Source: Arachnia propionica | Lineage (GTDB): Bacteria; Actinomycetota; Actinomycetes; Propionibacteriales; Propionibacteriaceae | DNA: 64,000 nt | Direction of reading: 5' to 3' | Assembly (NCBI RefSeq): GCF_003859805.1 | Contig: NZ_RQZG01000007.1 | Location: forward strand, 88,312 to 152,311 | Part shown: positions 1 to 64,000 of the stretch, piece by piece | Position numbering within the stretch: the stretch's first letter is position 1 | Layout of the letters: every line of letters starts with the position of its first letter | Notes under the pieces: generated by a model | The model's input: only the letters and a program-made list of their open reading frames with translations | Told to the model about the DNA's origin: nothing | Database searches by the model: none | Program-made: the position numbers and the translations under genes

Positions 1-69
1 ACGAGTTCACGGCTTCGGGCGTGCAGCCCATCTTCGACTATCACCGCGCAAACGCAGAAAGGATCAACC

Positions 70-1023
70 ATGAGCGTGCTGAAGAACTTGCAGGAGCAGC
101 AGTCGAGTTCGCCGACGTCGAATCCCTCGATGTCGAGGCTCGACGCCATCGAGCAGCAGTTGACCAAGCTGACCACGGCAGTGAGCGAGCTGGCGCAGTA
201 CGTGAAGGTGATGGACGAAGCCCAGACGGGCAAGCTGACCGCGTTGACCTCGCAGCAGCGCGAGCAGCCCTCGAGGCCGCAGCTCGACGACGAGACGAGG
301 AGCAGGATCGCCGAGATCGAAAAGACGCTCGCCGCCGTCGCATCGCAGCTGAGCAGCAGCGAAGCCGTGAAACTGCCCGACGGGTCGTCGGTGCGCAGGT
401 CAGACTTGGATGCGCACTCGATGATGGCGAGGATCGAGAAGCAGCTCGCGACGACGGCCCAGAGTTCGGCTGAGCTCGCGGAGGCTGTGAAGAAGCGGGG
501 TCGGGTGACTATCGACGTCGACAAGGTCAACGCGCACTTCGCCGGTCAGCTCGACGGGCGGCTCCAGAAGGCGCTGGAGCCCTCAGTCGCACGCCTTGAG
601 CAAGCTCTCGACGGATTCGAGGCCCGGGTGGCTAACGTTGGCAGGCAGCGCGCTGTACAGGCCGTCCAGGAGGTCGAGGCAGTCGTTGCCAAGGCCGACG
701 ATGTGGTGGACGCTGTGAAGGCCGCTGAACGGCGTGTGGCCGCATTGGAGAGCAAGGTGACGTGGACTGCCGTCGGGCGCATGGGGCTGGCGCTACTGCC
801 GTTGACCGCCGTGCTCCTCGTGATCGGCGGGCTCGTCGGGGGTGTGGCCTACGCCGCCGGGGTCGGTCCGCTTCTGGGCTGGGCCTGGGGTTCATTCTCG
901 GGAACATCGGTGTGGTGGCAAAAGGCGCTCATCGCCATCGGGACGTTGGGCGGGCTGGCAGGGTTCGGTGCGCTCGTGTGGTGGTTGGCCCAGCGGCTCG
1001 GTGAGGACTTCCGGCACTGGTGA
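70..1023 (+). CDS. Hypothetical coiled-coil protein with two C-terminal transmembrane helices (island cargo)
   Basis: 317-aa ORF with ordinary composition, long Ala/Glu/Gln-rich helical region and a hydrophobic C-terminus (LALLPLTAVLLVIGGLVGGVAYAAG...). The overlapping 21..473 ORF is Arg/Ala-rich and was treated as a frame artefact. Confidence 0.45.
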   Translation: MSVLKNLQEQQSSSPTSNPSMSRLDAIEQQLTKLTTAVSELAQYVKVMDEAQTGKLTALTSQQREQPSRPQLDDETRSRIAEIEKTLAAVASQLSSSEAVKLPDGSSVRRSDLDAHSMMARIEKQLATTAQSSAELAEAVKKRGRVTIDVDKVNAHFAGQLDGRLQKALEPSVARLEQALDGFEARVANVGRQRAVQAVQEVEAVVAKADDVVDAVKAAERRVAALESKVTWTAVGRMGLALLPLTAVLLVIGGLVGGVAYAAGVGPLLGWAWGSFSGTSVWWQKALIAIGTLGGLAGFGALVWWLAQRLGEDFRHW

Positions 1024-1067
1024 TGAAAACAGAACCCCGCAGCCATCGGCTGCGGGGTTCTTGGATG

Positions 1068-1634
1068 TCAGAGGTCACGGAACACGAAAACACCGTACGC
1101 AGGCGCTGGGGCGTTGACGACGCTGAACTCCTGCTGCAGGTCGCGGGTCCATGCGTTCCAGTCGAAGTAGCGTTGGGCTTCCTCGGGCCAGCCGGTAGTC
1201 AGACCGATGTCGTCGGCGAGCTGTTCGGCATACTCGCGGAAGCTGTCCCACAGCCCGCAGTAGCACTCCTCGAAGTCGCTGAGGCACGGGATCTCGCCAG
1301 TACCCTCGGCAACGTACGCGCCTGAGCGCACCCAGGCGCACAGCGCTGGCCAGCGCTCGACCCCCACCTCGGTATAGACGCGCCCCCACTCAGCAGCCTC
1401 CAACAGATCCATCTCATGGTCGACGGGGAGGCAGTCCAGGTCGAGGCACCAGATCTCCTCACACCCCACGTACGGGCCGTCTGCGCCCTCGTGGATGGTC
1501 TCCAGGGTGATCTCGGCGACATCGGTGCATTCGACCCAGCAGCCGACGAGGCGGCCGGCGTTGTAGCAGTTCAAACAGGCGGCCCAGACGCGGGGCGCGA
1601 TGTGAGTGGTGACGGTCATGGTGTTCTCCTCCAA
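1068..1634 (-). CDS. ardA: Antirestriction protein ArdA (DNA-mimic inhibitor of type I RM)
   Basis: Acidic 188-aa protein. The N-terminus PRVWAACLNCYNAGRLVGCWVE matches the ArdA signature (Tn916 ArdA: VYIANLGKYNEGELVGAWF). The C-terminus YFDWNAWTRDL...YGVFVF matches the ArdA YIDYQAYGRDL...GIFEI block. Unusually Cys-rich (11 Cys). Confidence 0.85.
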   Translation of the reverse strand: MEENTMTVTTHIAPRVWAACLNCYNAGRLVGCWVECTDVAEITLETIHEGADGPYVGCEEIWCLDLDCLPVDHEMDLLEAAEWGRVYTEVGVERWPALCAWVRSGAYVAEGTGEIPCLSDFEECYCGLWDSFREYAEQLADDIGLTTGWPEEAQRYFDWNAWTRDLQQEFSVVNAPAPAYGVFVFRDL

Positions 1635-1736
1635 GCAGTTCGGATGAGAACGGGGCCCGACCGGCCGTGCTCGGAGAATCAGCGCTTACACCGGACTCCC
1701 GCTCTCAGGAGGGCTCCCGGCGCCGCGTTGCGGTGC

Positions 1737-1958
1737 CTACTCGTGCAGCGCCAATCGCAGCCCCAGCGAGTCAGCGACCTTAAGCAATGTGGATGAGGAG
1801 ACGGACTTGCCCGCTTCAAGGCGGGTCACCGTGAGGCGTGAAACTCCTGCGTGGGTGGCCAGTTCGGTCTGACTCCACCCGCGTGCCTTTCGAGCCTCGC
1901 GCACCTTCCGTGACAAGGGTGCTGCCCGGCCCCCGGTGTCAACCGTTGAAACAGACAT
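1737..1958 (-). CDS. XRE-family helix-turn-helix transcriptional regulator
   Basis: 73 aa with GWSQTELATHAGVSRLTVTRLEAG, a canonical HTH_XRE. It lies 1 nt downstream of the S-subunit gene and is co-directional with the RM genes. Confidence 0.8.
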   Translation of the reverse strand: MSVSTVDTGGRAAPLSRKVREARKARGWSQTELATHAGVSRLTVTRLEAGKSVSSSTLLKVADSLGLRLALHE

Positions 1959-1959
1959 G

Positions 1960-3432
1960 TCACTCCTCGTCGCCGACGACCCTGATCGAACCGTGGCGCC
2001 CTGTGAGCTGTGAAAGGGCTTGTTCCGCAGCGCTGACTGCCTCAGTTTCGAGGCGGTCGGCTTTGGCGGCCAAGTGGGTCGCCTCGTCGCTCAGATCCGC
2101 GATGGCGTCCTCCTGGGTTCGATCGAACCGCGGAATCGGGACTTGTCGAATGTCCTGGGGGTCCAGATGAGGCACTGAGGTGCCTGACGCGTAGCGGACC
2201 ACACGTGGGCGTCCGTAGTCGACGTGGTTCAGCACGGTCTGGAGGTACCCGGTGCGGACCTTGGTCTGGTCAGGGACGATGCGGATGAGGTCATGGCTGC
2301 CGAAGACGTTGTCGTGATCCCCGGTGAGGACGGTGGTTCGTCCCAAGAGCCCATAGGTCTGCCCAGAGCAGGCCATGATGATCCATCCGGCCTTGAGCAT
2401 GTAGCGCTCGGGATCGGGCAGCAGGGCAGAGTAGATGCGCTTGGTGACGGGCGGGTTCACGTCGAATAGTTCGCTGGCGGAGCGGTACGGGGTGCCGTTT
2501 GGGCCGAAGTATCGCTTGAAGCGGGAGCCCACGGACACCGACTCGACCAGGTCCTCCAGCGCCTCAACCGAGTTCGACGCGAGCTCGACGCGGTGTTCGA
2601 GCCAGACGACGTCAGCGCGATGGAACTGCCCCTCGATGCGGCGACGGCCGGACCAGATGTCTGAGGCTCGGATGGTCACCGTCGGGCTGTCGGGTGCGGG
2701 CGTGCCGCCTGGGTTGACCAGCTCGGCCAACATAGCGTCTGCTTTGGCCTGCAGTCGACGAGACGCCTGGCGCATCTCCAGCGCGTTCTTCGCATCCTGC
2801 CCGATGGCGTTTCGAGCGATGGCATCCGGCATGGCCACCGGCATCGCCAGCACGTGCTCCGGTTCCAGGTGCTTGATCATGTGGCCGTACTGGGAGCTGC
2901 GCGCGATGGCGAAGAACGTCGGCGTCTTCATGTAGGCGTACAGCCAGCCGTAGTCCTGTGGATTGTGGGGCACGATGCGCAGCAGGTCGTGGGTGATGAC
3001 CTTGTTGAGGTGTTCGTCGTAGACAGCGGTCAGGCGACCCACCTCGCCGGAACACGAGAGCAGCAGCCAGTCACGCTCAAGGTAGCGGGTCTCCACAGCG
3101 GGCACCATCGCTTCTGCGAGCCATTTGCGCACTCGATGCTGACTCTCCAGGACCTGGCCGGCCGACAGGAACGGCAGACCCTTGCCCGGGTCGACGGGGT
3201 ATCCCTTGAGCCGGGAGGGTTGCCACACCGCGGCGAGGTCGGACATGGGGACAGTCGACGGCACCGCCTCCAGCCCTTGACGCAGGCCGAAGCCATCGGT
3301 GAGGAAGGTGGATGCTTCCAGCCGTCGATCGCCTCCGGTGAGCATCTTCACGCTCACCGGTGCCCACAGCACGTCGGAGTTTATCGCCGGCCCGGCCGGC
3401 GCGAGGGCCTTGTTCAGAGCGTGCTCAGCCAT
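1960..3432 (-). CDS. Restriction-modification specificity (S) subunit with two target-recognition domains
   Basis: 490 aa with a clear internal duplication (WLLLSCSGEVGRLTAVYDEHLNKVITHDLLRIVP versus WIIMACSGQTYGLLGRTTVLTGDHDNVFGSHDLIRIVP), typical of HsdS/BcgIB-type subunits. Its start overlaps the stop of the upstream nuclease-MTase gene (3414..3432), suggesting an operon. Confidence 0.7.
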   Translation of the reverse strand: MAEHALNKALAPAGPAINSDVLWAPVSVKMLTGGDRRLEASTFLTDGFGLRQGLEAVPSTVPMSDLAAVWQPSRLKGYPVDPGKGLPFLSAGQVLESQHRVRKWLAEAMVPAVETRYLERDWLLLSCSGEVGRLTAVYDEHLNKVITHDLLRIVPHNPQDYGWLYAYMKTPTFFAIARSSQYGHMIKHLEPEHVLAMPVAMPDAIARNAIGQDAKNALEMRQASRRLQAKADAMLAELVNPGGTPAPDSPTVTIRASDIWSGRRRIEGQFHRADVVWLEHRVELASNSVEALEDLVESVSVGSRFKRYFGPNGTPYRSASELFDVNPPVTKRIYSALLPDPERYMLKAGWIIMACSGQTYGLLGRTTVLTGDHDNVFGSHDLIRIVPDQTKVRTGYLQTVLNHVDYGRPRVVRYASGTSVPHLDPQDIRQVPIPRFDRTQEDAIADLSDEATHLAAKADRLETEAVSAAEQALSQLTGRHGSIRVVGDEE

Positions 3433-5378
3433 GCCTTGAACTCCTTGGCGATGTCCTGGGTGTTGTCGTCGACCACGCGCTCCTTGGCGAGGTGCTGCTG
3501 CTCGTCGTCGTCGCCGTCCGCAGCTGTGGTGACCGCGTCGGCGGTCTCACGCACGATCTCGAAGCCCTGGTCGTCCCGCATGTAGACGGCGTTGCCGCGC
3601 TTGTCATGGCCGATCCGGTCACAGATGGCCATGAAGATCTCGTAGTCCTTGATCCTGCCTGCTGCGATCTCATCTCGGATCTGGCGCTCTGACTTGCGCT
3701 GCAGGACCAAGACGGAGGTCTGCACGCTGGTGCCGGGCTGGAAGGTGTCAGGGTGGAGGTCTACCGAGGCAAGGATGGTCGTGTGCGTGAGGATCCACTG
3801 GCGCACGAAGCCGAGGCCGGGGCTGCCCAGGATGCCGTCCGGCAGCACGAGCGCCGCGCGGCCGGTCCCAGACTTGAGAAGCTGCACACATCGCTCGATG
3901 AAGAGGATCTCCGGCGGCCGAGAGGTTGTCTTGGTCGTCTTCATCCAGGTGTCGGTGTCCTCGTCGTAGTCCCACTGGTGGCCGAGGTCGAACTGTTCCA
4001 GGATGGCCGGGTCATCGATGGGAATTTTCGAGCCGAACGGCGGGTTGGTGAGGATCACGTCGACCGCCCCCATCAGGTTGCGGGCACGCAGGTCATCGTT
4101 CCAGCGTGACGATGCGTCCAGTGAGTTGGCCTGGTACAGGCCACCGGAGCCGTCGTTGTTCATGACCATGTTCATCTTCGTGGCGCGCACGAGGTTGGGG
4201 TTGAAGTCCAGCCCCACGAGGTTGTGCTCCAGGAAGTATCGTTTGCGGTCACGGATCGACTCGTCCTGCAGCTGCCGGCTGCGTCCGGAAGCCCGCACCT
4301 CGGTCTTGATCGAGGAAACGACGTGGTTCATAGCGGCGATCAGGAAGCCACCGGTGCCACAGGCGGGGTCGAGGATGAGGTCCTTGTCGCTGGGGTCCAG
4401 CATCTCGACCATCATGTTGCAGACGTTGCGGGGGGTGAAGAACTCGCCTCGGTCCCCGCGCAGGTTGGAGCCCACCACCTCTTCGTAGGCCTTGCCCTTG
4501 ACGTCGACGTCGGAGTCCAGCAGGGAGAACATCTGGAGCTGGGTCACGATGTAGGCCAACACCTTGTCTTCGAGCTCGATGGTCTCGTTGGCCTTGAAGA
4601 TCTGCGAGTACTGACGCTTGACACTGTCGAACAGCTTGCCGATGCGGCTCGCGCATCGCATCAGCCCAGTAATATTCTGGCGCTCCTTGGGGGTGGCGTA
4701 GAACTGGGGGTCACTGGACTCACGCTCGTCCTGGATCTTGCAGAAGATGAGCTTGAGCAGCTCCCAGAAGGCCTCGGGCTTCTGCATGCCCTGGTTGCCC
4801 GCGATGTAACTGTGTGCACGCCGGAAGGCGAACAGCAGCGAGTCGGACGCCGCGGGTCGCAGCTGGTCAAAGCGCGGGGTGCCAGCCTCAGCGGTGTCCC
4901 CGCAGTGCGGGATGTCGGGGATCTCTACCGACACTCGGCTGCCGTTGCCGTCGGTATCGAACGCGAAGGAGGCCATGTCCTCGCCGTTGGTCCACATGCC
5001 AACCTCGACGTTGGGGCACGCAGCCATGTAGCTGAGCATCTGCTCGACCCCGTCCTTCTTCATCGAGGGGCGGATCTTGGCGCTCTTGCACTCGATGATG
5101 AGCCAGGCAGCCGCTTGAGTCTGCTCGGCGGGGCGCAGCCCGGGCGGGAACACGGCGATGTCGACACGGACGCGCTTGCTGCCGAACTTGATCGGGAACT
5201 CCACGCGGATGTCCTGCTTGGCGTAGCCGTACTCGCGCACCAAGGACTTCAGGATCTCTTGGCGGACATACTCCTCGGGAGTGTCCTGCCGAAGGGTGAT
5301 GCCGTCAATGAAGTCGAGCACCTTCCCCGGTGGCACGATGGCCAAGCCACCATGCGGAGCGTCAACCTGGATCGTCAT
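3414..5378 (-). CDS. Fused restriction endonuclease / N6-adenine DNA methyltransferase (BcgI-like type IIB RM subunit, or type I-like HsdM with an HsdR_N nuclease domain)
   Basis: The N-terminal ~130 aa has a PD-(D/E)xK pattern (VDIAVF...LIIECKS) resembling the HsdR N-terminal nuclease fold. Then come gamma-class MTase motifs: FFTPRNVCNMMVEMLDP, DPACGTGGFL (motif I) and ILTNPPFG (motif IV). No separate helicase-type HsdR is in the locus. Confidence 0.8.
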   Translation of the reverse strand: MTIQVDAPHGGLAIVPPGKVLDFIDGITLRQDTPEEYVRQEILKSLVREYGYAKQDIRVEFPIKFGSKRVRVDIAVFPPGLRPAEQTQAAAWLIIECKSAKIRPSMKKDGVEQMLSYMAACPNVEVGMWTNGEDMASFAFDTDGNGSRVSVEIPDIPHCGDTAEAGTPRFDQLRPAASDSLLFAFRRAHSYIAGNQGMQKPEAFWELLKLIFCKIQDERESSDPQFYATPKERQNITGLMRCASRIGKLFDSVKRQYSQIFKANETIELEDKVLAYIVTQLQMFSLLDSDVDVKGKAYEEVVGSNLRGDRGEFFTPRNVCNMMVEMLDPSDKDLILDPACGTGGFLIAAMNHVVSSIKTEVRASGRSRQLQDESIRDRKRYFLEHNLVGLDFNPNLVRATKMNMVMNNDGSGGLYQANSLDASSRWNDDLRARNLMGAVDVILTNPPFGSKIPIDDPAILEQFDLGHQWDYDEDTDTWMKTTKTTSRPPEILFIERCVQLLKSGTGRAALVLPDGILGSPGLGFVRQWILTHTTILASVDLHPDTFQPGTSVQTSVLVLQRKSERQIRDEIAAGRIKDYEIFMAICDRIGHDKRGNAVYMRDDQGFEIVRETADAVTTAADGDDDEQQHLAKERVVDDNTQDIAKEFKAWLSTL

Positions 5379-5494
5379 GGAGCGATTCTCTCTTCCTCAT
5401 CCTGCAGCGGCACCCGACCGGGCAGCAAACCTCAATGTATCAAAACTGTTACATCCTGAGAAGGCGTCAAGGGCGAGCAAACAGCGAAGGCGCT

Positions 5495-7051
5495 TCACAT
5501 CTCGCCAGTCGCAACCGCGCCACCAAAGTCGACGTCGACCGATGCTGGATCGAAGCCCTTGCGCCCGCGGGGCTGCGGGTAGAGTGTCACCGTGGCGAGC
5601 GTGTCGATGACCTGCCGCTGAACCTCGAGAGGTGCCTCGCGGAACGCCGCCGCCGGGTCCTCAGTTCCCAAGATCGGGGCCAGCACCCCGCCCCGACCTC
5701 GCAGCAGGCGCTCAGCCTCAAGCTCCGCGATCCGAGCCTCCGCCGCTTCGCGAATGCGCTTGAGGTCGCGGCCCTCGATCACTTCAGCGTCGTAGTCCCG
5801 CTGCGCCCGAAGGATACGACCGCGTTGCTCAGCGATGGAGGCGCTGATTCCTGAAGTGTCTGGGGCCTTGTCGCTCGTCTTGTGCTTGGCGAGGGCGTCC
5901 GGCTGACCGAGCCGACCAGCGATGACCTCGGTAACGAACTCGTCGATGTGGCTGCCTGTTCGCATCACATGCCCCGCGCAGCGGTATCCGCGTGGCGCTC
6001 CCGTCACCTTGCCGCCACACACAGCGCATCGGTACAGGCCGGAGCCCAGGTGCTTGCGCTTGGTCGAGCCCGAGGTGTTCGTGACCCGCTCGGTGTTGTC
6101 GAGGATGTCCTGGGCACGCCACCAGGTCTCGTCGTCGACGATGGCTTCCCACTGCCCCCGGATGGGCTCGCCTGCGTCGTCACGAAGGATCTGCGCACGC
6201 CAGGAGCGCCGACGACCACCGTCGGCTTGTGCGGTCTTCGGCGTATAGGTGGACATCCGCGCGTACCGGGGGTTCCGCAGGATGCCCAGCACGGTCGAGG
6301 GGCTCCACGGGCCGTCAGGTTCGATGGGGCGGGGCTCCTTGCCCGCGGCGAGCCTTCGCTCAGCCCGCTCGGAGGACACCACGTGGGAGTGCTTGGGCCG
6401 GGGCGAGATCCCTTTGATCTCCTGCGTGCCGCTGAGGGCACGCGCAAGCGAGCGCAGGGACTCCGGGTGTGCGGGCCGCGTGAACAGGGTGTAGATCGCC
6501 TGGACCGCTTGTGCTTCGTCGGGAAGGACATCGCCGTTGGTCGCGTAGCCAAGCGGCCTCATACCCTTGGGAGCGCGGCCTTGCTTAGCGCGTTGCAGCT
6601 GCGCCGCCGACTGGCGCGCGCCCTTGCGCTCCATCTCGGCCCGGGCGACGGCGGCCTTGATGCGGGCGTACATGCGCCCGCCATCCGTGGACAGGTCGGC
6701 GTCGCCGTTAGCGGTGACGAGAGCAAGCCCGTTGAGCTCGGCCGCGTCGATCCAGTCCTCAAGCTGGCGGGGCTGACGAGTTAGCCGGTCGAGGTCATAG
6801 CAGATGATCGCGGTAAACCGACCCGCCTTATAGTCGGCCACCATGCGGTCGTAGTCGGGCCGCGACTTCGTCCTGTCAGTGGCGCTCTTCGACTGGTCGA
6901 CGTAGGTCTCGACGACCTCCCACTGACGATACTTAGCCAGGGCCTCACACTGCTCGCGTTGCCGGTCGATGGCCAAGCCATCCATCTCCCTGTCTTGAGA
7001 GATGCGCAGATAGATGGCCGCCTTGCGGGACGTGGCGAGGGGATGACTCAT
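5495..7051 (-). CDS. Large serine recombinase (serine integrase)
   Basis: The N-terminus AAIYLRISQD is the resolvase catalytic-Ser region. It has a central recombinase domain and a zinc-ribbon YRCAVCGGKVTGAPRGYRCAGH. It has a coiled-coil C-terminus; 518 aa. Confidence 0.9.
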   Translation of the reverse strand: MSHPLATSRKAAIYLRISQDREMDGLAIDRQREQCEALAKYRQWEVVETYVDQSKSATDRTKSRPDYDRMVADYKAGRFTAIICYDLDRLTRQPRQLEDWIDAAELNGLALVTANGDADLSTDGGRMYARIKAAVARAEMERKGARQSAAQLQRAKQGRAPKGMRPLGYATNGDVLPDEAQAVQAIYTLFTRPAHPESLRSLARALSGTQEIKGISPRPKHSHVVSSERAERRLAAGKEPRPIEPDGPWSPSTVLGILRNPRYARMSTYTPKTAQADGGRRRSWRAQILRDDAGEPIRGQWEAIVDDETWWRAQDILDNTERVTNTSGSTKRKHLGSGLYRCAVCGGKVTGAPRGYRCAGHVMRTGSHIDEFVTEVIAGRLGQPDALAKHKTSDKAPDTSGISASIAEQRGRILRAQRDYDAEVIEGRDLKRIREAAEARIAELEAERLLRGRGGVLAPILGTEDPAAAFREAPLEVQRQVIDTLATVTLYPQPRGRKGFDPASVDVDFGGAVATGEM

Positions 7052-7060
7052 GCCACCAGT

Positions 7061-8146
7061 TTACTTCTTAGAAGTTAGTCCTGTCCTGAACTCGACCACG
7101 TCGCCGTCGGCCATGACGTAGTCCTTGCCCTCGAGGCGCAGCTTGCCCGCAGCCTTGGCCGCGGCCTCGGAACCCGCCTCGACGAGGTCGTCGAAGCTCA
7201 CGACCTGGGCCTTGATGAAGCCCTTCTGGAAGTCGGTGTGGATGACGCCCGCCGCCTCGGGTGCCGTCGCCCCCTGCGGGATCGTCCAGGCCCTGGCCTC
7301 CTTCGGCCCCGCTGTGAGGTAGGACTGCAGGCCGAGGGTCGCGTAGCCGACGCGCGCCAGGACGTCGAGGCCCGGCTCCTCCACCCCCATCTCCTCGAGG
7401 AAGGCGCGCCCCTCCTCCTCGTCCATCTCCACCAGCTCCGACTCGAACTTCGCGTCCAGGAAGATGGCCTCCGCCGGGGCCACCACCTCGCGCATCCGTG
7501 CCTTGAGCTCCTCGTCCGCCAACTCGTCCTGGTCGCAGTTGAAGACGTAGATGAACGGCTTGGCGGTCAGGAGGAACAGATCCCTCAGGTGTTCCAGCTC
7601 CAGGCCCGAGCCATGCACCCGCTTCCCGGACTCCAGCACCTGCACCGCCGCCTGCATCGCCTCCAGCTTCGGGCGCGACTCCTTCTTGATCCGCGCCTCC
7701 TTCTCCACGCGCGGCAGCGCCTTCTCCAGGGTCTGCAGATCAGCCAGGATCAGCTCGGTGGTGATGGTGTCGATGTCCCCCGCCGGGTCCACCTTCCCGT
7801 CGACGTGGGTGACGTCCTCATCCTCGAACACCCGGGTCACCTGGCAGATCGCGTCGGCCTCACGGATGTTGGCCAGGAACGCGTTGCCCATGCCCTCACC
7901 CTTCGAGGCCCCCCGCACGATGCCCGCGATGTCCACGAAACTCACCGTCGCAGGCAGGATCCGCGCCGACCCGTAGATCTCGGCCAGCACCGGCAGCCGC
8001 GCATCGGGCACCCCGACGACGCCGACGTTCGGCTCGATCGTCGCGAACGGGTAGTTCGCCGCCAGCACGTTGTTGCGGGTCAGCGCGTTGAACAGGGTCG
8101 ACTTGCCGGCGTTGGGGAGACCGACGATTCCAATGGTGAGAGCCAC
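7061..8146 (-). CDS. ychF: Ribosome-binding ATPase YchF (Obg-family GTPase)
   Basis: [22 protein letters not shown] is the G1 motif, with a TGS-like C-terminus. The likely true start is the GTG at 8146 (VALTIG) rather than the ORF-track start at 8203. C-terminus is noted in findings. Confidence 0.9.
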
Positions 8147-8395
8147 GAGGCGGGATTCTACGGCACACCCCACACGATGACCGCACGAACACCGGCGCGA
8201 CACGATTTACGCTCGACTTGCATAACCGAATTCATCTGGGTTAGGCTCGCCTCAGTGAACGACGTCGGAGACGTGTTCCGCGTCGGGAACAGGTGTTCAG
8301 GACCACCGCACGCGCGCTATGCCACAAGCGCCCCGCAGGCCCGCCGCGCCGCTCTTCTCTCTCCTTGGGGCGGAACGCGGCGGGTCTGCACTGTC

Positions 8396-9658
8396 TCACC
8401 CCGCCAGGTAGACCCGCAGCGCGCGGCTGAGATGATGCGGGTCGTCAGCCCCACACAGCTCCCGGGCCGAGTGCATCGACAACAACCCGATGCCGACGTC
8501 GACGGTGGTGAGCCCGAGCCGGGTCGCGGTGATGGGACCGATGGTCGACCCGCACGGCATCGCGTTGTTGGAGACGAACCTCTGGTGCGGGATCCCCGCC
8601 CGTTCACAGGCCTGCACCCACAGCGCCTCCCCGACGGCGTCCGTCGCGTACCGCTGATTGGCATTGACCTTGAGCATCGGTCCGGCATTCGGGCCGAGCT
8701 CGATGCGCGGATCGTGGTGCTGCGGGTAGTTCGGGTGCACCAGGTGCCCGGCATCCGCCGAGATGCAGGAACCCCGCGCGATCAGCGCCTTGAACCCGTC
8801 GACCCCCAATCCCGCGACGGCGGCGATGCGCTCCAGCACATCCGCCAGGAACGGCCCGGCTGCCCCCGTCGAGGTCTCGGACCCGACCTCCTCGTGGTCG
8901 AAGGTGGCGAAGAGGACCAGATCATCGCCATCCCCGAGGTCCTCGACGGCGGCCAGGCCCGCGTGCGTGCTGGAGAGGTTGTCCAACCGCCCGCTGGCGA
9001 ACAACTCCCCACCCAACCCGATCCGGGCCGGGGCCTGGGAGTCGAAGGTGAACAGGTCATGCCCGACGACCTCCTCGGGCGCGACCCCGGCCTGCTCGGC
9101 CAGCGCCTCCAGCACCCCCACCCCGGTCTCCAGTCCGACGACGGGCTGGGTGTGGGCCTGGCGGTCGAGCTTCAACCCGTCGTTCACGCCACGGTCGAGG
9201 TGGATGGCCAGCTGCGGCACCCGTGCCACACCGGCCAGCCGAACCAGGTGCGTGGCACCGTCGCGGCTGAGCAGACGTCCGGCGATGCCGAGGTCGCGAT
9301 CCAGCCACGAGTTGATCAGCATCCCGCCGTAGATCTCGACGGCCAGCTGCCGCCACCCACACGCGGTGAACTCCACGTCCGGCTTGACCTTGAACGCCGG
9401 GGAGTCGGTGTGGGCGCCGACGACGCGCAGTCCGGTGGTGTCGTCGAACCGCTCCGGCTGCCGCCACGCGATCACCGCTCCCCCACGCACGACGAAGAAC
9501 CGGCCCGCCCCGGCCGGGAAGGCCCCCTTCTCGTCGACCTGCGTGAAACCCGCCGTCGTCAGCCGGGAAGCGACGGTGTGGGCGGCGTGGAAGCTGGTGG
9601 GCGAGTCGAGAACGAACTGGGCGAGATCGTCGAGATGCGATGCGGAATCGGTGAACAT
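8396..9658 (-). CDS. apeB: M18-family aminopeptidase (aspartyl aminopeptidase-like)
   Basis: MFTDSASHLDDLAQFVLDSPTSFHAAHTV...GAHTDSPAFKVKP...FDHEEVGS matches the M18 aminopeptidase pattern. The start was chosen at the internal Met (9658) because the 5' extension is Arg/Trp-rich junk. Confidence 0.85.
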   Translation of the reverse strand: MFTDSASHLDDLAQFVLDSPTSFHAAHTVASRLTTAGFTQVDEKGAFPAGAGRFFVVRGGAVIAWRQPERFDDTTGLRVVGAHTDSPAFKVKPDVEFTACGWRQLAVEIYGGMLINSWLDRDLGIAGRLLSRDGATHLVRLAGVARVPQLAIHLDRGVNDGLKLDRQAHTQPVVGLETGVGVLEALAEQAGVAPEEVVGHDLFTFDSQAPARIGLGGELFASGRLDNLSSTHAGLAAVEDLGDGDDLVLFATFDHEEVGSETSTGAAGPFLADVLERIAAVAGLGVDGFKALIARGSCISADAGHLVHPNYPQHHDPRIELGPNAGPMLKVNANQRYATDAVGEALWVQACERAGIPHQRFVSNNAMPCGSTIGPITATRLGLTTVDVGIGLLSMHSARELCGADDPHHLSRALRVYLAG

Positions 9659-9680
9659 GGCTCCATTCAACCAGCCGCAG

Positions 9681-10901
9681 TCACTGCCACCACCGTCGCA
9701 ACCCATCGAGACGGCACAACATCTCGACGGCCTCCGGGGCACGCCTGTCTCCCGGAACCAGCGCCCCCGGGAGCACCCGGGTGCGCCCCGAATCCTCCAC
9801 GACAACCACCTGCCGACTCCGAAGCATCGTGTGCATGGAGCTCTCGCCCACCCTCGTGAGCTGTCCCCGGCACCACACCGCGAAGCCACGCACCCGGTGC
9901 CAGGGAATGGTCCGACGCCAGAACACCCGCGAGATGTGGACCCCGTCGTCGCCGATGCGGGTCTCCCCGAAGAGGAGGCTGATCAGGAACACCACCACAC
10001 CCAGGCTGCCCCCGGCGACGATCAGGAACCAGATCATGAGGGCGGTGGGAAACCCGGGGAACCCCTTGCCCACGGCGAGGAGGATCCCTGCCATGTGGCC
10101 AAGCACCCCGGCCACCAGGAAGATGACCATCGTGCAGAGCGCCTTGAACCACACAGGTGTCCGGAACACCTGCTCGCTCCCTGCGGACAACGGGATGCGG
10201 TCGGCGTCATGACGACGCACGACCTCACTGACGTCAAGGGGCTGTCCCGACGCGATGCCGAGCACTGCACCGTCGGGCAGCACCGCCACGTGACGTCCTG
10301 GCCTGAGCGGCGCGAACCGGTACCCGAGATGATCGACGGCGCTGCCGTCCGCCGGCCAGCCGCGCCCCCGGTGCACCACGGACTCGTCGATGGCCATGAA
10401 GGCCGTTCCCTGCCCGGTCGAGATCCGCTGGCCGATCACCTGGGCGGCCGCGTACGCCTCCTCCTGTCCCGCCTCGGGCGGCAGGATCAGGGCCAGGGTC
10501 TCGACCTTCTTCGTGAGGTAGTCCAAGGAGTCGATGATGATCCCCAGATCGGCCTGCCACCACAGGGCCCCACCCGCCATGAACTCGGCATGGCTGCGAC
10601 GAACCCGCCTCCGCTGCATGACGGCGGGGACGACGATCCCGAGCAGGCAGCCGACGGCGGTCAAGGAGCTCACCACCGCGATGATCAGCATCGGCGGCGT
10701 CGCGAAGGAGAACCGGCCACCCGCCGCGGAGAGGATCAGGATCACCGGCACCCACATCGCGCCGGCGGCCAGGGAGGACAGCACGAAACCGATCCACAGG
10801 ATCACCAGCCGACCACACGGACGACGCCGGTCCCACGCATTCCTCATGAAGAAACCACGATCCTGCACCTGGGTGTTCAGTTCTCCCGGATTCAACCCCA
10901 T
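9681..10901 (-). CDS. Polytopic membrane protein with a bacterial PH (YdbT/bPH_2-like) C-terminal domain; paralogue of 11544..12806
   Basis: Two TM clusters plus a cytoplasmic region and a C-terminal ...RVFWRRTIPWHRVRGF... motif. It starts MGLNPGELN..., paralleling the paralogue's MGVKNGAMD.... It shares blocks with the paralogue (ALWWQADLGIIIDSLD vs ELCWQADLGIVIDAVD; GQRISTGQGTAFMAI vs GQRIAAARGTSFMAV; HLGYRFAPLRPGRHVAVLPDGAVLGI vs DLGHRFAPMGPGRYVAVLPDGAALGI). Confidence 0.6.
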   Translation of the reverse strand: MGLNPGELNTQVQDRGFFMRNAWDRRRPCGRLVILWIGFVLSSLAAGAMWVPVILILSAAGGRFSFATPPMLIIAVVSSLTAVGCLLGIVVPAVMQRRRVRRSHAEFMAGGALWWQADLGIIIDSLDYLTKKVETLALILPPEAGQEEAYAAAQVIGQRISTGQGTAFMAIDESVVHRGRGWPADGSAVDHLGYRFAPLRPGRHVAVLPDGAVLGIASGQPLDVSEVVRRHDADRIPLSAGSEQVFRTPVWFKALCTMVIFLVAGVLGHMAGILLAVGKGFPGFPTALMIWFLIVAGGSLGVVVFLISLLFGETRIGDDGVHISRVFWRRTIPWHRVRGFAVWCRGQLTRVGESSMHTMLRSRQVVVVEDSGRTRVLPGALVPGDRRAPEAVEMLCRLDGLRRWWQ

Positions 10902-10956
10902 GGCCTCATTCTTCACATGGGTGGGGTCATTCCACGAGACATCTGGGATGCAGCCG

Positions 10957-11448
10957 TCACCTGCGCCCCGTCGCTCTGATGGCGGCAGCAAGGAGCTTCC
11001 GCACCGAATGGGTGTTCACCCAGCGTGGCACCTCACGTCGATACTGCTCGAAGTCGTCCGCGAAGGCCTCGGCCAGTGCCGCTTCCTCCTCCGGGATCTG
11101 GAGACGATCGATGACCAGGCCGAACGCTGCAGCCGGGAGAAGTGCGACGGCCGACCTGCGGAGCAGGGCGTGAGCGACCAGTGCACTCGTCATCCCGACG
11201 TACATCGGATTGCGGGTCACCTGGTTCGGCCCACTGGTCACCAAGGACCTCACAGCGCCGACATCGACCGGATCAACGGTGGTGCGCTGTGCCCGAAACC
11301 TGAGGACGCTGCCGCCGATCAGCCACGCTGCCGCGGCCCACCATGGTGTGCTCGCCGCAGCTGAGCCCCAGGTGCCCTTCTGCCCTCTGCAGATCCCGTG
11401 CTGCACTGTGGCCGCAGCCAGCAGCAGCACCACCGGGGGAATCCTCAC
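10957..11448 (-). CDS. Isoprenylcysteine carboxyl methyltransferase (ICMT/PEMT)-family membrane methyltransferase
   Basis: 163-aa hydrophobic protein with ...TSGPNQVTRNPMYVGM..., resembling the ICMT/phospholipid-methyltransferase H/RNPxY motif. It is sandwiched between the two paralogous membrane proteins on the same strand. Confidence 0.6.
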   Translation of the reverse strand: MRIPPVVLLLAAATVQHGICRGQKGTWGSAAASTPWWAAAAWLIGGSVLRFRAQRTTVDPVDVGAVRSLVTSGPNQVTRNPMYVGMTSALVAHALLRRSAVALLPAAAFGLVIDRLQIPEEEAALAEAFADDFEQYRREVPRWVNTHSVRKLLAAAIRATGRR

Positions 11449-11543
11449 AGTCCACTCCTGTCACCAAGAACCGGTCCACTCTCGCAGAGTATCCACCATC
11501 CCACAAACCCGCGGCATGGGATCGTCGGGTCCGCTGCGGAGGA

Positions 11544-12806
11544 TCACTGCCGCGCACGTCGGAACTCATCGAGCTGGCACAGTCGCTCAACGACCCATTG
11601 AGGCCGCGCCTGTCGTCGGCGACTCCGGTACTCCAGTCCCGACAACCTCCTGGCCCGACCGCTCCGATCGACCACGACGATCTGGTACAGGTAGCCAACG
11701 TTCCCGTGGTGCTCCGAGCCCCAGTTGGACTCATTCGACCGATCACTCGTCCCGCTGCGCATCACGCCGAAACCCCGTACCTGGTTCCACGGCAGCGACC
11801 ATCGATGCAGCGGGCTCATCATGTGGATCCCCTCGGTGGCGACGAGGGTCTTGGCGAACAAGCTGTTCAGCACATACACCAGCAAGGGGATCAGGGCCGC
11901 GGGTATGGTCCAGGAAATGACCCGGAAGAACACGCCGGAGGATGTGCTGAACGAGCGCCACAGGCTGTGGCTGCCAAAGGCCATGAAAGCGATGCAGACC
12001 AGGACCGCCAGCTTGGCCAGGACGGACTGACGGAAGACCATCTCGCCACCGGAGCACCTGAACTGTGGCTTCCTGCCCTGCTCCTGCACGATCCCGCTGA
12101 CGTCCAGCGGCTGTCCCACCCCCGGGTCGATGCCGAGAGCCGCACCGTCGGGCAGCACCGCAACGTAGCGTCCCGGGCCCATCGGGGCGAACCGGTGCCC
12201 GAGGTCGTCAACCCCGACCCCATGCCTCGGCCAGTCCCGTCCGGTCTGCACCAGGGTGCTCTCGACGGCCATGAAGGATGTCCCTCGGGCCGCAGCGATC
12301 CGTTGCCCGATCACCGCTGCCGCCTGCTGTGCCTGATCCTCTGACGCGTCGAGCGGCAGGATCAGTCCCAGCATGGCTACCTGCTTCGACTCGTTGTCCA
12401 CCGCATCGATGACGATCCCGAGATCGGCCTGCCAGCACAGTTCACCCCCTTCCTGGAAGGCAACGTAATCGCCACGCCTCCAGAACAGACGCCCGATGGC
12501 CGGTACCACGAGCACGAGCAGGCAGATGACGGAGACGATGCCAAGGAGCAACATCCCGAACAGCAGCGACACCCCCGTGTCGAAGTACGCATTCCCCTTC
12601 GGTCCCGAGTTGTTCGGAAGGTCCCGCAGCATCAGGTGCAGCGCGACCGCTCCCGAAAGGGACAGCAGGAACAGGACCGCCGACACCACGACGGTGGTTC
12701 GGGAGCGTCTCCGTCTGCCCACGTGCCGCTTGAAGAAGCCGGGATCACGCAGTTGGGTGAGCAGGTGGTCCGCGTTCGGGTCCATGGCCCCATTCTTCAC
12801 ACCCAT
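11544..12806 (-). CDS. Polytopic membrane protein with bacterial PH-like C-terminal domain; paralogue of 9681..10901
   Basis: See the paralogue. The C-terminus has ...WSLPWNQVRGFGV...; same architecture, ~35-40% identity by eye. Confidence 0.6.
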   Translation of the reverse strand: MGVKNGAMDPNADHLLTQLRDPGFFKRHVGRRRRSRTTVVVSAVLFLLSLSGAVALHLMLRDLPNNSGPKGNAYFDTGVSLLFGMLLLGIVSVICLLVLVVPAIGRLFWRRGDYVAFQEGGELCWQADLGIVIDAVDNESKQVAMLGLILPLDASEDQAQQAAAVIGQRIAAARGTSFMAVESTLVQTGRDWPRHGVGVDDLGHRFAPMGPGRYVAVLPDGAALGIDPGVGQPLDVSGIVQEQGRKPQFRCSGGEMVFRQSVLAKLAVLVCIAFMAFGSHSLWRSFSTSSGVFFRVISWTIPAALIPLLVYVLNSLFAKTLVATEGIHMMSPLHRWSLPWNQVRGFGVMRSGTSDRSNESNWGSEHHGNVGYLYQIVVVDRSGRARRLSGLEYRSRRRQARPQWVVERLCQLDEFRRARQ

Positions 12807-12859
12807 GGGTTCACCCCTGTCGTGAAAAAAATGTCAGACCCACCTGCAACCCTTGGACC

Positions 12860-14062
12860 ATGAGCATCACTTCCCTGATCCTGGCCCTGGCAGCCCTCCT
12901 GGTGGGGGCGGCGCTGGGATACCTCGCTGCCCGCTCCGGCCTCCACTCCCGCGCGGTCAGGGCGGAGGCGGAACGCGACGCGGCCCTGCAGCGCGCCGTC
13001 GACATCGCGGAGGACCGCTCCCGGATGGCGCTGGAGTTCCGTTCGATGTCGGCGGATGCATTGGAGAAGCAGACCCGGCTGTCCGACGAGGCCACCGACC
13101 AGCGGCTGGCCCCGGTGAACGAGGCCCTCCGGTTGCTGCAACACCGACTGATGGAGGTGGAGCAGCAGCGCGCCAGCCTGTCGGCCGAACTGCGGACCCA
13201 GGTGGAGGGGGTGCGGCAGTCCTCCGAGGCGGTGCGCAAGGAGGCGCAGTCGTTGGCGACGGCGCTGCGGAATCCTCAGGTGCGGGGCACCTGGGGCGAG
13301 ACCTCACTCAAACGGATCGTGGAGATCTCCGGTCTGGTGGAGCACTGCCACTTCGAGACCCAGACCAGCTACACCACCGAGGACGGCCATCGGTTGCGCC
13401 CGGACATGCGGGTGGATCTCGCCGACGGGCGCGCGGTCTTCGTCGACTCCAAGGTGCCGTTGGCTGCGATCATCGAGGCCTGTCAGGCCGAGACGGAGGA
13501 GGAGCGCAGCGCCCAGCTGCGTCGTTTCTCACGCCACATCCGCACCCACATCGATCAGCTCTCAGGCAAGGAGTACTGGGCCCTGGATGCCGGTAGCCCG
13601 GAATTCGTCGTGCTGTTCCTCGGCAGCGACGAGTTCTACCGGCTGGCCCTCGATCAGGAACCCGGGCTCCACGAGTACGCGGCTGCACGTCGGATCACGC
13701 TGGCCGGGCCGGGGCTGCTCATCCCGTTGCTGCGGACCATCTCCCACGGCTGGCGGCAGTCACGTCTGGCGGAGTCCGCGGCCCAGGTCAGTGCGCTGGG
13801 ACGGGAGTTGCACTCCCGGCTGTCGACTCTGGGAGCCCACTTCGACAAGCTCGGCAGTTCTCTCGGCACGGCGGTACGCAGTTACAACGCAGCCGTGGGT
13901 GCCCTGGAGTCACGGGTGCTGGTGACGGCTCGTCGTCTCGAGGCACTGCAGGTGGCCACCGATGAGTTGCCACAGCCCCGCGCCGTGGAGGAGGGGGTGA
14001 GGCAACCGGTCGCCGCCGAGCTGGTGGGTGAGGCGGCAACCGAGCACAATGGGACACCGTGA
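12860..14062 (+). CDS. rmuC: DNA recombination protein RmuC
   Basis: N-terminal TM helix, long coiled coil, the RGTWGETSLKRIVE block and a C-terminal nuclease-like region, all typical of RmuC. Confidence 0.85.
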   Translation: MSITSLILALAALLVGAALGYLAARSGLHSRAVRAEAERDAALQRAVDIAEDRSRMALEFRSMSADALEKQTRLSDEATDQRLAPVNEALRLLQHRLMEVEQQRASLSAELRTQVEGVRQSSEAVRKEAQSLATALRNPQVRGTWGETSLKRIVEISGLVEHCHFETQTSYTTEDGHRLRPDMRVDLADGRAVFVDSKVPLAAIIEACQAETEEERSAQLRRFSRHIRTHIDQLSGKEYWALDAGSPEFVVLFLGSDEFYRLALDQEPGLHEYAAARRITLAGPGLLIPLLRTISHGWRQSRLAESAAQVSALGRELHSRLSTLGAHFDKLGSSLGTAVRSYNAAVGALESRVLVTARRLEALQVATDELPQPRAVEEGVRQPVAAELVGEAATEHNGTP

Positions 14063-15327
14063 CCACACTGCCCGAACTCGCCGCCCTGGTCCCCGACGCC
14101 CGTCTGAGGCTGACCGGGGTCGCACGCCAGACCCCCGTGGAGATCAACCTGCGCCTGACGGAGGCCACCGGCTCCGAGATCTGGGTCAAGCGGGAGGACC
14201 TGCAGCCGGTGCGTTCCTACAAGCTGCGCGGGGCCTACAACCTCATGGCGCAGCTGAGCGACGAGGCTCACGCGGCCGGGGTGGTGTGCGCCTCGGCGGG
14301 CAACCACGGGCAAGGGGTGGCGTTCGCCGCGGCAGCTCTGGGGATGACGGCCACCGTCGTGGTGCCGACCACGACACCTCGGCAGAAGCGGCAGCGCATC
14401 CAGGCACTGGGCCGGGGCCATGCGGAGCTGCTGCTGGAGGGTTCCACCTACGATCAGGCCTCGGAGGCGGCGGCTCGGCTGGCTGCCGAGCGCGGCAGCA
14501 CCGTCGTGCCGGCCTTCAACGACCCCCGGACGGCCGCCGGTCAGGCCACGGCCATCGCCGAGGCCATCGAGCAGCTGGGGTTCGTCCCGGATGTGGTGGT
14601 CCTGCCGGTGGGTGGCGGTGGTCTCCTGGCCGGAGCCGCATCCTGGCTCAGGACCCACCATCCGGAGGTGCGGATCGTCGGGGTGGAGCCCGACGGCGCC
14701 CCCTGCGTGGCAGCTGCGATCTCGGCGGGGCGCCCGTTCGCCCTGACCACCATCGACACCTTCGTCGACGGTGCCGCGGTCAGCCGGGTGGGCGACTTCA
14801 CCTTCGAGATCATCCGTCAGGCGGATGTCGAACTGACCCGGGTACCGGAGGGCCAGGTGTGCTCCGAGATGCTGGCGATGTACCAGAGTGACGGCATCAT
14901 CGCCGAACCCGCCGGGGCCCTGGCGGCCTCCTGCCTGCCGACCGGCGGGGTCGGTCCGAGGATCCACCTCCCCCACGGCTCGAAGGTGCTCAGCATCGTC
15001 TCCGGTGGCAACAACGACGTCTCCCGCTACGCGGAGGTGGTGGAGCGTTCCCTGGTGCACGAGGGCCGCAAGCACTACTTCCTGGTGGAGTTCCCGCAGG
15101 AGCCGGGGGCACTGCGTCGGTTCCTCGACGACGTGCTCGGCCCCGAGGACGACATCACCTACTTCGAGTACGTGAAACGCTCCAGCCGTGAGGTGGGCCC
15201 GGCCCTGGTGGGGGTGGAGCTGAGCAACCCGGGCGACTACCGCTTCCTCATGGATCGCATCGCCGAGTGCGGCATGCAGGTCTCCGAGGTCGACTCCACC
15301 AGCCCGTACTTCCGCTTCCTGGTCTGA
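14059..15327 (+). CDS. ilvA: Threonine ammonia-lyase (threonine dehydratase), short biosynthetic form with one C-terminal regulatory domain
   Basis: PLP-fold motifs: SYKLRGAYN (Lys) and GVVCASAGNHGQGVAFAA. It has a C-terminal ACT-like domain; 422 aa. It overlaps the rmuC stop by 4 nt. Confidence 0.9.
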   Translation: MTTLPELAALVPDARLRLTGVARQTPVEINLRLTEATGSEIWVKREDLQPVRSYKLRGAYNLMAQLSDEAHAAGVVCASAGNHGQGVAFAAAALGMTATVVVPTTTPRQKRQRIQALGRGHAELLLEGSTYDQASEAAARLAAERGSTVVPAFNDPRTAAGQATAIAEAIEQLGFVPDVVVLPVGGGGLLAGAASWLRTHHPEVRIVGVEPDGAPCVAAAISAGRPFALTTIDTFVDGAAVSRVGDFTFEIIRQADVELTRVPEGQVCSEMLAMYQSDGIIAEPAGALAASCLPTGGVGPRIHLPHGSKVLSIVSGGNNDVSRYAEVVERSLVHEGRKHYFLVEFPQEPGALRRFLDDVLGPEDDITYFEYVKRSSREVGPALVGVELSNPGDYRFLMDRIAECGMQVSEVDSTSPYFRFLV

Positions 15328-15734
15328 CAGGATCACGAGCCGCGGCGCGCCCCGCCCTGCGCCACGAGGTCGAGCACCCGCACGTCGCCCTTGGGAAGGA
15401 CCGATCATGGCGTACACGAACCGCCGCTCTGCTTCCCTGAGCCCGCCGATGACAACGCTGCCATGGAAGCAGGACGGCGGTTCGCGACCCTGGCAGTTTC
15501 GCCTGTCTCGTCCTGGCGTCAGCCACCCTGACCCACGAGGCCCGTTCCAGCAACAGCGGAGCAACCTACCCAGATCCGCTGTTACCGCCTGCCAGAACAC
15601 GCCTCCGCTTCTTCTCCGTTGGCCGAACCAGAGCGTGAGCACCAGCGAGCCATCCGAGACCAGACCTCTGCCCACGCTGCAGGACCTCGACTTGAGGGGG
15701 AATCCCACGGTGTCTCGGCACGGGCCTCCGCAAG

Positions 15735-16697
15735 CTACGTCAGGTCGTGCTTCTTGATGGCGCGGCGCAGTTCGGGTGGCAGCGCGAAGGTGAGGTTCTC
15801 CTCCGTCAGGCGCTCCTCCTCCGCCTTCGGGAAGCCCCGTTCCTCCAGGTGGTCGAGCACCCCCTGGACCAGTTCATCGGGCACCGAGGCACCGGAGGTG
15901 ACACCGACGGTCTCCACCCCGTCGAGCCACTCGGGCCGGATCTCTGAGGCGTAGTCGATGCGCTCGGAGCGCTTCGCCCCGGCCTCGAGCGCGACCTCCA
16001 CGAGCCGCACCGAGTTCGACGAGTTGCGCGAACCCACCACGATCATGAGATCCACCTTCGGCGCGATCTGCTTGACCGCCAGCTGCCGGTTCTGGGTGGC
16101 GTAGCAGATGTCGTCCGACGGCGGGTCCTGCAACAACGGGAACCGGGTCCGCAGCCGGGAGACGGTCTCCATGGTCTCGTCGACGCTCAGCGTGGTCTGC
16201 GACAGCCACACCAGGGGCTTGTCGGTGGGCATGTCGAGGTGGTCCACGTCGTCGGGATGCTCCACCAGGGTGGTCCGCTCCGGGGCCTCCCCCATCGTGC
16301 CCTCGACCTCCTCGTGTCCCGCGTGACCGATGAGCAGGATGTCGGTGTCCTGGCTGGCGAACCGCTTGGCCTCCCGGTGCACCTTGGTCACCAGCGGGCA
16401 GGTGGCATCGATGGTGCGCAGCTCCCGCCGGGCGGCCTCCTCGTGCACCGCCGGAGAGACCCCGTGGGCGGAGAAGACCACCAGGGCATCGGTGGGCACC
16501 TCGTCGAGCTCGTCGACGAAGATCGCCCCGCGCTGCTCCAGCGTCGAGACCACGTGCTTGTTGTGCACGATCTGCTTGCGCACGTACACGGGCGGGCCGT
16601 AGGTCTCCAGCGCCTTCTCGACGGTGACGACGGCGCGGTCGACCCCCGCGCAGTAGCCCCGGGGGGCCGCGACGATGACCCGCTTGGTGTTGCTCAT
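15735..16697 (-). CDS. ispH: 4-hydroxy-3-methylbut-2-enyl diphosphate reductase
   Basis: [19 protein letters not shown] is the N-terminal Cys ligand region, followed by further conserved IspH/LytB blocks. Start set at MSNTKR (16697). Confidence 0.9.
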
Positions 16698-16738
16698 GCG
16701 TGACAGTGTACGAGAGGTGACGAACCTGACCGCGTCGC

Positions 16739-17728
16739 TCAGCCGTCGTGACGGCGCATGAAGTCCAGCGCGGCGGCCCCGACCTCGTCGGGCTGCTCCA
16801 TGGGCAGCGAATGCGATGCGCCCGGCCACACCGTCGCCTCACCCACGGGAAGCAGGTCCGCACGGGCCGCTGCGACCACCGGGTCGGTCAGCACGGCGCT
16901 GTCCCCGGCCAGCGACACGTGGAGGGGCACCGGGTAGCCACGGAGCTGTTCGTCGCTGAACAGCTCGGGCAGGGACCGTGCGGAGGAGTACCCCTTGGTC
17001 CCGGCGTCGATGAGTTGAACCATCGTGTCATCGGGGTCGATGGGCCCTCCGCCGATCCGTTCTAGGGCCGCGTCCCGCCAGGACTGTGGCAGGAAGGGCA
17101 GCGCGGCGGGCAGGGCCTCGAACAGGACCTCCGGGCGCAACCCCGAGAGCACCTGCGCCGGGTCGAGAAGGGTCACCGACGCCACCCGCCCCGGCTCGTG
17201 ATACCCGAGGTTGGCAGCCAGCCAGCCACCGAACGAGTGCCCGACGACGTGGGCCCGGGACACACCGATCCCGTCGAGGGTCTGGCTGATCCACCGGGCC
17301 TGGTCCTGGCTCGAGACGATGGGAACGCTCTGATGACTCAGCCCCGCATCGCCCAGGGCGTCGAGGGCGTAGACGGGGCGATCGGCGGCGAGGACGGGCA
17401 GCAGTTCCCGCCACATGGGGATACCGGAGCCCCAGCCCGGGAGCAGCAGGATGGGAGTGGGGTCGCCGGTTCGGGGCCCGGGGAAGCGGACGATGTGGAC
17501 CATTCCCCAGTCGGTCGGCACATCCCAGGTCCGGTCCACCGGGGGCAGTTCAGCCATCAGTTTCTCGTAGGCGGCGACGTAGGCGTCGCGGCTGGAACGG
17601 CTGCGCCACCGTCCGATCTGCGGTCCGCGCGGCCACAGCAGCACCACGTTCAACAGCACGGACAGCACCAGAACCGTGACCATCCAACGGCGGCGACGCC
17701 GCGACTTGGTTTCTCGCTCCACAGCCAT
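16739..17728 (-). CDS. Alpha/beta-fold hydrolase
   Basis: N-terminal TM anchor and a nucleophile elbow VVGHSFGGW. Start set at MAVERE... Confidence 0.75.
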
Positions 17729-17780
17729 GACAATACAATTGCACTGTAACCGTTGCAGTGCAAGTGCATTGGAGGCACCC

Positions 17781-18338
17781 ATGCCGAGAATCGTCGACAC
17801 TGACGCCCGTCGCGACGAGATCTGCCGGGCCGTCTGGGCAGTCATCGCCCGCAACGGCATCGAGGCCGTCACGCTGCGCGCGGTGGCCCGTGCCGCCGGA
17901 GTCTCCGTGGGACGGATCCAGCACTACTACCCCAGCCGCGAGGAGATGCTGCACGACAGCTGCCGTCGGATTCTCGACCTCGCCGCCACCGTCGCCGACG
18001 ACACCCGGGGCACCGTCGCCGCACGACTCAGCCGCTGCCTCCACGCCCAGATCCCCACCACCCCACAGTTCGCCACAGGGGTCACCGTGTGGCTGAGCTT
18101 CGTCGCCCAGGGAGCCAGCGACCCGGGGATCGCTGAGCTTGTCCGCCACGGCCACGAGGCAGGGGTGGCGACGATCGCCGACCTTCTGCGCGACCTCGGG
18201 GCACCTCACCCCGAGCAGACGGCCCTGCACCTCCAGGCCCTTACCGAGGGTTTGGCCCTCCGCGTCACCTCGGGCAGCCTCAGCCCCGACGCGGCCATCT
18301 CGGCCCTGGATGAGGCCCTGGCCGCACTCACCCGATGA
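17781..18338 (+). CDS. TetR-family transcriptional regulator (divergent from the hydrolase gene)
   Basis: N-terminal HTH ICRAVWAVIARNGIEAVTLRAVARAAGVSVGRIQHYY, which is a TetR_N signature. Confidence 0.8.
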   Translation: MPRIVDTDARRDEICRAVWAVIARNGIEAVTLRAVARAAGVSVGRIQHYYPSREEMLHDSCRRILDLAATVADDTRGTVAARLSRCLHAQIPTTPQFATGVTVWLSFVAQGASDPGIAELVRHGHEAGVATIADLLRDLGAPHPEQTALHLQALTEGLALRVTSGSLSPDAAISALDEALAALTR

Positions 18339-19092
18339 CTGCCGGGACCAGGATGGCCGCCAGAATGAGTGTCGTGACGATCTCCCACCTCCCCAGGGCC
18401 TTGGCCGTCACCGGTCGGCCACGCATCGCCCCGAGCCAGGGCACGAGCCAGGCCCTGAGCGTCGTCGCCGCGAAGAAGGCGACCAGCCACCAGCGTCCCA
18501 GTCCGACGTCCCAGACGGCGAACAGCACCGTGAACGCCAGGTGCCAGGCCACGGAGTAGACGATGAAGTCGACGCGCCCCCGCTCCCGGATGTTGGTCTT
18601 GACGTAGAACACGGTGCCGAAGAAGTAGCCGAAGCACACCAGCGCCACCCCGTACAGCGTCGGACTCACCACCAGCGGCAGCAGACAGGCCGCGGCGACG
18701 GTGACCAGATCGGACAGCAGCGAACGTTCGTCGCGTCGCCACGAGAACCACAGTCCCGCTGCCGTGAGCGGGCCGAAGACCAGCCCCCAGACCCACCACT
18801 GGGGCTGCAGCGCCAGCAGCACGATCCCCAGTGCTGCGGTGATGCCGCCGTAGGTGGCGACGGCGTTGCGGTAGCGCGGCTTGAAGCGCGACTTCAGCCA
18901 CAGCCCGGCTGCGAAGAAGGCGAAGTAGCCGAGCAGCCAGGTCGGCCCCAGCACCGCGACGGCGGGGTGGAACTCACTCGAACCACCGGCCCAGATCAGC
19001 GCCAAAACGTAGGGCAGGAGGACCATCGCCCACGCCCCGTGGTGATTCGGGACCCACCCCTGGGAGCGCCCCCGGCCCTGTGCTCGCACCAT
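18328..19092 (-). CDS. Integral membrane protein (YwiC-like family)
   Basis: ~8 predicted TM helices, Trp/Leu-rich, no soluble domain. Confidence 0.5.
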   Translation of the reverse strand: MVRAQGRGRSQGWVPNHHGAWAMVLLPYVLALIWAGGSSEFHPAVAVLGPTWLLGYFAFFAAGLWLKSRFKPRYRNAVATYGGITAALGIVLLALQPQWWVWGLVFGPLTAAGLWFSWRRDERSLLSDLVTVAAACLLPLVVSPTLYGVALVCFGYFFGTVFYVKTNIRERGRVDFIVYSVAWHLAFTVLFAVWDVGLGRWWLVAFFAATTLRAWLVPWLGAMRGRPVTAKALGRWEIVTTLILAAILVPAVIG

Positions 19093-19153
19093 GCCCCGAT
19101 ACTAGGGACCCTGCGGTGAGCGGGGGGTTGCGGGGCAGGTCGTCGCGAAAACG

Positions 19154-20851
19154 TCACCGGTGGATGGCCAGCAGGATGCGCCATCCCCCCTTGGAGTTGT
19201 CCGCCCACTTCAGCAGCGTGGCTCCGCCGTCCCGGGTGCGGATGGTGTCCATGATGCTCCAGGACCCGGAGCTGTAGGACTCCCCCTCCGGGGTGGGGAG
19301 CGGAATCGGGGGAGCCAAGGGTTCGCCATCGCTTCTGGTAAGGGTCAGCTCCTCAGTGCCGAACAGACCCGGAACCCATGCATTCTCGGCCAGTGGATCA
19401 TTGCCCACACCCTTGCTCGCCTCGGGGGGTTCCCACGCCTGTCCGCTCCACGAATCCAGCATCTGCCCTGACTCGGAGGAGACGTAAACCGTCGGGAATC
19501 CGGTGAACGAGCCCCCGATCTCCGGATCGCCAGCAGGGGCCTGCAGCGTCTCCTGGGTCTCGATGTTGGTCCATCGGTTCGTCCCATCCGAGGGGTCGTG
19601 GACCAGGGTCCATCCCCGATACAGCTTCACTTGCTGCTCCGGCGGGTTCTTGACTCCTCGGTCCAGCTGGGCGACGACCTTTGTCGGCTCCTGATCCGAG
19701 ACCACATCCATCGGCCTCACAATGCAGTCCCCACACCCCGGCACTGGATCGTCAGCCGCCGAGATGTCAGGCAGCACCACCAGCCGGGACGAGCTGTTGG
19801 TCCCGGGCAGGAATTCCTGAGACCTCTTGGCCTCCCACTTCTGCTCCCCGGTGTGGATGTCGTAGGCGATCCGATCCACCACCACAACATGATCGGTCAC
19901 CGACACCCTCTCCTTGTCACAGGAAAAAGGAAGAACGAAACGCACCTGACCGGTGAGCCCATCCAGCACCGTGAGCACCCCCTGTTTCCCACCACAGGTG
20001 GCGAAGACCACGGTGGTACCGTCAGGGGACAGCACCAGCCGATCATCCCACCCCTCTGCGAGGAGGTACCCAGCCAACGGAAAATAGGCCTTCCGGCGCT
20101 GGAGCTGGTACTGCCACAGTTGCTCCCCCGTCTCACCGTCAACCCCGACGACGGTGTCATCGTCACTCAGGATCGGACCCCGAGCCCCCGGAACAACCTG
20201 CGTCCCATCCATCAGCTCCAAGGAGGTGAAGGTCGCCACCAACTCCCCCTTCACCGTGTCGTTCGGAAGCCGCCCCGGCATCCTCGGCACCTCTGCAGAA
20301 GCCTCAGCCGTGATGGAGAGCACCGGCGACAGATCAGCCGTGACCTTCTGCACCCCGAACCCAGCACCCGCCACCGCCAGCATCACGCCAGCCGCCACGG
20401 GCAACACCACCACACGCCCCCGCAGCCGCTCCTTCTCCGCCACCGGAATCATCACGAACAGCAGAACAACTCCAGCCCCCACCAAACAGCTGAACCCCAT
20501 CGCAGCCGCCGGATCAGGCCCCGCCCAGGTCAACGCTGTGGTGACGATGCGCCACGCCTGCACCGTCGCCGCGATCATCAGCCCCAGCCCCACCACACAG
20601 GCCACCCGCATCACACGAGAACGCAGGAACACCAGCGCCACCACCAACACCGCGACCCCGGACCCGAACAACGCCCACAACAACGCCGACAACTGACTCG
20701 GCCCAGACACCTCAGGGAATGCAGCTGCAAGCAGGAACCACAGACCAGCAGCCCCCAATCCCAGGCACACACCCACCAGACACGACCGCACCCACCGCCA
20801 CACCGCGCTGGCCCCGTCCCTCACTGTCTGCTTCGTCTCCATGCGGCCCAT
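19154..20851 (-). CDS. Membrane-anchored protein with PQQ-like beta-propeller repeats
   Basis: Several N-terminal TM helices, then repeated ...DG..LW.. beta-propeller-like segments (GEQLWQYQL, GEQKWEAK). Confidence 0.55.
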   Translation of the reverse strand: MGRMETKQTVRDGASAVWRWVRSCLVGVCLGLGAAGLWFLLAAAFPEVSGPSQLSALLWALFGSGVAVLVVALVFLRSRVMRVACVVGLGLMIAATVQAWRIVTTALTWAGPDPAAAMGFSCLVGAGVVLLFVMIPVAEKERLRGRVVVLPVAAGVMLAVAGAGFGVQKVTADLSPVLSITAEASAEVPRMPGRLPNDTVKGELVATFTSLELMDGTQVVPGARGPILSDDDTVVGVDGETGEQLWQYQLQRRKAYFPLAGYLLAEGWDDRLVLSPDGTTVVFATCGGKQGVLTVLDGLTGQVRFVLPFSCDKERVSVTDHVVVVDRIAYDIHTGEQKWEAKRSQEFLPGTNSSSRLVVLPDISAADDPVPGCGDCIVRPMDVVSDQEPTKVVAQLDRGVKNPPEQQVKLYRGWTLVHDPSDGTNRWTNIETQETLQAPAGDPEIGGSFTGFPTVYVSSESGQMLDSWSGQAWEPPEASKGVGNDPLAENAWVPGLFGTEELTLTRSDGEPLAPPIPLPTPEGESYSSGSWSIMDTIRTRDGGATLLKWADNSKGGWRILLAIHR

Positions 20852-20884
20852 TCTGCTTCACACAAGGGGCACCCCGAGCGTGCA

Positions 20885-20995
20885 CCAACTGGCGGGTTGC
20901 TTGCGCGAGGTCGCGATGTCAACGCTGCCAACAAAGCAGAACGGCGATTCGTGCTCGAGGGGACGGCGCGGACCGGCGGGCGGTTCGATGAGCGA
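20885..20995. repeat. Interspersed ~100-nt intergenic element, copy A
   Basis: AACTGGCGGGTTGCTTGCGCGAGGTCGCGATGTCAACGCTGCCAACAAAGCAGAACGGCGATTCGTGCTCGAGGGGACGG...; compare copies B and C. Confidence 0.8.
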
Positions 20996-21026
20996 GCGGG
21001 CCGACGGGGACAGGGCGCGGGGGCGG

Positions 21027-21398
21027 TCAGTCGCCGCGACGGTTGTTCAGGGCCGCGGCGAAGTTCACCATCACGATCCCGACCCACGCCAGCGCGCCCG
21101 CGAAGAAACCGCCCGTCGAGAAGGCGATGGCGGTCAGCGGGATCGCCAGGGCCAAGGAGATGACCGCCAGTATCGTGCTCTGCGTCTTCTCGGCCTTTCG
21201 CTGACGTCCGGGAACCACACCGAACTGCTGCTCGTGGGCGCGGGTCAGCGGCCCGGTGGTCTGGCCCTGCTGCCTGCGGACCTCCGCCAGCACCTTCTCG
21301 GCGAACGAGTCCACCAGTGCCGGCTCCATCTCAGGGCCCAGATCCTGGCGGGCCTTCAGCACGGCTTCGAACTCGGACTTGTCCAGTGGCTCCGTCAT
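21027..21398 (-). CDS. Small membrane protein (hypothetical)
   Basis: 123 aa, with a soluble N-terminal half and two C-terminal TM helices. Confidence 0.5.
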   Translation of the reverse strand: MTEPLDKSEFEAVLKARQDLGPEMEPALVDSFAEKVLAEVRRQQGQTTGPLTRAHEQQFGVVPGRQRKAEKTQSTILAVISLALAIPLTAIAFSTGGFFAGALAWVGIVMVNFAAALNNRRGD

Positions 21399-21454
21399 GG
21401 GTCAAGTCTAGATCCGGGGTCCCAAGAGCCGCCTCGGGCCCCTTCCAACCCGTG

Positions 21455-21550
21455 CAGGAACCGCCGGTCTGCCTGCACGAGACGTCGATGTCAACGCTGC
21501 CAAACAAGCAGAACGGCGATTCGTGCTCGGATGGGACGGTGGGCGGTTTC
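21455..21550. repeat. Interspersed ~100-nt intergenic element, copy B (more diverged)
   Basis: ...GCCTGCACGAGACGTCGATGTCAACGCTGCCAAACAAGCAGAACGGCGATTCGTGCTCGGATGGGACGGTGGGCGG... Confidence 0.8.
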
Positions 21551-21641
21551 AGAACCTCAGAAACAGGTGGTGGCGTCGGAACGCCGGGGAACCGACGGTT
21601 CGTGCCCCCTGATCGTCGGGTCCTCGGGATAGGCTCAGGTC

Positions 21642-22853
21642 ATGGCGATGTCCAGTTCCCCCGAGAGTCCCCAGGCCCTGTCCCGGGTCGTGGGGGCCGT
21701 CGCCGACTGGGTCGGTCGGCTCGGTGAGATCTGGGTCAGCGCCCAGGTCATCGAGATCAAACGCCGCAGCTACGCCACCCAGTTCCTCACCCTGCGTGAC
21801 CGCACCGTCGACATCTCCTGCTCCGTCACCACGACGGCGTTCGTGCTGGACGCCGCCGGTCCGATCCCCGAGGGCTCCGAGGTGATCGCCCGGTTGAGGC
21901 CCAGGGTGTGGGAGCGCAGCGGTTCCCTCAACTTCGAGTGCCTGGAGCTGCAGGTCGCAGGCACGGGCCGTCTCCTGGCAGAGCTCGACCACCGTCGCCG
22001 CGCACTCCAGGCCGAGGGCCTGTTCGACCCGCACCGCAAACGCCCCGTGCCCTTCCTGCCCCGCCGCATCGGGCTCATCACCGGCAAGGGCTCCGACGCC
22101 GAACGCGACGTGCTGCGCAACACCCGCCGTCGCTGGCCCGCCGTCTTCGAGATCGAGCACACCCTCGTCCAGGGCCCGCAGGCCGCCACCCAGATCATCA
22201 CCTCCCTGCGGCACCTCGACGAGCACCCCGAGGTGGATGTCATCGTCATCGCCCGCGGCGGCGGCTCCCTGGAGGACCTGCTGCCGTTCTCCGACGAGGG
22301 CCTGGTCCGGGCCGTCGCCGCCTGCCGCACCCCGGTCGTCTCCGCGATCGGACACGAATCCGACGCCCCCTTGATCGACTTCGCCGCCGATCTGCGTGCC
22401 TCCACCCCCACCGATGCCGCAGCCAGGATCGTGCCGGAGCTCGACGCCGAGGAACAGTTCCTCACCCAGGCCCGGCAGCGGCTGCAGGGTGCCGTCGAGA
22501 CCTTCCTGCAGCGCTGCGAACAGGAGCTGGCCGGGCTGCGTGCCCGACCCGTGCTGGCCTCCCCGCTGGCGGCCCTGAGCGGACACACCGACCGCCTGGC
22601 GCTGCTCCGACTTCAGCTGCGTGCCGCCGTCGAGCGCCGTCTGGCCGCTGAGCAGAGCCAACTGGACGCCCACCTGCAGGTGGTGCGGGCGCTGTCCCCG
22701 CAGGCGACGCTGCAACGCGGCTACTCCCTGCTGACCGCCGGCACCACCCCCGTCACCGCCGCCACCGCCCGGGTGGGTGAGACGATCACCGCTCATCTCG
22801 CCGACGGCGAACTGGACCTGAAGGTCACCGCGACAAGGAGCACCGATGAGTGA
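21642..22853 (+). CDS. xseA: Exodeoxyribonuclease VII large subunit
   Basis: OB-fold N-terminus followed by catalytic-domain blocks (GLITGKGSDAERDV, VIVIARGGGSLEDL). 403 aa. Confidence 0.9.
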   Translation: MAMSSSPESPQALSRVVGAVADWVGRLGEIWVSAQVIEIKRRSYATQFLTLRDRTVDISCSVTTTAFVLDAAGPIPEGSEVIARLRPRVWERSGSLNFECLELQVAGTGRLLAELDHRRRALQAEGLFDPHRKRPVPFLPRRIGLITGKGSDAERDVLRNTRRRWPAVFEIEHTLVQGPQAATQIITSLRHLDEHPEVDVIVIARGGGSLEDLLPFSDEGLVRAVAACRTPVVSAIGHESDAPLIDFAADLRASTPTDAAARIVPELDAEEQFLTQARQRLQGAVETFLQRCEQELAGLRARPVLASPLAALSGHTDRLALLRLQLRAAVERRLAAEQSQLDAHLQVVRALSPQATLQRGYSLLTAGTTPVTAATARVGETITAHLADGELDLKVTATRSTDE

Positions 22854-23034
22854 TACCCCGAGCTACGAGACCGCCCGCGACGAACTGGCCACCACCGTCG
22901 CCACCCTCGAATCCGGCGGGATCAGCCTGGCCGAGACGATGGCACTGTGGAAGCGGGGCGAGGAGCTGGCCGCCATCTGCCAGGCCCACCTGGATGCCGC
23001 CCGGGCCGCCGTCGCCGAGAAGGAGGAGTCATGA
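22846..23034 (+). CDS. xseB: Exodeoxyribonuclease VII small subunit
   Basis: 62 aa, SYETARDELATTVATLESGGISLAETMALWKRGEEL. Its start overlaps the xseA stop (ATGAGTGA). Confidence 0.85.
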   Translation: MSDTPSYETARDELATTVATLESGGISLAETMALWKRGEELAAICQAHLDAARAAVAEKEES

Positions 23035-23210
23035 AACCGAAACGACCACGCCACGTGCGTGTCCTGTTGCTGATGCTGTGCATCCTCATCGGCTTCGTTG
23101 TCATCGACGCGGTCTTCCGCCCATCGATCGAGGCAATGCGCTGGGTGCTCGGTTGTGTCGTGGCCTACCTGATCGCGGATGCCTGCACCAAGCGGGACGA
23201 GCAGGACTGA
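23031..23210 (+). CDS. Small membrane protein (hypothetical), translationally coupled to xseB
   Basis: ATG overlaps the xseB TGA (ATGA). One TM helix (VLLLMLCILIGFVVIDAV). Confidence 0.4.
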   Translation: MKPKRPRHVRVLLLMLCILIGFVVIDAVFRPSIEAMRWVLGCVVAYLIADACTKRDEQD

Positions 23211-23222
23211 GGGCTTGTCCTC

Positions 23223-24023
23223 TCACTTCCCGAAGCGGCGCTCCCGCTGGGCGTAGCTGCGCAGCGCCCGCACGAAGTCGACCTTCCGGAAGTCCGGCCA
23301 CAGGGCCTCGCAGAAGTAGTACTCGCTGTGCGCGGACTGCCACAGCAGGAAACCGGACAGCCGCTGCTCCCCGGAGGTGCGGATGATGAGGTCCGGGTCC
23401 GGCTGGCCCGCGGTGTAGAGATGCTCGGAGATCTCGTCGATCTCCAGGCTGCCCGCGACCTCCTCCAGACTCCGTCCCTGCGCGGCACGCTCCGCCAGCA
23501 GCGACCGGAAGGCGTCCCGCAGTTCGTGCCTGCCCCCGTAGGAGACCGCGACGTTGATGTGCATGCCCGTCACGTCCCGGGTGCGCTCCGCCGAGGCCCG
23601 GAGGCTCTCGGCCCGCTGCGTCGGCAACAGGTCCAGGGCCCCGACCGCCTGCACCCGCCACCGGTTCGTCGCGGCCAGTGCCGCCACCAACTCGTCGATG
23701 ACGTCGAGCAACGGCTCCAGCTCATCGGAGGCGGAACGGGTCAGGTTGTCGGTGCTCAGCACCCACAACGTGATGACGGGGATACCGGCGTCGTCACACC
23801 AGTCGCAGAACTGCTGCAGCTTCGCCGCCCCGGCCCGATAGCCGGCGACGAGCGGCTGCCCGGGAGCGTTCAACCGCGCCCAGCGTCGGTTCCCATCCGC
23901 CAGCACGGCGACGTGCTGGGGCAGGCTCCGCGGGTCGAGCCGCTTCAGGACCCCGGACTCATACGTGGAGTAGAGCCACGCCGGGGGCCAGATGCGATCC
24001 AGGAGCCGCGATAGGGCAGACAT
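23223..24023 (-). CDS. uppS: Isoprenyl transferase, cis-prenyltransferase (UppS family)
   Basis: HVAVLADGNRRWA and the C-terminal RTSGEQRLSGFLLWQSAHSEYYF are hallmark UppS motifs. Confidence 0.9.
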   Translation of the reverse strand: MSALSRLLDRIWPPAWLYSTYESGVLKRLDPRSLPQHVAVLADGNRRWARLNAPGQPLVAGYRAGAAKLQQFCDWCDDAGIPVITLWVLSTDNLTRSASDELEPLLDVIDELVAALAATNRWRVQAVGALDLLPTQRAESLRASAERTRDVTGMHINVAVSYGGRHELRDAFRSLLAERAAQGRSLEEVAGSLEIDEISEHLYTAGQPDPDLIIRTSGEQRLSGFLLWQSAHSEYYFCEALWPDFRKVDFVRALRSYAQRERRFGK

Positions 24024-24082
24024 GGTCCAAGGGTATCGGGCGCGAACGCCCTTTGAGGACCGTGCGGGGTTCCGGGTCCGTC

Positions 24083-24195
24083 ACGAACTGGCGGGTTGCT
24101 TGCTCGGGACCGCGATGTCAACGCTGCCAGACAAGCAGAACGGCGATTCGTGCCCGGGAGAAGGACGTGCGGACTCGCGAGGACAGCGGGAGGAC
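24083..24195. repeat. Interspersed ~100-nt intergenic element, copy C
   Basis: AACTGGCGGGTTGCTTGCTCGGGACCGCGATGTCAACGCTGCCAGACAAGCAGAACGGCGATTCGTGCCCGGGAGAAGGACGTGCGGAC... Confidence 0.8.
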
Positions 24196-24240
24196 CCGAA
24201 CCCGCCTTAGCCTTACCCCAGGACCAAAGCGGGAGCACAG

Positions 24241-24544
24241 CATGAACCCATGGAAGGACATCTGGATCTGGATCGACGCACTGCCGCGCGGCAGGCGGAT
24301 CATCGTCACGGCCGCCGCCACGGTGACCCTCTGGTTTGCCGTCGTCCTGATGCTGCAGCTGAGGATCGACGCGTTCGACTGGATCCACATGACGCTGTTG
24401 TCGCTGGCGGTCGCCTTCGGCGCGGAGGAAGGACGCAGGATGCGCCGAGAGCTCACCCGGGGCAGGACTCACCCGGCCCCGGAAGAATCCCCAGCGTCAG
24501 ATATCGTGCCACCGCCCGCTCGACGCACGGATCGCGACGATTGA
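24241..24544 (+). CDS. Small membrane protein (hypothetical)
   Basis: ~100 aa with one or two TM helices. It overlaps convergently with the 3' end of the hydrolase gene, which lowers confidence. Confidence 0.35.
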
Positions 24545-26036
24545 GGGAGACGTGCCCGATGCCGTCGACGGTCAGCAGCTGTGCCGACTCCAGCCGCTCA
24601 CTCAACCGGGCCGAGTTCTCCAGCGGCGTCACCGGATCACCCGTACGACCGATGACGAGGATCGGAGGTGCCCCCTCACCCCGCAGCTGCAACGGTGGCT
24701 GCACCCACGCGGTCCAGAACTCGCACATCGGCTGGGTACCCAACGAGGCCGCGAACACCGGGGCCTCCGCACGCACCCCCACCAACTCCTCCAGGGCGGC
24801 CAGGAACCCCCGATCCGGCCGATCCGCACACACCACCGCCGGCAGGGCCGAGGCCGCCTGCAGCCACCCGTCGTCGTAGTCCGTGTTGAGGTCCGAGGCG
24901 AACAGCAGCCCGGCACCGTCCCCATCGATGGCCTGCATGATGTCCGTCGCCAACCCCGGGTAGTGGTGCTCACCCCAGTACAGACTCCCCGCCACTCCCC
25001 GCGCCGCCAGGCCCTGCGTGAGCGTGCGTGACCCGACGGACAACGGTGCCCGGTCGAGGCGCTGCAACAACCCGGAGATCCGCTCCACCACCTCGGCCCC
25101 ACTGTCACCCAGAGGACACGACGACTCGGTCCCGCACCAGTTCGCGAAGTGCCCGAGCGCCCGCTCCAGCCCTGCCAGGCTGACCAACGGCCGCTCACCC
25201 GTCACCTCGACCGCACCGTCGAGCACCATCCGCCCCACCCGCTCCGGGAACAGCTCCGCGTAGGTCGCCCCCAGCAGACTTCCGTAGGAGATCCCGAGAT
25301 AGGAGGTGCGTGGCACCTTGAACAGGTGACGCAACAGATCCAGGTCACGGGCCACCTCGACGGTGGAGACGTGCTCCAGCAGCACCCCGGACAGTTCCCG
25401 GCAGGACTCCGCCAGGCTCTGCCAGGCCTGACGCAGCATCACCCGCTCGGCCTCGTCATCCGGGCTCCCGTCCGCCTCGTAGGCCGCGGTCAGTGCCTCG
25501 GGCGCGCACCTGACCGCCGTCGACTCCCCCACCCCGCGCGGATCCCACCCCACCAGGTCGAACCCCGGCAGCAGATCCGGCTCCATGCCGCGGATCACCG
25601 GGCCCGCCGCGCCGCCGGGACCCCCGGGATTGAAGAACAACGGACCGAGGATCCCGGTCCTGGACCGCAACCGGGTCACCGAGATCTCCAGCGCCGCCAG
25701 CCCCGGGTTCTCCCAGTCCAACGGCACCAGCACCGTCGCACACTGGGCAGGCGCACAGTCCCGCCAGACCAGCTCCTGGTCCCAGTACGCCGCCAGGTCC
25801 TCCCCAGGCGCCACGGGCAGCCCGGAGACGTCATCACCGCGCACCACCGGACGATCCGGGCTGTCCACCCCCGGCAGCACGGGTGCCAGGTGCTCCGCCA
25901 CGGGCCGGGTCGGCACCCCCGGCTTCGCCGGCATCACCGGTGACGGTGATGGCGACGGCGTCACGGGCTCATCCGGTGTCGGGGCAGCGGTGCAGGCCGC
26001 CATCGTCACCGCGACGACGACGGCCACCAGCATCCC
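24453..26036 (-). CDS. Secreted alpha/beta hydrolase of the TAP (tripeptidyl aminopeptidase, S33) family; lipoprotein
   Basis: Lipobox-type signal (VAVTMAAC), nucleophile elbow GISYGS, and a C-terminal TAP-like region. Paralogue of the next gene. Confidence 0.75.
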   Translation of the reverse strand, partial: GMLVAVVVAVTMAACTAAPTPDEPVTPSPSPSPVMPAKPGVPTRPVAEHLAPVLPGVDSPDRPVVRGDDVSGLPVAPGEDLAAYWDQELVWRDCAPAQCATVLVPLDWENPGLAALEISVTRLRSRTGILGPLFFNPGGPGGAAGPVIRGMEPDLLPGFDLVGWDPRGVGESTAVRCAPEALTAAYEADGSPDDEAERVMLRQAWQSLAESCRELSGVLLEHVSTVEVARDLDLLRHLFKVPRTSYLGISYGSLLGATYAELFPERVGRMVLDGAVEVTGERPLVSLAGLERALGHFANWCGTESSCPLGDSGAEVVERISGLLQRLDRAPLSVGSRTLTQGLAARGVAGSLYWGEHHYPGLATDIMQAIDGDGAGLLFASDLNTDYDDGWLQAASALPAVVCADRPDRGFLAALEELVGVRAEAPVFAASLGTQPMCEFWTAWVQPPLQLRGEGAPPILVIGRTGDPVTPLENSARLSERLESAQLLTVDGIGHVSLNRRDPCVERAVARYLTLGILPGPGESCPG

Positions 26037-26052
26037 TCGGCCCCTCACCACC

Positions 26053-27720
26053 TCACGCCTTGCACGTGGTGCCCTCCGCCGGGATCGTACCCTCGAGGAG
26101 GTAGGCCGCGACGGCCTCGTCGACGCAGGCGTTGCCCGCCGTGACCGCCCCGTGCCCGGGACCGTCATAGGTCAGCAGGTTCCCCGACTCCAGCTGCTGC
26201 GCCATCGTCACCGCATGCTGGTACGGGGTGGCGGAGTCCCCGGTGGAACCCACCACGAGGATCGGGGCCGCCCCCGTACCCGTCAGCTTCAGGTGCGGGG
26301 CGGAGTCCGCCGTCCACAGCTCACAGGTGTAGTCCACACCCATGTTCGCCGCGAACAACGGTGACTTCGGCAGGAGCTCCTGCCACTGTTCCTGCAGCAC
26401 GGTGATGCCGAGATCCGCATCGTCGACGCACCGGGTCGCGGGGAACGCGTAGGCCACCGTCTCCCAGCCCTGCTGGCCACGCCCGTTGAGCAGGTCGGAG
26501 GCCTGCAGCAGCATCGCGCCGTCCCCCGCCCTCGCCTTCACGATGGCCTGCGTCAGCACCGGGTACTGCTCGGCGCCCGAGTACAGGAACAGCGCGATGC
26601 CGGTCGCCCCCATCGCCTGGGTGAGCGTGCGGTTCCCGACGGTGAGCGGGGTGGCGTCCAGTCCCTTGATGAACTCCGAGGTGCTGGCGACGATCTCGTC
26701 GGTGCTGCCGCCCAGCGCACAGTTGCCCTGCGCCACGCACCAGTCCGCGTAGTTGCGGAACGCCAGCTCGAACCCCTCCGACTGCGCGACGGCCTCGTCG
26801 TTGGTGATGTCCACCGCCGAGTCCAGCACCAGGCGCCCCGTGTTCTCGGGGAACAGCTCCGCGTAGACGGCACCGACGTAGGTGCCGTAGGAGACCCCGA
26901 CGTAGTTGAGCTTCTCCGCGCCCAGCAGGAAACGCACCAGGTCCAGGTCCCGGACGTTCTCGATGGTGGTCAGGTGGTCCAGCAGCTCCCCCGAGGCGTC
27001 CCGGCACTGCTGGGCGAACCCGGACCACGCCTCACGCAGCGCGACCTGCTCGGCCTCGTCGTCTGGTGTGGTGTCGGCGGTGAAGGCGGCATCGGTCTGC
27101 TCGGTGGTCCCGCACTGCACCCGCGTGGAGTCCCCGGTGCCGCGCGGATCCCAGGAGACGATGTCGTAGCCCTCCCACGACCCCTGCAGTTCCGAGCCCA
27201 GGGTCTGGGCGAACTCCTTGCCGCCGAACCCCGGCCCACCGGGGTTGACGAACAGCGGACCACGCGACGACTCCTTGGCCGGGATCCTGAGCAGGGAGAT
27301 CTCCAGCGCAGCCTTCCCCGGGTTCTCCCAGTCCAGCGGCACCTTCACCACCGCACACTGACCACCCTGGCAGTCGGTCCACTCCAGGGTCTGCTCCCAG
27401 TACGGCTGCAACGTGTCACCGAGTGCAGCGGGCAGGGTCACGCTCGGGGCACCCGCACCCTCGTAGGTGACCTGCCGATCCGGGTTCAACCCCGACGGGT
27501 CGTCCCACGTCTCGTGCTCCGCCACCGGCACGCTCGGCACGCCCGGCTGCTGGGTGCCGACGGCAGGGGGCGTCTGGACCGACGGTTCGGCCTCCCCCGG
27601 TGTCGGCGACGACTCGGGTTGCTGCCGTGGCAGCACCATGCCCCCGACGAAGAAGGACACCACCAACCCGATGGCGATGAGGATCAGCAGCCGCTGCACC
27701 CAGGAGACCCAGTCGCGCAT
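26053..27720 (-). CDS. Secreted/membrane-anchored alpha/beta hydrolase of the TAP (S33) family; tandem paralogue
   Basis: N-terminal TM anchor, GVSYGT elbow, and shared blocks (VPLDWENPG, LFxNPGGPG, ENVRDLDL). Confidence 0.75.
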   Translation of the reverse strand: MRDWVSWVQRLLILIAIGLVVSFFVGGMVLPRQQPESSPTPGEAEPSVQTPPAVGTQQPGVPSVPVAEHETWDDPSGLNPDRQVTYEGAGAPSVTLPAALGDTLQPYWEQTLEWTDCQGGQCAVVKVPLDWENPGKAALEISLLRIPAKESSRGPLFVNPGGPGFGGKEFAQTLGSELQGSWEGYDIVSWDPRGTGDSTRVQCGTTEQTDAAFTADTTPDDEAEQVALREAWSGFAQQCRDASGELLDHLTTIENVRDLDLVRFLLGAEKLNYVGVSYGTYVGAVYAELFPENTGRLVLDSAVDITNDEAVAQSEGFELAFRNYADWCVAQGNCALGGSTDEIVASTSEFIKGLDATPLTVGNRTLTQAMGATGIALFLYSGAEQYPVLTQAIVKARAGDGAMLLQASDLLNGRGQQGWETVAYAFPATRCVDDADLGITVLQEQWQELLPKSPLFAANMGVDYTCELWTADSAPHLKLTGTGAAPILVVGSTGDSATPYQHAVTMAQQLESGNLLTYDGPGHGAVTAGNACVDEAVAAYLLEGTIPAEGTTCKA

Positions 27721-28550
27721 CAACAATCCTTTCCGAGGGCCGGGTCGCGCTCCGCCCGCGCCGTGAAACCAGAACACACCGAGGTCAGTGGGCACCGTCC
27801 GACCCCGTCAGGGCCACGCACCGAGACCTCGTCGGTGGGAACATGATGCGCCACGACGGTGCCACCGGCCACCCGCTCCCCGATGGCAGGGGCCCGCTTG
27901 AGGAAGTCCACGTAGAGCGGATGCTCGTAGGCCAGGCAGCACATCAGCTTCCCGCAGGCCCCCTGGATCCGGAGCGGGTTCGCCGCCATGTGCTGACTGC
28001 GTGCCAACCTCATCGAGACCGGCTCCACCTCGTCGAGGAACAGGGTGCAGCACAGTTCCCGCCCGCACATGCCCACCCCACCGGTCAGCCGTGCCACGTC
28101 CCGGGAGGCCACCTGCCTGAGATCCACACGAGCACCCAGGGCCCGGGCCAGGTCACCCACCAGCGCCCGGAAGTCCACCCTGCCGGGAGCGGTGTAGTAG
28201 ACCACCGCCACCTTGTCGTGCCCACCACCGGCATCCACGCAGTCCGTGGCCACCACCTTCATCGGCAACCCGTGGGCGGTGATCCGTTCGACGGCGACCC
28301 GCTGGATCTCCGCCCGACGCTCCCGCCGGGCCTCGTCCCGACGCAGGTCGGCCTCGACGGCCCGCCCCACGCAGCGCGGCAACGGCGCATCGGTGCTCGC
28401 CACCTCCGGGGCCCACACCACACGCGCCACCTCCGGGCCGTCATCGGTGGGGTACAGCACCCAGTCCCCGACGGCGTAGTCATCGCCGCCGGGGTCGAGG
28501 TAGTGCAGCCGCCCGTGCTCCTCGAAGGTGACCGCCATGACTTTCGACAT
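27720..28550 (-). CDS. PSP1 domain protein (RicT/YaaT-like regulatory Fe-S protein)
   Basis: PSP1 C-terminal Cys-rich signature GMCGRELCC...GACGKLMCCLAYE. It is adjacent to holB/tmk, the conserved synteny. Confidence 0.8.
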   Translation of the reverse strand: MSKVMAVTFEEHGRLHYLDPGGDDYAVGDWVLYPTDDGPEVARVVWAPEVASTDAPLPRCVGRAVEADLRRDEARRERRAEIQRVAVERITAHGLPMKVVATDCVDAGGGHDKVAVVYYTAPGRVDFRALVGDLARALGARVDLRQVASRDVARLTGGVGMCGRELCCTLFLDEVEPVSMRLARSQHMAANPLRIQGACGKLMCCLAYEHPLYVDFLKRAPAIGERVAGGTVVAHHVPTDEVSVRGPDGVGRCPLTSVCSGFTARAERDPALGKDC

Positions 28551-28588
28551 GGGTCAAGCGTAGTGGCGGTCCCTGACAGGAACGTGAA

Positions 28589-29910
28589 TCAGGAGGTGCG
28601 TTCCTCCTTCGCGCGGGCACGGCCACGACGGAAGGCACCGTCGATGCCCCAACCACCACCACCGACGGCCACGAACAACAGCCCCACCGCGCCGAGCAGC
28701 AGGTCCCGGTCACCCGAGAAGCCCTCGACGCCGGGCAGGAACGGGCTGAACGCACCCCATCGGTAGAGCGCGAGCGACCCGATGGACAGCACCAGCATCA
28801 GCAGACCGACGACCCGCACCATCAGGCCGATCACCAGGAACAGCGCGATCCCGCCCAGCGTGAAACCGAGCACCCAGGTCATGAGCTGCGGCTGCGGCAC
28901 CACCGTGGTGGCCAACCGCTCCGCCGTCGCCTCCGGGGCCGTGAGGATCTGGTAGCCGATCACCCCGAGGATCCCGGCCACCACCAGCCGCAGGAACATC
29001 AGCCCGAGCGAGGGCAGGAACTTGTCCGTCACCCGGGTCGGGACGGCCTGCGGGGCACGCACCTCGTCCTGCTGCGAGGTCGCGACGACCCCGAGGCGTT
29101 CATTGCGGGCCGCACGCTCCGCCGCGACCTGCTCCTCCAGGCGACGCTCCGCGTCCAGCTCCTCCTCCGGCACCACCGCCATGGCCGCCGTCGGTTCCGG
29201 CACCGGCTCACCGATCACCTCGGTCCGGGCCTCTGCCCCGTCCCGGAACACGTCTGCGGGCACCGCCGTCGTGGTCTCCTCGGCCTCCGGCACGATCGGA
29301 CGTGGCCGGACCCGCTCCTCCACCACCGGCTCGGCAGCCGACGTCCCGGGCTCTGAGAACAGTGGCACCTCCTGCGTGGTGGTGACCTCGTCCTCGACCG
29401 GGATCGCTGCCTGTGGCTCCGGCTGGTCGACGACCTCGGGGGTCGCGGACTCGGCGGCAGGGGCCGGGGCCTCCGGCTCGATGGGGCTCGGGGCCTGCGG
29501 CATCCTCCTGGCAGCGGGGCCCTCCGCCTCGACGGGGGCCGGAGCCGTCAGGTTGTCCGGCACCTCGGGGGAACCGGGGGTCTGCGCGGCACGTGCCGGG
29601 GCCGCCCGCTCGGCGCCCTGCGGGGCCGGCATCGGTGTGAGCACCGACGTGTCCTCGGCCCCCGGCCCTCCCTCAGGGTAGGCGTGGGCCGCCCTCGGGT
29701 CACTCAGCACCACCCGGGTGGTCGGCTCCTCCTCGGCCTCCTCGACACGTGGTCTGGCGTTCGGGGGTGTCACCTGGACGGACTGCTCCGGGGTGTAGTC
29801 GTTCCACTCGGCCGGGCTGACCGCGGTGCCGTACTCACTCTGCTCGTCATCCCAGTCGGCGTCCCGGGGCGTGCCCTGACGCACCCACTCGCCGTCATTG
29901 CCTGAAGACA
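28589..29910 (-). CDS. Membrane protein with a long Pro/Glu/Ala-rich disordered N-terminal region and a C-terminal 4-TM (DoxX-like) domain
   Basis: Start set at MSSGNDGEW, preceded by GGAGGA. The N-terminal ~330 aa are low-complexity (PEPTAAMAVVPEE...), and the C-terminal ~150 aa are hydrophobic. Confidence 0.55.
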
Positions 29911-30026
29911 TGGATCCTCCTGAAGCCGTCAACAGTTGCGAGACCCCCACCGCGAGGTGAGACCTCGTTTCCATCATGGCATCGACGGCATGGCCCGGGG
30001 CCAAGGCGCGCCCGCTTCCTGGACGT

Positions 30027-31169
30027 TCAGGAACGGGAGGCCCGGCCCAGCTCGACCAGCATCGCCTCCAACGCCAACACCGGGGCGACGTTGCGCTCCA
30101 GTGCCTCCCGGGCCGCCAGCAACGCGTCCAGGGCACGAATGGTCTGCTCCGGACGGGTCGCAGCCGCGAAGGGCAGGATCTGATCCGCCAGGTCCGCGTT
30201 GACCAGCGGCACCTCCTCGGCCGTCTGCGCGGCCAACACGTCCCGGTACCACCCCGTCAGCTCGGTCAACGCCCCGTCGATGGCGTCCCGCTGGAACCGC
30301 TTCACCCGGATCTTCTGCTGCTCCTCCAGGTCCTTGACCGCTCCCTGGGTGCCACGCGCCCTCACCCCCTTGACCCCCATCCCGAGTGCGGCCTGCAGCT
30401 CCGCCATCTCCTTGGCGTCCAGGTCCGCGGTCAACGCCGTCGCCTCGGCACTGGCGTCCTCGACGAGCCGCGCCGCCGCATCCAGGCACCCCGACAACGA
30501 CGTCAACCGCAACGGCAGCTCCAGCACCGCACGACGGCGCGAACGCACCTCCTCGTTCAGCGCCAACGCCCGGGCCCGCCCGATGTGCCCCTGCGCGGCC
30601 TGCGCGCTGTGTCGGGCGAGGTTCTCGTCCACCTTGTCGCGTTCCACCAGCAGCCGTGCCACCTCCTCGACCGGCGGGGTGACCAGCCGCAGCTCCCGGC
30701 ACCGGGAACGGATGGTGACGATCACGTCGTCGGCCGACGGCGCACACAGCAGCCACACCGTCCTCGGTGCCGGCTCCTCGATGGACTTGAGCAGGGCATC
30801 GGCCCCCCGCTCGGTGACCCGGTCCGCATCCTCCACCACGACGACCTGCCAACGACCCCCGACCGGTGAGACGTTGGCCCTGGAGACCAGGTCACGTACC
30901 TCGTCGACCCCGATGCTGAGTTTCTCCGTGCGCAACAGGGTGACATCCGGATGGGCACCCGACAAGGCAGTACGGCAGTCGTTGCAGACCCCGCAGCCGC
31001 CGTCTCGGCACTGCAGGGCCGCCGCGAAGGCACGAGCGGCATTGGAACGCCCCGACCCCGGCGGACCGACGAACAGCCAGGCGTGCGTCATCGCGTGCCG
31101 ACCTCCCTCGACGGCGCGCCGCAGGGTGTCGACCGCCCGGTGCTGCCCCACCAACTCGTCCCACACACT
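30027..31169 (-). CDS. holB: DNA polymerase III subunit delta'
   Basis: AAA+ motif WLFVGPPGSGRSNAARAFAAAL and the Zn-module CRDGGCGVCNDC. The GTG start overlaps the tmk TGA (GTGA) at 31169. Confidence 0.85.
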   Translation of the reverse strand, partial: SVWDELVGQHRAVDTLRRAVEGGRHAMTHAWLFVGPPGSGRSNAARAFAAALQCRDGGCGVCNDCRTALSGAHPDVTLLRTEKLSIGVDEVRDLVSRANVSPVGGRWQVVVVEDADRVTERGADALLKSIEEPAPRTVWLLCAPSADDVIVTIRSRCRELRLVTPPVEEVARLLVERDKVDENLARHSAQAAQGHIGRARALALNEEVRSRRRAVLELPLRLTSLSGCLDAAARLVEDASAEATALTADLDAKEMAELQAALGMGVKGVRARGTQGAVKDLEEQQKIRVKRFQRDAIDGALTELTGWYRDVLAAQTAEEVPLVNADLADQILPFAAATRPEQTIRALDALLAAREALERNVAPVLALEAMLVELGRASRS

Positions 31170-31795
31170 CACGACGACAATCCTGCCAGCAGCCGTTCCA
31201 CCCTCGCCGTGACACCCGCCCCGATCTGCTCGCGCGAGTTGCGGGCGTGGAGGACCAGGTACCTCTTCGGGGCGCGCCGGGCCAGATGCAGGAAGTGCTC
31301 CCGGGCGCGACGGTGGAAGTCCAGCCCCGCCGCCTCCAGCCGGTCCTGCTCCCGGATCCGCGCCACCGCCTGCCTGGGATCGGCGTCCAGCAGCACCGTC
31401 AGGTCGGGTGTGAGCCCACCGGTCGCCCAGGCCGCGACGCGCTCCACCTCCGCGAAGTCCAGCACCCGACCCGCCCCCTGGTAGGCGATCATCGAGTCCA
31501 CGTACCGGTCGCACAGCACCACCTGGCCCCGCTCCAGTGCGGGACGGATCACCTCCTCGACGTGCTGCGCCTTGTCAGCAGCGTAGACGAGGGCCTCCGT
31601 GCGCGCGTGGAGCTCCTGGTGCCCCGGATCCAGCAGGATCTGTCTCAGCTTCGCCCCGATCCGGGTCCCACCGGGTTGCCGGGTCACCAGATGGGGCAGT
31701 CCTCGCTCCTCCAGCCACGCCGTGAGACGTCTGACCTGGGTCGACTTGCCCACCCCGTCGCCCCCCTCGAAGACGATGAACAATCCCCTGCTCAT
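31169..31795 (-). CDS. tmk: Thymidylate kinase
   Basis: GLFIVFEGGDGVGKSTQ is the P-loop, followed by the DRY-like DRYVDS block. Start at MSRGLF. Confidence 0.9.
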   Translation of the reverse strand: MSRGLFIVFEGGDGVGKSTQVRRLTAWLEERGLPHLVTRQPGGTRIGAKLRQILLDPGHQELHARTEALVYAADKAQHVEEVIRPALERGQVVLCDRYVDSMIAYQGAGRVLDFAEVERVAAWATGGLTPDLTVLLDADPRQAVARIREQDRLEAAGLDFHRRAREHFLHLARRAPKRYLVLHARNSREQIGAGVTARVERLLAGLSS

Positions 31796-33108
31796 CGTCG
31801 GGCCTTCGTCAGCAGGCGTGTGACCTCGCTCACGTGATCCGGCCACTGTGTGACGAAGGCCTCCCGCTCGGCGACGGCGCGCTGCCGACACCGCTCCACC
31901 CGGCGCCCCAGCTCGAACGCCTCCGGGGCGCCCAGCCCGTCCAGCGAGTCCACCGTCGTCACGTCGGCGCACCGCCCCAACGCCCGGGTGATCCCGGTGA
32001 GCCGCTTCATCACCCGTCGTCCGGCCTTGCCGTGCAGGTGGGCCGCGACGGCCCCGCTGGCGCACAGCTGCTCGGCCGCCGCATGGGCGGCCCCCCAGTC
32101 CCGGTCCGGCGAGTCCGGGGACAGCATCCGGCACCGCTCGGCCAGGATCCGGGCCCCGTGCTCGGCACGACGCAGCAGCAGCCGTGCCGCCGGTTCCCGG
32201 GACGCATCACCCAGCCGCGGGGCCCGCACCGCCCCGACCAGGACGTCGATCACCTCCAGCACCCGGCTCCCCGGCTCCCCGAGCAGCAGCTCGTCCAGCT
32301 CCCGCAGCCACGCGGGGTCCAGCACACTGGCCAGGCCACGCGCATGCCCGCGGATGTCGCTGAACAGCGTCACCAGGGTGTCCGGGGCGGACAGCACCGC
32401 CGCGACCAGGGCCCGGAGATCCGTGGCGAACAGCCAGGTCACGAAGGCTTCCAAGGTCACCTCGCGACGACGTCCCCTGATCGGCTCCGGGAAGTCCGTG
32501 AAACCCGAGGCGGGTGGTCCGAGCCGCTGCTGCAGGGTGGGGAACCGCATGACCCGGGCCCCCGCCACCTGAGCCATCGCCGTCGTCACGGCCTCGCACC
32601 GCTCAGGTGTGGGATGCTCCAGGGTGAACGTGGCCTCACGGTACCGGGCGACGGTGACGCCACCGCGCAGCACCGTCACCTGCTCGTCACGGATCGTCCC
32701 GAGTTCCCCGTCCTCGCCCCGCATCACGTAGTCACGACGCTCACACTCGAGTCCCGCGACGGGACCGACGGTGGCACGTCGGATGAACGGCCGGATCCAG
32801 GCGACGAACTGGGCGGGCAGCTCGGCGGTCGCATCGATGTCCATGCTCCGCTCGGCGGGAAGGTGTGGCTGCCAGCCGGGAGCCGACAGGTACCAACCCC
32901 CCACGCCACCCTGCACCCGGTGGGCCAGCACGATCCCGGCCCGCAGCAGCCGGTCGTCGGAGGTGTCCAGCACGGTGACGTCGATGTGGTGGCTGGTGGA
33001 GCGGCGTTCCACCAGGGAGGTGATGTCGGCTCCCGCGAAGGTCAGTGGCGGCGGCCCCGCGTGGAAGGGCAGGTCGAACCGCATCACCTCAGCCGTGGAC
33101 TTCCCCAT
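31792..33108 (-). CDS. CYTH domain + CHAD domain protein
   Basis: N-terminal CYTH-like beta-barrel region (ExE-type motif), with a helical CHAD-like C-terminus rich in R/H pairs. Start set at MGKSTAEVMRFDL. The ORF-track 5' extension is an Arg/Pro artefact. Confidence 0.65.
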   Translation of the reverse strand: MGKSTAEVMRFDLPFHAGPPPLTFAGADITSLVERRSTSHHIDVTVLDTSDDRLLRAGIVLAHRVQGGVGGWYLSAPGWQPHLPAERSMDIDATAELPAQFVAWIRPFIRRATVGPVAGLECERRDYVMRGEDGELGTIRDEQVTVLRGGVTVARYREATFTLEHPTPERCEAVTTAMAQVAGARVMRFPTLQQRLGPPASGFTDFPEPIRGRRREVTLEAFVTWLFATDLRALVAAVLSAPDTLVTLFSDIRGHARGLASVLDPAWLRELDELLLGEPGSRVLEVIDVLVGAVRAPRLGDASREPAARLLLRRAEHGARILAERCRMLSPDSPDRDWGAAHAAAEQLCASGAVAAHLHGKAGRRVMKRLTGITRALGRCADVTTVDSLDGLGAPEAFELGRRVERCRQRAVAEREAFVTQWPDHVSEVTRLLTKARR

Positions 33109-33142
33109 GTCCTCACTCTCCCACACGCCCCCGACCCGTGGC

Positions 33143-35812
33143 CTACTTGGTGGTCTTCTTCGTCGTGGTCTTCTTCGTCGTGGTCCTCTTGGCGGTGGAT
33201 CGGCGGGCCGGTTTCCTCGCCGGTCCCTTGGCCCGCTTCTCCGCCAGCAGTTCGAAGGCCCGCTCGGCGGTGATCTCCTCCGGGGAGTCGTCACGTCGCA
33301 GCGTCGCATTGGTCTCGCCGTCGGTGACGTAGGGCCCGAAACGTCCGGACTTCAGCACCACCGGTCTCCCGGTGGCCGGATCGGCCCCGAACTCCTTCAG
33401 CGGGGCCGCGGCCGCCGCCCGTCCCCGGGTCTTCGGGGCCGCGTAGATGGCGAGCGCCTCCTCCAGGGTGATGTCGAAGATCTGCTCCTCAGAGGTGAGC
33501 GACCTCGAATCGGTCCCCTTCTTCAGGTAGGGCCCGTAGCGGCCGTTCTGCGCGGTGATCTCCACACCGTCGGGATCCTTGCCGACGATGCGGGGCAGGG
33601 ACATCAACCTCAGCGCCGTCGCCAGGTCCACCGTCTCGAGCGACATCGACGTGAACAGCGAGGCGCTGCGGGGTTTCGCGGACTTCGGGGATCCCTCGGG
33701 CAGCACCTCGGTGACGTAGGGCCCGAAACGACCGTTCTTCGCCACGACGAGGTTCCCGGAGTCGGGATCGGTGCCGAGCTCGCGTTCCTCGTCGAGCGGG
33801 CGCGACAGCAGCTCCTCGGCCACCTCGACGGTGAGCGCATCGGGGGCCATGTCGTCGGGGACGTTGGCGCGCTTGCCGTCGGCGGCCTCCACGTAGGTGC
33901 CGTAGCGCCCCACCCGCACGTCGATGCCGGAGTCGCGCAGCGGGAAGGTGGACAGTCCCTTGGCGTCGATGTCACCCAGCTCGGTGACGAGCTTCTCCAA
34001 CCCCTTCGCGGCGTCCCCCTCGGGGCCGTGGTAGAAGTCGGAGAGCACCTGGAGCCGCTCGGCCTTGCCCCCGGCGATCTCGTCGAGCAGGTCCTCCAGG
34101 TGCGCGGTGAAGTCGTAGTCCACCAGCTCGGAGAAGTGCTCCTCCAGCAGCCGGGTCACCGCGAAGGCCAACCAGGTCGGCACCAGGGCGGACCCCTTCT
34201 TGAACACGTAGTCCCTGGCGGTGATGGTGCGGATGATCGACGCGTAGGTGGACGGGCGGCCGATCTCCAGCTCCTCCAGTTTCGCCACGAGGGAGGGTTC
34301 GGTGTAGCGGGCCGGGGGTTTCGTCTCGTGCCCGGCGGCCCTGACCTGCTCGGCGACGAGCTCGGTCCCCTTCGTCAGCTGCGGCAGTCGCGACTGCGTG
34401 TCGTCGCTCGTCTGGTCGTCGTCGGTGCCCGCGACATAGGCCTTGAGGAACCCGTGGAAGGAGATGGTGCGTCCTGACGCGGTGAGTTCCGCCCGGGTGA
34501 ACCCGGCTGCGGCGACCGGGGCGTGGATGTGCACCGAGATCTGCTCGCCCCGGGCGTCGGCCATCTGGGAGGCCAGGGTGCGCATCCAGATCAGCCGGTA
34601 CAGCCGCTGGGTGTCACCGACCAGCCCGGTCTCGTCGGGGTGCCGGAAGACGTCCCCGGCGGGCCGGATGGCCTCGTGGGCCTCCTGCGCGTTCTTGACC
34701 TTGGAGGCGTAGATGCGGGGCTTCGCAGGCAGGTAGCGCTCGCCGAACAGCTCGGCCACCTGGGCGCGGGCCGCCGCGATGGCGGCGCTGGACAGGGTCA
34801 CCGAGTCCGTTCGCATGTAGGTGATGAAGCCCTTCTCGTAGAGCTCCTGGGCCACGGACATGGTGCGCTGCGAGGTGAACCCGAGTTTGCGTCCCGCCTC
34901 CTGCTGGAGGGTGGTGGTGCGGAACGGTTCGTAGGGGCGGCGCGTGTAGGGCTTGGCCTCCACCTCGTCGACGGTGAACCGCGCATCCTGCAGGGCCTCG
35001 GCCAGGGCCTCGGCTGCCTCCTGGTCGAGGATCACGGCCTGCTGGTTCGTCGCCTCGCCGGTGGCGTCGAAGTCACGGCCCTGGGCCACCCGGGCCCCGT
35101 CCAGCCCGGTGAGCCGGGCGGGGAAGGTGCGGGGATCGGCCTGCTCACCGGCGTCGAGGACCGCGTCGAGATCCCAGTAGGAGGCGGGCACGAAGGCGAT
35201 GCGTTCCCGTTCCCGGTCCACCACCAGCCGGGTGGCCACGGACTGCACCCGGCCCGCCGAGAGTTTCGGCATCACCTTCTTCCACAGCACGGGGGAGACC
35301 TCGTAGCCGTAGAGTCGGTCGAGGATGCGGCGGGTCTCCTGCGCATCCACCAGGTCGGCGTCGAGTTCCCTCGGGTTGGCGACGGCCTCGGCGATGGCGC
35401 TGGGGGTGATCTCGTGGAACACCATGCGCCGGGCCGGGACCTTCGGCTTGAGTTCCTCCAGCAGGTGCCATGCGATGGCCTCACCCTCGCGGTCACCATC
35501 GGTGGCGAGCAGGAGTTCGTCGGCCTCCTTGAGCCTGGCCTTCAGGTCACGCAGCGTGCTCTTCTTGTCGGCCGCGACGACGTAGAGCGGGGCGAAGTCA
35601 TCGGCGATGTTCACCCCGGTGCGGGCCCACTTGGCGCCCTTGTACTTCTCCGGGACCTCGGCGGCCCCGGTCGGGAGGTCGCGGATGTGTCCACGGCTGG
35701 ACTCCACGATGTAACCGTCGCCCAGGTACCCGGCGATCTTGGTTGCCTTCGTGGGCGACTCCACGATCACGAGCCGCTTCAGCTTCTCAGCCATGCTTCC
35801 TCCCTGATTCAC
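33143..35812 (-). CDS. topA: DNA topoisomerase I
   Basis: TOPRIM N-terminus (LVIVESPTKA), catalytic Tyr region, and a C-terminal Lys/Thr-rich basic tail (KRTTTKKTTTKKTTK) as in actinobacterial TopA. Confidence 0.95.
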   Translation of the reverse strand: MNQGGSMAEKLKRLVIVESPTKATKIAGYLGDGYIVESSRGHIRDLPTGAAEVPEKYKGAKWARTGVNIADDFAPLYVVAADKKSTLRDLKARLKEADELLLATDGDREGEAIAWHLLEELKPKVPARRMVFHEITPSAIAEAVANPRELDADLVDAQETRRILDRLYGYEVSPVLWKKVMPKLSAGRVQSVATRLVVDRERERIAFVPASYWDLDAVLDAGEQADPRTFPARLTGLDGARVAQGRDFDATGEATNQQAVILDQEAAEALAEALQDARFTVDEVEAKPYTRRPYEPFRTTTLQQEAGRKLGFTSQRTMSVAQELYEKGFITYMRTDSVTLSSAAIAAARAQVAELFGERYLPAKPRIYASKVKNAQEAHEAIRPAGDVFRHPDETGLVGDTQRLYRLIWMRTLASQMADARGEQISVHIHAPVAAAGFTRAELTASGRTISFHGFLKAYVAGTDDDQTSDDTQSRLPQLTKGTELVAEQVRAAGHETKPPARYTEPSLVAKLEELEIGRPSTYASIIRTITARDYVFKKGSALVPTWLAFAVTRLLEEHFSELVDYDFTAHLEDLLDEIAGGKAERLQVLSDFYHGPEGDAAKGLEKLVTELGDIDAKGLSTFPLRDSGIDVRVGRYGTYVEAADGKRANVPDDMAPDALTVEVAEELLSRPLDEERELGTDPDSGNLVVAKNGRFGPYVTEVLPEGSPKSAKPRSASLFTSMSLETVDLATALRLMSLPRIVGKDPDGVEITAQNGRYGPYLKKGTDSRSLTSEEQIFDITLEEALAIYAAPKTRGRAAAAAPLKEFGADPATGRPVVLKSGRFGPYVTDGETNATLRRDDSPEEITAERAFELLAEKRAKGPARKPARRSTAKRTTTKKTTTKKTTK

Positions 35813-37305
35813 TGCATGGGAACAATAGCCGACACCCCAGCCGTGGGGCGCAGGTACTGCTCCCTGAGTGCCTGACGCACCACCGGCAGGGCCTCCCGGG
35901 CGACCTCGGTGACGGGCTGCTCCAGCAGGTGGGCGACGGCGGCGACGGTCTGCCCCACGGCCAGTTCGCCGTCGAGGGCACCCAGCACCGCCCCGGTCGT
36001 GGTGGCGAGCCGGAGCCCACGCAGCAGGCCGGTGCGCTGCCGCAGCACCAGGTGTTCGGGGTCCTCGGCCCCGGGCTGTCCAGTGGTCTCGACCACGACC
36101 CGGTCCAGGGCAGGGGTGAGCCGCAGCAGCTGTTCGTCAGGCAGTTCGGCGGCGCTGACGGCCTCGGCGTGGGCGGCGAACACCGCACCGACCGGTTGGG
36201 CGACGGCGTGTGGCCAGGACTCGCAGCGGATGTCGGGGGTGATGCGTCCCGAGTTGGTGACCAGCACCCAGCCCAACCCCACCTCGTCGATGCCGAGCCG
36301 GTCGAAGTAGGCCAGCCAGCGCCGGTAGGTGGGCTCCCACAGCTCGGTTCCCGCCAGCCCGGCGTCGGTGAGCCACATCTCGACGTAGGCGAACCGGTCC
36401 AGGCGTTCCCGTTCCAGGACCAGCAGGTCACAGCCGGAGCCCGCCACCCAGGATGCGAGCCTCTCCTGCCACGGTTGCCCGGCGACGACGGCCCAGTTGG
36501 TCAGCAGCTGCAGGCTGCCGCCGGGGTTGAGGTGAGCGGGGGCCTGCCGGATGACCGCCTCGACCAGGCCGTCGCCGGTGAACCCCGATTCCCGGTAGGT
36601 GAGGCGCTCACCGTCGGGAGGACTCATCACATAGGGCGGGTTGGAGACGATGAGGTCGAAGCCGTCGTCCGCCACCGGATCGAACAGGGAGCCCTCGCGG
36701 AAGTCGATGTCCATCCCGCTGAGGGCCGCCCCGAGCCGGGCGAGCCGGAGGGCCCGCGGGTTGACGTCGGTGGCCACCACCTGCTGGCAGTGCCTGCTCA
36801 GGTGGAAGCTCTGCACCCCGCACCCGGTACCGAGATCCAGGGCACGCCCGACGGGGGTGCGCATGGTGATCTGGGCCAGGGTCTGTGAGGCCGGGGAGGC
36901 TCCCAGCACGTAGTCGGGGCGTGGTGGGGTGACGGTCCCGTCGAGGCCGGGGGTGAGGTCGCTGACCAACCACCCGGAGGCCCCGTCGTCGGGGGAGCCG
37001 TAGGGTCTGAGATCCACCACGGCGCGCACCTCGTCGCCACACCGGCTGAGCACCTCCGCCTCGAGCAGGTCGGCCAGGTGTGCCCCGAAGGTCTCCTCGA
37101 CCGGTGCCGAGGCCACGGTCTGCTGGAGCAGGAACAGGCGGATCAGCACCGCCTGCGGGTCCAGCCCCCCGGCCAGCCCGACATCGGCGGGAACGGTGGA
37201 GTTGCGACCGAGCCCGGCCTGGCCGGTCCCGCCGATCCGTTCCAGCACGGCATCGGTGGTGTAGTCGTGGGTGAGCAGCGTCTCGCTGAGGCCGGTGAAG
37301 TCCAT
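35809..37305 (-). CDS. Class I SAM-dependent methyltransferase (HemK-like, NPPY motif)
   Basis: LDLGTGCGV (motif I) and IVSNPPYV (motif IV), with an extended C-terminal domain. 498 aa. Confidence 0.7.
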   Translation of the reverse strand: MDFTGLSETLLTHDYTTDAVLERIGGTGQAGLGRNSTVPADVGLAGGLDPQAVLIRLFLLQQTVASAPVEETFGAHLADLLEAEVLSRCGDEVRAVVDLRPYGSPDDGASGWLVSDLTPGLDGTVTPPRPDYVLGASPASQTLAQITMRTPVGRALDLGTGCGVQSFHLSRHCQQVVATDVNPRALRLARLGAALSGMDIDFREGSLFDPVADDGFDLIVSNPPYVMSPPDGERLTYRESGFTGDGLVEAVIRQAPAHLNPGGSLQLLTNWAVVAGQPWQERLASWVAGSGCDLLVLERERLDRFAYVEMWLTDAGLAGTELWEPTYRRWLAYFDRLGIDEVGLGWVLVTNSGRITPDIRCESWPHAVAQPVGAVFAAHAEAVSAAELPDEQLLRLTPALDRVVVETTGQPGAEDPEHLVLRQRTGLLRGLRLATTTGAVLGALDGELAVGQTVAAVAHLLEQPVTEVAREALPVVRQALREQYLRPTAGVSAIVPMQ

Positions 37306-37513
37306 GGCCCAACTGTGTCATCCCTCCTCCTTCCTCGCCGCATCACATCAGCCCACACCACGGTGCGGGCCGTGTGACGATGGCCGCGTCGTACTGCGTC
37401 GCGCCGCGTGTTCCGGCCCCATCCCACCCCAGCCCCTCGTGCACGAACCACGGGGCCGCGTGACCTGAAACCGCCGTGTCTCGCGTGGACGGTTGGGAGG
37501 CGTGGCCCGGACA

Positions 37514-37870
37514 TCACCCCGTCCCGGCGGTGGCGGTGCGGGTCACGGCCAGACCGGTTCGGCCGAGCCCGGCACCCAGCGGCACCCGGATGCTGACCTC
37601 GACGACGAAGCTGCGGGGTTCACCGAAGACCTGGCAGGTCTCCAGGTCCGCCTCGTTGGCCTCGGCGGTGCGGGTGGCGATGGCACAGCCGTCCTGCCCC
37701 TGCGCCACCGCCTCCGCCGCGGCGAGTGCCGTCAGGTCGGCGGCACCGCCAGCCCTGGTCGCAGCACCGAGCCAGCCCACCAGCACCAACGCCCCCGTGA
37801 CGACGGCGACCAGGGCCAGGCAGACCGCGGCCACCATCAGCGTTCCCGCGCCACGTTCGTCTGGTCTCAT
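37514..37870 (-). CDS. TadE-like pilus-assembly protein (Rv3654c family, helicase/secretion neighbourhood)
   Basis: Short protein with an N-terminal hydrophobic helix (GTLMVAAVCLALVAVVTGALVLVGW) and an Ala-rich body. Confidence 0.55.
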   Translation of the reverse strand: MRPDERGAGTLMVAAVCLALVAVVTGALVLVGWLGAATRAGGAADLTALAAAEAVAQGQDGCAIATRTAEANEADLETCQVFGEPRSFVVEVSIRVPLGAGLGRTGLAVTRTATAGTG

Positions 37871-38187
37871 GGCCCCTCCCCCGGCTCCCAGGGGGTGAAG
37901 GCGTGGGCCGTGAGCGGCACCACCCCCAACCCGGGCACCTCCACCTCTGCGGTCAGGGTCACCGCCACCCCCTCACGGGTGGTGTCGATGCTGGCCGTGG
38001 CCCCGGCCGGGGCCCGCTCGGTGGCGGCATCCGCCGCCGTGGTGTCCCCGCGGGCCAGGTACCGGGCGGTCTCGGCGGCCGCGGTGTGCAGCCCTGCCTG
38101 GGTCACCCCGAGCAGCACCACGGCGGTGAGGGTGCCGAGCAGCATCACCACGACGATGAGCCCGATGGCCAGTTCCACCGTCACCAT
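37867..38187 (-). CDS. TadE-family protein
   Basis: MVTVELAIGLIVVVMLLGTL is the TadE N-terminal signature. It overlaps the downstream gene by 4 nt. Confidence 0.6.
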   Translation of the reverse strand: MVTVELAIGLIVVVMLLGTLTAVVLLGVTQAGLHTAAAETARYLARGDTTAADAATERAPAGATASIDTTREGVAVTLTAEVEVPGLGVVPLTAHAFTPWEPGEGP

Positions 38188-38267
38188 CCCTCGTTGACCG
38201 CACCCACGCCCCGTGGTCCAGACCTTGGGGCGTGGGACGGCCGGAGCCGTCCCACGCATGAGGGTCA

Positions 38268-38483
38268 GTCGTGGGCCGCGGCCTGGACGAAGATGTCGGT
38301 GACCCACTTCATCATGGCGTCGAAGATGGAGTTGTCGTTGAAGATGCGCAGCAGCAACAGGGCTGCTGCGGCGGCCCCCAGCAGACCGATCGCGTACTCG
38401 ACGGTGGTGAGTCCCCGTTCGGCGTGCCGACGGGCCGGCCGGGAGGAACGGGTGCTGCGGCGGACAGGGATCAGGGCGGACAT
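38268..38483 (-). CDS. Flp/pilin-like small protein (DUF4244-like)
   Basis: LTTVEYAIGLLGAAAAALLLL... (ERGxxTxEYAIG motif). Start set at MSALIPV. Confidence 0.5.
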
Positions 38484-38658
38484 GGCTTCTCCTTTGAACT
38501 CATCCCGGTCGGCTCTCGACCGGTGATACTCCCACCATGGACACAGGAGCTGCGCCAGGACGTTTTCCCACATCCCCTCCTCGAGGTGACAACACCTCAG
38601 GCCCTGGTGACAACACCCGGGCCGGACTGCCGGTCCACCGTCGTGCGCAGGTGACCGC

Positions 38659-40968
38659 GTGTCAGCGGGCCATGGACGACACGCGGCTCGGGGTGGGACC
38701 GGGCCGCAGGATGGCAGAGTAGGGGGCGTGGACTGGGACTGGGTGACCTCGGGTGACGAGGTGGTGGCGCTGCGTCGTCTCCCGGAGTCCCCCGGCGAAC
38801 ACGTGGCGTGGCCCGCCTGGCTCCCCGACGACGTGGTGGCCGCCATCCGGGCCGCAGGGGTGGAGCGGCCCTACCGGCACCAGGTGTCCTTCGCCGAGTT
38901 CGGCCACGCCGGGGTCCACGCGGCGATCTGCACCCCCACCGGCTCCGGCAAGTCACTGGCCTACCTCATGCCCATCCTCGCCTCCCTCGACACCCCCACC
39001 ACCTCGGCGCGGGGTTTCGTCCACCGTCGCCCCACCGCCTTGTACCTGGCCCCCACCAAGGCCCTGGCCCACGACCAGGCCCGGGCCGCCACGGCACTCG
39101 CACCGAACCGGGTGCGCATCACCACCCTGGACGGCGACTCCGACGAGGCAGAGCGTCGCTTCGCACAAGAACACGCCCACCTGGTGCTGACCAATCCCGA
39201 CATGCTCCACCACTCGGTGCTGCCCCGCCATCACCGGTGGGCCACGTTGCTCGGTGGGCTGCGCCACATCGTCGTCGACGAGGCCCACCACTACCAGGGC
39301 GTCTTCGGTGCCCACGTCGCCCAGGTGCTGCGACGCCTCCGCCGGATCGCCCACCACCACGGTGCCGACCCCACCGTGCTGCTCAGCTCCGCGACCACCC
39401 CGAACGCCGCCACCTTCGGTGGTGCCCTCATCGGGGAGGACGACGTCCAGGTGGTGGAGCACTCCACCGCTCCTGCCCCCGCCCGCACCGTCGCCCTGTG
39501 GCGGCCCGCGACCACCGTGCACCACGACACCGCACGATTGCTCGCCGGGCTCAGCGACGGCGGCACCCAGACCCTGGCCTTCGTCACCTCCCGGGCCGGG
39601 GCGGAGCTGACCTCCCGGACCGCAGCCGAACTGGCCCGGGAGCCGGAACGGATCGCCTCCTACCGGGGCGGCTACCTGGCGATGGAGCGTCGCGAGCTGG
39701 AGGCGGCCCTGCAGGACGGCACCATCAGCGGCCTGGCCACCACCAGCGCACTCGAACTGGGCATCGACGTCTCCGGGGTGGACTCCGTGCTCATCGCCGG
39801 CTTCCCGGGACGGTTGTCGTCGTTCTGGCAACGGGCCGGACGTGCGGGACGTGCCGGACAGGACAGCCTGGTGGTGCTGCTGGCCAGCGAGAATCCCCTG
39901 GATGCCTACCTGCTGGAGCATCCCGAGCTGGTGCTCGACTCCCCCGTCGAGCAGGCCGTCTGCCACCCCGAGAACCCCCATGTGCTGGGGCCACACCTGG
40001 CCGCGGCGGCCCAGGAACTGCCACTGAGCGCCGACGACGAACGCTGGTTCGGCCCGACGACCCTTCCGCTCGCCTCCCACCTGGCTGCATCCAAGGTGCT
40101 GCGGGACCGAGGAGGCCGCTGGTTCTGGACCCGCCCCGACCGGGCCGTCGACCACATCGACCTGCGCACCTCAGGGGCCAGGCCGGTCGAGATCATCGAA
40201 CGTGCCACCGGCGTGGTGATCGGCACCGTGGACCCCGAGTCCGCGGACCGCATCGTCCACGTCGGGGCGGTCTACCTGCACCGGGGCCAGAGCTTCGTCG
40301 TCACCCGACTGGACCTCGAGGAACGCCAGGCCCTGGTGGTGGCCTCGCACCCCACCTGGTACACGGTGGCCGAGACCACCCGCGACATCGAGATCGTGCG
40401 GGAGCTGCGCCGCAGGACCCTCGGGAACACCGAGGTCTGCTTCGGGGAGGTCAGGCTGACCTGGCAGGTCACCGGGTACCTCCGCCGCGACGAGGTGAGT
40501 CACGACGTGCTCGATGCCACCCCGCTGGAGTGCCCGCAGCACACCATGGTCACCCAGGCCGTGTGGTACACCGTCCCCGACGAGGTGGCCCGACGCATCG
40601 CCACCGGCGGGGCCGAGCTGGTCCTCGGGGCCGCGGCACATGCCGCCGAGCACACCGCCATCGGGCTGCTGCCCGCCTTCGCACCCTGCGACCGCTGGGA
40701 CATCGGTGGCGTGTCCACCGCACTCCATCCCGACACGGGCCTGGCCACGGTCTTCGTCCACGACGGCCTGGAGGGAGGCGCCGGGTTCGCCGCCCAGGGC
40801 TTCGAGCAGGCCGAGGCGTGGCTGGGCGCGACCCTGGAGCGACTGCAGGACTGCCGCTGCGACGACGGCTGTCCCGCCTGCGTGGTCTCCCCGAAGTGCG
40901 GCAATGCCAACCACCTGCTGGACAAGGCCGCGGCCACCACACTGCTGAGGCTCATCCTGGACCGATGA
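38659..40968 (+). CDS. DEAD/DEAH-box helicase with C-terminal DUF1998 (MrfA/Lhr-like) zinc-binding domain
   Basis: Motif I ICTPTGSGKSLAY, motif II VVDEAHHY, and helicase-C motifs. The C-terminus has CRCDDGCPACV Cys cluster. The true start may be an internal GTG (VDWDWV) shortly downstream of 38659. Confidence 0.85.
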   Translation: MSAGHGRHAARGGTGPQDGRVGGVDWDWVTSGDEVVALRRLPESPGEHVAWPAWLPDDVVAAIRAAGVERPYRHQVSFAEFGHAGVHAAICTPTGSGKSLAYLMPILASLDTPTTSARGFVHRRPTALYLAPTKALAHDQARAATALAPNRVRITTLDGDSDEAERRFAQEHAHLVLTNPDMLHHSVLPRHHRWATLLGGLRHIVVDEAHHYQGVFGAHVAQVLRRLRRIAHHHGADPTVLLSSATTPNAATFGGALIGEDDVQVVEHSTAPAPARTVALWRPATTVHHDTARLLAGLSDGGTQTLAFVTSRAGAELTSRTAAELAREPERIASYRGGYLAMERRELEAALQDGTISGLATTSALELGIDVSGVDSVLIAGFPGRLSSFWQRAGRAGRAGQDSLVVLLASENPLDAYLLEHPELVLDSPVEQAVCHPENPHVLGPHLAAAAQELPLSADDERWFGPTTLPLASHLAASKVLRDRGGRWFWTRPDRAVDHIDLRTSGARPVEIIERATGVVIGTVDPESADRIVHVGAVYLHRGQSFVVTRLDLEERQALVVASHPTWYTVAETTRDIEIVRELRRRTLGNTEVCFGEVRLTWQVTGYLRRDEVSHDVLDATPLECPQHTMVTQAVWYTVPDEVARRIATGGAELVLGAAAHAAEHTAIGLLPAFAPCDRWDIGGVSTALHPDTGLATVFVHDGLEGGAGFAAQGFEQAEAWLGATLERLQDCRCDDGCPACVVSPKCGNANHLLDKAAATTLLRLILDR

Positions 40969-41557
40969 GCCTGCCCACCAGGGAGGCCACCAACGGCACC
41001 ACACCCAGCAGCACGAAGGCGGGCAGGAAGCAGGCCATCAGTGGCTGCACCGATTTGACCCCGACGGCCCGGGCCGCACGCATCGCGGCCTCACGGCGAC
41101 GTCGCCTGACCTCCTCCGCGTGGACCCGCAGACTCTCCGCCATCCCCGTCCCACTGCGCAGCGCGCGCGCCAGGTCCCGGGCCGGTGGCCCCCACGCAGG
41201 ATGCTCCGCCAGCGTCAGCCACGCCTTCGTCGGGTCACGCCCGACGTGCAGGGCCGCCACCACCCCACCCAGCACCTCGGCGGTCGCCGGTGGACTGAGT
41301 TCACGCAGCGTCGTCACGGCCCCCGTCAGCGTCGCCCCGGACTCCAGGCAGACCGCCATCAGCTCCAGGGTCTGGGGCAGTTCCGCAGCCACCGACGCGG
41401 ATGAGCGGTCCTTGTCGCCTCGCCCCCGCCGCCACCACGACCCCCGACTCCCGGATGACAGCGGCACCGGGGACTCCCGCAACCGGGTCATTGGATCAGG
41501 AGGCCACAGCAGCAGCACCGCAACCCCGAGACAGATTCCGACGAGCACCTCGGTCAT
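40952..41557 (-). CDS. TadC-like (type II secretion system F family) membrane protein
   Basis: Start set at MTEVLVGICLGVAVLLLW. T2SSF-like helical membrane protein in the tad neighbourhood. Confidence 0.5.
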   Translation of the reverse strand: MTEVLVGICLGVAVLLLWPPDPMTRLRESPVPLSSGSRGSWWRRGRGDKDRSSASVAAELPQTLELMAVCLESGATLTGAVTTLRELSPPATAEVLGGVVAALHVGRDPTKAWLTLAEHPAWGPPARDLARALRSGTGMAESLRVHAEEVRRRRREAAMRAARAVGVKSVQPLMACFLPAFVLLGVVPLVASLVGRLIGPG

Positions 41558-42327
41558 ACCTGCCCTCCCATCCGTTCCGTCCACACCAGTCCGGTGGCGG
41601 CCAACCCCACAGCCAGGAGCACCACCCAGCACCCCAGCGGGTTCCCGATCAGGAAGGCCACCGGGTTCGCCCCGGCCAGGAATCCCAGACCCAGGGCACC
41701 GAAGGGCAGCACCGCGAGCACCCGGGCGCTGCCCTTCGCCATCGCCAGCTCAGCCCCCACCACGCCCTGCAGCTCCTGCTCCGCCCTGAGGGCCTCCGCC
41801 ACCTGGGTCAGCACCGAGGCCACCGGCGCACCGAGCCGCTCCGCGATCCGCCAGGCCGCGGCCACCTGCCCGAACCCCTCCCGACCCGGCGCTGCGGCCA
41901 CCGCCGTCAGGGCCTGCGGAACATCACCCCCGAGGTGGGCCGTGGCGACGACAGGGGCCAACGCGGGACAGTCCTCGGCCGCCTCCGCCAGGGCCACCGT
42001 CGGGATCTTCCCGGAACGCAGCAGCAGGGCGAGTCCCAGGATGGACCGGGCCGTCTCCTCACGGCCACGCCTGACCCGTCGTGCCAGCCGGACCCGACGG
42101 GCCAGCCAGCCCCCGGTGCCCACCACGATGGTGGCCGAGGCCGTCCAGGCCAGTCCCTGGACGCCGCCGAGCAGCAGCCCCAGCAGCAGCGGCCCCGCCC
42201 ACAGCAACCGCACCGAGGTCCTCCCGACACGCGACGGCGCGGACTCCTGCAACCGACCCAACGACTGCCGCGGCCCCAGCCACACCAGGATCGCCAGCCC
42301 ACTCAGCAGACCCACCACGGCCGTCAC
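41554..42327 (-). CDS. TadB-like (type II secretion system F family) membrane protein
   Basis: T2SSF-like. Start set to the internal GTG overlapping the tadA stop. Confidence 0.5.
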   Translation of the reverse strand: MTAVVGLLSGLAILVWLGPRQSLGRLQESAPSRVGRTSVRLLWAGPLLLGLLLGGVQGLAWTASATIVVGTGGWLARRVRLARRVRRGREETARSILGLALLLRSGKIPTVALAEAAEDCPALAPVVATAHLGGDVPQALTAVAAAPGREGFGQVAAAWRIAERLGAPVASVLTQVAEALRAEQELQGVVGAELAMAKGSARVLAVLPFGALGLGFLAGANPVAFLIGNPLGCWVVLLAVGLAATGLVWTERMGGQV

Positions 42328-43463
42328 GGCCCCCACCCCATCACACAGCGCAGCTCCGCCTCGCCCGGGCCGGGGTGGTCCTGCCCGGCCTCGAAGTGCC
42401 ATGCAGGAACCACCGTCACCAGTCCGCTCGGGGTGCGCCGCACCACCCCCACCTCGGCCAGCCGACGTGAGCCGTCGCTCTCCCGACGCAGGTGCAGCAC
42501 CACTCGAAGTGCCGAGGCCACCTGGGCGTGGCAGGCGTCACGGTGCAGCCCGCCAAGTGCCGCGAGGGCCTCCAGCCGGGCCGGGACGTCATCGGCGGAG
42601 TTGGCGTGGAGGGTGCCGCAGCCGCCCTCATGACCGGTGTTGAGGGCGGTGAGCAGATCCACCACCTCCGCGCCCCGCACCTCTCCCAGCACCAACCGGT
42701 CGGGTCGCATCCTGAGTGCCTGCCGCACCAGCGTGGTCAAGGTGATGGCCCCACTGCCCTCGCTGTTGGCCGGGCGGGCCTCGAGCCGGACGCAGTGCGG
42801 ATGGTTCGGCACCAGCTCCCGGGAGTCCTCCACCAGCACGATCCGTTCATCGTCGGGCACCTCCGCCAACAACCCCGCCAGCAGTGTCGTCTTGCCCGTT
42901 CCCGTGCCACCGGAGACCAGGTACGGCACCCGTGAGGCCACCAGGGCCCGGCACAGCCGAAGTGCCAGCGGGGTGAGGGAACCCAGCTCCAGCAACCGCT
43001 CCAGGCCGAGGGTCCGTGCGCCCGGGATGCGCAACGAGATGCAGGTCCCCGGACTCGCCGTCGGGGCCAGGACGGCATGCAGCCGCACCCCACCGGGCAG
43101 TCGCGCATCGACGAACGGCTGCGCGTCGTCGAGGCGACGTCCCACGTTCGCCGCCAACCGGATCGCCAGGCGCCGCACCTCCTCGTCGTCGGTGAAGGTG
43201 ATGCCCGTGCTCTCCAGGCCTGCTCCGCGGTCCACCACCACCTGGTCCGGGCCGTTGACCAGCACGTCGGTGACCCCCGGCTCGACCAGCAGTTCCTCCA
43301 GCGGCCCAGCCCCCACCGAGTGGCGACGCACCTGGTCCAGGGCCTCCCGCAGGGATCGGTCCGTGACCACCAGACCCATGGCCCGCATCGCGACGGCGAC
43401 ATCCGCGGCGGTGTGGGGCCGCCCCAGCCTTCCCAGCCGTTGCTGCAGCTCGTCCAGCATCAC
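42324..43463 (-). CDS. TadA/CpaF-family secretion ATPase
   Basis: Walker A SGGTGTGKTTLLAGL, an Asp-box and His-box, typical of CpaF/VirB11-like ATPases. Confidence 0.85.
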   Translation of the reverse strand: MMLDELQQRLGRLGRPHTAADVAVAMRAMGLVVTDRSLREALDQVRRHSVGAGPLEELLVEPGVTDVLVNGPDQVVVDRGAGLESTGITFTDDEEVRRLAIRLAANVGRRLDDAQPFVDARLPGGVRLHAVLAPTASPGTCISLRIPGARTLGLERLLELGSLTPLALRLCRALVASRVPYLVSGGTGTGKTTLLAGLLAEVPDDERIVLVEDSRELVPNHPHCVRLEARPANSEGSGAITLTTLVRQALRMRPDRLVLGEVRGAEVVDLLTALNTGHEGGCGTLHANSADDVPARLEALAALGGLHRDACHAQVASALRVVLHLRRESDGSRRLAEVGVVRRTPSGLVTVVPAWHFEAGQDHPGPGEAELRCVMGWGP

Positions 43464-44464
43464 CGCACCTGCCCCAGCAGCCGCCTCGCGTCCTTCGCCA
43501 GCCGCCTGGCCAGCCGGGACCCGACGCTGGTCCCCTCCGCCGCGAGTCGCGGCACCCGCACGTCCTCCCGGAGCTGCCCCAGCAACGGCAACCCGAGCGC
43601 CTCCGCGACGGCGGGGCCGGGCAGTCGACGCCCTCTCCCGGAACGCACCACCACCCCGGCACCCCGGATCTCACCCGCCCGTGCCGCGGCGACGGAGGAG
43701 ACGTCCGCGCCGACCAGCAGCACCGTGGTGGCCTGCCTGCCCAGCCAGCCGACCCGCTCCCCCGTCCCGGCGTCCACCACCACCATGTCATGACTGCGCC
43801 GCAGCGCCCGCAGCACCGACTCGACGGCCGCTCTGTCGGGAAGCCGCCCCGGCCTGCGGCCGCGGGGCAGCACCTGGACCTGGTCCACCGTCGCCAGATG
43901 CCCGGTGAGATCCCCGATCTCCCCGCGCGCCGCGTGGAGGTCGTCCCAGCTCATCCCACCCACGCCTTCCGCACCGAACAGCAGGTCCAGGCCGCCACCG
44001 GGGGTCAGCTCCACCGTCACCGTCCGCGACCCGGTCTCGGCTGCCCGGGTCGCCAGCGCCACGCACAGCGAACTGACCCCCAACCCGCCACTGGCCCCGA
44101 CCAGTGCGACCACGAGGGCCTCACTGCGGACCACCCCACCGGTGCTCAGGACCTCCGCCAGCCGCGGCGTGTGGTCCGGCAACAGGATCGCGGGGACGCA
44201 CAGCTCCGCCGAGATGCGCAGCAGCTCCGGCGAGTCGAAACCGACCAGCCACGTCCCCGGTGTGGCCTCCAATCCGGCGGTCCGTGTCGCCTGGTCCGCC
44301 CCGACGAGACGCAGCGGGGTCGTCTCCCACACCTCCCTCAGCTGCTCCCGCCCCTTGACCAGGCGCAGTTCGACGCCGAGCGCGAGTGCGGTCGCCTCGA
44401 TCGTCTCGATGAGGGTCGGGTCCCGGGAGACCAGGACCGGTGGCGTGTTCTGTTCACCGTTCAC
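43460..44464 (-). CDS. Ssd/CpaE-like (MinD/ParA-superfamily-like) septum-site/secretion-neighbourhood protein
   Basis: Degenerate P-loop region (ALVGASGGLGVSSLCVALA). The position and architecture match the Rv3660c/CpaE-like gene of the tad locus. Confidence 0.6.
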   Translation of the reverse strand: MNGEQNTPPVLVSRDPTLIETIEATALALGVELRLVKGREQLREVWETTPLRLVGADQATRTAGLEATPGTWLVGFDSPELLRISAELCVPAILLPDHTPRLAEVLSTGGVVRSEALVVALVGASGGLGVSSLCVALATRAAETGSRTVTVELTPGGGLDLLFGAEGVGGMSWDDLHAARGEIGDLTGHLATVDQVQVLPRGRRPGRLPDRAAVESVLRALRRSHDMVVVDAGTGERVGWLGRQATTVLLVGADVSSVAAARAGEIRGAGVVVRSGRGRRLPGPAVAEALGLPLLGQLREDVRVPRLAAEGTSVGSRLARRLAKDARRLLGQVR

Positions 44465-44560
44465 ACATACACTTTGGGCAACCCTCGGTCCGAATGGTCA
44501 TCGAACCCCGAATCTGTGGATAACCTGATCCTCACAACTTCCCCTACCCCACGAGAAAAG

Positions 44561-45304
44561 ATGCCGAAGATCAACCCCCTGCCCCCCGAGGCGCTCACCT
44601 GGCTGGCCGTGTGGCCCGGTGTGCGTGGCCTCACGATCGGCGCTGCCCAGTTGGCTCGTCGCCTGCAGGAGGACGGGCACACCATGTTCGCGATGGCCCA
44701 CGAGGAGCACGCCATCGATCGGCTGCGCCACCGTGAGGGCATCACCCCCATCTGGGCCCGCCCGGAGGCCATGCCCATCGACCCCTGCCAGTTCGACGTG
44801 GTGTTCTGCCACCAGAGCTTCCACCACTTCGACGCCCCCCGCACCCTGTCCGAGGTCGCACGGGTGCTGCGCCCCGGTGGCTGCTTCTCCGCCTCCTACG
44901 TGGTTCGCGACGACTCGGTGCCGTGGGTCAGGCGACTGACCGCCCTGCTGCGCCACTACGACCCGATGGCGATGCGGGGCGAGTACGGCCACGACTCGTT
45001 GGAGGCCATCGACGCCTGCAAGTACTTCCCGGAGGTGGAGCACCGGGCGTTCCGGATCTGGCAGACCATCTCGCTGCCGGACCTGCAGCAGCTGGTCGCC
45101 TCCCAGCCGTTGTCCCGCAACCTCACCGAGTCCCAGGCCGCGAGGCTCCGCGACGAGGTGCGTGACCTCTTCGAGCACGCGGTCAGGCCCGGCGAGAACC
45201 TGAAACTGCCGTTCCAGCTGCTGGCCTGGCGGGCCTGGGTGAACCACGACGAGCTGACCGCCCCCGTCGCTCCACCGGAGACCGGCATCAGCATCGATGT
45301 CTGA
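44561..45304 (+). CDS. Class I SAM-dependent methyltransferase (Methyltransf_11-like)
   Basis: VLRPGGCF and a motif-I-like region. ~247 aa. Confidence 0.75.
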   Translation: MPKINPLPPEALTWLAVWPGVRGLTIGAAQLARRLQEDGHTMFAMAHEEHAIDRLRHREGITPIWARPEAMPIDPCQFDVVFCHQSFHHFDAPRTLSEVARVLRPGGCFSASYVVRDDSVPWVRRLTALLRHYDPMAMRGEYGHDSLEAIDACKYFPEVEHRAFRIWQTISLPDLQQLVASQPLSRNLTESQAARLRDEVRDLFEHAVRPGENLKLPFQLLAWRAWVNHDELTAPVAPPETGISIDV

Positions 45305-45322
45305 GGAGGTCGGCGAGTAGAG

Positions 45323-45826
45323 TTGGGCACCAGTCGGGAAAGGATGATGATGGCCAGCACCCCCACCACGTTCCAGAAACTGCGGGACTCACTCACCGAG
45401 TTCGTCGCGCGTGAGTCCGAACTGGCGAAGGCGGAGCTCATCCCTGCCGCCAAGCATGCGGGGATCGGTTCCGGTCTGGCCGCAGGGGCGGCCGCCTTCC
45501 TGTTCCATGCCGCCTGGATGCTGGTCATCACGCTGGGATTCGGCATCGGGTGGCTGTTCAACGCGCTGGCGGGGGTCTCCCTGATGGGGTCGCTGACCCT
45601 GGGCTTCCTGATCTCGATGGTGCTGTCGCTGATCGTCGCGGCGGTGCTGGCACTGCTCGCCCGGGGCCGGTTCCTGAGGGTCGAGGCCCCCCATGCCACC
45701 ATCGAGGAGGCCAGGGCCACCTTCACCGCCCTCACCGACTCGCTCGGTGGGCAGCCGAGCCCTGCCGTCACGACCCACCACGGCATCGAACTCGACGGCG
45801 TTCCCCTGGACGACTCAGTCGCGTAG
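45323..45826 (+). CDS. Holin-X-like (phage holin family III) membrane protein
   Basis: The ELAKAEL motif followed by two TM helices is typical of actinobacterial 'phage holin family protein'. Confidence 0.55.
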   Translation: MGTSRERMMMASTPTTFQKLRDSLTEFVARESELAKAELIPAAKHAGIGSGLAAGAAAFLFHAAWMLVITLGFGIGWLFNALAGVSLMGSLTLGFLISMVLSLIVAAVLALLARGRFLRVEAPHATIEEARATFTALTDSLGGQPSPAVTTHHGIELDGVPLDDSVA

Positions 45827-46453
45827 GAAACGGCCCGGAACCGACCGTACCCTGTCCCGGTCCCAGGGCAGGCCCCATCCCCCGAGGCTGAGGATGACGT
45901 CCAGCAGGTGAGCGGTGAAGCCCCAGATGAACCACTCCCCCGACTCGAAGGCCGGTCCCCGGTACCCTCCCGGAAGACTCGCGGTCACCCTGGAGGCCGG
46001 GTCGGCCAGCCGGTCGAGGGGGAGCCGCATCACCCCGGCCACCTCACCGGGATCGTTCGGGACCAGTTCCACCGGGTCCCGCCAGGAGGCGACGACGGGG
46101 GTCACCTCGTAGCCGCTGACCGGTACCCACGCCGTCGGGAGGCAGCCGATGGGCTCCACCAGCCCAGCCGGCAGCCCCACCTCCTCCTCGGCCTCCCGCA
46201 GTGCCCCTGCGACGGCGGTCTCGCCCACCTCCAGACCACCCCCGGGGAAGGAGATCTGCCCGGCGTGGGAACGCAGCCCCTGGCTCCGTTCGGTGAGCAG
46301 CACCGTCGGTGAGGACTCATCGCTCAGCAGCACCAGCACGGACGCCTGCCGGGCCCCCGCCGGGGCGGCACCGAACTGCCCCAGTCGTTCGGGACGTCCG
46401 GCCGCCAGGGCGGCTCTCAGGCTCGTGAGGCCGGGCACAGGTCCTCCAACGCG
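45815..46453 (-). CDS. NUDIX hydrolase (CoA pyrophosphatase-like)
   Basis: Nudix box GGGLEVGETAVAGALREAEEEVGL. The start is uncertain: the ORF-track start at 46531 would overlap nth by >100 nt. Confidence 0.7.
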   Translation of the reverse strand, partial: RVGGPVPGLTSLRAALAAGRPERLGQFGAAPAGARQASVLVLLSDESSPTVLLTERSQGLRSHAGQISFPGGGLEVGETAVAGALREAEEEVGLPAGLVEPIGCLPTAWVPVSGYEVTPVVASWRDPVELVPNDPGEVAGVMRLPLDRLADPASRVTASLPGGYRGPAFESGEWFIWGFTAHLLDVILSLGGWGLPWDRDRVRSVPGRFLRD

Positions 46454-47034
46454 CACTCGGTGCAGGTGGGGCGACGGGCATGGCAGCAGCGACGGCCGTG
46501 CCAGATCATCCGGTGACACAGCATCACCCACTCCTTCGGTGGGAACAACGCCCCGACCGCCCGTTCCACGTCATCGGGTCGGGTGGAGTCCACCCAGCCC
46601 AGCCGGTTGGCCAACCGGATGACATGGGTGTCCGGGGTGATGCCGGGGATGTCGAAGGCGTTGCCGAGCACCACGTTCGCGGTCTTGCGGCCCACCCCGG
46701 GCAGCTTCACCAGCTCGGCGAGGGTGGCCGGGACCTGCCCGTCGTGGTCCCTGAGCAGGGCAGCCGACAGCGCCACCAGGGAGCGGGCCTTGCTGCGGAA
46801 CAGTCCCAGTGAGGAGATCACCTGCTCCACGTCCTCGACCTCGGCCTCCGCCAGGGCCCGGGGATCGGGCCAGCGGGTGAACAGCTGCGGGGTCACCTGG
46901 TTGACCCGCGCGTCGGTGGTCTGAGCGGACAGCACGGTGGCCACCAGCAGCTGGAACGGCGAGTCGTGGTCGAGCTCGCAGTGGGCGTCCGGGTGGGCCA
47001 GGGCCAGCCTGGCCCCGACCTCGGCCGCGGTCAC
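46417..47034 (-). CDS. nth: Endonuclease III
   Basis: HhH-GPD LPGVGRKTANVV, a catalytic Lys/Asp, and the C-terminal [4Fe-4S] cluster C-x6-C-x2-C-x5-C (CHARRPTCTECALEDLC). GTG start, with a GTGA overlap with ridA. Confidence 0.9.
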   Translation of the reverse strand: MTAAEVGARLALAHPDAHCELDHDSPFQLLVATVLSAQTTDARVNQVTPQLFTRWPDPRALAEAEVEDVEQVISSLGLFRSKARSLVALSAALLRDHDGQVPATLAELVKLPGVGRKTANVVLGNAFDIPGITPDTHVIRLANRLGWVDSTRPDDVERAVGALFPPKEWVMLCHRMIWHGRRCCHARRPTCTECALEDLCPASRA

Positions 47035-47492
47035 GGGGTGTTCAGCTCAACGACGATCTCGACCTCGACGGGGGCGTCCAACGGCAGCACGGCCACCCCG
47101 ACGGCGCTGCGGGCGTGCGCGGTGCCGAACACCTCACCGATGAGCTCGGAGGCCCCGTTGGCCACCTGCGGCTGCGCGGTGAAGGACGGGTCGGAGGCGA
47201 CGAAGACCACGACCTTGAGCACCCTGGCGATGTTGTCCAGACCGCCTGCGGTCTCCGCCGCGGCGGCCAGTGCGTTGAGGGCGCACTGCCTGGCGGCGGC
47301 CGCCCCGTCGGCGATCTCCACCCCGGCCCCCAGTTTCCCGGTGACACCCAGGTGTCCGTCGCGCATCGGCAGCTGGCCGGAGGTCCACACCTGGTCGCCC
47401 ACCCGCAGGGCGGGCGTGTACGCGGCCAGCGGCGTCACGACGGCGGGCAGTTCCAGCCCCAGGGCGGCGAGCCGCGTCGACGGGCTGGTCAT
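47031..47492 (-). CDS. ridA: RidA/YjgF-family reactive-intermediate deaminase
   Basis: YjgF-fold blocks. Start set at MTSPSTRL. Confidence 0.8.
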   Translation of the reverse strand: MTSPSTRLAALGLELPAVVTPLAAYTPALRVGDQVWTSGQLPMRDGHLGVTGKLGAGVEIADGAAAARQCALNALAAAAETAGGLDNIARVLKVVVFVASDPSFTAQPQVANGASELIGEVFGTAHARSAVGVAVLPLDAPVEVEIVVELNTP

Positions 47493-47650
47493 CACTGGTC
47501 CAGCGGACGCTTGAAGTAGCCCACCAGCGTGTCCGGGTTGGGCCCGGGGGCCAGGGTCACGAGCTCCCAGCCCTCGGAACCGAAGTTGTTGAGGATCTGC
47601 TGCGAGACGTGGCTGAGGATCGGAGCGGTCAGGTATTCCCACTTGGTCAT
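47492..47650 (-). CDS. DUF4177 domain small protein
   Basis: MTKWEYLTAPIL...GWELVTL matches the DUF4177 pattern. Confidence 0.55.
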   Translation of the reverse strand: MTKWEYLTAPILSHVSQQILNNFGSEGWELVTLAPGPNPDTLVGYFKRPLDQ

Positions 47651-47691
47651 GCCCCCAAGCTTGCCACCGACCATCGACCGTTGTCGATGGC

Positions 47692-47976
47692 TCACCCGGC
47701 CTTCGGCAACTGCCCGTAGGTCAGCAACAGGTCCCGCCAGGACGTGATGTCCGGACGGGTGCGGAGCAGGTGCCGTCGTTCACGTTCGGTCATGCCACCC
47801 CACACCCCCCATTCGATCCGGTTGTCCAGTGCTTCTGCCAAGCACTCCATCCTGACCGGGCACCCGATGCACACGTTGCGCGCCCGCTTCTGCTCCTTCC
47901 CTTCGGGGAACAGTGCGTCCGCCATGTCCCGACACCTGGCCCTCAGTGTCCACTCACTTGCCTCTGCCCAAGACAT
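47692..47976 (-). CDS. whiB: WhiB-family (Wbl) Fe-S transcriptional regulator
   Basis: Four-Cys pattern C-x(n)-CIGCPVRMEC and the GVWGG turn. 94 aa. Confidence 0.85.
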   Translation of the reverse strand: MSWAEASEWTLRARCRDMADALFPEGKEQKRARNVCIGCPVRMECLAEALDNRIEWGVWGGMTERERRHLLRTRPDITSWRDLLLTYGQLPKAG

Positions 47977-48224
47977 CCATGCCCTCCCTCGCGCATCGAC
48001 ACCGTCGTTTTCTTGACGCTAGCGCATTCCCGGGAAAAGCAAAAGTGGTAGTGGATTCAACCTCAACCGTCGCTGCAGGGCGGCCGCTCGACCTGAGTAC
48101 CACGCTTCAGGGACGGTTCGAGACACCCCGACCCGCGCTCGACGCTGACGTGCGCCTTCACCCGATAGGCCGACATCATTTCTGCTGAATGCCTAGTCAG
48201 CCGCAGGTTGACGATGTTTTTCCA

Positions 48225-48242
48225 CTGAGTACGGATACTCAG
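48225..48242. promoter_or_regulatory. Perfect inverted repeat CTGAGTAcggaTACTCAG in the AT-rich divergent intergenic region between the two WhiB-like genes
   Basis: 7-bp arms with a 4-nt spacer. The surrounding ~120 nt is distinctly AT-rich for this genome and contains the TTGACG hexamer. Confidence 0.4.
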
Positions 48243-48382
48243 ACGGCGCCGTCCCCAGTACCTAGCCAAGACGGGTAGTACCCACTAGCGAAAACGCTGT
48301 TCAGGCCGAGCCGGATCCGCCACTGTAGATGTCACAGGAACGAAACAGTGGCCCCCACATGATGGGGCGAGGAGGAACAACG

Positions 48383-48934
48383 ATGACCATCGCGCTCGAT
48401 GCCAACACCCCCTGCGTGAAGTTCGCCCACCTCTTCCAGAACCCACTCCTCGAGGACGGGGAGACCAAGCGGGAGAGCGCCGCCGAGCGTCGCCAGCGGG
48501 CCGCGCTGATGTCCCGCGCCGTCTCGTTGTGCGCCGGGTGCCCGTTCCAGGCGCAGTGCCTCACCGACGCCGTCGTCCACCACGACGTCGCCGGCGTCGT
48601 CGCAGGCACCACCGAGGAGCAGCGCCTCGAGATCCGTGAGCTGCTCGGCGTGAGCATCGACCCGGTGGACAACGACCCCTTCGCCGGGGTCAACTCCGGG
48701 CGGGCCTTCAACCAGGAGGAGATCCAGCGGCTTCGCGCGGCCAATCCCACCCAGCCGCTGTCGGCCATCGCAGCCAGGCTCGGCTGCTCCATCTCGACGG
48801 TGAAGCGTCACCTCCGCAAGGCTGCGGCCCGGACCGAACCCCGGGCCTCCGTCCGGCGCCTCACCCCGTCGAGGGCCCAGGTGATGGCGGCTGCCGCCGA
48901 GGTGCTGGGTGACGCCGACGACATGGTGGCCTGA
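48383..48934 (+). CDS. WhiB-like domain protein fused to a C-terminal helix-turn-helix
   Basis: Strong RBS GAGGAGG before ATG at 48383. Cys pattern C11, CAGCPFQAQC with GVVAG replacing GVWGG. The C-terminus LSAIAARLGCSISTVKRHL is HTH-like. Confidence 0.65.
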   Translation: MTIALDANTPCVKFAHLFQNPLLEDGETKRESAAERRQRAALMSRAVSLCAGCPFQAQCLTDAVVHHDVAGVVAGTTEEQRLEIRELLGVSIDPVDNDPFAGVNSGRAFNQEEIQRLRAANPTQPLSAIAARLGCSISTVKRHLRKAAARTEPRASVRRLTPSRAQVMAAAAEVLGDADDMVA

Positions 48935-48938
48935 GGGC

Positions 48939-49730
48939 TCAGCCCGGGAACCAGCGGTCGAGCTCGATCACGGTGCCGCCGGCCGAGAAGTCGGCGGCGA
49001 CATGGTCGGCCACCGCCTTCACCTCGTCAGGGGCATTGCCCATCGCGACACCCCGTCCCGCCCAGGTCAGCATCTCGACGTCATTGCGGCCGTCCCCGAT
49101 GGCCAGCACGTCATCCGCCACCACCCCGAGGTCCGCCGCGACGCGGGCCAGGGCGTTGGCCTTGTCGACCCCGAGCGGGGAGATGTCCATCCAGGCGGAC
49201 CAGCCCACGAAGTAGGACACCTCGTGCAGCCCGAGCGACTCCGCCATCTCCACGAACATCTCGTCGGAGCTGTCGGGGTCGCAGATCACGACACGGGTGA
49301 CGGGGCGCGAGGCCAGGTCCTCCAGTGGTTCGATGACCACCTCCTCGCCGCTCAGCTCGCCGGGCGGGAACCCCTTGGAGACCCGCCAGTGGGCACGGTC
49401 CGGCACGGCGATCGCGACCTGGGGTGCCAGACGCGCCACCTTGGCGATGGTGTCGGCCGGGTCGAAGAGTTCCTCGTGCAGGACCCTCCCGGACGGGTGG
49501 GCGAGGATCTGTGCCCCGTTGGCGCAGATCGCCACCCCGGGCGGCAGCCCCAGCTGGGCCACGACCCGCTCGGTGGAGATCCAGGACCGTCCGGTGGCGA
49601 GCACCACGGGAACATCGGCCGCGACGATGCGGCGCACGGCGTCGCGAACGGCGTCGGGCAGCTGCCCGTCGGCATCCACCAGGGTGCCGTCGATGTCGAG
49701 GGCCACCAGGCGGGGGTGAAAGGTCATCGT
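48939..49730 (-). CDS. Cof-type HAD-IIB family hydrolase
   Basis: LVALDIDGTLV is HAD motif I, and IGDGRNDVEML is motif IV. Confidence 0.8.
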   Translation of the reverse strand, partial: TMTFHPRLVALDIDGTLVDADGQLPDAVRDAVRRIVAADVPVVLATGRSWISTERVVAQLGLPPGVAICANGAQILAHPSGRVLHEELFDPADTIAKVARLAPQVAIAVPDRAHWRVSKGFPPGELSGEEVVIEPLEDLASRPVTRVVICDPDSSDEMFVEMAESLGLHEVSYFVGWSAWMDISPLGVDKANALARVAADLGVVADDVLAIGDGRNDVEMLTWAGRGVAMGNAPDEVKAVADHVAADFSAGGTVIELDRWFPG

Positions 49731-49815
49731 CGCTTCTCCTGGCTGTTCGTGGGTTCCCACCGCGGCAGGGTCTCGCCTCCCCAAATACTAGAGTCATCCT
49801 CGGAAGGAGATACCG

Positions 49816-50841
49816 ATGTCCACCCCGCAGTACCCCAATGTCCCCCAACGGGGCATCCAACAACCTCCGCAGATGCCGTACCCGGCCGCGCCGACGGGAC
49901 AGCCGCCACGCATCACGGGCAACCCGGTGGGGATCACCGGGAGCCGGGTGCGGGTGCAGGAGAAGTCCACCTTCGCGTTCCCGGGCCTGCTGGCCATACC
50001 GCTCATCGCGGCCGTGGCGCTCGGGCTGGCCATGCTGCTGTCCCAGGTCCTGCCGATCGGCCCCACCTCCGGGCTCGACTTCCCACTCAACCTCGGCATC
50101 TTCGGCATGGGTGCGGCGGCCCTGGGTTTCCTGGTGCTCAGCACGGGGCTGGTGCTGATCAGCCCCGGTGAGGCGAAGGTGCTGGAGTTCCTCGGATCCT
50201 ACATCGGCACCATCAAGAAGCCCGGGCTGTGGTTCGTCACGCCGTTCACGACGAAGCGTCGGATCTCGGTCAAGGTCCACAACTTCGAGACCAACGAGCT
50301 GAAGGTCAACGACGCCGACGGCAACCCCATCAACATCGCGGCCATCGTGGTGTGGCAGGTGGCGGACACGGCCAAGGCCATCTACGCCGTCGAGGGGCAC
50401 GAGTACTTCATCCGGGTCCAGGCGGAGGCCGCGCTGCGCCACATCGCGATGAGTCACCCGTATGACAACGACGCGGTGGAGGTGACCCTTCGGGGCGACA
50501 CCGAGGTGATCGCCTCCGAGATGGCCGCCGAGGTCGCGGCACGCATCGGCCTGGCCGGGCTGGAGGTCATCGAGACCCGTATCTCGTCGCTGGCCTACGC
50601 CTCCGAGATCGCCCAGGCGATGCTGCAGCGCCAGCAGGCCAGCGCCATCATCGCGGCCCGCGAGAAGATCGTCGAGGGCGCGGTCTCGATGGTCGAGGAT
50701 GCCCTGGGGAAGCTGGAGAGCTCCGAGATCGTCTCACTCACCCCGGAGCACCGCGCCACGATGGTCTCGAACCTGCTCGTGGTGCTGTGTGGCGACTCCC
50801 GGGCCACCCCGGTGGTCAACACCGGGTTGATGCAGCACTGA
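49816..50841 (+). CDS. SPFH/band-7 (stomatin/prohibitin-like) domain membrane protein
   Basis: Pro-rich N-terminus, TM helices, then an SPFH domain (…ISVKVHNFETNELKVNDADGNPINIAAIVVWQV…). Confidence 0.8.
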   Translation: MSTPQYPNVPQRGIQQPPQMPYPAAPTGQPPRITGNPVGITGSRVRVQEKSTFAFPGLLAIPLIAAVALGLAMLLSQVLPIGPTSGLDFPLNLGIFGMGAAALGFLVLSTGLVLISPGEAKVLEFLGSYIGTIKKPGLWFVTPFTTKRRISVKVHNFETNELKVNDADGNPINIAAIVVWQVADTAKAIYAVEGHEYFIRVQAEAALRHIAMSHPYDNDAVEVTLRGDTEVIASEMAAEVAARIGLAGLEVIETRISSLAYASEIAQAMLQRQQASAIIAAREKIVEGAVSMVEDALGKLESSEIVSLTPEHRATMVSNLLVVLCGDSRATPVVNTGLMQH

Positions 50842-50978
50842 ACCCCGCCACCGGGAAGGTCCCGCACCGTCACCGGTCGACGGTGCGGGACCTTCCTGTC
50901 CGCTGTCGCCCAGGCGTTCCCCAGGACCCACGGCCCCTTCGTCGGGACGTCGCCCCCGGCGATTCCGGTCCGCAGGGC

Positions 50979-52244
50979 TCAGCGGAGCGCGTCCACGCCT
51001 CCCAGGAAGGGGCGCAACGCCTCGGGGACCCGGACGGAGCCGTCGGCCTGCTGATGATTCTCCAGCAGCATGATGATGATGCGGGTCATGGCGCACAGCG
51101 TGCCGTTGAGCGTCGCGACGTGCTCCGTGCCGCCCTCGGTGCGGTACCGGATGCCCAGCCGCCGCGCCTGGAACTGGGTGCAGTTCGAGGTGGAGGTCAC
51201 CTCGCGGTACCGCTGCTGCGTCGGCAACCACGCGTAGCAGTCGTACTTGCGGGCCGCCGACAGCCCGAGGTCCCCGGAGGCGACGTCGAGCACCTGGAAC
51301 GGGATCTCCAACGCGGTGAGGAAGTCCTTCTCGAAGGCCAGCAGTCTGTCATGCCAGGCGACGGCCTCCTCCGGGCGGCAGTGGACGAACATCTCCACCT
51401 TGTCGAACCAGTGGACCCGGAAGATGCCGCGGGTGTCCTTGCCGTAGGACCCGGCCTCACGACGGAAGCACGGCGAGAACGCGACGTAACGGCGCGGCAG
51501 CGTCTCCGCGTCGAGGATCTCGTCGCTGTGGTAGGCGGCCAGCGCCACCTCGGAGGTACCGACCAGGTACAGGTCGTCGTCGGGCAGGTGGTAGACGTCC
51601 CTCTCGGCCTGGCCGAGGAAACCGGTGCCGGCCATCGCCTGCGGCTTGACCAGGGCCGGCGGGATCATCGGGGTGAAGCCCCACTCCGCGGCCTTCGACA
51701 TCGCGAGGTTGAGCAGCGCCACCTCCAGCTGCGCCCCCACCCCGGTCAGCACGTAGAACCTGGAGCCGGAGATCTTGGCCCCTCGCTCCATGTCGATGGC
51801 CCCGAGCGCCTCACCCAGTTCCAGGTGATCCCTCGGTGTGAAACCCTCCGCCGCGAAGTCCCGAGGGGTCCCGACGGTCTCGAGCACCACGCCGTCGTCC
51901 TCACCGCCGTGCGGCACCCCGTCGAGGACGAGGTTGCCGAGCTGCATCACCAGCTCGTCGAAACGGGCCGCCGCCAGGGCCTCGGCCTCCTTCGCCGCCT
52001 TCACCTCGCCCGAGAGCTCCTTGGTGCGGGTCAGCAGCCGGGTCTTCTCGTCGCCCTGTGCCCTCGCGACCTGCTTGCCCAACGCGTTCTGCTCGGCCCG
52101 CAGCTGCTCGTACCGGGCGATCCCGGAGCGACGCGACTCGTCGGCGGCGAGGATCTCGTCGACGATGGCCACGGACTCACCACGCGCGGCCTGCGAGGCA
52201 CGCACGGCATCGGGATTGCTGCGGATGAACTTCGGGTCGATCAT
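50979..52244 (-). CDS. serS: Serine--tRNA ligase
   Basis: N-terminal coiled-coil arm ([12 protein letters not shown]…) and class II aaRS motifs. Confidence 0.95.
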
Positions 52245-52253
52245 GGCACCAGC

Positions 52254-53246
52254 CTACGCTTCGGGCTCCCGACGGAGCACCTCCAACCAGCGGCTGGCCT
52301 CCTCGAAGGCCTCGTCGTCGAATCCGCGCCGCACCGTCGACGGCTGCTCGTCGGCCCTGGGGTAGGAGCCGAGGAACACCACCTCGCGACAGATCCGGTG
52401 CAGCCCGAGCATCGCCTCGGCCAGCCGACGGTCCGCGAGATGTCCCTCGGCGTCGATGGCGAAGCAGTAGCTGCCGAGCAGGGTCTTCGTCGGGCGCGAC
52501 TCGATGCGGCACAGGTTGACCCCGCGCACCGCGAACTGCTGCAGGATCTCCAGCAGCGCACCGGGGTGGTCCTCCTGCATGTAGGCCACCAGGGTGGTCT
52601 TGTCGGCCCCGGTGCGCTCCGGGAGTGCGCCGGGCCGGGAGACGACGATGAAGCGGGTCACCGCCCCCGGGTTGTCCTCGATGGAGTGGGCCAGCTCCTG
52701 CAGCCCGTACAGCTGCCCGGCCACGCGCGCGCAGATCGCCGCGTCGTGGCGCGAGGTGGGATCCGCGACCTCCTGGGCGGCGCCCGCCGTCGACCCGGCC
52801 TCGGTGACGTGGGCCTCGGGGATCATCGTGGCCAACCAGTCGCGGCACTGTGCGGCGGCATGGCCGTGGGTGAGGACGGCCCGGACCTGGTCCAGTGTGG
52901 TGCCGGGCCGCACGTAGAGCCCGAACTCGACGGGGATCACCACCTCGGCCCGGATCACCAGCGGATCACCGTCGACGAGCTTGTCGAGCGTGGCGGAGAC
53001 CCCACCCTCGACGGAGTTCTCGATGGGGACCACCGCCTCGGCCACGTGTCCCTCGCGGACCGCGTCGAGCGCCTCCCCGACACTGACGAACGGGATGGCC
53101 TCCTCGTCGCTGATGGCGAGGAGGGCCTGATGGGTGAAAGTCCCTGCGGGACCGAAATAGCCGATCACCGCTTCAGCGTATCGACTACCGGATGACCCGT
53201 GTCCGTCATAAGGTCGGCATGGAGGGGGTTCACTCAAGACAGACAA
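52254..53246 (-). CDS. pheA: Prephenate dehydratase
   Basis: VIGYFGPAGTFTHQA is the PDT N-terminus, with a C-terminal ACT domain. Exact start uncertain. Confidence 0.85.
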   Translation of the reverse strand: MSVLSEPPPCRPYDGHGSSGSRYAEAVIGYFGPAGTFTHQALLAISDEEAIPFVSVGEALDAVREGHVAEAVVPIENSVEGGVSATLDKLVDGDPLVIRAEVVIPVEFGLYVRPGTTLDQVRAVLTHGHAAAQCRDWLATMIPEAHVTEAGSTAGAAQEVADPTSRHDAAICARVAGQLYGLQELAHSIEDNPGAVTRFIVVSRPGALPERTGADKTTLVAYMQEDHPGALLEILQQFAVRGVNLCRIESRPTKTLLGSYCFAIDAEGHLADRRLAEAMLGLHRICREVVFLGSYPRADEQPSTVRRGFDDEAFEEASRWLEVLRREPEA

Positions 53247-53257
53247 GGAAGAGGACC

Positions 53258-53767
53258 ATGGCAGTGGAGCAGGCGGATCAGGGGGCGATGATCCGTGCCG
53301 CGGGACAGGTGGAAGCCAGCCACCAGCAGATCCACGAGCTGCAGAGGCGGCTCCAGGACGACCTCCCGCGGTTGGCGACGGTCCTGGACGGGAACCGATT
53401 CGTCGCCTTCCAACGTGACTACAGTCACTTCGACTCCCAGATCGAACGGGTGAAACAGGGGCTCGACCTGGTGCACTCCTCCCTCACCGGGCAGGGGCAG
53501 CCACGTGTCGTCGTCGAGATGGAGCTGGAGTCCGATCCACCACCCAGTCCCGACTTCCCGGCCGGGCTGCCCGACGGCGCATCGGAGCTGGCCGGGGCGA
53601 ACGCCGAGCTCAACTCGCTGTTGAGCAGCCTGAACACCGAGCTGGTGGAGTCCATGCCGCAGTGGGCCCCGGAGGCCCGTGAGGCCTGGCAGGAGGCGCG
53701 CCGTTCCTGGGCGGAGGCCAACCGTCGTCAGTCCGAGATCCTCACCCAGCTGGAGGGTCGGGGCTGA
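53258..53767 (+). CDS. Hypothetical helical protein (possibly WXG100-like)
   Basis: RBS AGGAAGAGGA before ATG 53258. 169 aa, helical. Its 3' end overlaps the aat 3' end convergently by ~25 nt. Confidence 0.45.
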   Translation: MAVEQADQGAMIRAAGQVEASHQQIHELQRRLQDDLPRLATVLDGNRFVAFQRDYSHFDSQIERVKQGLDLVHSSLTGQGQPRVVVEMELESDPPPSPDFPAGLPDGASELAGANAELNSLLSSLNTELVESMPQWAPEAREAWQEARRSWAEANRRQSEILTQLEGRG

Positions 53768-54457
53768 GCCTGCGGACCAGGTCACGACCACTCAGGCGTG
53801 GCGGTTCCCCCTGCCACAGCGTGCCGTGGTCCCGGTTCAGGGCACCGACGAGACGTTGCAGGTAGATCTCGCGTGGCCACTCCACCACCCCGAGTGAGGC
53901 CAGGTGCGGGGTCTGCCACTGCACGTCGAGGAGGGTGACACCTGCGTGGCGGAGATCGGCGACGAGCCGCATCAGCGCCACCTTCGAGGCGTCCCGCCCG
54001 AGCTCGGGGTGGTGGAACATCGACTCCCCGGCGAACAGACCGGCGATGAGGATGCCGTAGAGGCCCCCGACGAGCCGACCCTGGTCGTCCCAGGTCTCGA
54101 CGCTGTGCGCGAAACCCATGTGGTGGAGGGTGGTGTAGACGGCGGTGATGCGTTCGTCGATCCAGCCGCCCGGGCGTCTCGGGTCGGCGCAGGAGCCCAG
54201 CACCCGGTCGAAGGCCCGGTCCACGGTGGTGGTGTGGCGAGCGGCTGACCTGCGCAGGGAGCGGGTGACGCGCAGGGCGTCGAGGGGCAGCACGGCCCGG
54301 GACATGGGCGACCACCAGCCCATCCGCTGATCGAGGGGCATCGGGAACACGCCGCTGCAGTAGGCGGCGAGGGCCAGTCGGGGATCGAACTCGTCGGTGT
54401 AGCCGATGAGGTCGGCCCGGGGCCAGCTGCGCGGGGATCCGAAGACGCTGTCGAGCA
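53742..54457 (-). CDS. aat: Leucyl/phenylalanyl-tRNA--protein transferase
   Basis: GIFPMPL...WWSP and C-terminal GNAT-like L/F-transferase blocks. The start was set to an internal GTG because the ORF-track 5' extension is Gly/Arg/His-rich junk. Confidence 0.8.
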
Positions 54458-54494
54458 CGTTCCCAGTGTCGCAGGCATTGGGTATCGGGCGCCG

Positions 54495-55193
54495 GTGTGC
54501 CACTCTGGAGGGGTGAGCGGGAACAAGGATGCGGTGGCCGTGGCGGAGGGGCTGACGGCGGATGCCTTCCATCAGGTGCTGGAGATCGCCATCGAGGGGC
54601 GCGGCCGGTTGCCGGGTGCGAGGAAGGCGGCCAGGAGCGCCCTGGAGCGGGTCCGGGACCCGGAGGCCGCCGTCGCCTGGGTGGCCAACCAGCACATCGT
54701 CATGGCCGGGGGTCAGGGTTTCGCCACGAACTGGGGTGGATTCCTGCTGGCCTTCGTCACCATCCCCGCCAACCTCGCCGCCAGCCTGTTCGTGCAGGCT
54801 CGTGCCGTTGCCGCGATCGCTCACCTGCGCGGCTACGAGCTGGCCGATCCACGTGTGCGCACCGCGATCCTCATGGTGATGCTGGGGCCGCGTGCCGCCG
54901 AGCGGTTGATCCACTCGGGCGACCTGCCCAGCTCGCCCGCCGCCGTCGCGACGGCACCGGCCTTCGACGCGGGGCTGGATGAGCGGGTCTCGCGGGCCCT
55001 GTTCGAGAATGCGATGAACCAGGTGAGCGGGAAACGGCTGGGGGTGTTCCTGGGCAAGCGGATCCCGTTCGTCGGGGGCGGGGTCGGGGCCGTGGTCGAC
55101 GGCTGGTCCACCAATGCCATCGTGCGGCACGCGATGCGGGAGTTCGTCTCACGTCGTCCCCGGATCGCACCCTACGCGGAGGTCGTGGAGTGA
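54495..55193 (+). CDS. EcsC-family protein
   Basis: ~230 aa, helical and Ala-rich, with internal hydrophobic segments. Start (GTG/ATG within the first 40 nt) uncertain. Confidence 0.55.
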   Translation: MCHSGGVSGNKDAVAVAEGLTADAFHQVLEIAIEGRGRLPGARKAARSALERVRDPEAAVAWVANQHIVMAGGQGFATNWGGFLLAFVTIPANLAASLFVQARAVAAIAHLRGYELADPRVRTAILMVMLGPRAAERLIHSGDLPSSPAAVATAPAFDAGLDERVSRALFENAMNQVSGKRLGVFLGKRIPFVGGGVGAVVDGWSTNAIVRHAMREFVSRRPRIAPYAEVVE

Positions 55194-55300
55194 CGAGGCC
55201 TCCCGTGGCCTGACGGAGGGGCGGGTTCCGGCACCGGATGCCAGCGGTCTCGACGGCTGCTTCCCGTCACGGCTCGGGCTGCGGCGGCGTGAGGTACCGG

Positions 55301-56413
<1,113 letters not shown>

Positions 56414-56480
56414 GCCTCCCATCCTTGCGCACTTCACGGAGGTTCGAGACTGGACTGCCACAGATGGCAGAATGTGACCC

Positions 56481-57263
56481 ATGTCCAACAACCAGTGGAA
56501 CGGCGCCCAGGATTGGAACGCCCAGCCCCAGCACAACAACCCCCAGGAATGGGGCGCCCAGCCGGCCCAGGATTGGAACGCCCAGCAGCCCCAGCAGCAC
56601 GACTGGGGTCAGTCCTCCCAGGACTGGAGTGCCCAGCCCGCCCAGCAGCAGGACTGGAGCGCCCAGCCCGCCACCCATCAGCCAACCTCCGACGACTGGA
56701 CCACGATCTCCGCCGGGCAGAGCCAGCAGTCGGCCTCCCAGGCCGCCTCCCCGCAGAGCGCCTCCAGCGAGTGGAGCCTCGACCAGTCCGTGCCCGCCAC
56801 CGAGCAGACCACCTGGACCGGTGCCCCGCCCGCCGCGGCCGCTCCTGAGCAGCCCGCCCAGGCCTGGGGCCAGCCTGCCCAGCAGCAGGACTGGAACGCC
56901 CAGCAGGCCCCGCAGCAGCAGTGGGGGCAGCAGGCCGCCTACGGTGCCCCGCAGCAGCAGTGGGGTGGCCAGCCCGCCCAGGCCCAGCCGAACCTGTTCT
57001 CGGCCCTGTTCGACTTCAAGTTCAGCCAGAAGGTGGCCAAGGCCGCCCCGGGCGTGGCCTACATGATCATCCTGATCGTGCTGGCCGTCGAGGCCCTGTT
57101 CAGGATCATCGGGGTGTTCAGCCCCTACGCGACCGGGACGAGCATCGTCTCCGGCCTGTTCGTCGCCCTGGCGCAGTTCGTGCTGTGGGCCATCGTCTGG
57201 CGTGTCGTCATCGAAGGTGTCGTGGCGCTGGTGAAGATCGCCGACAAGGACGACCAGTCCTGA
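56481..57263 (+). CDS. DUF4282-like membrane protein with a Gln/Trp-rich low-complexity N-terminal region
   Basis: Repeated QDW(N/S)AQP units over ~170 aa, then 3 TM helices. Confidence 0.55.
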   Translation: MSNNQWNGAQDWNAQPQHNNPQEWGAQPAQDWNAQQPQQHDWGQSSQDWSAQPAQQQDWSAQPATHQPTSDDWTTISAGQSQQSASQAASPQSASSEWSLDQSVPATEQTTWTGAPPAAAAPEQPAQAWGQPAQQQDWNAQQAPQQQWGQQAAYGAPQQQWGGQPAQAQPNLFSALFDFKFSQKVAKAAPGVAYMIILIVLAVEALFRIIGVFSPYATGTSIVSGLFVALAQFVLWAIVWRVVIEGVVALVKIADKDDQS

Positions 57264-57373
57264 CCCGCTGACCCCGACCCGGCAAGGCCCCGAGATGATC
57301 TCGGGGCCTTGTCCGTGCTCACCGACGCCCTGGTGTCCTTTCCCGCGATCCGCGCAGGGACCGGTCAACAGGG

Positions 57374-58795
57374 TCAGAACAGCAGCGCCAGGGCCGGTTC
57401 GGCCAGGATCTCCGCCACGTCGTGGAGGAAGCGGGAGCCCTGCTCGCCGTCGATGATCCGGTGGTCGAAGGCGATGGACAAGGTGGTCACCCAGCGCGGC
57501 ACCACCTGTTCCCTCCCGCCCTCGACGACCACCCAGGGGCGACGCTGGATGGCCCCCATGCAGAAGATGGCCGACTCGTCGCCGTTGATGATCGGGGTGC
57601 CGCCGTCGATGCCGAAGACCCCGACGTTGGTGATGGTGAAGGTGCCACCCGAGTAGTCGGCGGGCTGCAGCCTGCCCTCCCGGGAGACCGCGACGAGCTG
57701 GTTGATCGCCCGGCACAGCTCCAGCAGGCTCAGTTCCTGCGCGGCCTTGATGTTCGGCACCATGAGGCCACGCGGTGTGGCGGCGGCGATGCCGAGGTTC
57801 ACGTCGCCGTGGAAGACGATCTCCTGCGCGTCGTCGTCCCACGAGGTGTTGAGCTCGGGGTTGCGGCCGAGCGCCAGGCAGATGGCCTTGGCGTAGATGA
57901 GCAGCGGCGAGATGCGCAGTCCCGCGAATTCGCGGCGCGTCTTGAGGGTCTCGACGAAGTCCATCGTGCCGGTGACGTCGACGGTGATCCACTCGGTGAC
58001 GTGGACGTGGGTGTTCACCGAACGCACCATCGCCTCCGCCGTGACCTTCCGCACCCCCTTGATGGGGACGCGGCGCTCCCCCCTGCCCCTGGGGCGACGT
58101 CCCCCGAGGTCGCTCGGCCCGGTGGGGCCGTTGCTCGCGGCGTCGTTGAGCACGGTGCCGGTGGCGGGTTCCTGCTGGAACGCCCAGGCCGCCTTGACGT
58201 CCTCGCGCGTGACGGTGCCGCCGATCCCGGTGCCGACGACGGTGCGCAGGTCCACCCCCAGGTCCTTCGCGAACTGCCTCACGGGGGGTTTCGCCCGCAC
58301 CCCGTCGGGGTCGCTGGCCAGGACCAGGCTGGACTCGACGGGGGCCTCCCCGGCCTCGGGCAGTGGTTCGCCGACGGGTTCGGCCACCACCGGTTCGGCC
58401 GGGGCCACGTCGTCGGCGCGCCGGGAGGGTTCCCGGGGTTCGTAGGCTGCCTCGACGGCCTCACGGAGCCGGGTGGTGTCCCGGCTGGGCGCGGAGGAGC
58501 GACGTCGACGGCGTGGGGTCTCCTCGGCGGGGCCGTAGCCCACCAGGGTGGCCTCGGTGCCGTCGTCGATCTCGACGATGCCGGAACCCACCTCCACGGT
58601 GGTGCCCTCGGCCACGAGCAGCGCCGTGATGGTCCCGGCCCAGGGTGAGGGCAGCTCCACGAGGGATTTCGCGGTCTCGATCTCGACCAGCACGTCGTTG
58701 ACCTCGATCACCTGGCCGACGGTGACCCGCCAGGCGACGATCTCGGCCTCGGTGAGGCCCTCGCCGGGGTCGGGGAGCAGGAAGGTGCGTTTCAT
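57374..58795 (-). CDS. 2-oxoacid dehydrogenase E2 component (dihydrolipoamide acyltransferase)
   Basis: Lipoyl domain (EIETAKSLVELPSPWAG), an E3-binding region, and a catalytic domain with DHRIIDG. Confidence 0.9.
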   Translation of the reverse strand: MKRTFLLPDPGEGLTEAEIVAWRVTVGQVIEVNDVLVEIETAKSLVELPSPWAGTITALLVAEGTTVEVGSGIVEIDDGTEATLVGYGPAEETPRRRRRSSAPSRDTTRLREAVEAAYEPREPSRRADDVAPAEPVVAEPVGEPLPEAGEAPVESSLVLASDPDGVRAKPPVRQFAKDLGVDLRTVVGTGIGGTVTREDVKAAWAFQQEPATGTVLNDAASNGPTGPSDLGGRRPRGRGERRVPIKGVRKVTAEAMVRSVNTHVHVTEWITVDVTGTMDFVETLKTRREFAGLRISPLLIYAKAICLALGRNPELNTSWDDDAQEIVFHGDVNLGIAAATPRGLMVPNIKAAQELSLLELCRAINQLVAVSREGRLQPADYSGGTFTITNVGVFGIDGGTPIINGDESAIFCMGAIQRRPWVVVEGGREQVVPRWVTTLSIAFDHRIIDGEQGSRFLHDVAEILAEPALALLF

Positions 58796-58814
58796 CGGGG
58801 CTCCTTGGTGTTCT

Positions 58815-59792
58815 CTAGTACTGCAGGGACTGGTCGACGGCGTCGAGGATGCGGTCGATGCCGGGCAGGAATTCCTGCTCGACCCGGGCGGGCGGGTAGG
58901 GCATGTCGTAGCCGGTGACCCGCTTCACGGGGGCCTCCATCTGGTAGAAGAGGTCCTCGTGGAGGCGGGCCGCGATCTCGGCGCCCAGCCCCAGGGTGCG
59001 GGGGGCCTCGTGCACGACGACGGCGCGGCGGGTGCGTCGTACGGAGGCGGTGAGGCTCACCCAGTCGACGGGGGCGAGGGTGCGCAGGTCCACCACCTCC
59101 AGGCTGGTGCCCTCCTGCTCCGCGACGGCGGCCGCGTCGAGGCAGGTGCGCACCATCGGTCCCCACGCCAGCAGCGTGACGTCCTGGCCGGAGCGCACCA
59201 CCTCCGCCTGGTGGAGGGGTGCGGGACGGCGTTCGGCGGCGACGGTGCCCTTGGTGTGGTAGCGACGTTTCGGTTCGAGGAAGATCACCGGGTCGGGGCT
59301 GGCGATGGCCTGTTGGATCATCCAGTAGCCGTCGTGCGGGGTGGCGGGTGAGACCACCTTCAGCCCGGGGGTGTGGCAGAAGTAGGCCTCGGGGGATTCG
59401 GAGTGGTGCTCGACGGCACCGATGCCACCGCCGTAGGGGATGCGGATCACCATGGGCACGGGTTGTCTGCCGGCGGTTCGGGCGTGGAGTTTCGCCACCT
59501 GGGTGACGATCTGGTCGAAGGCGGGGAAGACGAAGCCGTCGAACTGGATCTCGACGACGGGGCGGTAGCCGCGCATCGCCAGGCCGACGGCGGTGCCGAC
59601 GATGCCGGACTCGGCCAGCGGGGAGTCGATGACGCGGTTGGGGCCGAATTCAGCCTGGAGGCCTTCGGTGACGCGGAACACCCCGCCGAGCTGGCCGATG
59701 TCCTCCCCGGCCAGCAGCACCTTGGGGTCGGCCTGGAGGGCGCGGCGCAGTCCTGCGTTGATGGCCCTCGCCAAGCTCAGTTGCTGGCTCAT
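58815..59792 (-). CDS. 2-oxoacid dehydrogenase E1 component beta subunit
   Basis: Transketolase-like pyrimidine-binding and C-terminal domains. RBS GAGGAGGAG before ATG. Start overlaps the E1alpha stop. Confidence 0.9.
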   Translation of the reverse strand: MSQQLSLARAINAGLRRALQADPKVLLAGEDIGQLGGVFRVTEGLQAEFGPNRVIDSPLAESGIVGTAVGLAMRGYRPVVEIQFDGFVFPAFDQIVTQVAKLHARTAGRQPVPMVIRIPYGGGIGAVEHHSESPEAYFCHTPGLKVVSPATPHDGYWMIQQAIASPDPVIFLEPKRRYHTKGTVAAERRPAPLHQAEVVRSGQDVTLLAWGPMVRTCLDAAAVAEQEGTSLEVVDLRTLAPVDWVSLTASVRRTRRAVVVHEAPRTLGLGAEIAARLHEDLFYQMEAPVKRVTGYDMPYPPARVEQEFLPGIDRILDAVDQSLQY

Positions 59793-60883
59793 TACTCCTC
59801 CTCGGCCGCCCAAGCGGCGTGTTCTCGGCGCTGTGCCTCCAGCGCGACGGTGTTCTCGGCGTGGACGTTGTCGAAGAGTTCGTCCATGGTCAGGTCCCGC
59901 AACGTCGGGATGGCGGCGCGGATGTCGGCCCCGAACTGGCGGGCCTCCTCGTCGAGTCCGGCCAGCCAGGCGTCGTCGATGAGTCCTGCGGTGCGCAGGT
60001 GGGTGGTCAGCCGGGTGATGGGGTCGCGTCCCGCCCAGCTGCGGGTCTCCTCGTCGGCCCGGTACTTGGTGGGGTCGTCGGAGGTGGTGTGGGCGCCCAT
60101 GCGGTAGGTGAAGGCCTCGATGAAGGTGGGGCCCTCCCCTCGGTGGGCACGCTCCAGGGCCCAGCGGGTGACGGCGTGGACGGCGAGCACGTCGTTGCCG
60201 TCGACGCGGACGCCGGGGAAGCCGAAGCCGTGGGCACGCTGGTAGAGGGGGATGCGGGACTGCAGGGCGATGGGTTCGGAGATGGCCCACTGGTTGTTCT
60301 GGCAGAAGAACACGACAGGGGCGTTGTAGCTGGCGGCGAAGACGTAAGCCTCGTTGACGTCGCCCTGGGAGCTGGCGCCGTCGCCGTGGTAGGCGATGGT
60401 CGCGGCGTTGGGGCCGTCCTGGTTGCCGACGAGACCGTCGAGCTGGAGCCCCATGGCGTAGCCGGTGGCGTGGAGGGTCTGGGAGCCGATGATGATCTGG
60501 TAGTTGCGGAACCGGTCGAGGTGGTCCCAGGCCCCGGCGTCGGAGCCGCGGAACAGGGCGAGGAGTTGCTGGAAGGGAAGCCCCAGGGTGAGGAAGACGG
60601 CGTGTTCCCGGTAGGTGGGGAAGACGACGTCGAGGTCGCCGAGGGCGTGGGCCGATCCCACCTGGGCGGCTTCCTGGCCGAGAACCGGGGGCCAGAGGCC
60701 CAGTTCGCCGTGGCGTTGCAGGGCGGTCGCCTCGGTGTCGAAACGTCTGGCCAGCACCATGTCCCGCAGCCAGGCGGGCAGGTCCTCGTCGGGGCGTTCG
60801 AAGGTGAACTCGTCGTGCTCGCGTCGCTCGCCCTCGGGGGTGAGCAGCTGCACCATCTCGGTGGACATCGCCGCTTCGGTCAT
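59792..60883 (-). CDS. 2-oxoacid dehydrogenase E1 component alpha subunit (TPP-dependent)
   Basis: TPP-binding GDGASSQGDVNEA...NN. RBS GGGAGG before the MTEAAM start. Confidence 0.9.
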   Translation of the reverse strand: MTEAAMSTEMVQLLTPEGERREHDEFTFERPDEDLPAWLRDMVLARRFDTEATALQRHGELGLWPPVLGQEAAQVGSAHALGDLDVVFPTYREHAVFLTLGLPFQQLLALFRGSDAGAWDHLDRFRNYQIIIGSQTLHATGYAMGLQLDGLVGNQDGPNAATIAYHGDGASSQGDVNEAYVFAASYNAPVVFFCQNNQWAISEPIALQSRIPLYQRAHGFGFPGVRVDGNDVLAVHAVTRWALERAHRGEGPTFIEAFTYRMGAHTTSDDPTKYRADEETRSWAGRDPITRLTTHLRTAGLIDDAWLAGLDEEARQFGADIRAAIPTLRDLTMDELFDNVHAENTVALEAQRREHAAWAAEEE

Positions 60884-61108
60884 TCGGCCTCCCATCACAA
60901 ACCTACGCTTCCGTAGCCTACGCTCCCGTAGGTTGACGCCGGGGGTGGGCGCCCCACAACATCCCGGCTCTCTTTTGTGGGATTCCACCATCCCAGCGCC
61001 CACCCGGGGCGCCTCGGCGTCATCCTTTTGGTCGTCGCACTGGGTGGGGGTGGTGGTTCACGTTTAGGGTGTCGGGGTCACGGCTTCGCGGCGAGAGGGG
61101 TCCTGAGG

Positions 61109-61504
61109 ATGACACAGTGGCAGATTGATCCTGCTGGGGTGCAGGGTGTGCTGGAGCGCGCCAGGGTGGCTCAGGAGGAGTTGGGCACGGCGTTGGACCC
61201 GGGGAGTTTCGACGCCCCGGTGGCGGCGTTGTCATGGTGCCCGGAGTTGACCGGTGGGATTCCGGAGGCGTTGGGGCTGGTGCTGGAGTCCCGGCTCGGG
61301 GAGTTCAAGGCGATCGTGAACCATGTCTCGGCCGGGATCGTGGGGGTGACCGCGGCGTCGAACACGTACCTGGACGCGCAGACCGAGATGGACGCCTCGG
61401 TGCGTGCGACGCAGGCGTCGCAGGTGGAGGAGGAGATGATGCGGGCGGCCGAGACGGGGAACTTCTCGTTCTTCGAGAAGATGGCCACCGGGGAGTCGTC
61501 GTGA
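61109..61504 (+). CDS. Small helical protein (DUF6507-like?), upstream partner of the large effector-like gene
   Basis: RBS GAGGA before ATG 61109. 132 aa, MTQWQIDPAGVQGVL.... Its stop TGA overlaps the GTG start of the next ORF (GTGA). Confidence 0.55.
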   Translation: MTQWQIDPAGVQGVLERARVAQEELGTALDPGSFDAPVAALSWCPELTGGIPEALGLVLESRLGEFKAIVNHVSAGIVGVTAASNTYLDAQTEMDASVRATQASQVEEEMMRAAETGNFSFFEKMATGESS

Positions 61505-64000
61505 GTGATGGGCTGATCGATCCTGATGCCTTCGTGTGCCGGGCCGAGGGGTTGGATCCGGATGCGATCTTCGAGGCCGGTTCCCAGATCTGGGCCGTCG
61601 GCTCGAACATCTCGGACAAGGTGCATGCGGTTGACGGGGTGTGGCAGGAGCTGCGTGGGGTGTACCGCTCACCGGATGAGGAGATGGTCTACGGGGTGAT
61701 GAAGCGTGCGACCTGGCCTGCGGCGTTGATCCGTGCGGACCTGGTCGCGGCCGCGAAGGCGATCCGGGACTTCGCCGAGGAGTTGCGGGCGATCAAGCCC
61801 GCGTTGGAGCAGGTTGAGCAGGAGGCCCGTGCGTTCCGTGCTGAGGCGCTGGAAGGGTATCTGGAGCTTGTCGGGAACATCTACGACAGCCGGAATGCTG
61901 CTGATCATGATCCGGCGGAGTTGGCCCAGATGGGGTTGTTCGAGGGGCCGCTGCGGCAGCAGAAGACACACTGGAAACGGCATCAGCACGCGGTGGACAC
62001 CAACAATGAGCTGTTGGCCCGTTACAACCAGTTGTTCGAGCAGGTGCTCAACGCCGCGCGGAGCTGTGAGAACGCGATCCGTCGTTTGGGTTCTCACCAT
62101 GAGACCTGTCTGGCCCCGGCACCGGGTTTGGATGAGGGGTTCCACGAGTTGGGGGAGTATCCGTGGGGCACGAAGGTCGAACGCACGTCCCGTCATGCTG
62201 GTGAGTCGATCATGCGTGGCGCCGGAAACGTCATCAAGGGTGGGTTCTATGGATTCATGGCTCACCTCGGGATGGACCAGGAGGGCAGGTTCTCCTTGGA
62301 CACCATGGGGCAGACGTGGCATGCCACCGGGCATTTCTGGTGGCTGACCGGCGAGGTGGTGATCCGGGGTTTCGGGGTTCAGAGGATCGGTGAGGAGGAT
62401 CCGGAGTACACGGCGAAACTCAATGAGGCCGCAACCTTGTGGGGCGACATGATCAAGTGGGACCACCAGGCCCACCTCGCTGGGGAGAATGGTTGGCACG
62501 CCTATGAGGAGGATCCGGTCCAGGCCTGGACCGAGACCATTCTGGGCGCCGGTGTGGTGGGTGCCGGGTCCAAGCTCCTGCTTCGCGGTGCCAGGGTTCC
62601 CCGCGGCCTGCCCTCACACCTGGCCCCCGGGATCGAGCACGTCGCGAAGACCGTGGACACCCTCACCCAACCACTGCACCGTTTCCGGCAAGGGGTCACG
62701 CGTTTCGGTGTCGACCACGTGATCACCCCCTTGGAGGAACGGCTGCGCCACGTGGCCAGCCAGGCCAAGCATGGTCTGGAGAACCTCACCGACCCCTGGC
62801 GCAACACCGTCCCGGCCGGGGCACACACACGTGGCGGAGGCGGGGCGTGGAACGACCACACCACCTTCAATCAGGCCCACAATCACCACGGCGGTGGCCA
62901 TCACACCCCGGACCTCGATCAACCCACGCCCAGACGAGCCGCACCACCCATCGACATCGACACCCCGGACGCCGAACCACCGAGGCGGACCGACCGCTAC
63001 GGCAACGACCTCTCCGTGGACCACAAGGGCGATCCCGTCATCCAGGACCGAGGCGACGGCCGACTCCACTACGCCAGCGACCCAGAAGGCACCTTCCGGG
63101 ACACCGACAACCCGGACAACCTCCGCAACCCGGGCGGGAAGTTCAACGAGAACCCCTACGCCCCACCACCGGGAGAGATCACACACCCCGCCACCTGGCA
63201 AGGAGAACTCACCGACCAACCACTCAGCAACATCTATGACAACGCACACCAGCTCACCGAATCGTGGGACGCCGCCCGCGACGCCGCAGCCAAAGCCCGC
63301 GACGCAGCAGCAGGCACCCCCCAAGCTGTCAAACGATGGATCCCAGAAGCCGAAAACCTCACAAACAAAGAACTGATACAGGAGCTAACAAACAGAATTG
63401 ATGAGGGAGATTTAGATCCTTCGACACAAGCCCACCTCGAGACCCAGCGAGACATACTTAGGCATACAACCGAAAAAGATAGCCTTCTACGTAAAATCTC
63501 AGAATGGGCAGGCGACTATGGAGGCCAGAGGCATCTCGAGTCGCAGGGGCGTCAGGTAATCTCCGGACGCGCCGGGGAATCCCCCGATACGCATGTCTCT
63601 CCTGGGAGGGACGAGTTGGACCAGACCGGGATCAGCGGCCCGGACATCACGCCCCCAGAGGCCGGGAAAGACACCCCACGGCCAAAACGCTACGAGATCA
63701 CCTTCCAGGAGAACAAGGGCGGCAACATCAGCAAGACCCAACTCGGTACCCGAGGCGGCGCACAACAAGGCTCACTACCCTACCTCACATCCATCCTCGA
63801 AGCCCAGAACCCCAACGGCCGCTTCCTGGGCGACCTCAAGCGCCTCAAGACCTCAGGACAGTACCCAGGCTTCTTCAAAGCCCTCGAACGCGGAGAGGTC
63901 ATCGTCCGCTACCAGTACACCAACACCCGCACCAACGGCACCCTCCGCACCGGAGAATTCAACCTCGGACCAGAGGTACGGCTACACTGGGACGGCAACA
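61501..64000 (+). CDS. Large (>830 aa, 3'-truncated by window) secreted/polymorphic-toxin-like protein
   Basis: Manual translation from the GTG at 61501 runs without any stop to the window end (VSDGLIDPDAFVCRAEGLDPDAIFEAGSQIWAVGS...). GC3 is high as in bona fide genes, except for an AT-rich patch at ~63340..63520. It is missing from the ORF track, presumably because no stop codon occurs in the window. Confidence 0.6.
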   Translation, partial: MSDGLIDPDAFVCRAEGLDPDAIFEAGSQIWAVGSNISDKVHAVDGVWQELRGVYRSPDEEMVYGVMKRATWPAALIRADLVAAAKAIRDFAEELRAIKPALEQVEQEARAFRAEALEGYLELVGNIYDSRNAADHDPAELAQMGLFEGPLRQQKTHWKRHQHAVDTNNELLARYNQLFEQVLNAARSCENAIRRLGSHHETCLAPAPGLDEGFHELGEYPWGTKVERTSRHAGESIMRGAGNVIKGGFYGFMAHLGMDQEGRFSLDTMGQTWHATGHFWWLTGEVVIRGFGVQRIGEEDPEYTAKLNEAATLWGDMIKWDHQAHLAGENGWHAYEEDPVQAWTETILGAGVVGAGSKLLLRGARVPRGLPSHLAPGIEHVAKTVDTLTQPLHRFRQGVTRFGVDHVITPLEERLRHVASQAKHGLENLTDPWRNTVPAGAHTRGGGGAWNDHTTFNQAHNHHGGGHHTPDLDQPTPRRAAPPIDIDTPDAEPPRRTDRYGNDLSVDHKGDPVIQDRGDGRLHYASDPEGTFRDTDNPDNLRNPGGKFNENPYAPPPGEITHPATWQGELTDQPLSNIYDNAHQLTESWDAARDAAAKARDAAAGTPQAVKRWIPEAENLTNKELIQELTNRIDEGDLDPSTQAHLETQRDILRHTTEKDSLLRKISEWAGDYGGQRHLESQGRQVISGRAGESPDTHVSPGRDELDQTGISGPDITPPEAGKDTPRPKRYEITFQENKGGNISKTQLGTRGGAQQGSLPYLTSILEAQNPNGRFLGDLKRLKTSGQYPGFFKALERGEVIVRYQYTNTRTNGTLRTGEFNLGPEVRLHWDGN

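What the first reader, a model, noticed from the sequence alone, without database searches (positions are those of the whole stretch)
1068..7060. Defence/anti-defence cargo on a serine-integrase element: fused nuclease-MTase + S subunit + XRE + Cys-rich ArdA
Four co-directional genes (5378->1068) carry a two-component RM system. The 654-aa protein fuses an HsdR_N-like PD-(D/E)xK nuclease domain to a gamma-class N6A methyltransferase (DPACGTGGFL / NPPF). The S subunit has an internal TRD duplication. No helicase-type HsdR is present, so this looks like a BcgI-like type IIB (or non-canonical type I-derived) system. An XRE HTH gene follows 1 nt after the S gene, which suggests a controller-protein-like regulator. 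ArdA, a type I RM DNA-mimic inhibitor, sits at the end. This ArdA has 11 cysteines, which is atypical for the family. Carrying both an RM system and an antirestriction factor suggests the element both defends and invades.
Basis: partly seen in the sequence, partly recalled or inferred. Interest (0 to 1): 0.65.

Follow-up and report, generated by a model that had tools for sequence, protein, structure and literature searches.

The report
Swappable restriction cassette on integrative element
A mobile DNA element inserted next to the ychF gene carries a three-gene restriction-modification cassette of a widespread helicase-less type in a slot that holds other defence genes in sister elements; this is a tidy but ordinary example of a known pattern.

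Summary
All five genes are intact on the minus strand: serine integrase, a 654-aa PD-(D/E)xK nuclease fused to a gamma-class m6A methyltransferase, a 490-aa S subunit, a 73-aa XRE regulator and ArdA.

New here:
- Sister elements share integrase, ArdA and the other backbone genes, and two of them sit at ychF. In the integrase-ardA slot they carry ThsB-like TIR or a PLD/Eco57I-type RM instead. So RM+XRE is swappable cargo and ArdA is backbone.
- An 18-bp palindrome (TGTATC-N6-GATACA type) upstream of M occurs only in loci that also carry the XRE. This supports an autoregulator.
- The ArdA clade has a Cys/His tetrad that Tn916 ArdA lacks, probably a zinc site.

Cleavage activity is inferred, not shown. 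Verdict: new member of a known kind, moderate interest.

The parts
7061..8146 (-). ychF (redox-regulated ATPase). This is the chromosomal gene that abuts the element; its stop codon lies 9 nt from the integrase ATG.
   Evidence: NCBIfam TIGR00092 scores 437 bits against a cut-off of 279. Related elements sit at the same gene in L094 and L097.
7082..7093 (-). GAGTTCAGGACA inside the last codons of ychF. This is a candidate crossover region (att core) and is only a lead.
   Evidence: The same 12-mer (1 mismatch or none) forms the right half of an 8+2+8 palindrome, TGTTCTGA-GT-TCAGAACA, about 30 nt upstream of int in L097 and L098. Not proven.
5495..7051 (-). Large serine recombinase (integrase), a backbone gene of the element.
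   Evidence: Pfam Resolvase plus Recombinase; PHROG 95 integrase 290 bits. It is 91% identical to the integrase of the sister element L097. A 57%-identical C-terminal remnant lies upstream of M on the Tessaracoccus plasmid.
1737..5544 (-). Cargo cassette: operator, RM subunit, S subunit and XRE. It occupies the variable slot between int and ardA.
   Evidence: DNA homology to sister element L097 stops at window 5544 and resumes at 1736, the base next to the XRE stop codon. In the same slot L097 and L098 carry ThsB-like TIR, and L094 carries a PLD-type REase plus an M.Eco57I-like MTase. GC is 0.62-0.65 here against 0.67-0.70 in the chromosome.
5436..5453 (.). 18-bp palindrome (TGTATCAAAACTGTTACA on the + strand), TGTATC-N6-GATACA type. 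It lies 57 nt upstream of the M ATG and is the probable XRE operator.
   Evidence: It occurs once in the window, and in 0 of 100 shuffles. Among 99 loci it is found only upstream of M in loci that also encode the orthologous XRE: the source contig, L088 and L089-L092. It is absent from XRE-less M-S loci.
3414..5378 (-). RM subunit: an N-terminal PD-(D/E)xK nuclease (HSDR_N_2) joined by a helical connector to a gamma-class N6-adenine methyltransferase.
1960..3432 (-). Specificity (S) subunit with two TRD-CR halves. It overlaps the RM gene by 19 nt.
   Evidence: NCBIfam MAD5 scores 249 bits against a cut-off of 400; it matches many PADLOC Specificity_I/II models. The halves are 28% identical, E 1e-18. 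An orthologous S follows M in 73 of 81 loci.
1737..1958 (-). XRE-family HTH protein (73 aa). Its ATG lies 1 nt after the S stop codon, which suggests translational coupling. It is the probable autoregulator of the cassette.
   Evidence: HTH_3 1e-13. Orthologues lie directly after S on the Tessaracoccus plasmid and in L089-L092.
1068..1619 (-). ArdA antirestriction protein (183 aa, pI 4.05, 11 Cys), a backbone gene with its own conserved upstream region.
   Evidence: Pfam ArdA 82.7 bits. The fold matches 2w82 with TM 0.66-0.73. C15, C/H18, H43 and C/H53 are always Cys or His in 118 of 120 homologues; Tn916 ArdA has N, K, K and Y at these positions. Backbone homology to L097 covers 1138-1736.
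1031..1061 (-). Strong intrinsic terminator: a 14-bp stem followed by a T tract. It lies between the convergent ardA and 317-aa genes.
   Evidence: the sequence is visible.
70..1023 (+). 317-aa coiled-coil protein with hydrophobic C-terminal segments (read from the translation), of unknown function. A 322-aa gene occupies the same position next to ardA in L097, but BLASTP found no similarity to it at E <= 1e-5.
   Evidence: Only weak coiled-coil hits. Same position as the 322-aa gene of L097.

Best explanation
Window 1-7060 is the integrase-proximal part of an integrative element of about 13 kb or more, inserted at the 3' end of ychF by a large serine recombinase.

**Backbone and cargo.** The backbone genes are int, ardA, a 1047-aa protein, DUF3223 and an HTH_17 protein (the 317-aa protein sits where L097 has a 322-aa gene, without detectable similarity). 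Between int and ardA lies a variable slot. Here the slot holds a 3.8-kb cassette: operator, RM subunit, S subunit and XRE.

**How the cassette most likely works (inferred).**
- The RM and S proteins assemble as (RM)2S, as in BcgI, BsaXI and type I methyltransferase cores.
- S reads a bipartite target.
- The gamma-class domain makes m6A on both strands. This has been shown for the homologous MAD2/MAD5 pair.
- The N-terminal PD-(D/E)xK domain cuts unmethylated DNA without any ATP-driven motor. The enzyme would thus be a 'motor-less type I', that is, a type IIB-like restriction enzyme.
- The XRE, translated last from the same mRNA, binds the TGTATC-N6-GATACA palindrome upstream of M and autoregulates the operon.

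**Role of ArdA.** ArdA is an acidic DNA mimic made from the backbone. It protects the element from type I restriction in a new host. It is not specifically tied to this cargo.

**What is shown:** gene content, domain architecture, invariant catalytic residues, modularity of the M+S pair, the cargo-slot structure, and the co-occurrence of palindrome and XRE.

**What is inferred:** subunit stoichiometry, nuclease activity, the target type, XRE binding and ArdA activity.
For: **Architecture and residues.** BsaXI's catalytic residues E73, D90, E105 and K107 (PMC11997821) have counterparts here; D73 aligns with D90. BsaXI RM is the top solved structure in all three comparisons:
- phmmer 1e-27
- Foldseek 8e-25 over 630-800 columns, against 6e-17 for HsdM

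**Autonomy of the M+S pair.**
- At least 445 stretches confirmed in species-representative genomes; 80 loci were examined, from many phyla, at 55-62% identity.
- S follows M, with a median overlap of about 21 nt, in 73 of 81 loci.
- No other conserved neighbour was found. Flanking genes are heterogeneous: GmrSD, Schlafen/AlbA, alpha-2-macroglobulin, PQQ dehydrogenase.
- There is no HsdR in the window.
- A two-gene system with the same architecture in Zymomonas (HsdR_N-HsdM plus HsdS) restricts plasmids independently of HsdR (PMC8432527).
- MAD2 methylates a bipartite motif on both strands (bioRxiv 10.1101/2023.03.30.534895).

**Element family.**
- L097 and L098 share int (91%), the 1047-aa protein (85%), DUF3223 (83%), HTH_17 (68%) and ArdA (68%), and L097 sits at ychF, which itself is only 76% identical; L098 ends short of ychF. 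Both carry ThsB-like TIR in the slot.
- L094 carries a PLD-type REase plus an Eco57I-like MTase in the slot.
- A Tessaracoccus MOBF plasmid carries an int remnant, then M (88.8%), S, XRE and a truncated ArdA.

**Regulator.** The palindrome is unique in the window and is present exactly where the XRE is present.

**ArdA.**
Against: - No biochemical or methylome data exist for this protein or for any close relative that I could link by sequence.
- In canonical MADS, the homologous MAD2+MAD5 pair does not defend on its own; mad3, mad4 and mad6-8 are required. Yet MAD2 keeps similar D/E/K residues. Conserved residues therefore do not prove a self-sufficient nuclease.
- Sequence similarity to BsaXI is significant only over the MTase part. 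The N-terminal alignment scores -3 bits.
- The rest of the host genome is unseen, so a trans-acting HsdR or other effector cannot be excluded.
- No sigma-70-like promoter was found by the consensus scan.
- Neither att site is defined, and the far end of the element lies outside both the window and the source contig.
Confidence: 0.65

Rival explanations
1. Modification-only module. M+S is a solitary bipartite m6A methyltransferase, used for epigenetic marking or for protecting the element. On this reading the N-terminal nuclease-like domain no longer cuts DNA and is kept for DNA binding or assembly.
For: - Public annotation calls these proteins only 'N-6 DNA methylase'.
- In MADS the homologous MAD2/MAD5 pair provides methylation, while defence needs other genes.
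- Engineered HsdR-nuclease-HsdM fusions methylated but did not restrict (PMC6158711).
Against: - E60, D73, E96 and K98 are invariant across 45 homologues down to 58% identity, together with about 30 other N-domain positions. That pattern is hard to explain for a non-catalytic domain.
- The same architecture in Zymomonas restricts plasmids.
- The cassette sits in a slot that otherwise holds defence genes.
- A dedicated repressor-like XRE is typical of toxic RM modules.
Confidence: 0.15
2. Incomplete system that needs partners encoded elsewhere. The partner would be either a classical HsdR (making this an ordinary type I system with a dispersed R gene) or MADS-type effectors (MAD3, 4, 6-8).
For: - The strongest curated matches are MADS MAD2/MAD5.
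- Some bacteria share one HsdR among several M-S pairs (stated in PMC8432527).
- Only 64 kb of the host genome is visible.
Against: - Scores are below both NCBIfam cut-offs: 627.7 against 720, and 249 against 400. The same holds for six other members of the two-gene family.
- A genuine MADS operon (L100) scores far above the cut-offs for MAD1-7 and has a different gene order, with mad3 and mad4 between mad2 and mad5.
- The M+S pair moves between plasmids, integrative elements and chromosomes of many phyla with no conserved partner.
- A mobile cassette that depended on a host gene would be useless after transfer.
- There is no HsdR or MADS gene in the window or the element.
Confidence: 0.12
3. 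ArdA and the RM cassette are functionally coupled. ArdA binds the element's own type-I-like (RM)2S complex and acts as an establishment brake, blocking restriction before modification in a naive host.
For: - The int remnant, M, S, XRE and ArdA lie together on two different replicons: the window and the Tessaracoccus plasmid.
- No terminator separates the XRE from ardA.
- ArdA binds type I M2S cores, and the predicted enzyme has that core. A published study title reports that ArdA's antirestriction and antimodification activities can be separated by mutation (Roberts et al. 2013, cited in PMC6158711).
Against: - ArdA and its 117-nt upstream region are backbone. They are kept at about 80% DNA identity next to unrelated cargo (TIR) in L097, and ArdA is kept at 83% protein identity next to a type II RM in L094.
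- None of the 80 other M-S loci has this ArdA nearby. In Gordonia an ArdA lies 6 kb away on the other strand.
- Whether DNA mimics act on type IIB-like enzymes is untested (PMC6158711).
Confidence: 0.08

Closest known systems
BcgI/BsaXI-type (two-subunit) type IIB restriction-modification enzymes
   Same: - The RM polypeptide has an N-terminal PD-(D/E)xK nuclease followed by a gamma-class N6A MTase.
- A separate S subunit with two TRDs is encoded next to it.
- There is no ATP motor.
- The catalytic E...D...ExK set is present.
- BsaXI RM is the best solved structural match.
   Different: - Identity to BsaXI is only about 20-24%, and the N-domain is not detectably similar by sequence.
- The protein is 654 aa against 916 aa, and the alignment to BsaXI ends near its residue 628 of 916, so a counterpart of its C-terminal 'paddle' (residues 811-823, PMC11997821) was not detected.
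- The S subunit is larger (490 aa).
- Double-sided cleavage at fixed distances has not been shown.
[quoted passage not shown]
MADS (methylation-associated defence system) MAD2/MAD5, Maestri et al.
   Same: - The window proteins give full-length matches to the NCBIfam MAD2 model (positions 4-653 of 654) and to MAD5.
- MAD2 has the same fused architecture.
- A verified MAD2 (L100) is 38.9% identical over 97% of the length.
- A bipartite m6A target is expected.
   Different: - Scores are below the equivalog cut-offs.
- MAD1, MAD3, MAD4, MAD6 and MAD7 are absent from the element proteins scanned, and nothing resembling the >1,800-aa mad8 gene of L100 lies next to S (MAD8 itself was not scanned for).
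- S directly overlaps M, instead of lying after mad3 and mad4.
- The regulator is an XRE downstream of S, not an excisionase-type HTH upstream.
Zymomonas mobilis ZM4 HsdMSc (ZMO1934/ZMO1933)
   Same: It is a two-gene system: an HsdR_N domain fused to HsdM, plus HsdS, with no HsdR. It methylates a bipartite site and restricts incoming plasmids independently of the plasmid-borne HsdR (PMC8432527).
   Different: Homology to the window proteins could not be tested, because no sequence was available in these tools. PADLOC has at least three distinct models with this architecture, so it may belong to a different lineage.
Controller (C) proteins of type II RM systems
   Same: The XRE is a small HTH protein co-transcribed with the RM genes. 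A palindromic site upstream of the operon occurs only where the regulator is present.
   Different: - It is the last gene of the operon, not the first.
- The palindrome TGTATC-N6-GATACA showed no resemblance to the GACT...AGTC-type C-boxes I recall (a judgement from memory; C-box consensus was not checked with a tool).
- PADLOC Control_protein matches are weak (1.7e-5).
- R and M are one polypeptide, so delaying R relative to M by transcription is impossible. Only dosage control is possible.
ArdA of Tn916 (Orf18, PDB 2w82)
   Same: The Pfam family is the same, the three-domain fold is the same (TM 0.66-0.73), and the protein is very acidic (33 D/E against 9 K/R).
   Different: Identity is only about 22-24%. 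Its clade has an invariant or near-invariant Cys/His tetrad (C15, C/H18, H43, C/H53) in the N-terminal domain, where Tn916 ArdA has N, K, K and Y. This is a probable structural zinc site.
Defence-cargo hotspots of mobile elements (ICE hotspots, P4-like satellites, prophage moron slots)
   Same: A conserved backbone carries one slot that holds alternative defence systems in sister elements integrated at the same chromosomal site.
   Different: Here the element is a small actinobacterial serine-integrase element at ychF, with the slot between int and ardA. I know of no description of this particular family. That statement rests on my own knowledge; no literature search was aimed at it.

Membership tests
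Type IIB (BcgI-like) RM | One polypeptide carries a PD-(D/E)xK nuclease domain and a gamma-class N6-adenine MTase | tested here: met
   HSDR_N_2 at 34-157 plus N6_Mtase at 291-565; motif I lies before NPPF. The model is confident, pLDDT 84.
Type IIB (BcgI-like) RM | Catalytic acidic/Lys residues of the nuclease are conserved | tested here: met
   E60, D73, E96 and K98 are invariant in 45 sequences. D73 aligns with BsaXI D90 (PMC11997821).
Type IIB (BcgI-like) RM | A separate S subunit with two TRDs is encoded adjacently; no ATP-dependent motor subunit | tested here: met
   S overlaps M, and its halves are 28% identical. No HsdR in the element, the window or 80 related loci. Not testable genome-wide.
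Type IIB (BcgI-like) RM | Detectable relatedness to characterised IIB enzymes | tested here: inconclusive
Type IIB (BcgI-like) RM | [quoted passage not shown] | not testable with these tools
   Needs purified enzyme and mapping of the cleavage sites.
MADS | MAD2 and MAD5 reach the NCBIfam equivalog cut-offs | tested here: not met
   627.7 against 720, and 249.4 against 400. Six other members of the two-gene family are also below. The positive control L100 scores 1015 and 469.
MADS | MAD6-8 (mandatory in the authors' model) and MAD3/MAD4 present in the operon | tested here: not met
   None of the proteins scanned from the window part of the element matched a MADS model other than MAD2/MAD5. The 1047-aa backbone protein had no PADLOC hit. 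None of the ten largest other ORFs of the window has a kinase or AAA-ATPase domain. MAD8 was not scanned for. The definition comes from bioRxiv 10.1101/2023.03.30.534895.
Classical type I RM | HsdR subunit with an SF2 helicase motor | tested here: not met
   Absent from the window and the element. The rest of the genome is unseen.
Classical type I RM | HsdM-type gamma MTase plus a two-TRD HsdS | tested here: met
C-protein-controlled RM | Small HTH regulator in the operon, with a palindromic operator upstream | tested here: met
   XRE at 1737-1958; the palindrome at 5436-5453 is unique in the window and occurs only with the XRE across loci.
C-protein-controlled RM | The C gene precedes R, and a canonical C-box sequence is present | tested here: not met
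   The XRE is the last gene. PADLOC Control_protein matches are weak, E 1.7e-5. That the palindrome is unlike known C-boxes is my own judgement from memory; no C-box consensus was scanned.
ArdA antirestriction | Pfam ArdA above gathering score, ArdA fold, strongly acidic surface | tested here: met
   82.7 bits against 27; 2w82 TM 0.66-0.73; pI 4.05.
ArdA antirestriction | Inhibits type I restriction in vivo or in vitro | not testable with these tools
   Requires an assay.
Large-serine-recombinase integrative element | Resolvase catalytic domain plus recombinase domain; gene at the element's edge next to a conserved host gene | tested here: met
   The int ATG lies 9 nt after the ychF stop codon.
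Large-serine-recombinase integrative element | Defined attL and attR, and an empty site in relatives | tested here: inconclusive
   Sister elements lie at the same gene, and a candidate core was found. The far end lies outside the data, and no empty site was retrieved.

The most novel reading that the evidence does not exclude
The MAD2/MAD5-like two-gene family may be a very large class of autonomous, motor-less, type-I-derived restriction enzymes that has not been characterised biochemically. It was confirmed at 445 or more places in a scan of species-representative genomes across many phyla, and is annotated only as 'N-6 DNA methylase'. On this reading it would be far more common than the classical type IIB enzymes, and it would be the ancestor-like module that MADS later elaborated.

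In the actinobacterial sub-lineage the module would have acquired its own XRE/operator dosage control. It would also ride with a zinc-binding ArdA variant that may or may not spare it.
Probability: 0.3. Interest if true: 0.55.

Novelty: new member of a known kind. Interest (0 to 1): 0.35.

Why it matters
**For annotation.** These common 'N-6 DNA methylase' plus 'hypothetical protein' pairs should be read as candidate complete RM systems. They should be kept apart from MADS.

**For mobile-element biology.** The locus gives a clean natural experiment. One backbone (int, ardA, the 1047-aa protein, HTH_17), found at ychF in the window and in two sister elements, carries three different defence cargos in one slot, and the cargo boundaries are known to the base.

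**For mechanism.** It raises two testable questions:
- Can a fused R-M enzyme be safely established using only an autoregulatory XRE?
- Do DNA mimics such as ArdA act on type IIB-like (RM)2S enzymes? The literature states that this is essentially untested.

None of this overturns current understanding.

Tried and rejected
- **Full MADS system: rejected.** Scores are below the cut-offs, the partner genes are absent, and a real MADS operon (L100) served as a positive control.
- **Classical type I with an adjacent HsdR: rejected**.
- **ArdA as part of the cargo: rejected.** It is backbone.
- **Empty ychF site.** Exact look-ups of the YchF product, intended to find an empty site, returned nothing.
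- **Canonical MADS in E. coli.** A blastn search with a proteobacterial M gene against the E. coli genomes found nothing.
- **Promoters.** The sigma-70 consensus scan found none.
- **ssDNA-promoter-like structure upstream of ardA.** The region folds no better than shuffles, z = -0.40.
- **Rfam.** No hit in the window.
- **Whole-library search with the N-domain.** It returned mostly fragments (900 clusters at E <= 1e-3). The full-length hits are mostly about 590-680 aa, with a few of 874 and 1093 aa. It added little.
- **phmmer of ArdA and of S against the PDB.** No hits.
- **Not done: homology to Zymomonas ZMO1934.** No route to that sequence was available. I ran no further search on a low-odds attempt.
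- **Not done: geometry of the ArdA Cys/His tetrad.** Model coordinates are not exposed, so it could not be measured.

Full report
**1. What is in the sequence**

The window's left end carries five intact co-directional genes on the minus strand, immediately after the chromosomal ychF gene (7061-8146).

| Gene | Coordinates | Size |
|---|---|---|
| Large serine recombinase | 5495-7051 | 518 aa |
| Nuclease-MTase fusion | 3414-5378 | 654 aa |
| S subunit (overlaps M by 19 nt) | 1960-3432 | 490 aa |
| XRE HTH protein (ATG 1 nt after the S stop codon) | 1737-1958 | 73 aa |
| ArdA | 1068-1619 | 183 aa |

- Domain assignments are strong, and GC3 is 0.81-0.88.
- ArdA most likely starts at the ATG at 1619, which lies behind a GGAGGA ribosome-binding site. 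This gives 183 aa rather than 188 aa.
- A 14-bp-stem terminator (1031-1061) closes the block, and a 317-aa coiled-coil gene converges on it.
- The two S halves are 28% identical (E 1e-18). This is the ordinary TRD-CR-TRD-CR plan of a specificity subunit.

**2. The RM proteins**

*Nuclease residues.* In alignments of 10 and of 45 homologues (58-96% identity), the N-terminal residues E60, D73, E96 and K98 are invariant. So are about 30 other positions of that domain.

*Comparison with BsaXI.* Mutagenesis of the type IIB enzyme BsaXI identified E73, D90, E105 and K107 as essential, and they are conserved across type IIB enzymes (PMC11997821). The phmmer alignment places D73 of the window protein on BsaXI D90.

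*Structure.* An AlphaFold2 model (pLDDT 84, pTM 0.82) matches the BsaXI RM subunit best.
- Foldseek gives E 8e-25 over 630-800 columns, against 6e-17 for the best type I HsdM.

*No HsdR.* There is none in the element, and none of the ten largest other ORFs of the window is one. The only helicase found is an MrfA-type DEAD+MZB protein 33 kb away.

**3. A self-contained two-gene module**

- The best 120 database homologues (58% identity or more) are about 650 aa, and nearly all carry HSDR_N_2 plus N6_Mtase.
The 80 best come from Proteobacteria, Acidobacteria, Actinobacteria, Planctomycetes, Chloroflexi, Verrucomicrobia, Bacteroidetes and others, at 55-62% identity.
- In 73 of 81 loci an orthologous S gene of about 480 aa follows, with a median overlap of about 21 nt. 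No other gene cluster is conserved.
- Sampled neighbours are heterogeneous. Some are defence genes (GmrSD, Schlafen/AlbA). Others are plainly unrelated: alpha-2-macroglobulin, PQQ dehydrogenase, 2-oxoacid dehydrogenase E2.

**4. Relation to MADS**

- The strongest curated match is NCBIfam MAD2. It is full length and scores 627.7 bits, below the cut-off of 720. For S the match is MAD5, at 249 bits against 400.
- Six other members of the two-gene family behave the same way: 635-695 bits for M and 248-349 bits for S.
- A Piscinibacter plasmid serves as a positive control. It carries a true MADS operon, with MAD1-7 all above their cut-offs and MAD2 at 1015 bits. Its gene order is HTH, MTase, ATPase, MAD4, S, kinase and so on. 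Its MAD2 is 38.9% identical to the window protein.
- The window system is therefore a sister clade of MAD2/MAD5, not MADS.
- A caveat follows. In MADS, mad3, mad4 and mad6-8 are needed for defence, although MAD2 keeps D/E/K residues at the corresponding places. Nuclease self-sufficiency in the two-gene clade is thus an inference.
- Support for self-sufficiency comes from Zymomonas ZM4. There an HsdR_N-HsdM fusion plus HsdS restricts plasmids independently of HsdR (PMC8432527). I could not test whether that protein belongs to the same lineage.

**5. The element and its cargo slot**

*Extent.* The source contig (Logan SRR9701127_78) extends the element 5.8 kb beyond the window. It adds a 105-aa gene, DUF3223, a 1047-aa protein and an HTH_17 protein, and it ends in an IS481-like repeat.

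*Sister elements.*
- In L097 the order is Peptidase_M18, ychF, three genes (one a DUF1156/HmaB-like MTase), then int, a ThsB-like TIR gene on the opposite strand (PADLOC 340 bits), ArdA, and on to DUF3223, the 1047-aa protein and HTH_17.
- Identities to the window are int 91%, the 1047-aa protein 85%, DUF3223 83%, HTH_17 68% and ArdA 68%. ychF is only 76% identical.
- L098 has the same gene order from the 235-aa gene onwards; its contig ends short of ychF.
- In L094 the order is ychF, an int remnant, a PLD-type REase-like gene, an M.Eco57I-like MTase, then ArdA (83%).

*Cargo boundaries.* DNA homology between the window and L097 stops at window 5544, 49 nt before the int stop codon. It resumes at 1736, the base next to the XRE stop codon. 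The cargo is therefore operator+M+S+XRE. ArdA and its 117-nt leader belong to the backbone.

*Other replicons.*
- A Tessaracoccus flavescens MOBF plasmid carries the same block: an int C-terminal remnant (57% identical), M (88.8%), S, XRE, an IS insertion and a truncated ArdA.
- In other Actinobacteria the same M-S(-XRE) module lies next to a tyrosine integrase (L089-L092).
- It also lies directly against ychF with no integrase (L083-L086 and Nocardia coubleae L003), and in other contexts in Gordonia and Microbacterium.

**6. The XRE**

- The XRE proteins of the window, the plasmid and L089-L092 are orthologous, and each sits directly after S.
- Upstream of M in exactly these loci lies an 18-bp palindrome.

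| Locus | Palindrome | Distance upstream of the M start |
|---|---|---|
| Window (gene strand) | TGTAAC-AGTTTT-GATACA | 57 nt |
| Tessaracoccus plasmid | TGTATC-GAAACT-GATACA | 125 nt |
| L089-L092 | TGTATC-ATTTTC-GATACA | 130 nt |

- The pattern occurs once in the 64-kb window and in 0 of 100 shuffles.
- Among 99 loci it occurs nowhere else. At one mismatch there is a single unrelated hit in 1.6 Mb.
- M-S loci without the XRE (L003, L083, L093) lack it, and so does L087, which has only a more distant HTH about 3 kb away.
- This co-occurrence is good evidence for an autoregulatory operator.
- It differs from classical C-protein control. The regulator is the last gene, and R and M are one polypeptide, so only dosage can be controlled, not the timing of R relative to M.

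**7. ArdA**

- The model is confident (pLDDT 93) and matches Tn916 ArdA (TM 0.66-0.73). The protein is very acidic, with pI 4.05.
- Among 120 homologues (53-83% identity) the Cys count ranges from 1 to 11, with a median of 5.
- Four positions hold only Cys or His in 118 of 120 homologues: C15 (118 of 120), C/H18, H43 (invariant) and C/H53. Tn916 ArdA has N, K, K and Y there.
- I infer a clade-specific structural zinc site in the N-terminal domain. The geometry could not be checked.
- The other cysteines are partly conserved (C94, C58, C121) or lineage-specific.

**8. Verdict**

The refinements are these: the system is a sister clade of MADS, ArdA is backbone, the XRE with its operator belongs to the cargo, and the int-ardA slot is swappable.
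- The kind of system is known from type IIB and 'motor-less type I' enzymes, from HsdR_N-HsdM fusions, from RM genes on mobile elements and from ArdA.
- This is a new member of a known kind and of moderate interest.
- The open points are enzymatic: whether it cleaves, how it cleaves, and whether ArdA touches it.

Noticed in passing
window 7061-7100; L083 7950-8050; L003 9830-10040: The M-S pair lies directly after ychF with no integrase in two other actinobacterial lineages. In L083-L086 the M GTG start overlaps the ychF stop codon (GTGA). In Nocardia coubleae the gap is about 115 nt. M-S DNA identity to the window (76-79%) exceeds that of ychF (72-73%).
   Followed up: partly
L097 5554-5571; window 7082-7093: An 8+2+8 palindrome, TGTTCTGA-GT-TCAGAACA, lies just upstream of int in the sister element. 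It repeats the 3' end of ychF. It may be an att site with a GT crossover, in which case the element would supply the last codons of ychF (tail RTGLTSKK).
   Followed up: partly
window 1068-1619 (ArdA residues 15, 18, 43, 53): A Cys/His tetrad is conserved across 120 actinobacterial ArdA homologues, with C/H interchange at two positions. Tn916 ArdA lacks it. This is probably a clade-specific zinc site.
   Followed up: partly
window 1623-1651: A 10-nt inverted repeat (GTTCTCCTCC / GGATGAGAAC) can pair the ArdA ribosome-binding site with upstream sequence, which might sequester it.
   Followed up: no
L082 226-502 and L088 14922-15197: A 278-nt stretch is 93.5% identical between the far end of the source contig and the Tessaracoccus plasmid, where it lies between the truncated ardA and an IS481-family transposase gene about 700 nt further on. 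It is probably the end of an IS, and it would explain why the contig stops there.
   Followed up: partly
L097 1565-5540: Three genes lie between ychF and int in the sister element: a 235-aa gene, a 689-aa DUF1156/HmaB/PglX-like MTase, and a 356-aa gene. They may be a second, uncharacterised methylation-based defence island stacked at the same site.
   Followed up: partly
window 12173-12239 (-): ARAGORN calls a tRNA-Val(GAC) inside the 420-aa ORF at 11544-12806. Rfam finds no tRNA there at gathering threshold, so it is probably a false positive.
   Followed up: no
window 9681-10991 and 11544-12806 (-): Two unannotated ORFs (436 and 420 aa), read by eye as paralogous membrane proteins, flank a PEMT-like gene (Pfam family). 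Both contain the motif ...GHRFAP..PGR.VAVLPDGA.LGI. They have no Pfam family.
   Followed up: no
window 38659-40968 (+): An MrfA-type helicase (DEAD, Helicase_C, HRQ1 winged-helix and MZB zinc domain), about 2.8 kb from topoisomerase I (33143-35812) on the opposite strand. It looks like a housekeeping gene and is unrelated to the RM system.
   Followed up: yes

Follow-up and report, generated by a model that had tools for sequence, protein, structure and literature searches.

The ychF gene is a named integration site of the pipolins of Actinomycetota that carry a large serine recombinase (LSR), the target having been assigned from gene context only, and the main text of that study (Mateo-Caceres et al., NAR 2024, PMC11551731) is silent on att sites, on the crossover point and on consequences for the YchF protein. 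At the ychF gene of the window analysed here, a 64,000-nucleotide stretch of DNA from the actinobacterium Arachnia propionica (contig NZ_RQZG01000007.1), an LSR and a piPolB lie in one element. The element resembles the pipolins of that study, as its main text describes them, in its piPolB, its LSR, its defence or restriction-modification (RM) cargo and its relaxase (present in some of them, the 'IME-pipolins'), as well as in phylum and target. We put at about 0.88 the probability that it is a 12.8-kb integrative mobilizable pipolin that was inserted by its large serine integrase into the 3' end of ychF, where it supplied a substitute tail. Elements of its kind are known and their target has already been reported, so that we regard it as a well-resolved case and not as a new system; what is new, and goes beyond the main text of the earlier work, are the att sites (attL, attR, attP and attB) at the nucleotide level, the conserved tail that replaces the C-terminus of YchF and the integrase-less defence cassettes stacked at ychF. 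We document both junctions, the gene content, the architecture of the att sites and a recurrence across many actinobacterial genera.

Several other systems offer useful comparisons. The attB of phage Bxb1 reportedly lies inside the 3' part of groEL1, and integration there is said to damage GroEL1 function and to cause a biofilm defect. The present element shares with Bxb1 an actinobacterial LSR, a conserved housekeeping gene that is targeted at its 3' end, an altered host C-terminus and a GT central dinucleotide, but it is a pipolin and not a phage, its integrase has only about 31% sequence identity to phage integrases, and only three residues of YchF are replaced, by a seven-residue tail that is conserved in the family. 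phiRv1 of M. tuberculosis is said to combine a serine integrase with a small Xis-type HTH directionality factor. It, too, is small, actinobacterial and not phage-like, and pairs an LSR with an HTH protein of the excisionase family; its target, however, is the repeated element REP13E12 and not a housekeeping gene, and for the HTH_17 protein of our element the directionality role is a presumed one. Integrase-less cis-mobilizable elements (CIMEs) accrete alongside streptococcal ICEs, much as integrase-less cassettes with att-like bounds stand at ychF in tandem with an integrase-bearing element, but the known CIME cases involve tyrosine recombinases and an attL and attR that share a common core, whereas the ychF site is that of a serine integrase. 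Finally, islands in tRNA and tmRNA genes are described as giving the gene that they enter a new 3' end (the Islander principle, PMC4383910), and dusA-specific islands (PMC4482086) are grouped with such target-completing islands. Here as there, element DNA completes a conserved gene and a displaced fragment marks the far end; those islands, as described, use tyrosine integrases, an identical core repeat and exact restoration, whereas the ychF element uses a serine integrase, its attP and attB have only about 12 bp in common, and the end that ychF receives is unlike the native one.

The ychF gene of the window (7061-8146, minus strand, 361 codons) is a hybrid, host-derived to about 7097 and element-derived from 7094 to its TAA stop (7063-7061). 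Its product is a YchF (TIGR00092, 440 bits against a cutoff of 279; Pfam MMR_HSR1 and YchF-GTPase_C, positions 1-83 of the 84 in the latter model being covered) and has 96% identity to a 357-residue Arachnia propionica YchF. We compared 80 related actinobacterial ychF loci taken from species-representative genomes. The native protein end, ...EFRFNV, was found in 68 of them and a remodelled tail in seven; five of these seven showed further signs of insertion, having an integrase or what is left of one downstream, a displaced ...FNV-stop fragment, or both, and in the other two (L031 and L068) no such sign was found. Set against the 68 native ends and the displaced native end described below, the last 34 nucleotides of the gene in the window (7061-7094, minus strand) are supplied by the element and read (GT)C GAG TTC AGG ACA GGA CTA ACT TCT AAG AAG TAA, such that (V)EFR is re-encoded and the native FNV-stop becomes TGLTSKK-stop. 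The same substitute tail is seen beside related integrases.

The native end that was displaced is preserved at the far side of the element. On the public (Logan) contig L087, which extends beyond the window, the displaced piece GTGGTGGAGTTCCGCTTCAACGTGTGA, encoding VVEFRFNV-stop, and its hairpin occupy positions 139-165, 5.7 kb upstream of window position 1, so the element is bounded at 12,775 bp from the ychF junction to the displaced ychF end. By comparison with L087, window positions 1-7094 and L087 positions 162-5841 belong to it, with attR at L087 ~139-190. The initial annotation had proposed that an element integrated into the last codons of ychF, that it replaced the usual ...FRFNV terminus and that its other end and second att half-site lay upstream of position 1, and all of this is borne out by the alignment of relatives, in which ychF genes without the integrase end in FRFNV, and by the upstream search; the annotation's own refuting test did not go against it. 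The fall in GC content that it noted on the element side is real but modest: 64.8% within the window and 65.3% over the whole element, compared with 69.5% for the rest, in which the lowest-GC stretch of 12.8 kb (67.8%) is still above the element. In the sister strain Arachnia propionica L168 (95.5% nucleotide identity across 7 kb upstream, 98.8% over 162 nt of the downstream flank) ychF carries the native FRFNV-stop and different inserted DNA lies between the matching flanks. A truly empty site was not found in the same species, this nearest relative being occupied by other cassettes. A strict-pattern search for a displaced FNV-stop fragment in L081 gave none, since the sequence of that locus does not reach as far as the end of the element.

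Where the initial annotation placed the att junction at ~7040-7075, we place it some 20-50 nt deeper into ychF, at about 7095-7096, with attL at roughly 7070-7116. attL would consist of a host B half-site (~7097-7116) and an element P' half-site (7070-7094) that carries GGACAGGACTAACTTCT. The reconstructed attP is a 52-bp pseudo-palindrome, ...AAACGTTCGTTCTGTCCGTAATGTG-GT-SGAGTTCAGGACAGGACTAACKTCT... (S, C or G; K, G or T), centred on the GT that forms the first two bases of YchF codon Val351 (7095-7096, minus strand). In 11 of 11 reconstructed elements the dyad axis falls on this GT, with 13-17 matches out of 24 in each. LSR att sites have half-sites of 25 bp, and an outer motif lies 5 bp nearer the centre in attB (Rutherford et al. 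2013, PMC3783163). Consistent with this design, AACGT stands at a distance of 19-23 nt from the centre in P as well as P' and of 14-18 nt in B', which amounts to a 5-bp shift of the zinc-ribbon motif; the locus has an attP of about 50 bp, two similar half-sites, a probable 2-bp crossover and the motif shift. Judged from the letters of the reconstructed sites, the pseudo-palindromic attP and the AACGT shift are hallmarks of a large serine integrase site. In the B (left) arm of attB a zinc-ribbon motif is not clearly present at the spacing typical of attB, and the reconstruction established no clear dyad for attB. The junction of the excised circle is predicted to read ...CCGTAATGTGGT up to the point of exchange and CGAGTTCAGGACAGG... 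beyond it, and that of the restored attB ...GACGTGGT followed by GGAGTTCCGCTTCAACGTGTGA.

The integrase gene (5495-7051, minus strand, 518 codons) begins with an ATG at 7051, and only the 9-nt spacer ACTGGTGGC (7052-7060, minus strand) separates it from the ychF stop, exactly as first annotated. We predict that its product is a full-length large serine recombinase by domain criteria. It matches Pfam Resolvase (PF00239, E=4e-28, residues 11-159), Pfam Recombinase (PF07508, E=4e-10) and PHROG 95 integrase (E=1e-85); S18 and R16 of its YLRIS motif are nearly invariant in 19 homologues, and C342, C345, C358 and H361 are invariant among homologues, while the Pfam zinc-ribbon model gave no match. 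In the AF2 model residues 399-421 and 427-461 form long helices, and the model matches the full-length Bxb1, SPbeta-type and phiC31 integrases (E=1e-20 to 1e-14), with Bxb1 integrase (9iu2) as the best structural match. A prophage or plasmid origin was dropped because the phage and plasmid collections held no close relative of the integrase (identity at most 34%).

The polymerase lies in the part of the element outside the window, where L087 encodes an HTH_17/excisionase-like protein, a 1047-residue piPolB, a DUF3223 protein, a 105-residue protein, a NikA-like protein and the 5' part of a relaxase. The 1047-residue protein gave no match in Pfam, NCBIfam or PDB, either as a single sequence or as a profile, and was identified only through PHROGs (DNA polymerase, E=8e-8), motif inspection and fold search. 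It has the Exo I-III and Pol A/B motifs (DTE, NADL, YASND, DLQSCYPT, KLMANSPYGK) together with SCTTDG, all of them invariant, and the AF2 model of a homologue with 91% identity has phi29 DNAP as its best Foldseek match (TM 0.60-0.62). SxTTDG is a published piPolB signature, and a second one is KH-X8-KTRG, in place of KxY (PMC5695915); the latter reads KH-X8-TTRA here, with K769, H770, T780 and R781 invariant. We assign the protein to the piPolB group of family-B polymerases and predict it to be of the primer-independent type.

The remaining genes point to mobilization and defence. A MobA/VirD2-type relaxase (Pfam Relaxase PF03432, E=2e-10) has its 3' part at 1-473 (plus strand) of the window; the full ORF (L087 5097-6314) starts 744 nt upstream of the window, just downstream of the NikA-like gene (PF21983). 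Its 3' end is overlapped in another frame by an ORF for a 317-residue coiled-coil protein with C-terminal membrane segments (70-1023, plus strand), which has sub-threshold Pfam matches only and is called as a gene in L081 and L087; given the overlap, either gene model could be mistaken. T4SS, FtsK and TraB family matches were absent among the element ORFs, and the element has its own integration module and a relaxase without mating-pore or coupling-protein genes, as an IME does. The excisionase-family HTH protein (HTH_17/TIGR01764), 98 residues long, adjoins attR. Within the window follow, all on the minus strand, the antirestriction protein ArdA (1068-1634; Pfam, E=6e-23), a 73-residue XRE-type regulator (1737-1958; Pfam HTH_3, E=1e-13) and two cargo genes that overlap by 19 nt. 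One of these (1960-3432) encodes a specificity/endonuclease-like subunit related to MAD5 (249 bits against an NCBIfam cutoff of 400, and no Pfam match), the other (3414-5378) an N6-adenine DNA methyltransferase with an HSDR_N_2 domain (Pfam N6_Mtase and HSDR_N_2) related to MAD2 (628 bits, where the NCBIfam cutoff is 720). The pair was considered as a methylation-associated defence system (MADS), a name we do not apply since the equivalog cutoffs are missed and only two related genes are present; it is best described as a putative MADS-related methyltransferase/specificity pair. It is the combination of a polymerase with piPolB motifs, a relaxase and NikA-like protein, an excisionase-like HTH protein, ArdA and RM-like cargo that identifies the element as a mobilizable pipolin.

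Related integrases recur in the same position. The homologues P0003, P0006 and P0032 and those of 28 metagenomic loci all lie downstream of a ychF gene with a remodelled tail, and integrase relatives of at least 59% identity adjoin a remodelled ychF wherever the upstream sequence suffices; their hosts include Corynebacterium, Schaalia, Actinomyces, Trueperella, Propionibacterium and others. Elements that are 100% identical occur in hosts with divergent ychF genes (L084/L085 and L096/L127), which shows recent transfer in this element family.

The most probable scenario is that the free circle would carry the 52-bp attP between the integrase gene and a divergent operon for the excisionase-like protein and piPolB, and that the integrase would pair this site with an attB formed by the last ten or so codons of ychF. 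Integration has given an attL (ychF::P') in which the new tail replaces the VEFR-FNV end and the integrase ATG follows 9 nt past the new stop, and an attR (P::(V)VEFRFNV-stop) in which the native ychF terminator hairpin has been moved 12.8 kb away. In the integrated state the integrase would be expressed from transcripts that run on out of ychF, and this would be harmless because excision is beyond a serine integrase acting on its own. Co-transcription or translational coupling of ychF and the integrase is likely. The initial annotation had both the ribosome-binding site and the promoter of the integrase within the 3' end of ychF; this holds only in part, as the only SD-like string, GGTGG, sits in the spacer itself, just 1 nt from the ATG (homologous spacers in relatives read ACTGGAGGC and AATTGAAGGT). 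Simple consensus scans, which are ill-suited to DNA of 69% GC and carry little weight, found no promoter- or terminator-like site between the two genes. The 98-residue HTH protein beside attR may serve as the directionality factor, piPolB may copy the excised circle, and a co-resident conjugative element may transfer it by way of the relaxase and NikA-like protein of the pipolin. The substitute tail presumably keeps YchF functional.

We weighed this scenario against other readings. If TGLTSKK were simply the native YchF end of this lineage, with an integrase gene that happens to lie downstream, there would have been no insertion at all; raw adjacency is all that speaks for this, and we regard it as refuted, with a vanishingly small chance of being right, by the 68 native tails among 80 loci, by the displaced native end and terminator at the far side of the element in L087 and by the FRFNV of L168, the identical tail being confined, among unrelated genera, to places with a member of the integrase family or a remnant of it. 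The exact point of exchange deserves more discussion, as pairwise mapping, for which only four attL pairs and a single, imperfect attR pair of near-identical elements from different hosts were available, leaves a disagreement at one base. In L084 and L085 the elements are identical over 1,660 nt and the hosts differ at the G with which GAG begins, 4 nt rightward of GT; this last difference (G/C) lies immediately to the left of the TT of the Phe codon (7090-7089), which is also the second-best dyad axis (sum 97), and were exchange to occur at that TT, only the codons from F353 on would be element-derived. We consider this quite improbable. The GT axis has a sum of 168, as against at most 97 for any other, and is the best in each of the 11 elements; the 5-bp motif shift is compatible with a GT centre only; the homology of displaced ychF ends begins exactly at GT in three independent integrase-less inserts (copies 2 and 3 in L168, and L058); and the attR pair L107/L108, albeit only 97.5% identical, differs at the same G and so puts the crossover to its left. 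Strand exchange most probably takes place at GT, in the codon for the second Val of ...DGDVVEF. Whether the element can still move is a separate matter. An intact attP, indicative of the excised form, was not found in IMG/VR contigs or the 168 loci, nor was an empty attB of the same strain, the gene models in the relaxase region overlap, and remnants exist elsewhere (in L078 just 43 residues of the integrase are left beside the same tail), all of which would fit a fixed remnant of an old integration that is unable to excise today. We think this unlikely, given that the ORFs for the integrase, piPolB, HTH_17 protein, NikA-like protein and relaxase are all full length, that both pairs of att half-sites are intact with GT in both, and that identical elements are found in hosts with divergent ychF.

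A rival that we do not favor but rate as a real possibility concerns the reason for the conservation of the tail (R-T-G-L-T-S...K-K), which could reflect constraint at the DNA level, on the P' arm to which the integrase binds and on downstream translation signals, and not YchF function, in which case YchF may be impaired or altered in carriers. The tail codons do share bases with the conserved P' motif GGACNNACGTCT, TCT hardly varies, and the rare codons CTA, AGG, GGA and ACA are kept in a host of 69% GC. Furthermore, the TCT GGA GGT AAG AAG TGA of longer tails contains the GGAGG-N7-GTG of the next gene, and in L168 the native FRFNV-stop is restored ahead of a leftover tail end. On the other hand, variation in the tail is mostly synonymous, with all six Arg codons in use, pN/pS is 0.24 (28 distinct sequences, kinship ignored), the third position varies in five of six codons, and such codon periodicity would be unexpected of a protein-binding DNA site.

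The ychF site also holds other cargo: integrase-less defence cassettes are stacked there, with type III RM, SLATT+SMODS, a RelA/SpoT-like gene and GNAT among their genes. Displaced copies of the ychF end would be expected to fit the pattern ...GT-SGAGTTC-NNN-TTCAACGT. It is conceivable, if doubtful, that the ychF 3' end is an accretion platform in Actinobacteria at which cassettes are captured and stacked, with pipolin serine integrases perhaps mobilizing them in trans. On the ychF side a cassette would then be bounded by a P'-type arm that encodes the substitute tail and often the SD and start codon (GGAGG-N7-GTGA) of the first cassette gene, and on the far side it would be bounded by a regenerated ychF end starting at the GT crossover.

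The locus provides a fully delimited actinobacterial pipolin with att sites at base level, where the literature names the target gene only. Its set of integrase, attP and attB is directly testable and could serve high-GC bacteria as a further orthogonal serine-integrase system. YchF is a ribosome-associated ATPase of universal conservation, and a widespread element family is seen here to rewrite its C-terminus in a conserved way, which raises the question of whether the tail is neutral or modifies host stress and translation control. The stacked cassettes agree with the published view of pipolins as platforms for the exchange of defence genes and point to a mechanism not yet explained for serine integrases. 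If the accretion view were true, ychF would end in a gene-capture site of the integron type, operated by a large serine recombinase and with its expression coming from a housekeeping gene.

The integrase in the window was found on one public contig, Logan SRR9701127_78 (L087), which we followed through the leftmost window gene to the contig end (window position equals L087 position minus 5841). At L087 165-139, on the ychF strand, this contig reads GTGGTGGAGTTCCGCTTCAACGTGTGA, which its sequence identifies as the native ychF end, VVEFRFNV*, now displaced, and then a hairpin, CCCGGTCCCTTCGACCGGG, that is probably the ychF terminator. This end is separated from the window junction by 12,775 bp, so that the second end of the element does fall upstream of position 1, as the initial annotation had supposed. 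The nearest named relative, also Arachnia propionica (locus L168), has a 357-aa YchF that is 96% identical, and it matches the window at 95.5% nucleotide identity across 7 kb upstream of ychF. In L168 the window's native flank is present after a displaced ychF end (98.8% over 162 nt), and 3.7 kb of other DNA separates ychF from this common flank. Together, the displaced end and the comparison with L168 establish, at the level of sequence, an insertion into the 3' end of ychF; the earlier proposal of insertion into its last codons, made from raw sequence, was right, and a search for the same tail in island-free relatives did not refute it. Elsewhere in the window, two neighbouring minus-strand paralogues (9681-10991 and 11544-12806) encode membrane proteins of 420-436 aa with no Pfam matches; both are conserved in L168 (1363-2604 and 3247-4467).

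From the far end, the element encodes a 98-aa HTH_17/excisionase-family protein, a 1047-aa protein, a DUF3223 protein, a 105-aa protein, a NikA-like protein, a MobA/VirD2 relaxase (3' end at window 1-473), a 317-aa coiled-coil membrane protein, ArdA, an XRE-type HTH regulator, a methyltransferase with a specificity/endonuclease-like partner and, last on the ychF side, the integrase. The 1047-aa protein had no sequence matches in Pfam, NCBIfam or PDB. It carries invariant Exo I (DTE), Exo II, Exo III, Pol A (DLQSCYPT) and Pol B (KLMANSPYGK) motifs and SCTTDG, has a PHROG DNA polymerase match (E=8e-8), and its homologues are named 'DNA-directed DNA polymerase' by NCBI; in fold, phi29 DNA polymerase is the nearest match (target-normalised TM 0.60-0.62) to an AlphaFold model (pLDDT 77) of a homologue 91% identical to it. 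SxTTDG is a published signature of primer-independent PolB (piPolB), the second being KH-X8-KTRG (PMC5695915), which here reads KH-X8-TTRA. By gene content, with its relaxase and without genes for a mating pore, the element is a mobilizable pipolin. The relaxase ORF (405 aa, ending at 473) and the 317-aa ORF (70-1023) share about 400 nt, read in different frames (window 1-1023, L087 5097-6864), and one of the two gene models is probably too long. The MADS-related methyltransferase (HSDR_N_2 and N6_Mtase) and its partner, at 1960-5378, resemble MAD2 and MAD5 at scores under the curated NCBIfam cutoffs; as the remaining MADS genes are absent beside them in the element, this pair near ArdA is possibly a reduced or distinct two-gene restriction-modification/defence system.

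At the window junction, ychF (361 aa; minus strand, 7061-8146, TAA at 7063-7061; TIGR00092 at 440 bits, MMR_HSR1 and YchF-GTPase_C) is separated by 9 nt, ACTGGTGGC, from the integrase ORF (518 aa; minus strand, 5495-7051, ATG at 7051; Pfam Resolvase E=4e-28, Recombinase E=4e-10). The YchF-GTPase_C match stops short of the last profile position. The reported drop in GC content on the element side is present but modest (64.8% for the part within the window and 65.3% overall, versus 69.5% for the remaining window, where the lowest 12.8-kb stretch has 67.8%). The native ychF hairpin has been relocated to the far end of the element, and a scan of the ychF-integrase interval found neither a promoter-like nor a terminator-like site, which is weak evidence in high-GC DNA. 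GGTGG (GGAGG in relatives) stands 1 nt ahead of the integrase ATG, too near for a canonical Shine-Dalgarno sequence. The simplest reading is that the integrase would be expressed by read-through from ychF with coupled translation. Near attR, the far junction, the promoter scan found a promoter-like site, TTGACG-18-TAGGAT, directed at the HTH_17/piPolB operon.

The integrase model (pLDDT 80) matches the full-length Bxb1, SPbeta-type and phiC31 integrases (E=1e-20 to 1e-14); C342, C345, C358 and H361 are invariant among homologues and the YLRIS serine motif nearly so. At E<=1e-20 there are 1,416 homologues in the protein database, from Corynebacterium, Actinomyces, Schaalia, Trueperella, Glutamicibacter, Brevibacterium, Propionibacterium and other hosts, and the best phage- or plasmid-borne integrases in annotated collections reach only about 31-34% identity. 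Three of three randomly chosen homologues in long contigs are located downstream of ychF. A scan of metagenomes that used the integrase as its seed, and hence was free of tail bias, gave 80 loci, and the YchF tail is remodelled in all 28 with an integrase of at least 59% identity and ychF visible upstream. Eight of these resemble the window (tail RTGLTSK(K/R), integrase start 10 nt past the ychF stop); 18 have longer tails (RTGLTSGGKK, RTGIPSGSKK and similar), a 1-6.4 kb cassette between ychF and integrase, and a second, degenerate P'-like arm immediately before the integrase; in the other two (L096 and L127) the tail is the short RTGLTSKR, and a gap of about 2 kb precedes the integrase match. 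Integrases of at most 56% identity are mostly away from ychF. In two of these loci, L156 (15426-16508) and L159 (18973-20046), remodelled ychF genes end EFRHGATSKRVLPT and EFRFGKT and lie 8-9 kb from, and convergent with, integrases 44-46% identical to ours; a second integrase lineage, positioned at the far end of its element, may act on this target as well.

We reconstructed attP and attB from the attL/attR pairs of 11 elements. In all 11, attP shows a pronounced dyad centred on the GT within the second Val codon (13-17 of 24 positions matching per element, 168 in sum, versus at most 97 for any other axis), giving a site of 25 + 2 + 25 bp with arms AAACGTTCGTTCTGTCC and GGACAGGACTAACGTCT. In both attP arms AACGT is 19-23 nt away from the centre; in the B' arm of attB the distance is 14-18 nt, and AACGT there is made up of the Asn-Val codons of ...FNV. 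In a Listeria integrase model, attB and attP are told apart by a 5-bp inward shift of the zinc-ribbon motif (PMC3783163), and the displacement of AACGT corresponds to that shift. We favor a crossover at the GT, window 7096-7095, with a probability of roughly 0.75. Strand exchange at the TT of the Phe codon would fit one pair of loci, L084 and L085, whose elements are identical over 1,660 nt yet mismatch at the G of GAG, 4 nt right of the GT; it fits neither the dyad nor three integrase-less inserts (L058 and copies 2 and 3 in L168) in which ychF homology starts precisely at the GT. Whichever crossover holds, the junction is inside ychF, as the initial annotation placed it, but at 7089-7096 rather than 7040-7075.

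The expectation that many YchF proteins end in ...FRFNV was borne out: scanning species-representative genomes with YchF gave 80 actinobacterial loci, 68 of which end in ...EFRFNV, with a few minor variants, and ...FRFNV is also C-terminal in solved structures (1JAL and others). Seven of the 80 are remodelled: RTGLTSKK in one Schaalia and one Arachnobacterium-like MAG, KSGLTSGGKK in Trueperella, RSGLASAKK in Nocardia, RSGIPSGGGKK in Galactobacter and FGSTSTSKK in two MAGs. In the Schaalia locus an integrase 61% identical to ours immediately follows ychF. The other RTGLTSKK locus (L078 11104-11250, Arcanobacterium-like MAG) keeps only the first 43 integrase codons, followed by sugar-ABC-transporter genes, and is a decayed element whose substitute tail was kept. 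In the window, the element does supply a replacement C-terminus, re-encoding (V)EFR and swapping FNV* for TGLTSKK*. In the six core tail codons, compared over 28 distinct sequences, Arg is written with each of its six codons, Gly with three, and Thr and Leu with several. Most changes are synonymous (pN/pS 0.24, without phylogenetic correction), which speaks for selection at the peptide level. These bases are also part of a predicted integrase-binding arm, with TCT nearly invariant and rare codons kept, and in longer tails they carry GGAGG-N7-GTG(A), where the first cassette gene starts, so a DNA-level constraint contributes as well.

These longer tails end TCT GGA GGT AAG AAG TGA (L086 5003-5040; L058 11050-11100; L073 11060-11110), in which GGAGG is followed, 7 nt on, by a GTG that shares bases with the ychF stop (GTGA); with its start there, the first cassette gene appears to be translationally coupled to ychF. 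In Corynebacterium heidelbergense (L086 3936-11572, CP063191) the cassette is a type III restriction-modification Mod and Res pair; the other cassette loci are L088, L090, L093, L095, L097, L098, L107-L110, L114, L116, L120, L122, L124, L132, L133 and L135. The degenerate P'-like arm before the integrase in cassette loci lacks a GT at the expected crossover position. In L168 7000-10940 (GCA_003932785.1, a sister of the window's host), ychF has its native FRFNV* restored right before a leftover TCTGGTGGTAAGAAGTAG, the last part of a 'long' substitute tail, and SLATT_4 and SMODS/AGS_C (CBASS-like) genes come next. Beyond them the ychF end recurs as a degenerate copy at 9124, as a 22-nt copy at 9222-9243 and, past a second cassette (DUF4143), as a third copy at 10769 fused to the native flank; in all, this makes two integrase-less cassettes in tandem at one site. 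In a Galactobacter MAG (L073 11104-11610), a 0.5-kb insert flanked by a 17-bp direct repeat, GACGTGGTGGAGTTCCG, holds one 168-aa ORF, GNAT-like by eye; the displaced ychF end (GDVVEFRFNV*) supplies its final ten codons. It is conceivable, though we think it unlikely, that ychF is an integron-like cassette platform run by serine integrases.

The pipolin system and its ychF target have already been described; Mateo-Caceres et al. (PMC11551731) named ychF among the integration sites of serine-recombinase pipolins in Actinomycetota, and reported relaxase-bearing 'IME-pipolins' and defence cargo. Among the papers searched, we found no further one tying ychF to a serine integrase in this manner; a pneumococcal prophage adjoining ychF is a different case. 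Three details appear to be new: the att sites at base level, the conserved surrogate tail, and the integrase-less cassettes stacked at ychF. The element is a clean, complete example that provides a testable integrase/att set, and it raises a question about YchF function.

Follow-up and report, generated by a model that had tools for sequence, protein, structure and literature searches.

ERIC (IRU) sequences, the Correia elements of Neisseria and similar bacterial MITEs measure about 80-150 bp; each is an imperfect palindrome that ends in inverted repeats and has a conserved core. They lie between genes in tens of copies, are often co-transcribed with their neighbors, have no coding capacity, and are usually flanked by a duplicated TA or another target-site duplication. 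In actinobacteria, the MIRUs are intergenic repeats of 40-100 bp with short open frames, occurring as direct tandem repeats inside operons with their frames coupled to flanking genes. A third type, the REP, REPIN and BIME elements of Enterobacteria and Pseudomonas, is mobilized by RAYT HUH-Y1 transposases, whose single-copy gene is flanked by repeats of the genome concerned; the definition and properties of REPINs used here for comparison are those of PMC3337134, in which the spacer is the least conserved part. The repeats described below were found in a 64,000-nucleotide (64-kb) stretch of Arachnia propionica DNA, hereafter the window, and are probably a family of 77-nt non-coding palindromic interspersed repeats of lineage-restricted REP/REPIN- or MITE-like type.

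The three look-alike intergenic copies of the original prediction are real. The 40-nt core GATGTCAACGCTGCCA-NNN-AAGCAGAACGGCGATTCGTGC has exactly three matches in the window, all on the plus strand, with 0 mismatches beyond the three variable bases, and its chance expectation is 0 (0 matches in 100 shuffles). A repeat search of the window recovers the same copies as an 86-nt family at 20883, 21455 and 24082 (74-84% identity). Set beside orthologous loci and 16 copies from the near-conspecific genome of A. propionica OH2822_COT-296, the unit itself proves to be 77 nt long, with sharp borders. A profile search adds a fourth copy, D, and no further one in the window (Table 1).

Table 1. Repeat copies in the window and their parts (positions in the window; core match, exact match to the 40-nt core).
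Feature	Position	Strand	E value	5' arm	Centre	3' arm	Core match	Remark
Copy D	15412-15489	+	8.9e-19 (nhmmer)	15413-15435	CCGATGACAACGCTGCCA	15466-15488		best preserved unit of the window
Second short repeat, TTCGCCTGTCTCG	15498-15510	+						single copy directly 3' of copy D
Copy A	20880-20956	+	2.9e-21	20881-20903	20914-20930	20933-20955	20915-20954	
Copy B	21452-21528	+	2.4e-22	21453-21475	21486-21502	21505-21527	21487-21526	
Copy C	24079-24155	+	5.6e-21	24080-24102	24113-24129	24132-24154	24114-24153	

The unit is bounded by terminal inverted arms of 23 nt each (GTCACGAAyCGCCGCTTTGCTTC / GAAGCAGrACGGCGrTTCGTGAC). In the alignment, the distance between arm anchors is fixed at 71-72 nt and the flanks of the copies are unrelated. 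The pairing of the arms is real, with 82.6% of cells paired versus 33-48% in slid registers; internal symmetry within an arm is weak (GAA..TTC only). Between the arms is a 29-nt middle section holding a conserved quasi-palindromic centre, GCGaTGtCAaCGC. The 17-nt centre CGATGTCAACGCTGCCA is nearly invariant in the 16 subfamily-1 copies and is more conserved than the arms, and in subfamily 2 a double change (41-43, GC to TA) leaves its symmetry intact. The three variable bases of the core lie where the centre meets the 3' arm. In the window and loci, arm matches occur only at the two termini of 77-nt units, except for a few degenerate remnants of single arms; no larger ORF is flanked by them. 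A 5' extension had been described as common to A and C; it is real and corresponds to the 5' inverted arm, but B has this arm too, in a different and more complementary variant. The GGGACGG tail that the three copies were thought to share is not homologous. It reflects a G-rich flank that recurs on the same strand beside most family members (GGAYRG 19 times on the top strand versus 5 on the bottom).

Copy D lies between the convergent genes ilvA (14059-15327, plus strand) and ispH (about 15735-16829, minus strand), both identified from synteny with loci L004, L005 and L020, and either of its strands folds into a long hairpin (z = -5.6 and -6.7). Copy B, between the divergent 123-aa gene (start 21398, minus strand) and xseA (start 21642, plus strand), has a significant hairpin on the minus strand only (z = -4.1). 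The 5' arm of copy A is a degenerate variant, GCACCAACTGGCGGGTTGCTTGC, which recurs in copy C, and neither copy has a significant hairpin (A, z = +0.5 and +0.3; C, z = -0.2 and +0.2). A is flanked by the stop codon of the 123-aa gene (21027) on one side and by the PQQ-propeller gene start (20851) on the other; C lies between uppS (start 24023, minus strand) and a putative small membrane gene (24242-24544, plus strand). Of the four, D is intact and B half-intact; A and C descend from one variant and have decayed. Orthologous copies of B are retained in L001/L002, L004 and L014, and four lineages keep B at its orthologous site; identity to the orthologous copy is about 86% (estimated by eye), compared with about 80% in the flanking coding DNA. 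The orthologue of A at L003 has its 3' arm deleted. Copy C is found solely in the window lineage, and the uppS upstream region of L001/L002, L004, L005, L014 and L020 contains no copy of the unit.

Copies also occur elsewhere. Over 4.5 kb, the related genome OH2822_COT-296 shares 98% identity with the window. On 11 of its scaffolds there are 13 exact matches to the core, and three divergent copies bring its total to at least 16. No copy lies within a gene; the flanking genes are convergent, divergent or tandem, and the orientation of the copies is mixed. The repeat is an autonomous multi-copy element, not the remnant of a duplicated gene 5' end. Genes of unrelated function adjoin the copies (dnaX, galK, an ABC exporter, Abi_2, a subtilase, a Na+/H+ antiporter, rplO, ilvA, ispH, xseA and uppS). 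A consistent position relative to genes, as suggested by the first three copies, does not hold for the family: D, L010, L009_1259, L011, L017_5021, L016 and L007 are between convergent genes or just past stop codons. The closest pair of units is 195 nt apart. Two other short repeat families adjoin units in the related genome, where the TTCGCCTGTCTCG motif forms arrays of 20-nt period next to the 77-nt unit (L017 5106-5230, L018 1205-1349, L008 2121-2384).

Depending on the lineage, the site downstream of the 123-aa gene has a copy of subfamily 1 or of subfamily 2, one that is decayed or deleted, or none. The family is missing from relatives with 64% protein identity or less and from every other species representative in the genome scan. 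No member was found in two scans of JGI metagenomes, nor by blastn in plasmids and phages. The family is restricted to one narrow Arachnia clade (Propionibacteriaceae). In the literature, no account of a repeat like this from Arachnia or Propionibacteriaceae was found; the family, which is an element of an ordinary kind, seems to be undescribed so far.

A TAnnnT box 6 nt before the ATG is conserved in all orthologues of xseA, uppS and the 123-aa gene, and these three genes look leaderless. As the start codon of a leaderless gene is the expected transcription start site, B and C, which begin about 54 and 56 nt ahead of the 123-aa and uppS start codons in the same orientation, would lie upstream of promoters and outside 5' UTRs. 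A scan found no sigma-70-like promoter or intrinsic terminator at any copy. The minus strand of the centre contains TTGACA, and on inspection no copy has TAnnnT 16-19 nt downstream of it. Two promoter types, ECF (GGAAC-N16-17-CGTT) and RecA-NDp (TGTCRGTG-N8-TAnnnT), were rejected at the unit, failing on inspection by spacing or -10 box. The arms were also compared with the LexA (Cheo/SOS) box GAAC-N4-GTTC, an exact palindrome found upstream of DNA-damage genes, and this candidate was rejected too: window arms read GAACGGCGATTC or GGACGGCGGTTC, with one mismatch each, and exact boxes occur twice in the window, both elsewhere than in the arms and not above chance. Perfect LexA boxes in three related copies arise from two R positions of the arm.

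The original prediction favored a structured RNA with a loop-variable hairpin: either a cis-regulatory one, such as a 5' leader or something riboswitch-like, or an independent sRNA. Intact copies do fold far better than shuffles on both strands (z = -3.2 to -6.7), arm pair 5-77 covaries (GC in five copies, UA in five), and the strand-specific G-rich flank could point to a strand-specific role. However, A and C, having lost their hairpin potential, fold no better than shuffles, and covariation across the 23-pair helix is not above that of shuffles (48/500 and 415/500). The CUGC-N7-GCAG hairpin, taken as typical of structured RNA, shows 0 compensatory changes in its 4-bp stem; its GCAG belongs to the 23-nt 3' arm, which pairs with the 5' arm instead. 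There are 0 Rfam matches at gathering thresholds, so that the unit is no known riboswitch, in keeping with the earlier remark that no common class was recognized in it, and a permissive Rfam search of 20700-24400 (copies A, B and C) gave nothing over any copy and chance-level matches elsewhere. The lack of a promoter or terminator at the copies, their occurrence in every orientation relative to genes, and the position of D and many relatives 3' of genes also argue against an RNA, as does the apparent leaderless state of the adjacent genes, which would leave no room for the predicted 5'-UTR leader of the minus-strand genes. An RNA of this kind is thus very improbable. Translation of the unit into a mini-protein, MSTLPxKQ(N/D)G(D/G)S..., from an ATG in the centre, is so improbable that it can practically be set aside. 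The ATG and frame are conserved in subfamily 1, the three variable bases amount to one codon, and copies with a GTGAC end stop at that TGA after 12 codons. However, no Shine-Dalgarno sequence precedes the ATG, subfamily 2 has no ATG there, and in A, B and C the frame extends for different lengths into unrelated sequence or an opposite-strand gene. Conservation is at the nucleotide level, without a pattern of synonymous-site variation. The conserved pseudo-ORF noted earlier is accordingly rejected as a mini-ORF.

A further reading is that the units are bound by a DNA-binding protein of the host, which could be a transcription factor that controls a regulon, or else a nucleoid-associated or architectural protein, and which would recognize the palindromic centre and/or both arms as double-stranded DNA. 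In the window, uppS, the 123-aa gene, the PQQ gene and xseA would then have the units as operators or activator sites upstream of them. Conservation of the centre above the arms, maintenance of its symmetry in subfamily 2, the similar placement of B and C upstream of leaderless starts and the retention of B at an orthologous site in four lineages are all consistent with this, and the neighboring 13-mer arrays of 20-nt period resemble protein-binding arrays. However, promoters are not expected at the many copies between convergent genes or just past stops, the units are not oriented consistently toward the nearest start codon, and the neighboring genes have no common function. In addition, slightly more distant relatives keep the same genes and -10 boxes and the family is missing from them. 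We regard such host sites as unlikely. The retention of B and the recurrence of the same arms and centre across lineages nonetheless hint at a sequence-specific constraint, for example a protein-binding site, which a purely selfish model does not need. It is possible, if quite unlikely, that the unit is not merely selfish and that the invariant 17-nt centre and the 20-nt-period TTCGCCTGYCTTG arrays constitute a BIME-like mosaic recognized by a dedicated clade protein.

The mobile-repeat reading is favored by the copy number and dispersal of the family, its architecture and real arms, the intergenic context with unrelated neighbors, turnover, lineage restriction and mosaic company. The units would most likely be non-autonomous mobile elements, copied by an enzyme supplied in trans, and the copies would afterwards have been inherited vertically, decaying at different rates. 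A REP/REPIN-like route, with a single-stranded hairpin and an HUH-Y1 transposase, is favored over a classical cut-and-paste MITE because of the hairpin architecture and the lack of target-site duplications (49 offset combinations were compared, the best giving matching 2-mers in 5/22 copies, 3-mers in 4/22, 4-mers in 2/22). Mobility, its mechanism and any effect of the units on neighboring genes are things that we infer only; transcripts that run into D or A, for example, might gain a hairpin at their 3' end.

Like REPs and REPINs, the Arachnia repeat is a short extragenic unit of two inverted arms and a spacer that can form a long ssDNA/RNA hairpin, causes no target-site duplication, is dispersed over all intergenic contexts, often just after stop codons, and persists vertically over long times at orthologous sites. 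Local pairs or clusters, and mosaics with other short motifs, as of REPs in BIMEs, are further similarities. Unlike in REPINs, the centre is the most conserved part of the unit and the spacer is not the least (PMC3337134), which counts against the mobile-repeat reading. Each REP is an imperfect palindrome, whereas a single Arachnia arm does not form a stable small palindrome; only one Arachnia subfamily has the 5' GTAG/GTGG tetranucleotide; and the host is an actinobacterium. The copy number, about 16 or more, is low compared with the hundreds of classical REP/REPIN families, a further point against the mobile-repeat reading. No transposase, Y1/RAYT-like or other, was found among 18 flanking proteins (Pfam and NCBIfam scans), and tblastn with approximate RAYT and IS200 TnpA query sequences gave no match in about 190 kb of clade DNA; this failure to find a mobilizing enzyme also counts against mobility, as do the near-equal distances of B and C (54 and 56 nt) from two leaderless start codons. 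Finally, the available relatives provide no clean filled-versus-empty site pair: in an alignment of the uppS upstream region with L002, L004 and L014, the intergenic DNA is too diverged, and only about 25 nt before the ATG align. With ERIC and other MITEs, the unit has in common its small size, imperfectly palindromic form, terminal inverted repeats, conserved core, intergenic location and lack of coding capacity, but it is at the small end of the size range (77 nt), has no target-site duplication, and no parent IS with matching ends was found in the window and loci. The earlier comparison with MIRU-type repeats was apt as to an interspersed repeat, and the unit shares with MIRUs an actinobacterial host, an intergenic location, a length within 40-100 bp and a short open frame. 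MIRU itself is nonetheless a misfit, as each Arachnia element stands alone as one palindrome, without tandem copies at unit spacing, and its frame is not conserved.

If a dedicated clade protein does recognize the units, it could be a domesticated transposase or an architectural protein, and actinobacteria would then have their own equivalent of the REPIN-RAYT 'genomic symbiont', one that is recognized by a conserved loop instead of a conserved REP and that possibly influences adjacent leaderless promoters. If the repeats are, as preferred here, mobile and REPIN-like, such elements would extend to the Propionibacteriaceae, and the unusually conserved centre would be a handle for finding the partner protein. 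For annotation, such stretches should be masked as dispersed repeats and not treated as riboswitch or sRNA candidates. In practice, a canine-oral Arachnia clade can be told by these lineage-specific markers, which probably also cause some of the assembly breaks seen in it.

The original prediction of a 40-nt core in three intergenic copies is real and non-random: the core matches the window exactly three times and shuffled sequence not at all, and the three matches differ at three adjacent bases only. A repeat search of the window finds an 86-nt family at the same sites (74-84% identity), and a profile from the three copies (A, B and C) adds a fourth, D. No copy beyond these four is found in the 64 kb with an improved profile that draws on 18 members of the family. 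The window derives from A. propionica or a near relative. The small gene between A and B encodes a 123-aa protein with 100% identity to an NCBI A. propionica protein. Repeat families D3 and D6 of the window are tandem paralogous TAP-like alpha/beta hydrolase genes. In addition, two 300-nt stretches 1.9 kb from each other match at 70% identity, and one coding repeat region is rich in Gln and Pro.

Alignment of all copies defines a 77-nt unit: GGTCACGAAyCGCCGCTTTGCTTC, ~10 variable nt, CGATGTCAACGCTGCCA, 3 variable nt and GAAGCAGrACGGCGrTTCGTGACC. Its length is constant and its borders are sharp, with flanks that are unrelated from copy to copy. The 23-nt ends (the 5' and 3' arms) are inverted repeats, in which 82.6% of cells pair, versus 33-48% with the partner slid by 1-3 columns. 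Intact copies, including D, form long hairpins on either strand (z -3.2 to -6.7). Copies A and C have a degenerate 5' arm (GAACTGGCGGGTTGCTTGC) and fold no better than shuffles, and B folds well on the minus strand only. Three copies form a minor subfamily with another centre between the arms, CGTTTGAAACGTT, in which local dyad symmetry is preserved via a double change.

Coordinates of repeat copies and associated features (window positions, unless another locus, such as L007, is named).
Feature	Position	Strand	Remark
Copy A	20880-20956	+	core match 20915
Copy B	21452-21528	+	core match 21487
Copy C	24079-24155	+	core match 24114
Copy D	15412-15489	+
123-aa gene	21027-21398	-
TAnnnT box, xseA	21630-21635	+	TAGGCT, 6 nt before ATG
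TAnnnT box, 123-aa gene	21405-21410	-	TAGACT, 6 nt before ATG
TAnnnT box, uppS	24030-24035	-	TACCCT, 6 nt before ATG
PQQ-propeller gene	19154-20851	-	BamB-like membrane protein
TAP-like hydrolase genes	24453-26168; 26053-27795	-
300-nt pair	10246-10545; 12121-12420
Gln/Pro-rich region	56508-56988
Unit near rplO	L007 79-157
TTCGCCTGYCTTG in window	15498-15510		right after copy D
TTCGCCTGYCTTG sites	L017 5106-5230; L018 1205-1349; L008 2121-2384; L016 109-121
Third palindromic family	L013 481-646; L009 4560-4725		beside 77-nt units
93-nt inverted arms	L013 2-94; 481-573

Outside the window, a degenerate-core scan of one genome per species gives 13 exact core matches, all in A. propionica OH2822_COT-296 (11 scaffolds), and no match in any other species representative. 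Profile search of the OH2822_COT-296 loci adds 3 divergent copies (at least 16 in total). JGI metagenomes, plasmids and phages contain no match to the repeat. At orthologous loci, reached via homologues of the 123-aa protein, L001/L002 and L004 have a copy at the B position, L003 has only a weak 3'-arm remnant there, and C is restricted to the window among the lineages compared. The site after the 123-aa gene is occupied by a subfamily-1 copy in the window, a copy with its 3' arm deleted in L003, a decayed copy in L004 and a copy of subfamily 2, which differs in its centre, in L014; it is empty in L005. Relatives with 123-aa protein identity of 64% or less have no copy in the 8-20 kb round the locus.

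Over 12165-16716 (rmuC-ilvA-D-ispH), OH2822_COT-296 and the window share 98.2% identity, but only 80-84% over 18327-25906, with 75-85% across ywiC-xseAB-uppS. Locus L003, from a MAG, matches the window at 88-90% over 18341-23034. Such a mosaic pattern suggests that the segment bearing A, B and C was recombined or imported. The PQQ-propeller gene has lower third-position GC (0.79 vs ~0.9 in neighbours) and occurs in the window and L003 alone; in five syntenic loci (L001, L004, L005, L014 and L020) the 123-aa gene is directly followed by ywiC, which gives the PQQ-propeller gene the look of an insertion.

Other repeats adjoin the unit. The 13-mer TTCGCCTGYCTTG, present once in the window, recurs in a related genome exactly every 20 nt, in arrays that continue as inverted copies and often lie next to a 77-nt unit; the layout is reminiscent of iterons or a BIME-like mosaic. 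The unit also adjoins a third palindromic repeat, whose ends read CTTAGAGGGYGCGCGGATAGG; this third family is ~166 nt long, its ends read CTTAGAGGGYGCGCGGATAGGCG... and its arms lie 112 nt apart. L013 has 93-nt inverted arms too. Most units are flanked by a G-rich stretch on the strand carrying ATGTCAACGCTGCCA, and it is this flank that underlies the GGGACGG tail originally described as shared by all three copies.

The element had been read as a structured RNA leader with a loop-variable hairpin, which is not supported. Rfam yields nothing, and the 23-pair helix covaries no better than column shuffles (score reached by 48/500 shuffles, count of double-changed pairs by 415/500). The one clearly polymorphic arm position (GAA[T/C]CG vs CG[A/G]TTC) occurs in all four combinations. 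The proposed CUGC-N7-GCAG stem is 93% paired with 0 compensatory changes, and its GCAG belongs to the 3' arm; the three variable "loop" bases are the junction of centre and arm, and the opposite junction is variable as well. A TAnnnT hexamer just before the ATG is a hallmark of leaderless actinobacterial genes. Such boxes precede xseA, the 123-aa gene and uppS. Orthologues with as little as 56% protein identity retain them, against a background of diverging intergenic DNA; thus these three genes look leaderless. Given this arrangement, neither B nor C would lie in a 5' UTR, as they begin ~54 and ~56 nt before the predicted transcription starts. For the PQQ-propeller gene, the start may be the second ATG (20842), which follows CAGAAT.

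The 20-odd copies are all intergenic and of mixed orientation. The genes on either side are convergent (D, L010, L009_1259), divergent (B with its orthologues, L017_2532, L009_4460) or in tandem (A, L008, L011 twice, L017_5021), and about 10 copies sit 40-115 nt past a stop codon. Their neighbours are unrelated (dnaX, galK, an ABC exporter, an Abi-like gene, a subtilase, an Na+/H+ antiporter, rplO, ilvA, ispH, xseAB, uppS and the PQQ-propeller gene). At L007 a unit sits 80 nt 3' of rplO, the gene for ribosomal protein L15, in what is normally a highly expressed ribosomal protein/secY operon, and so strict termination is unlikely as a universal function of the hairpin.

The centre is the best-conserved part of the unit and copy number is low, and in both respects the family differs from textbook REPINs (PMC3337134). 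The same two features would suit protein-binding sites, as would the persistence of B at the orthologous position and the similar distances that separate B and C from two start codons, but many copies are in promoter-less contexts, which argues against a regulon, and we consider binding sites improbable. A RAYT gene flanked by repeats, the defining REPIN partner, is not seen in the ~190 kb of sequence examined. Target-site duplications were looked for at the copies and none were found; this and the hairpin design tilt the evidence towards a single-strand mechanism like that of REPINs. Most simply, the copies would be explained as a family of small interspersed palindromic repeats (REP/REPIN, ERIC or MITE type) that is restricted to one lineage. 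The original aside likening the element to interspersed repeats is supported, and the family is apparently an undescribed member of a well-known class.
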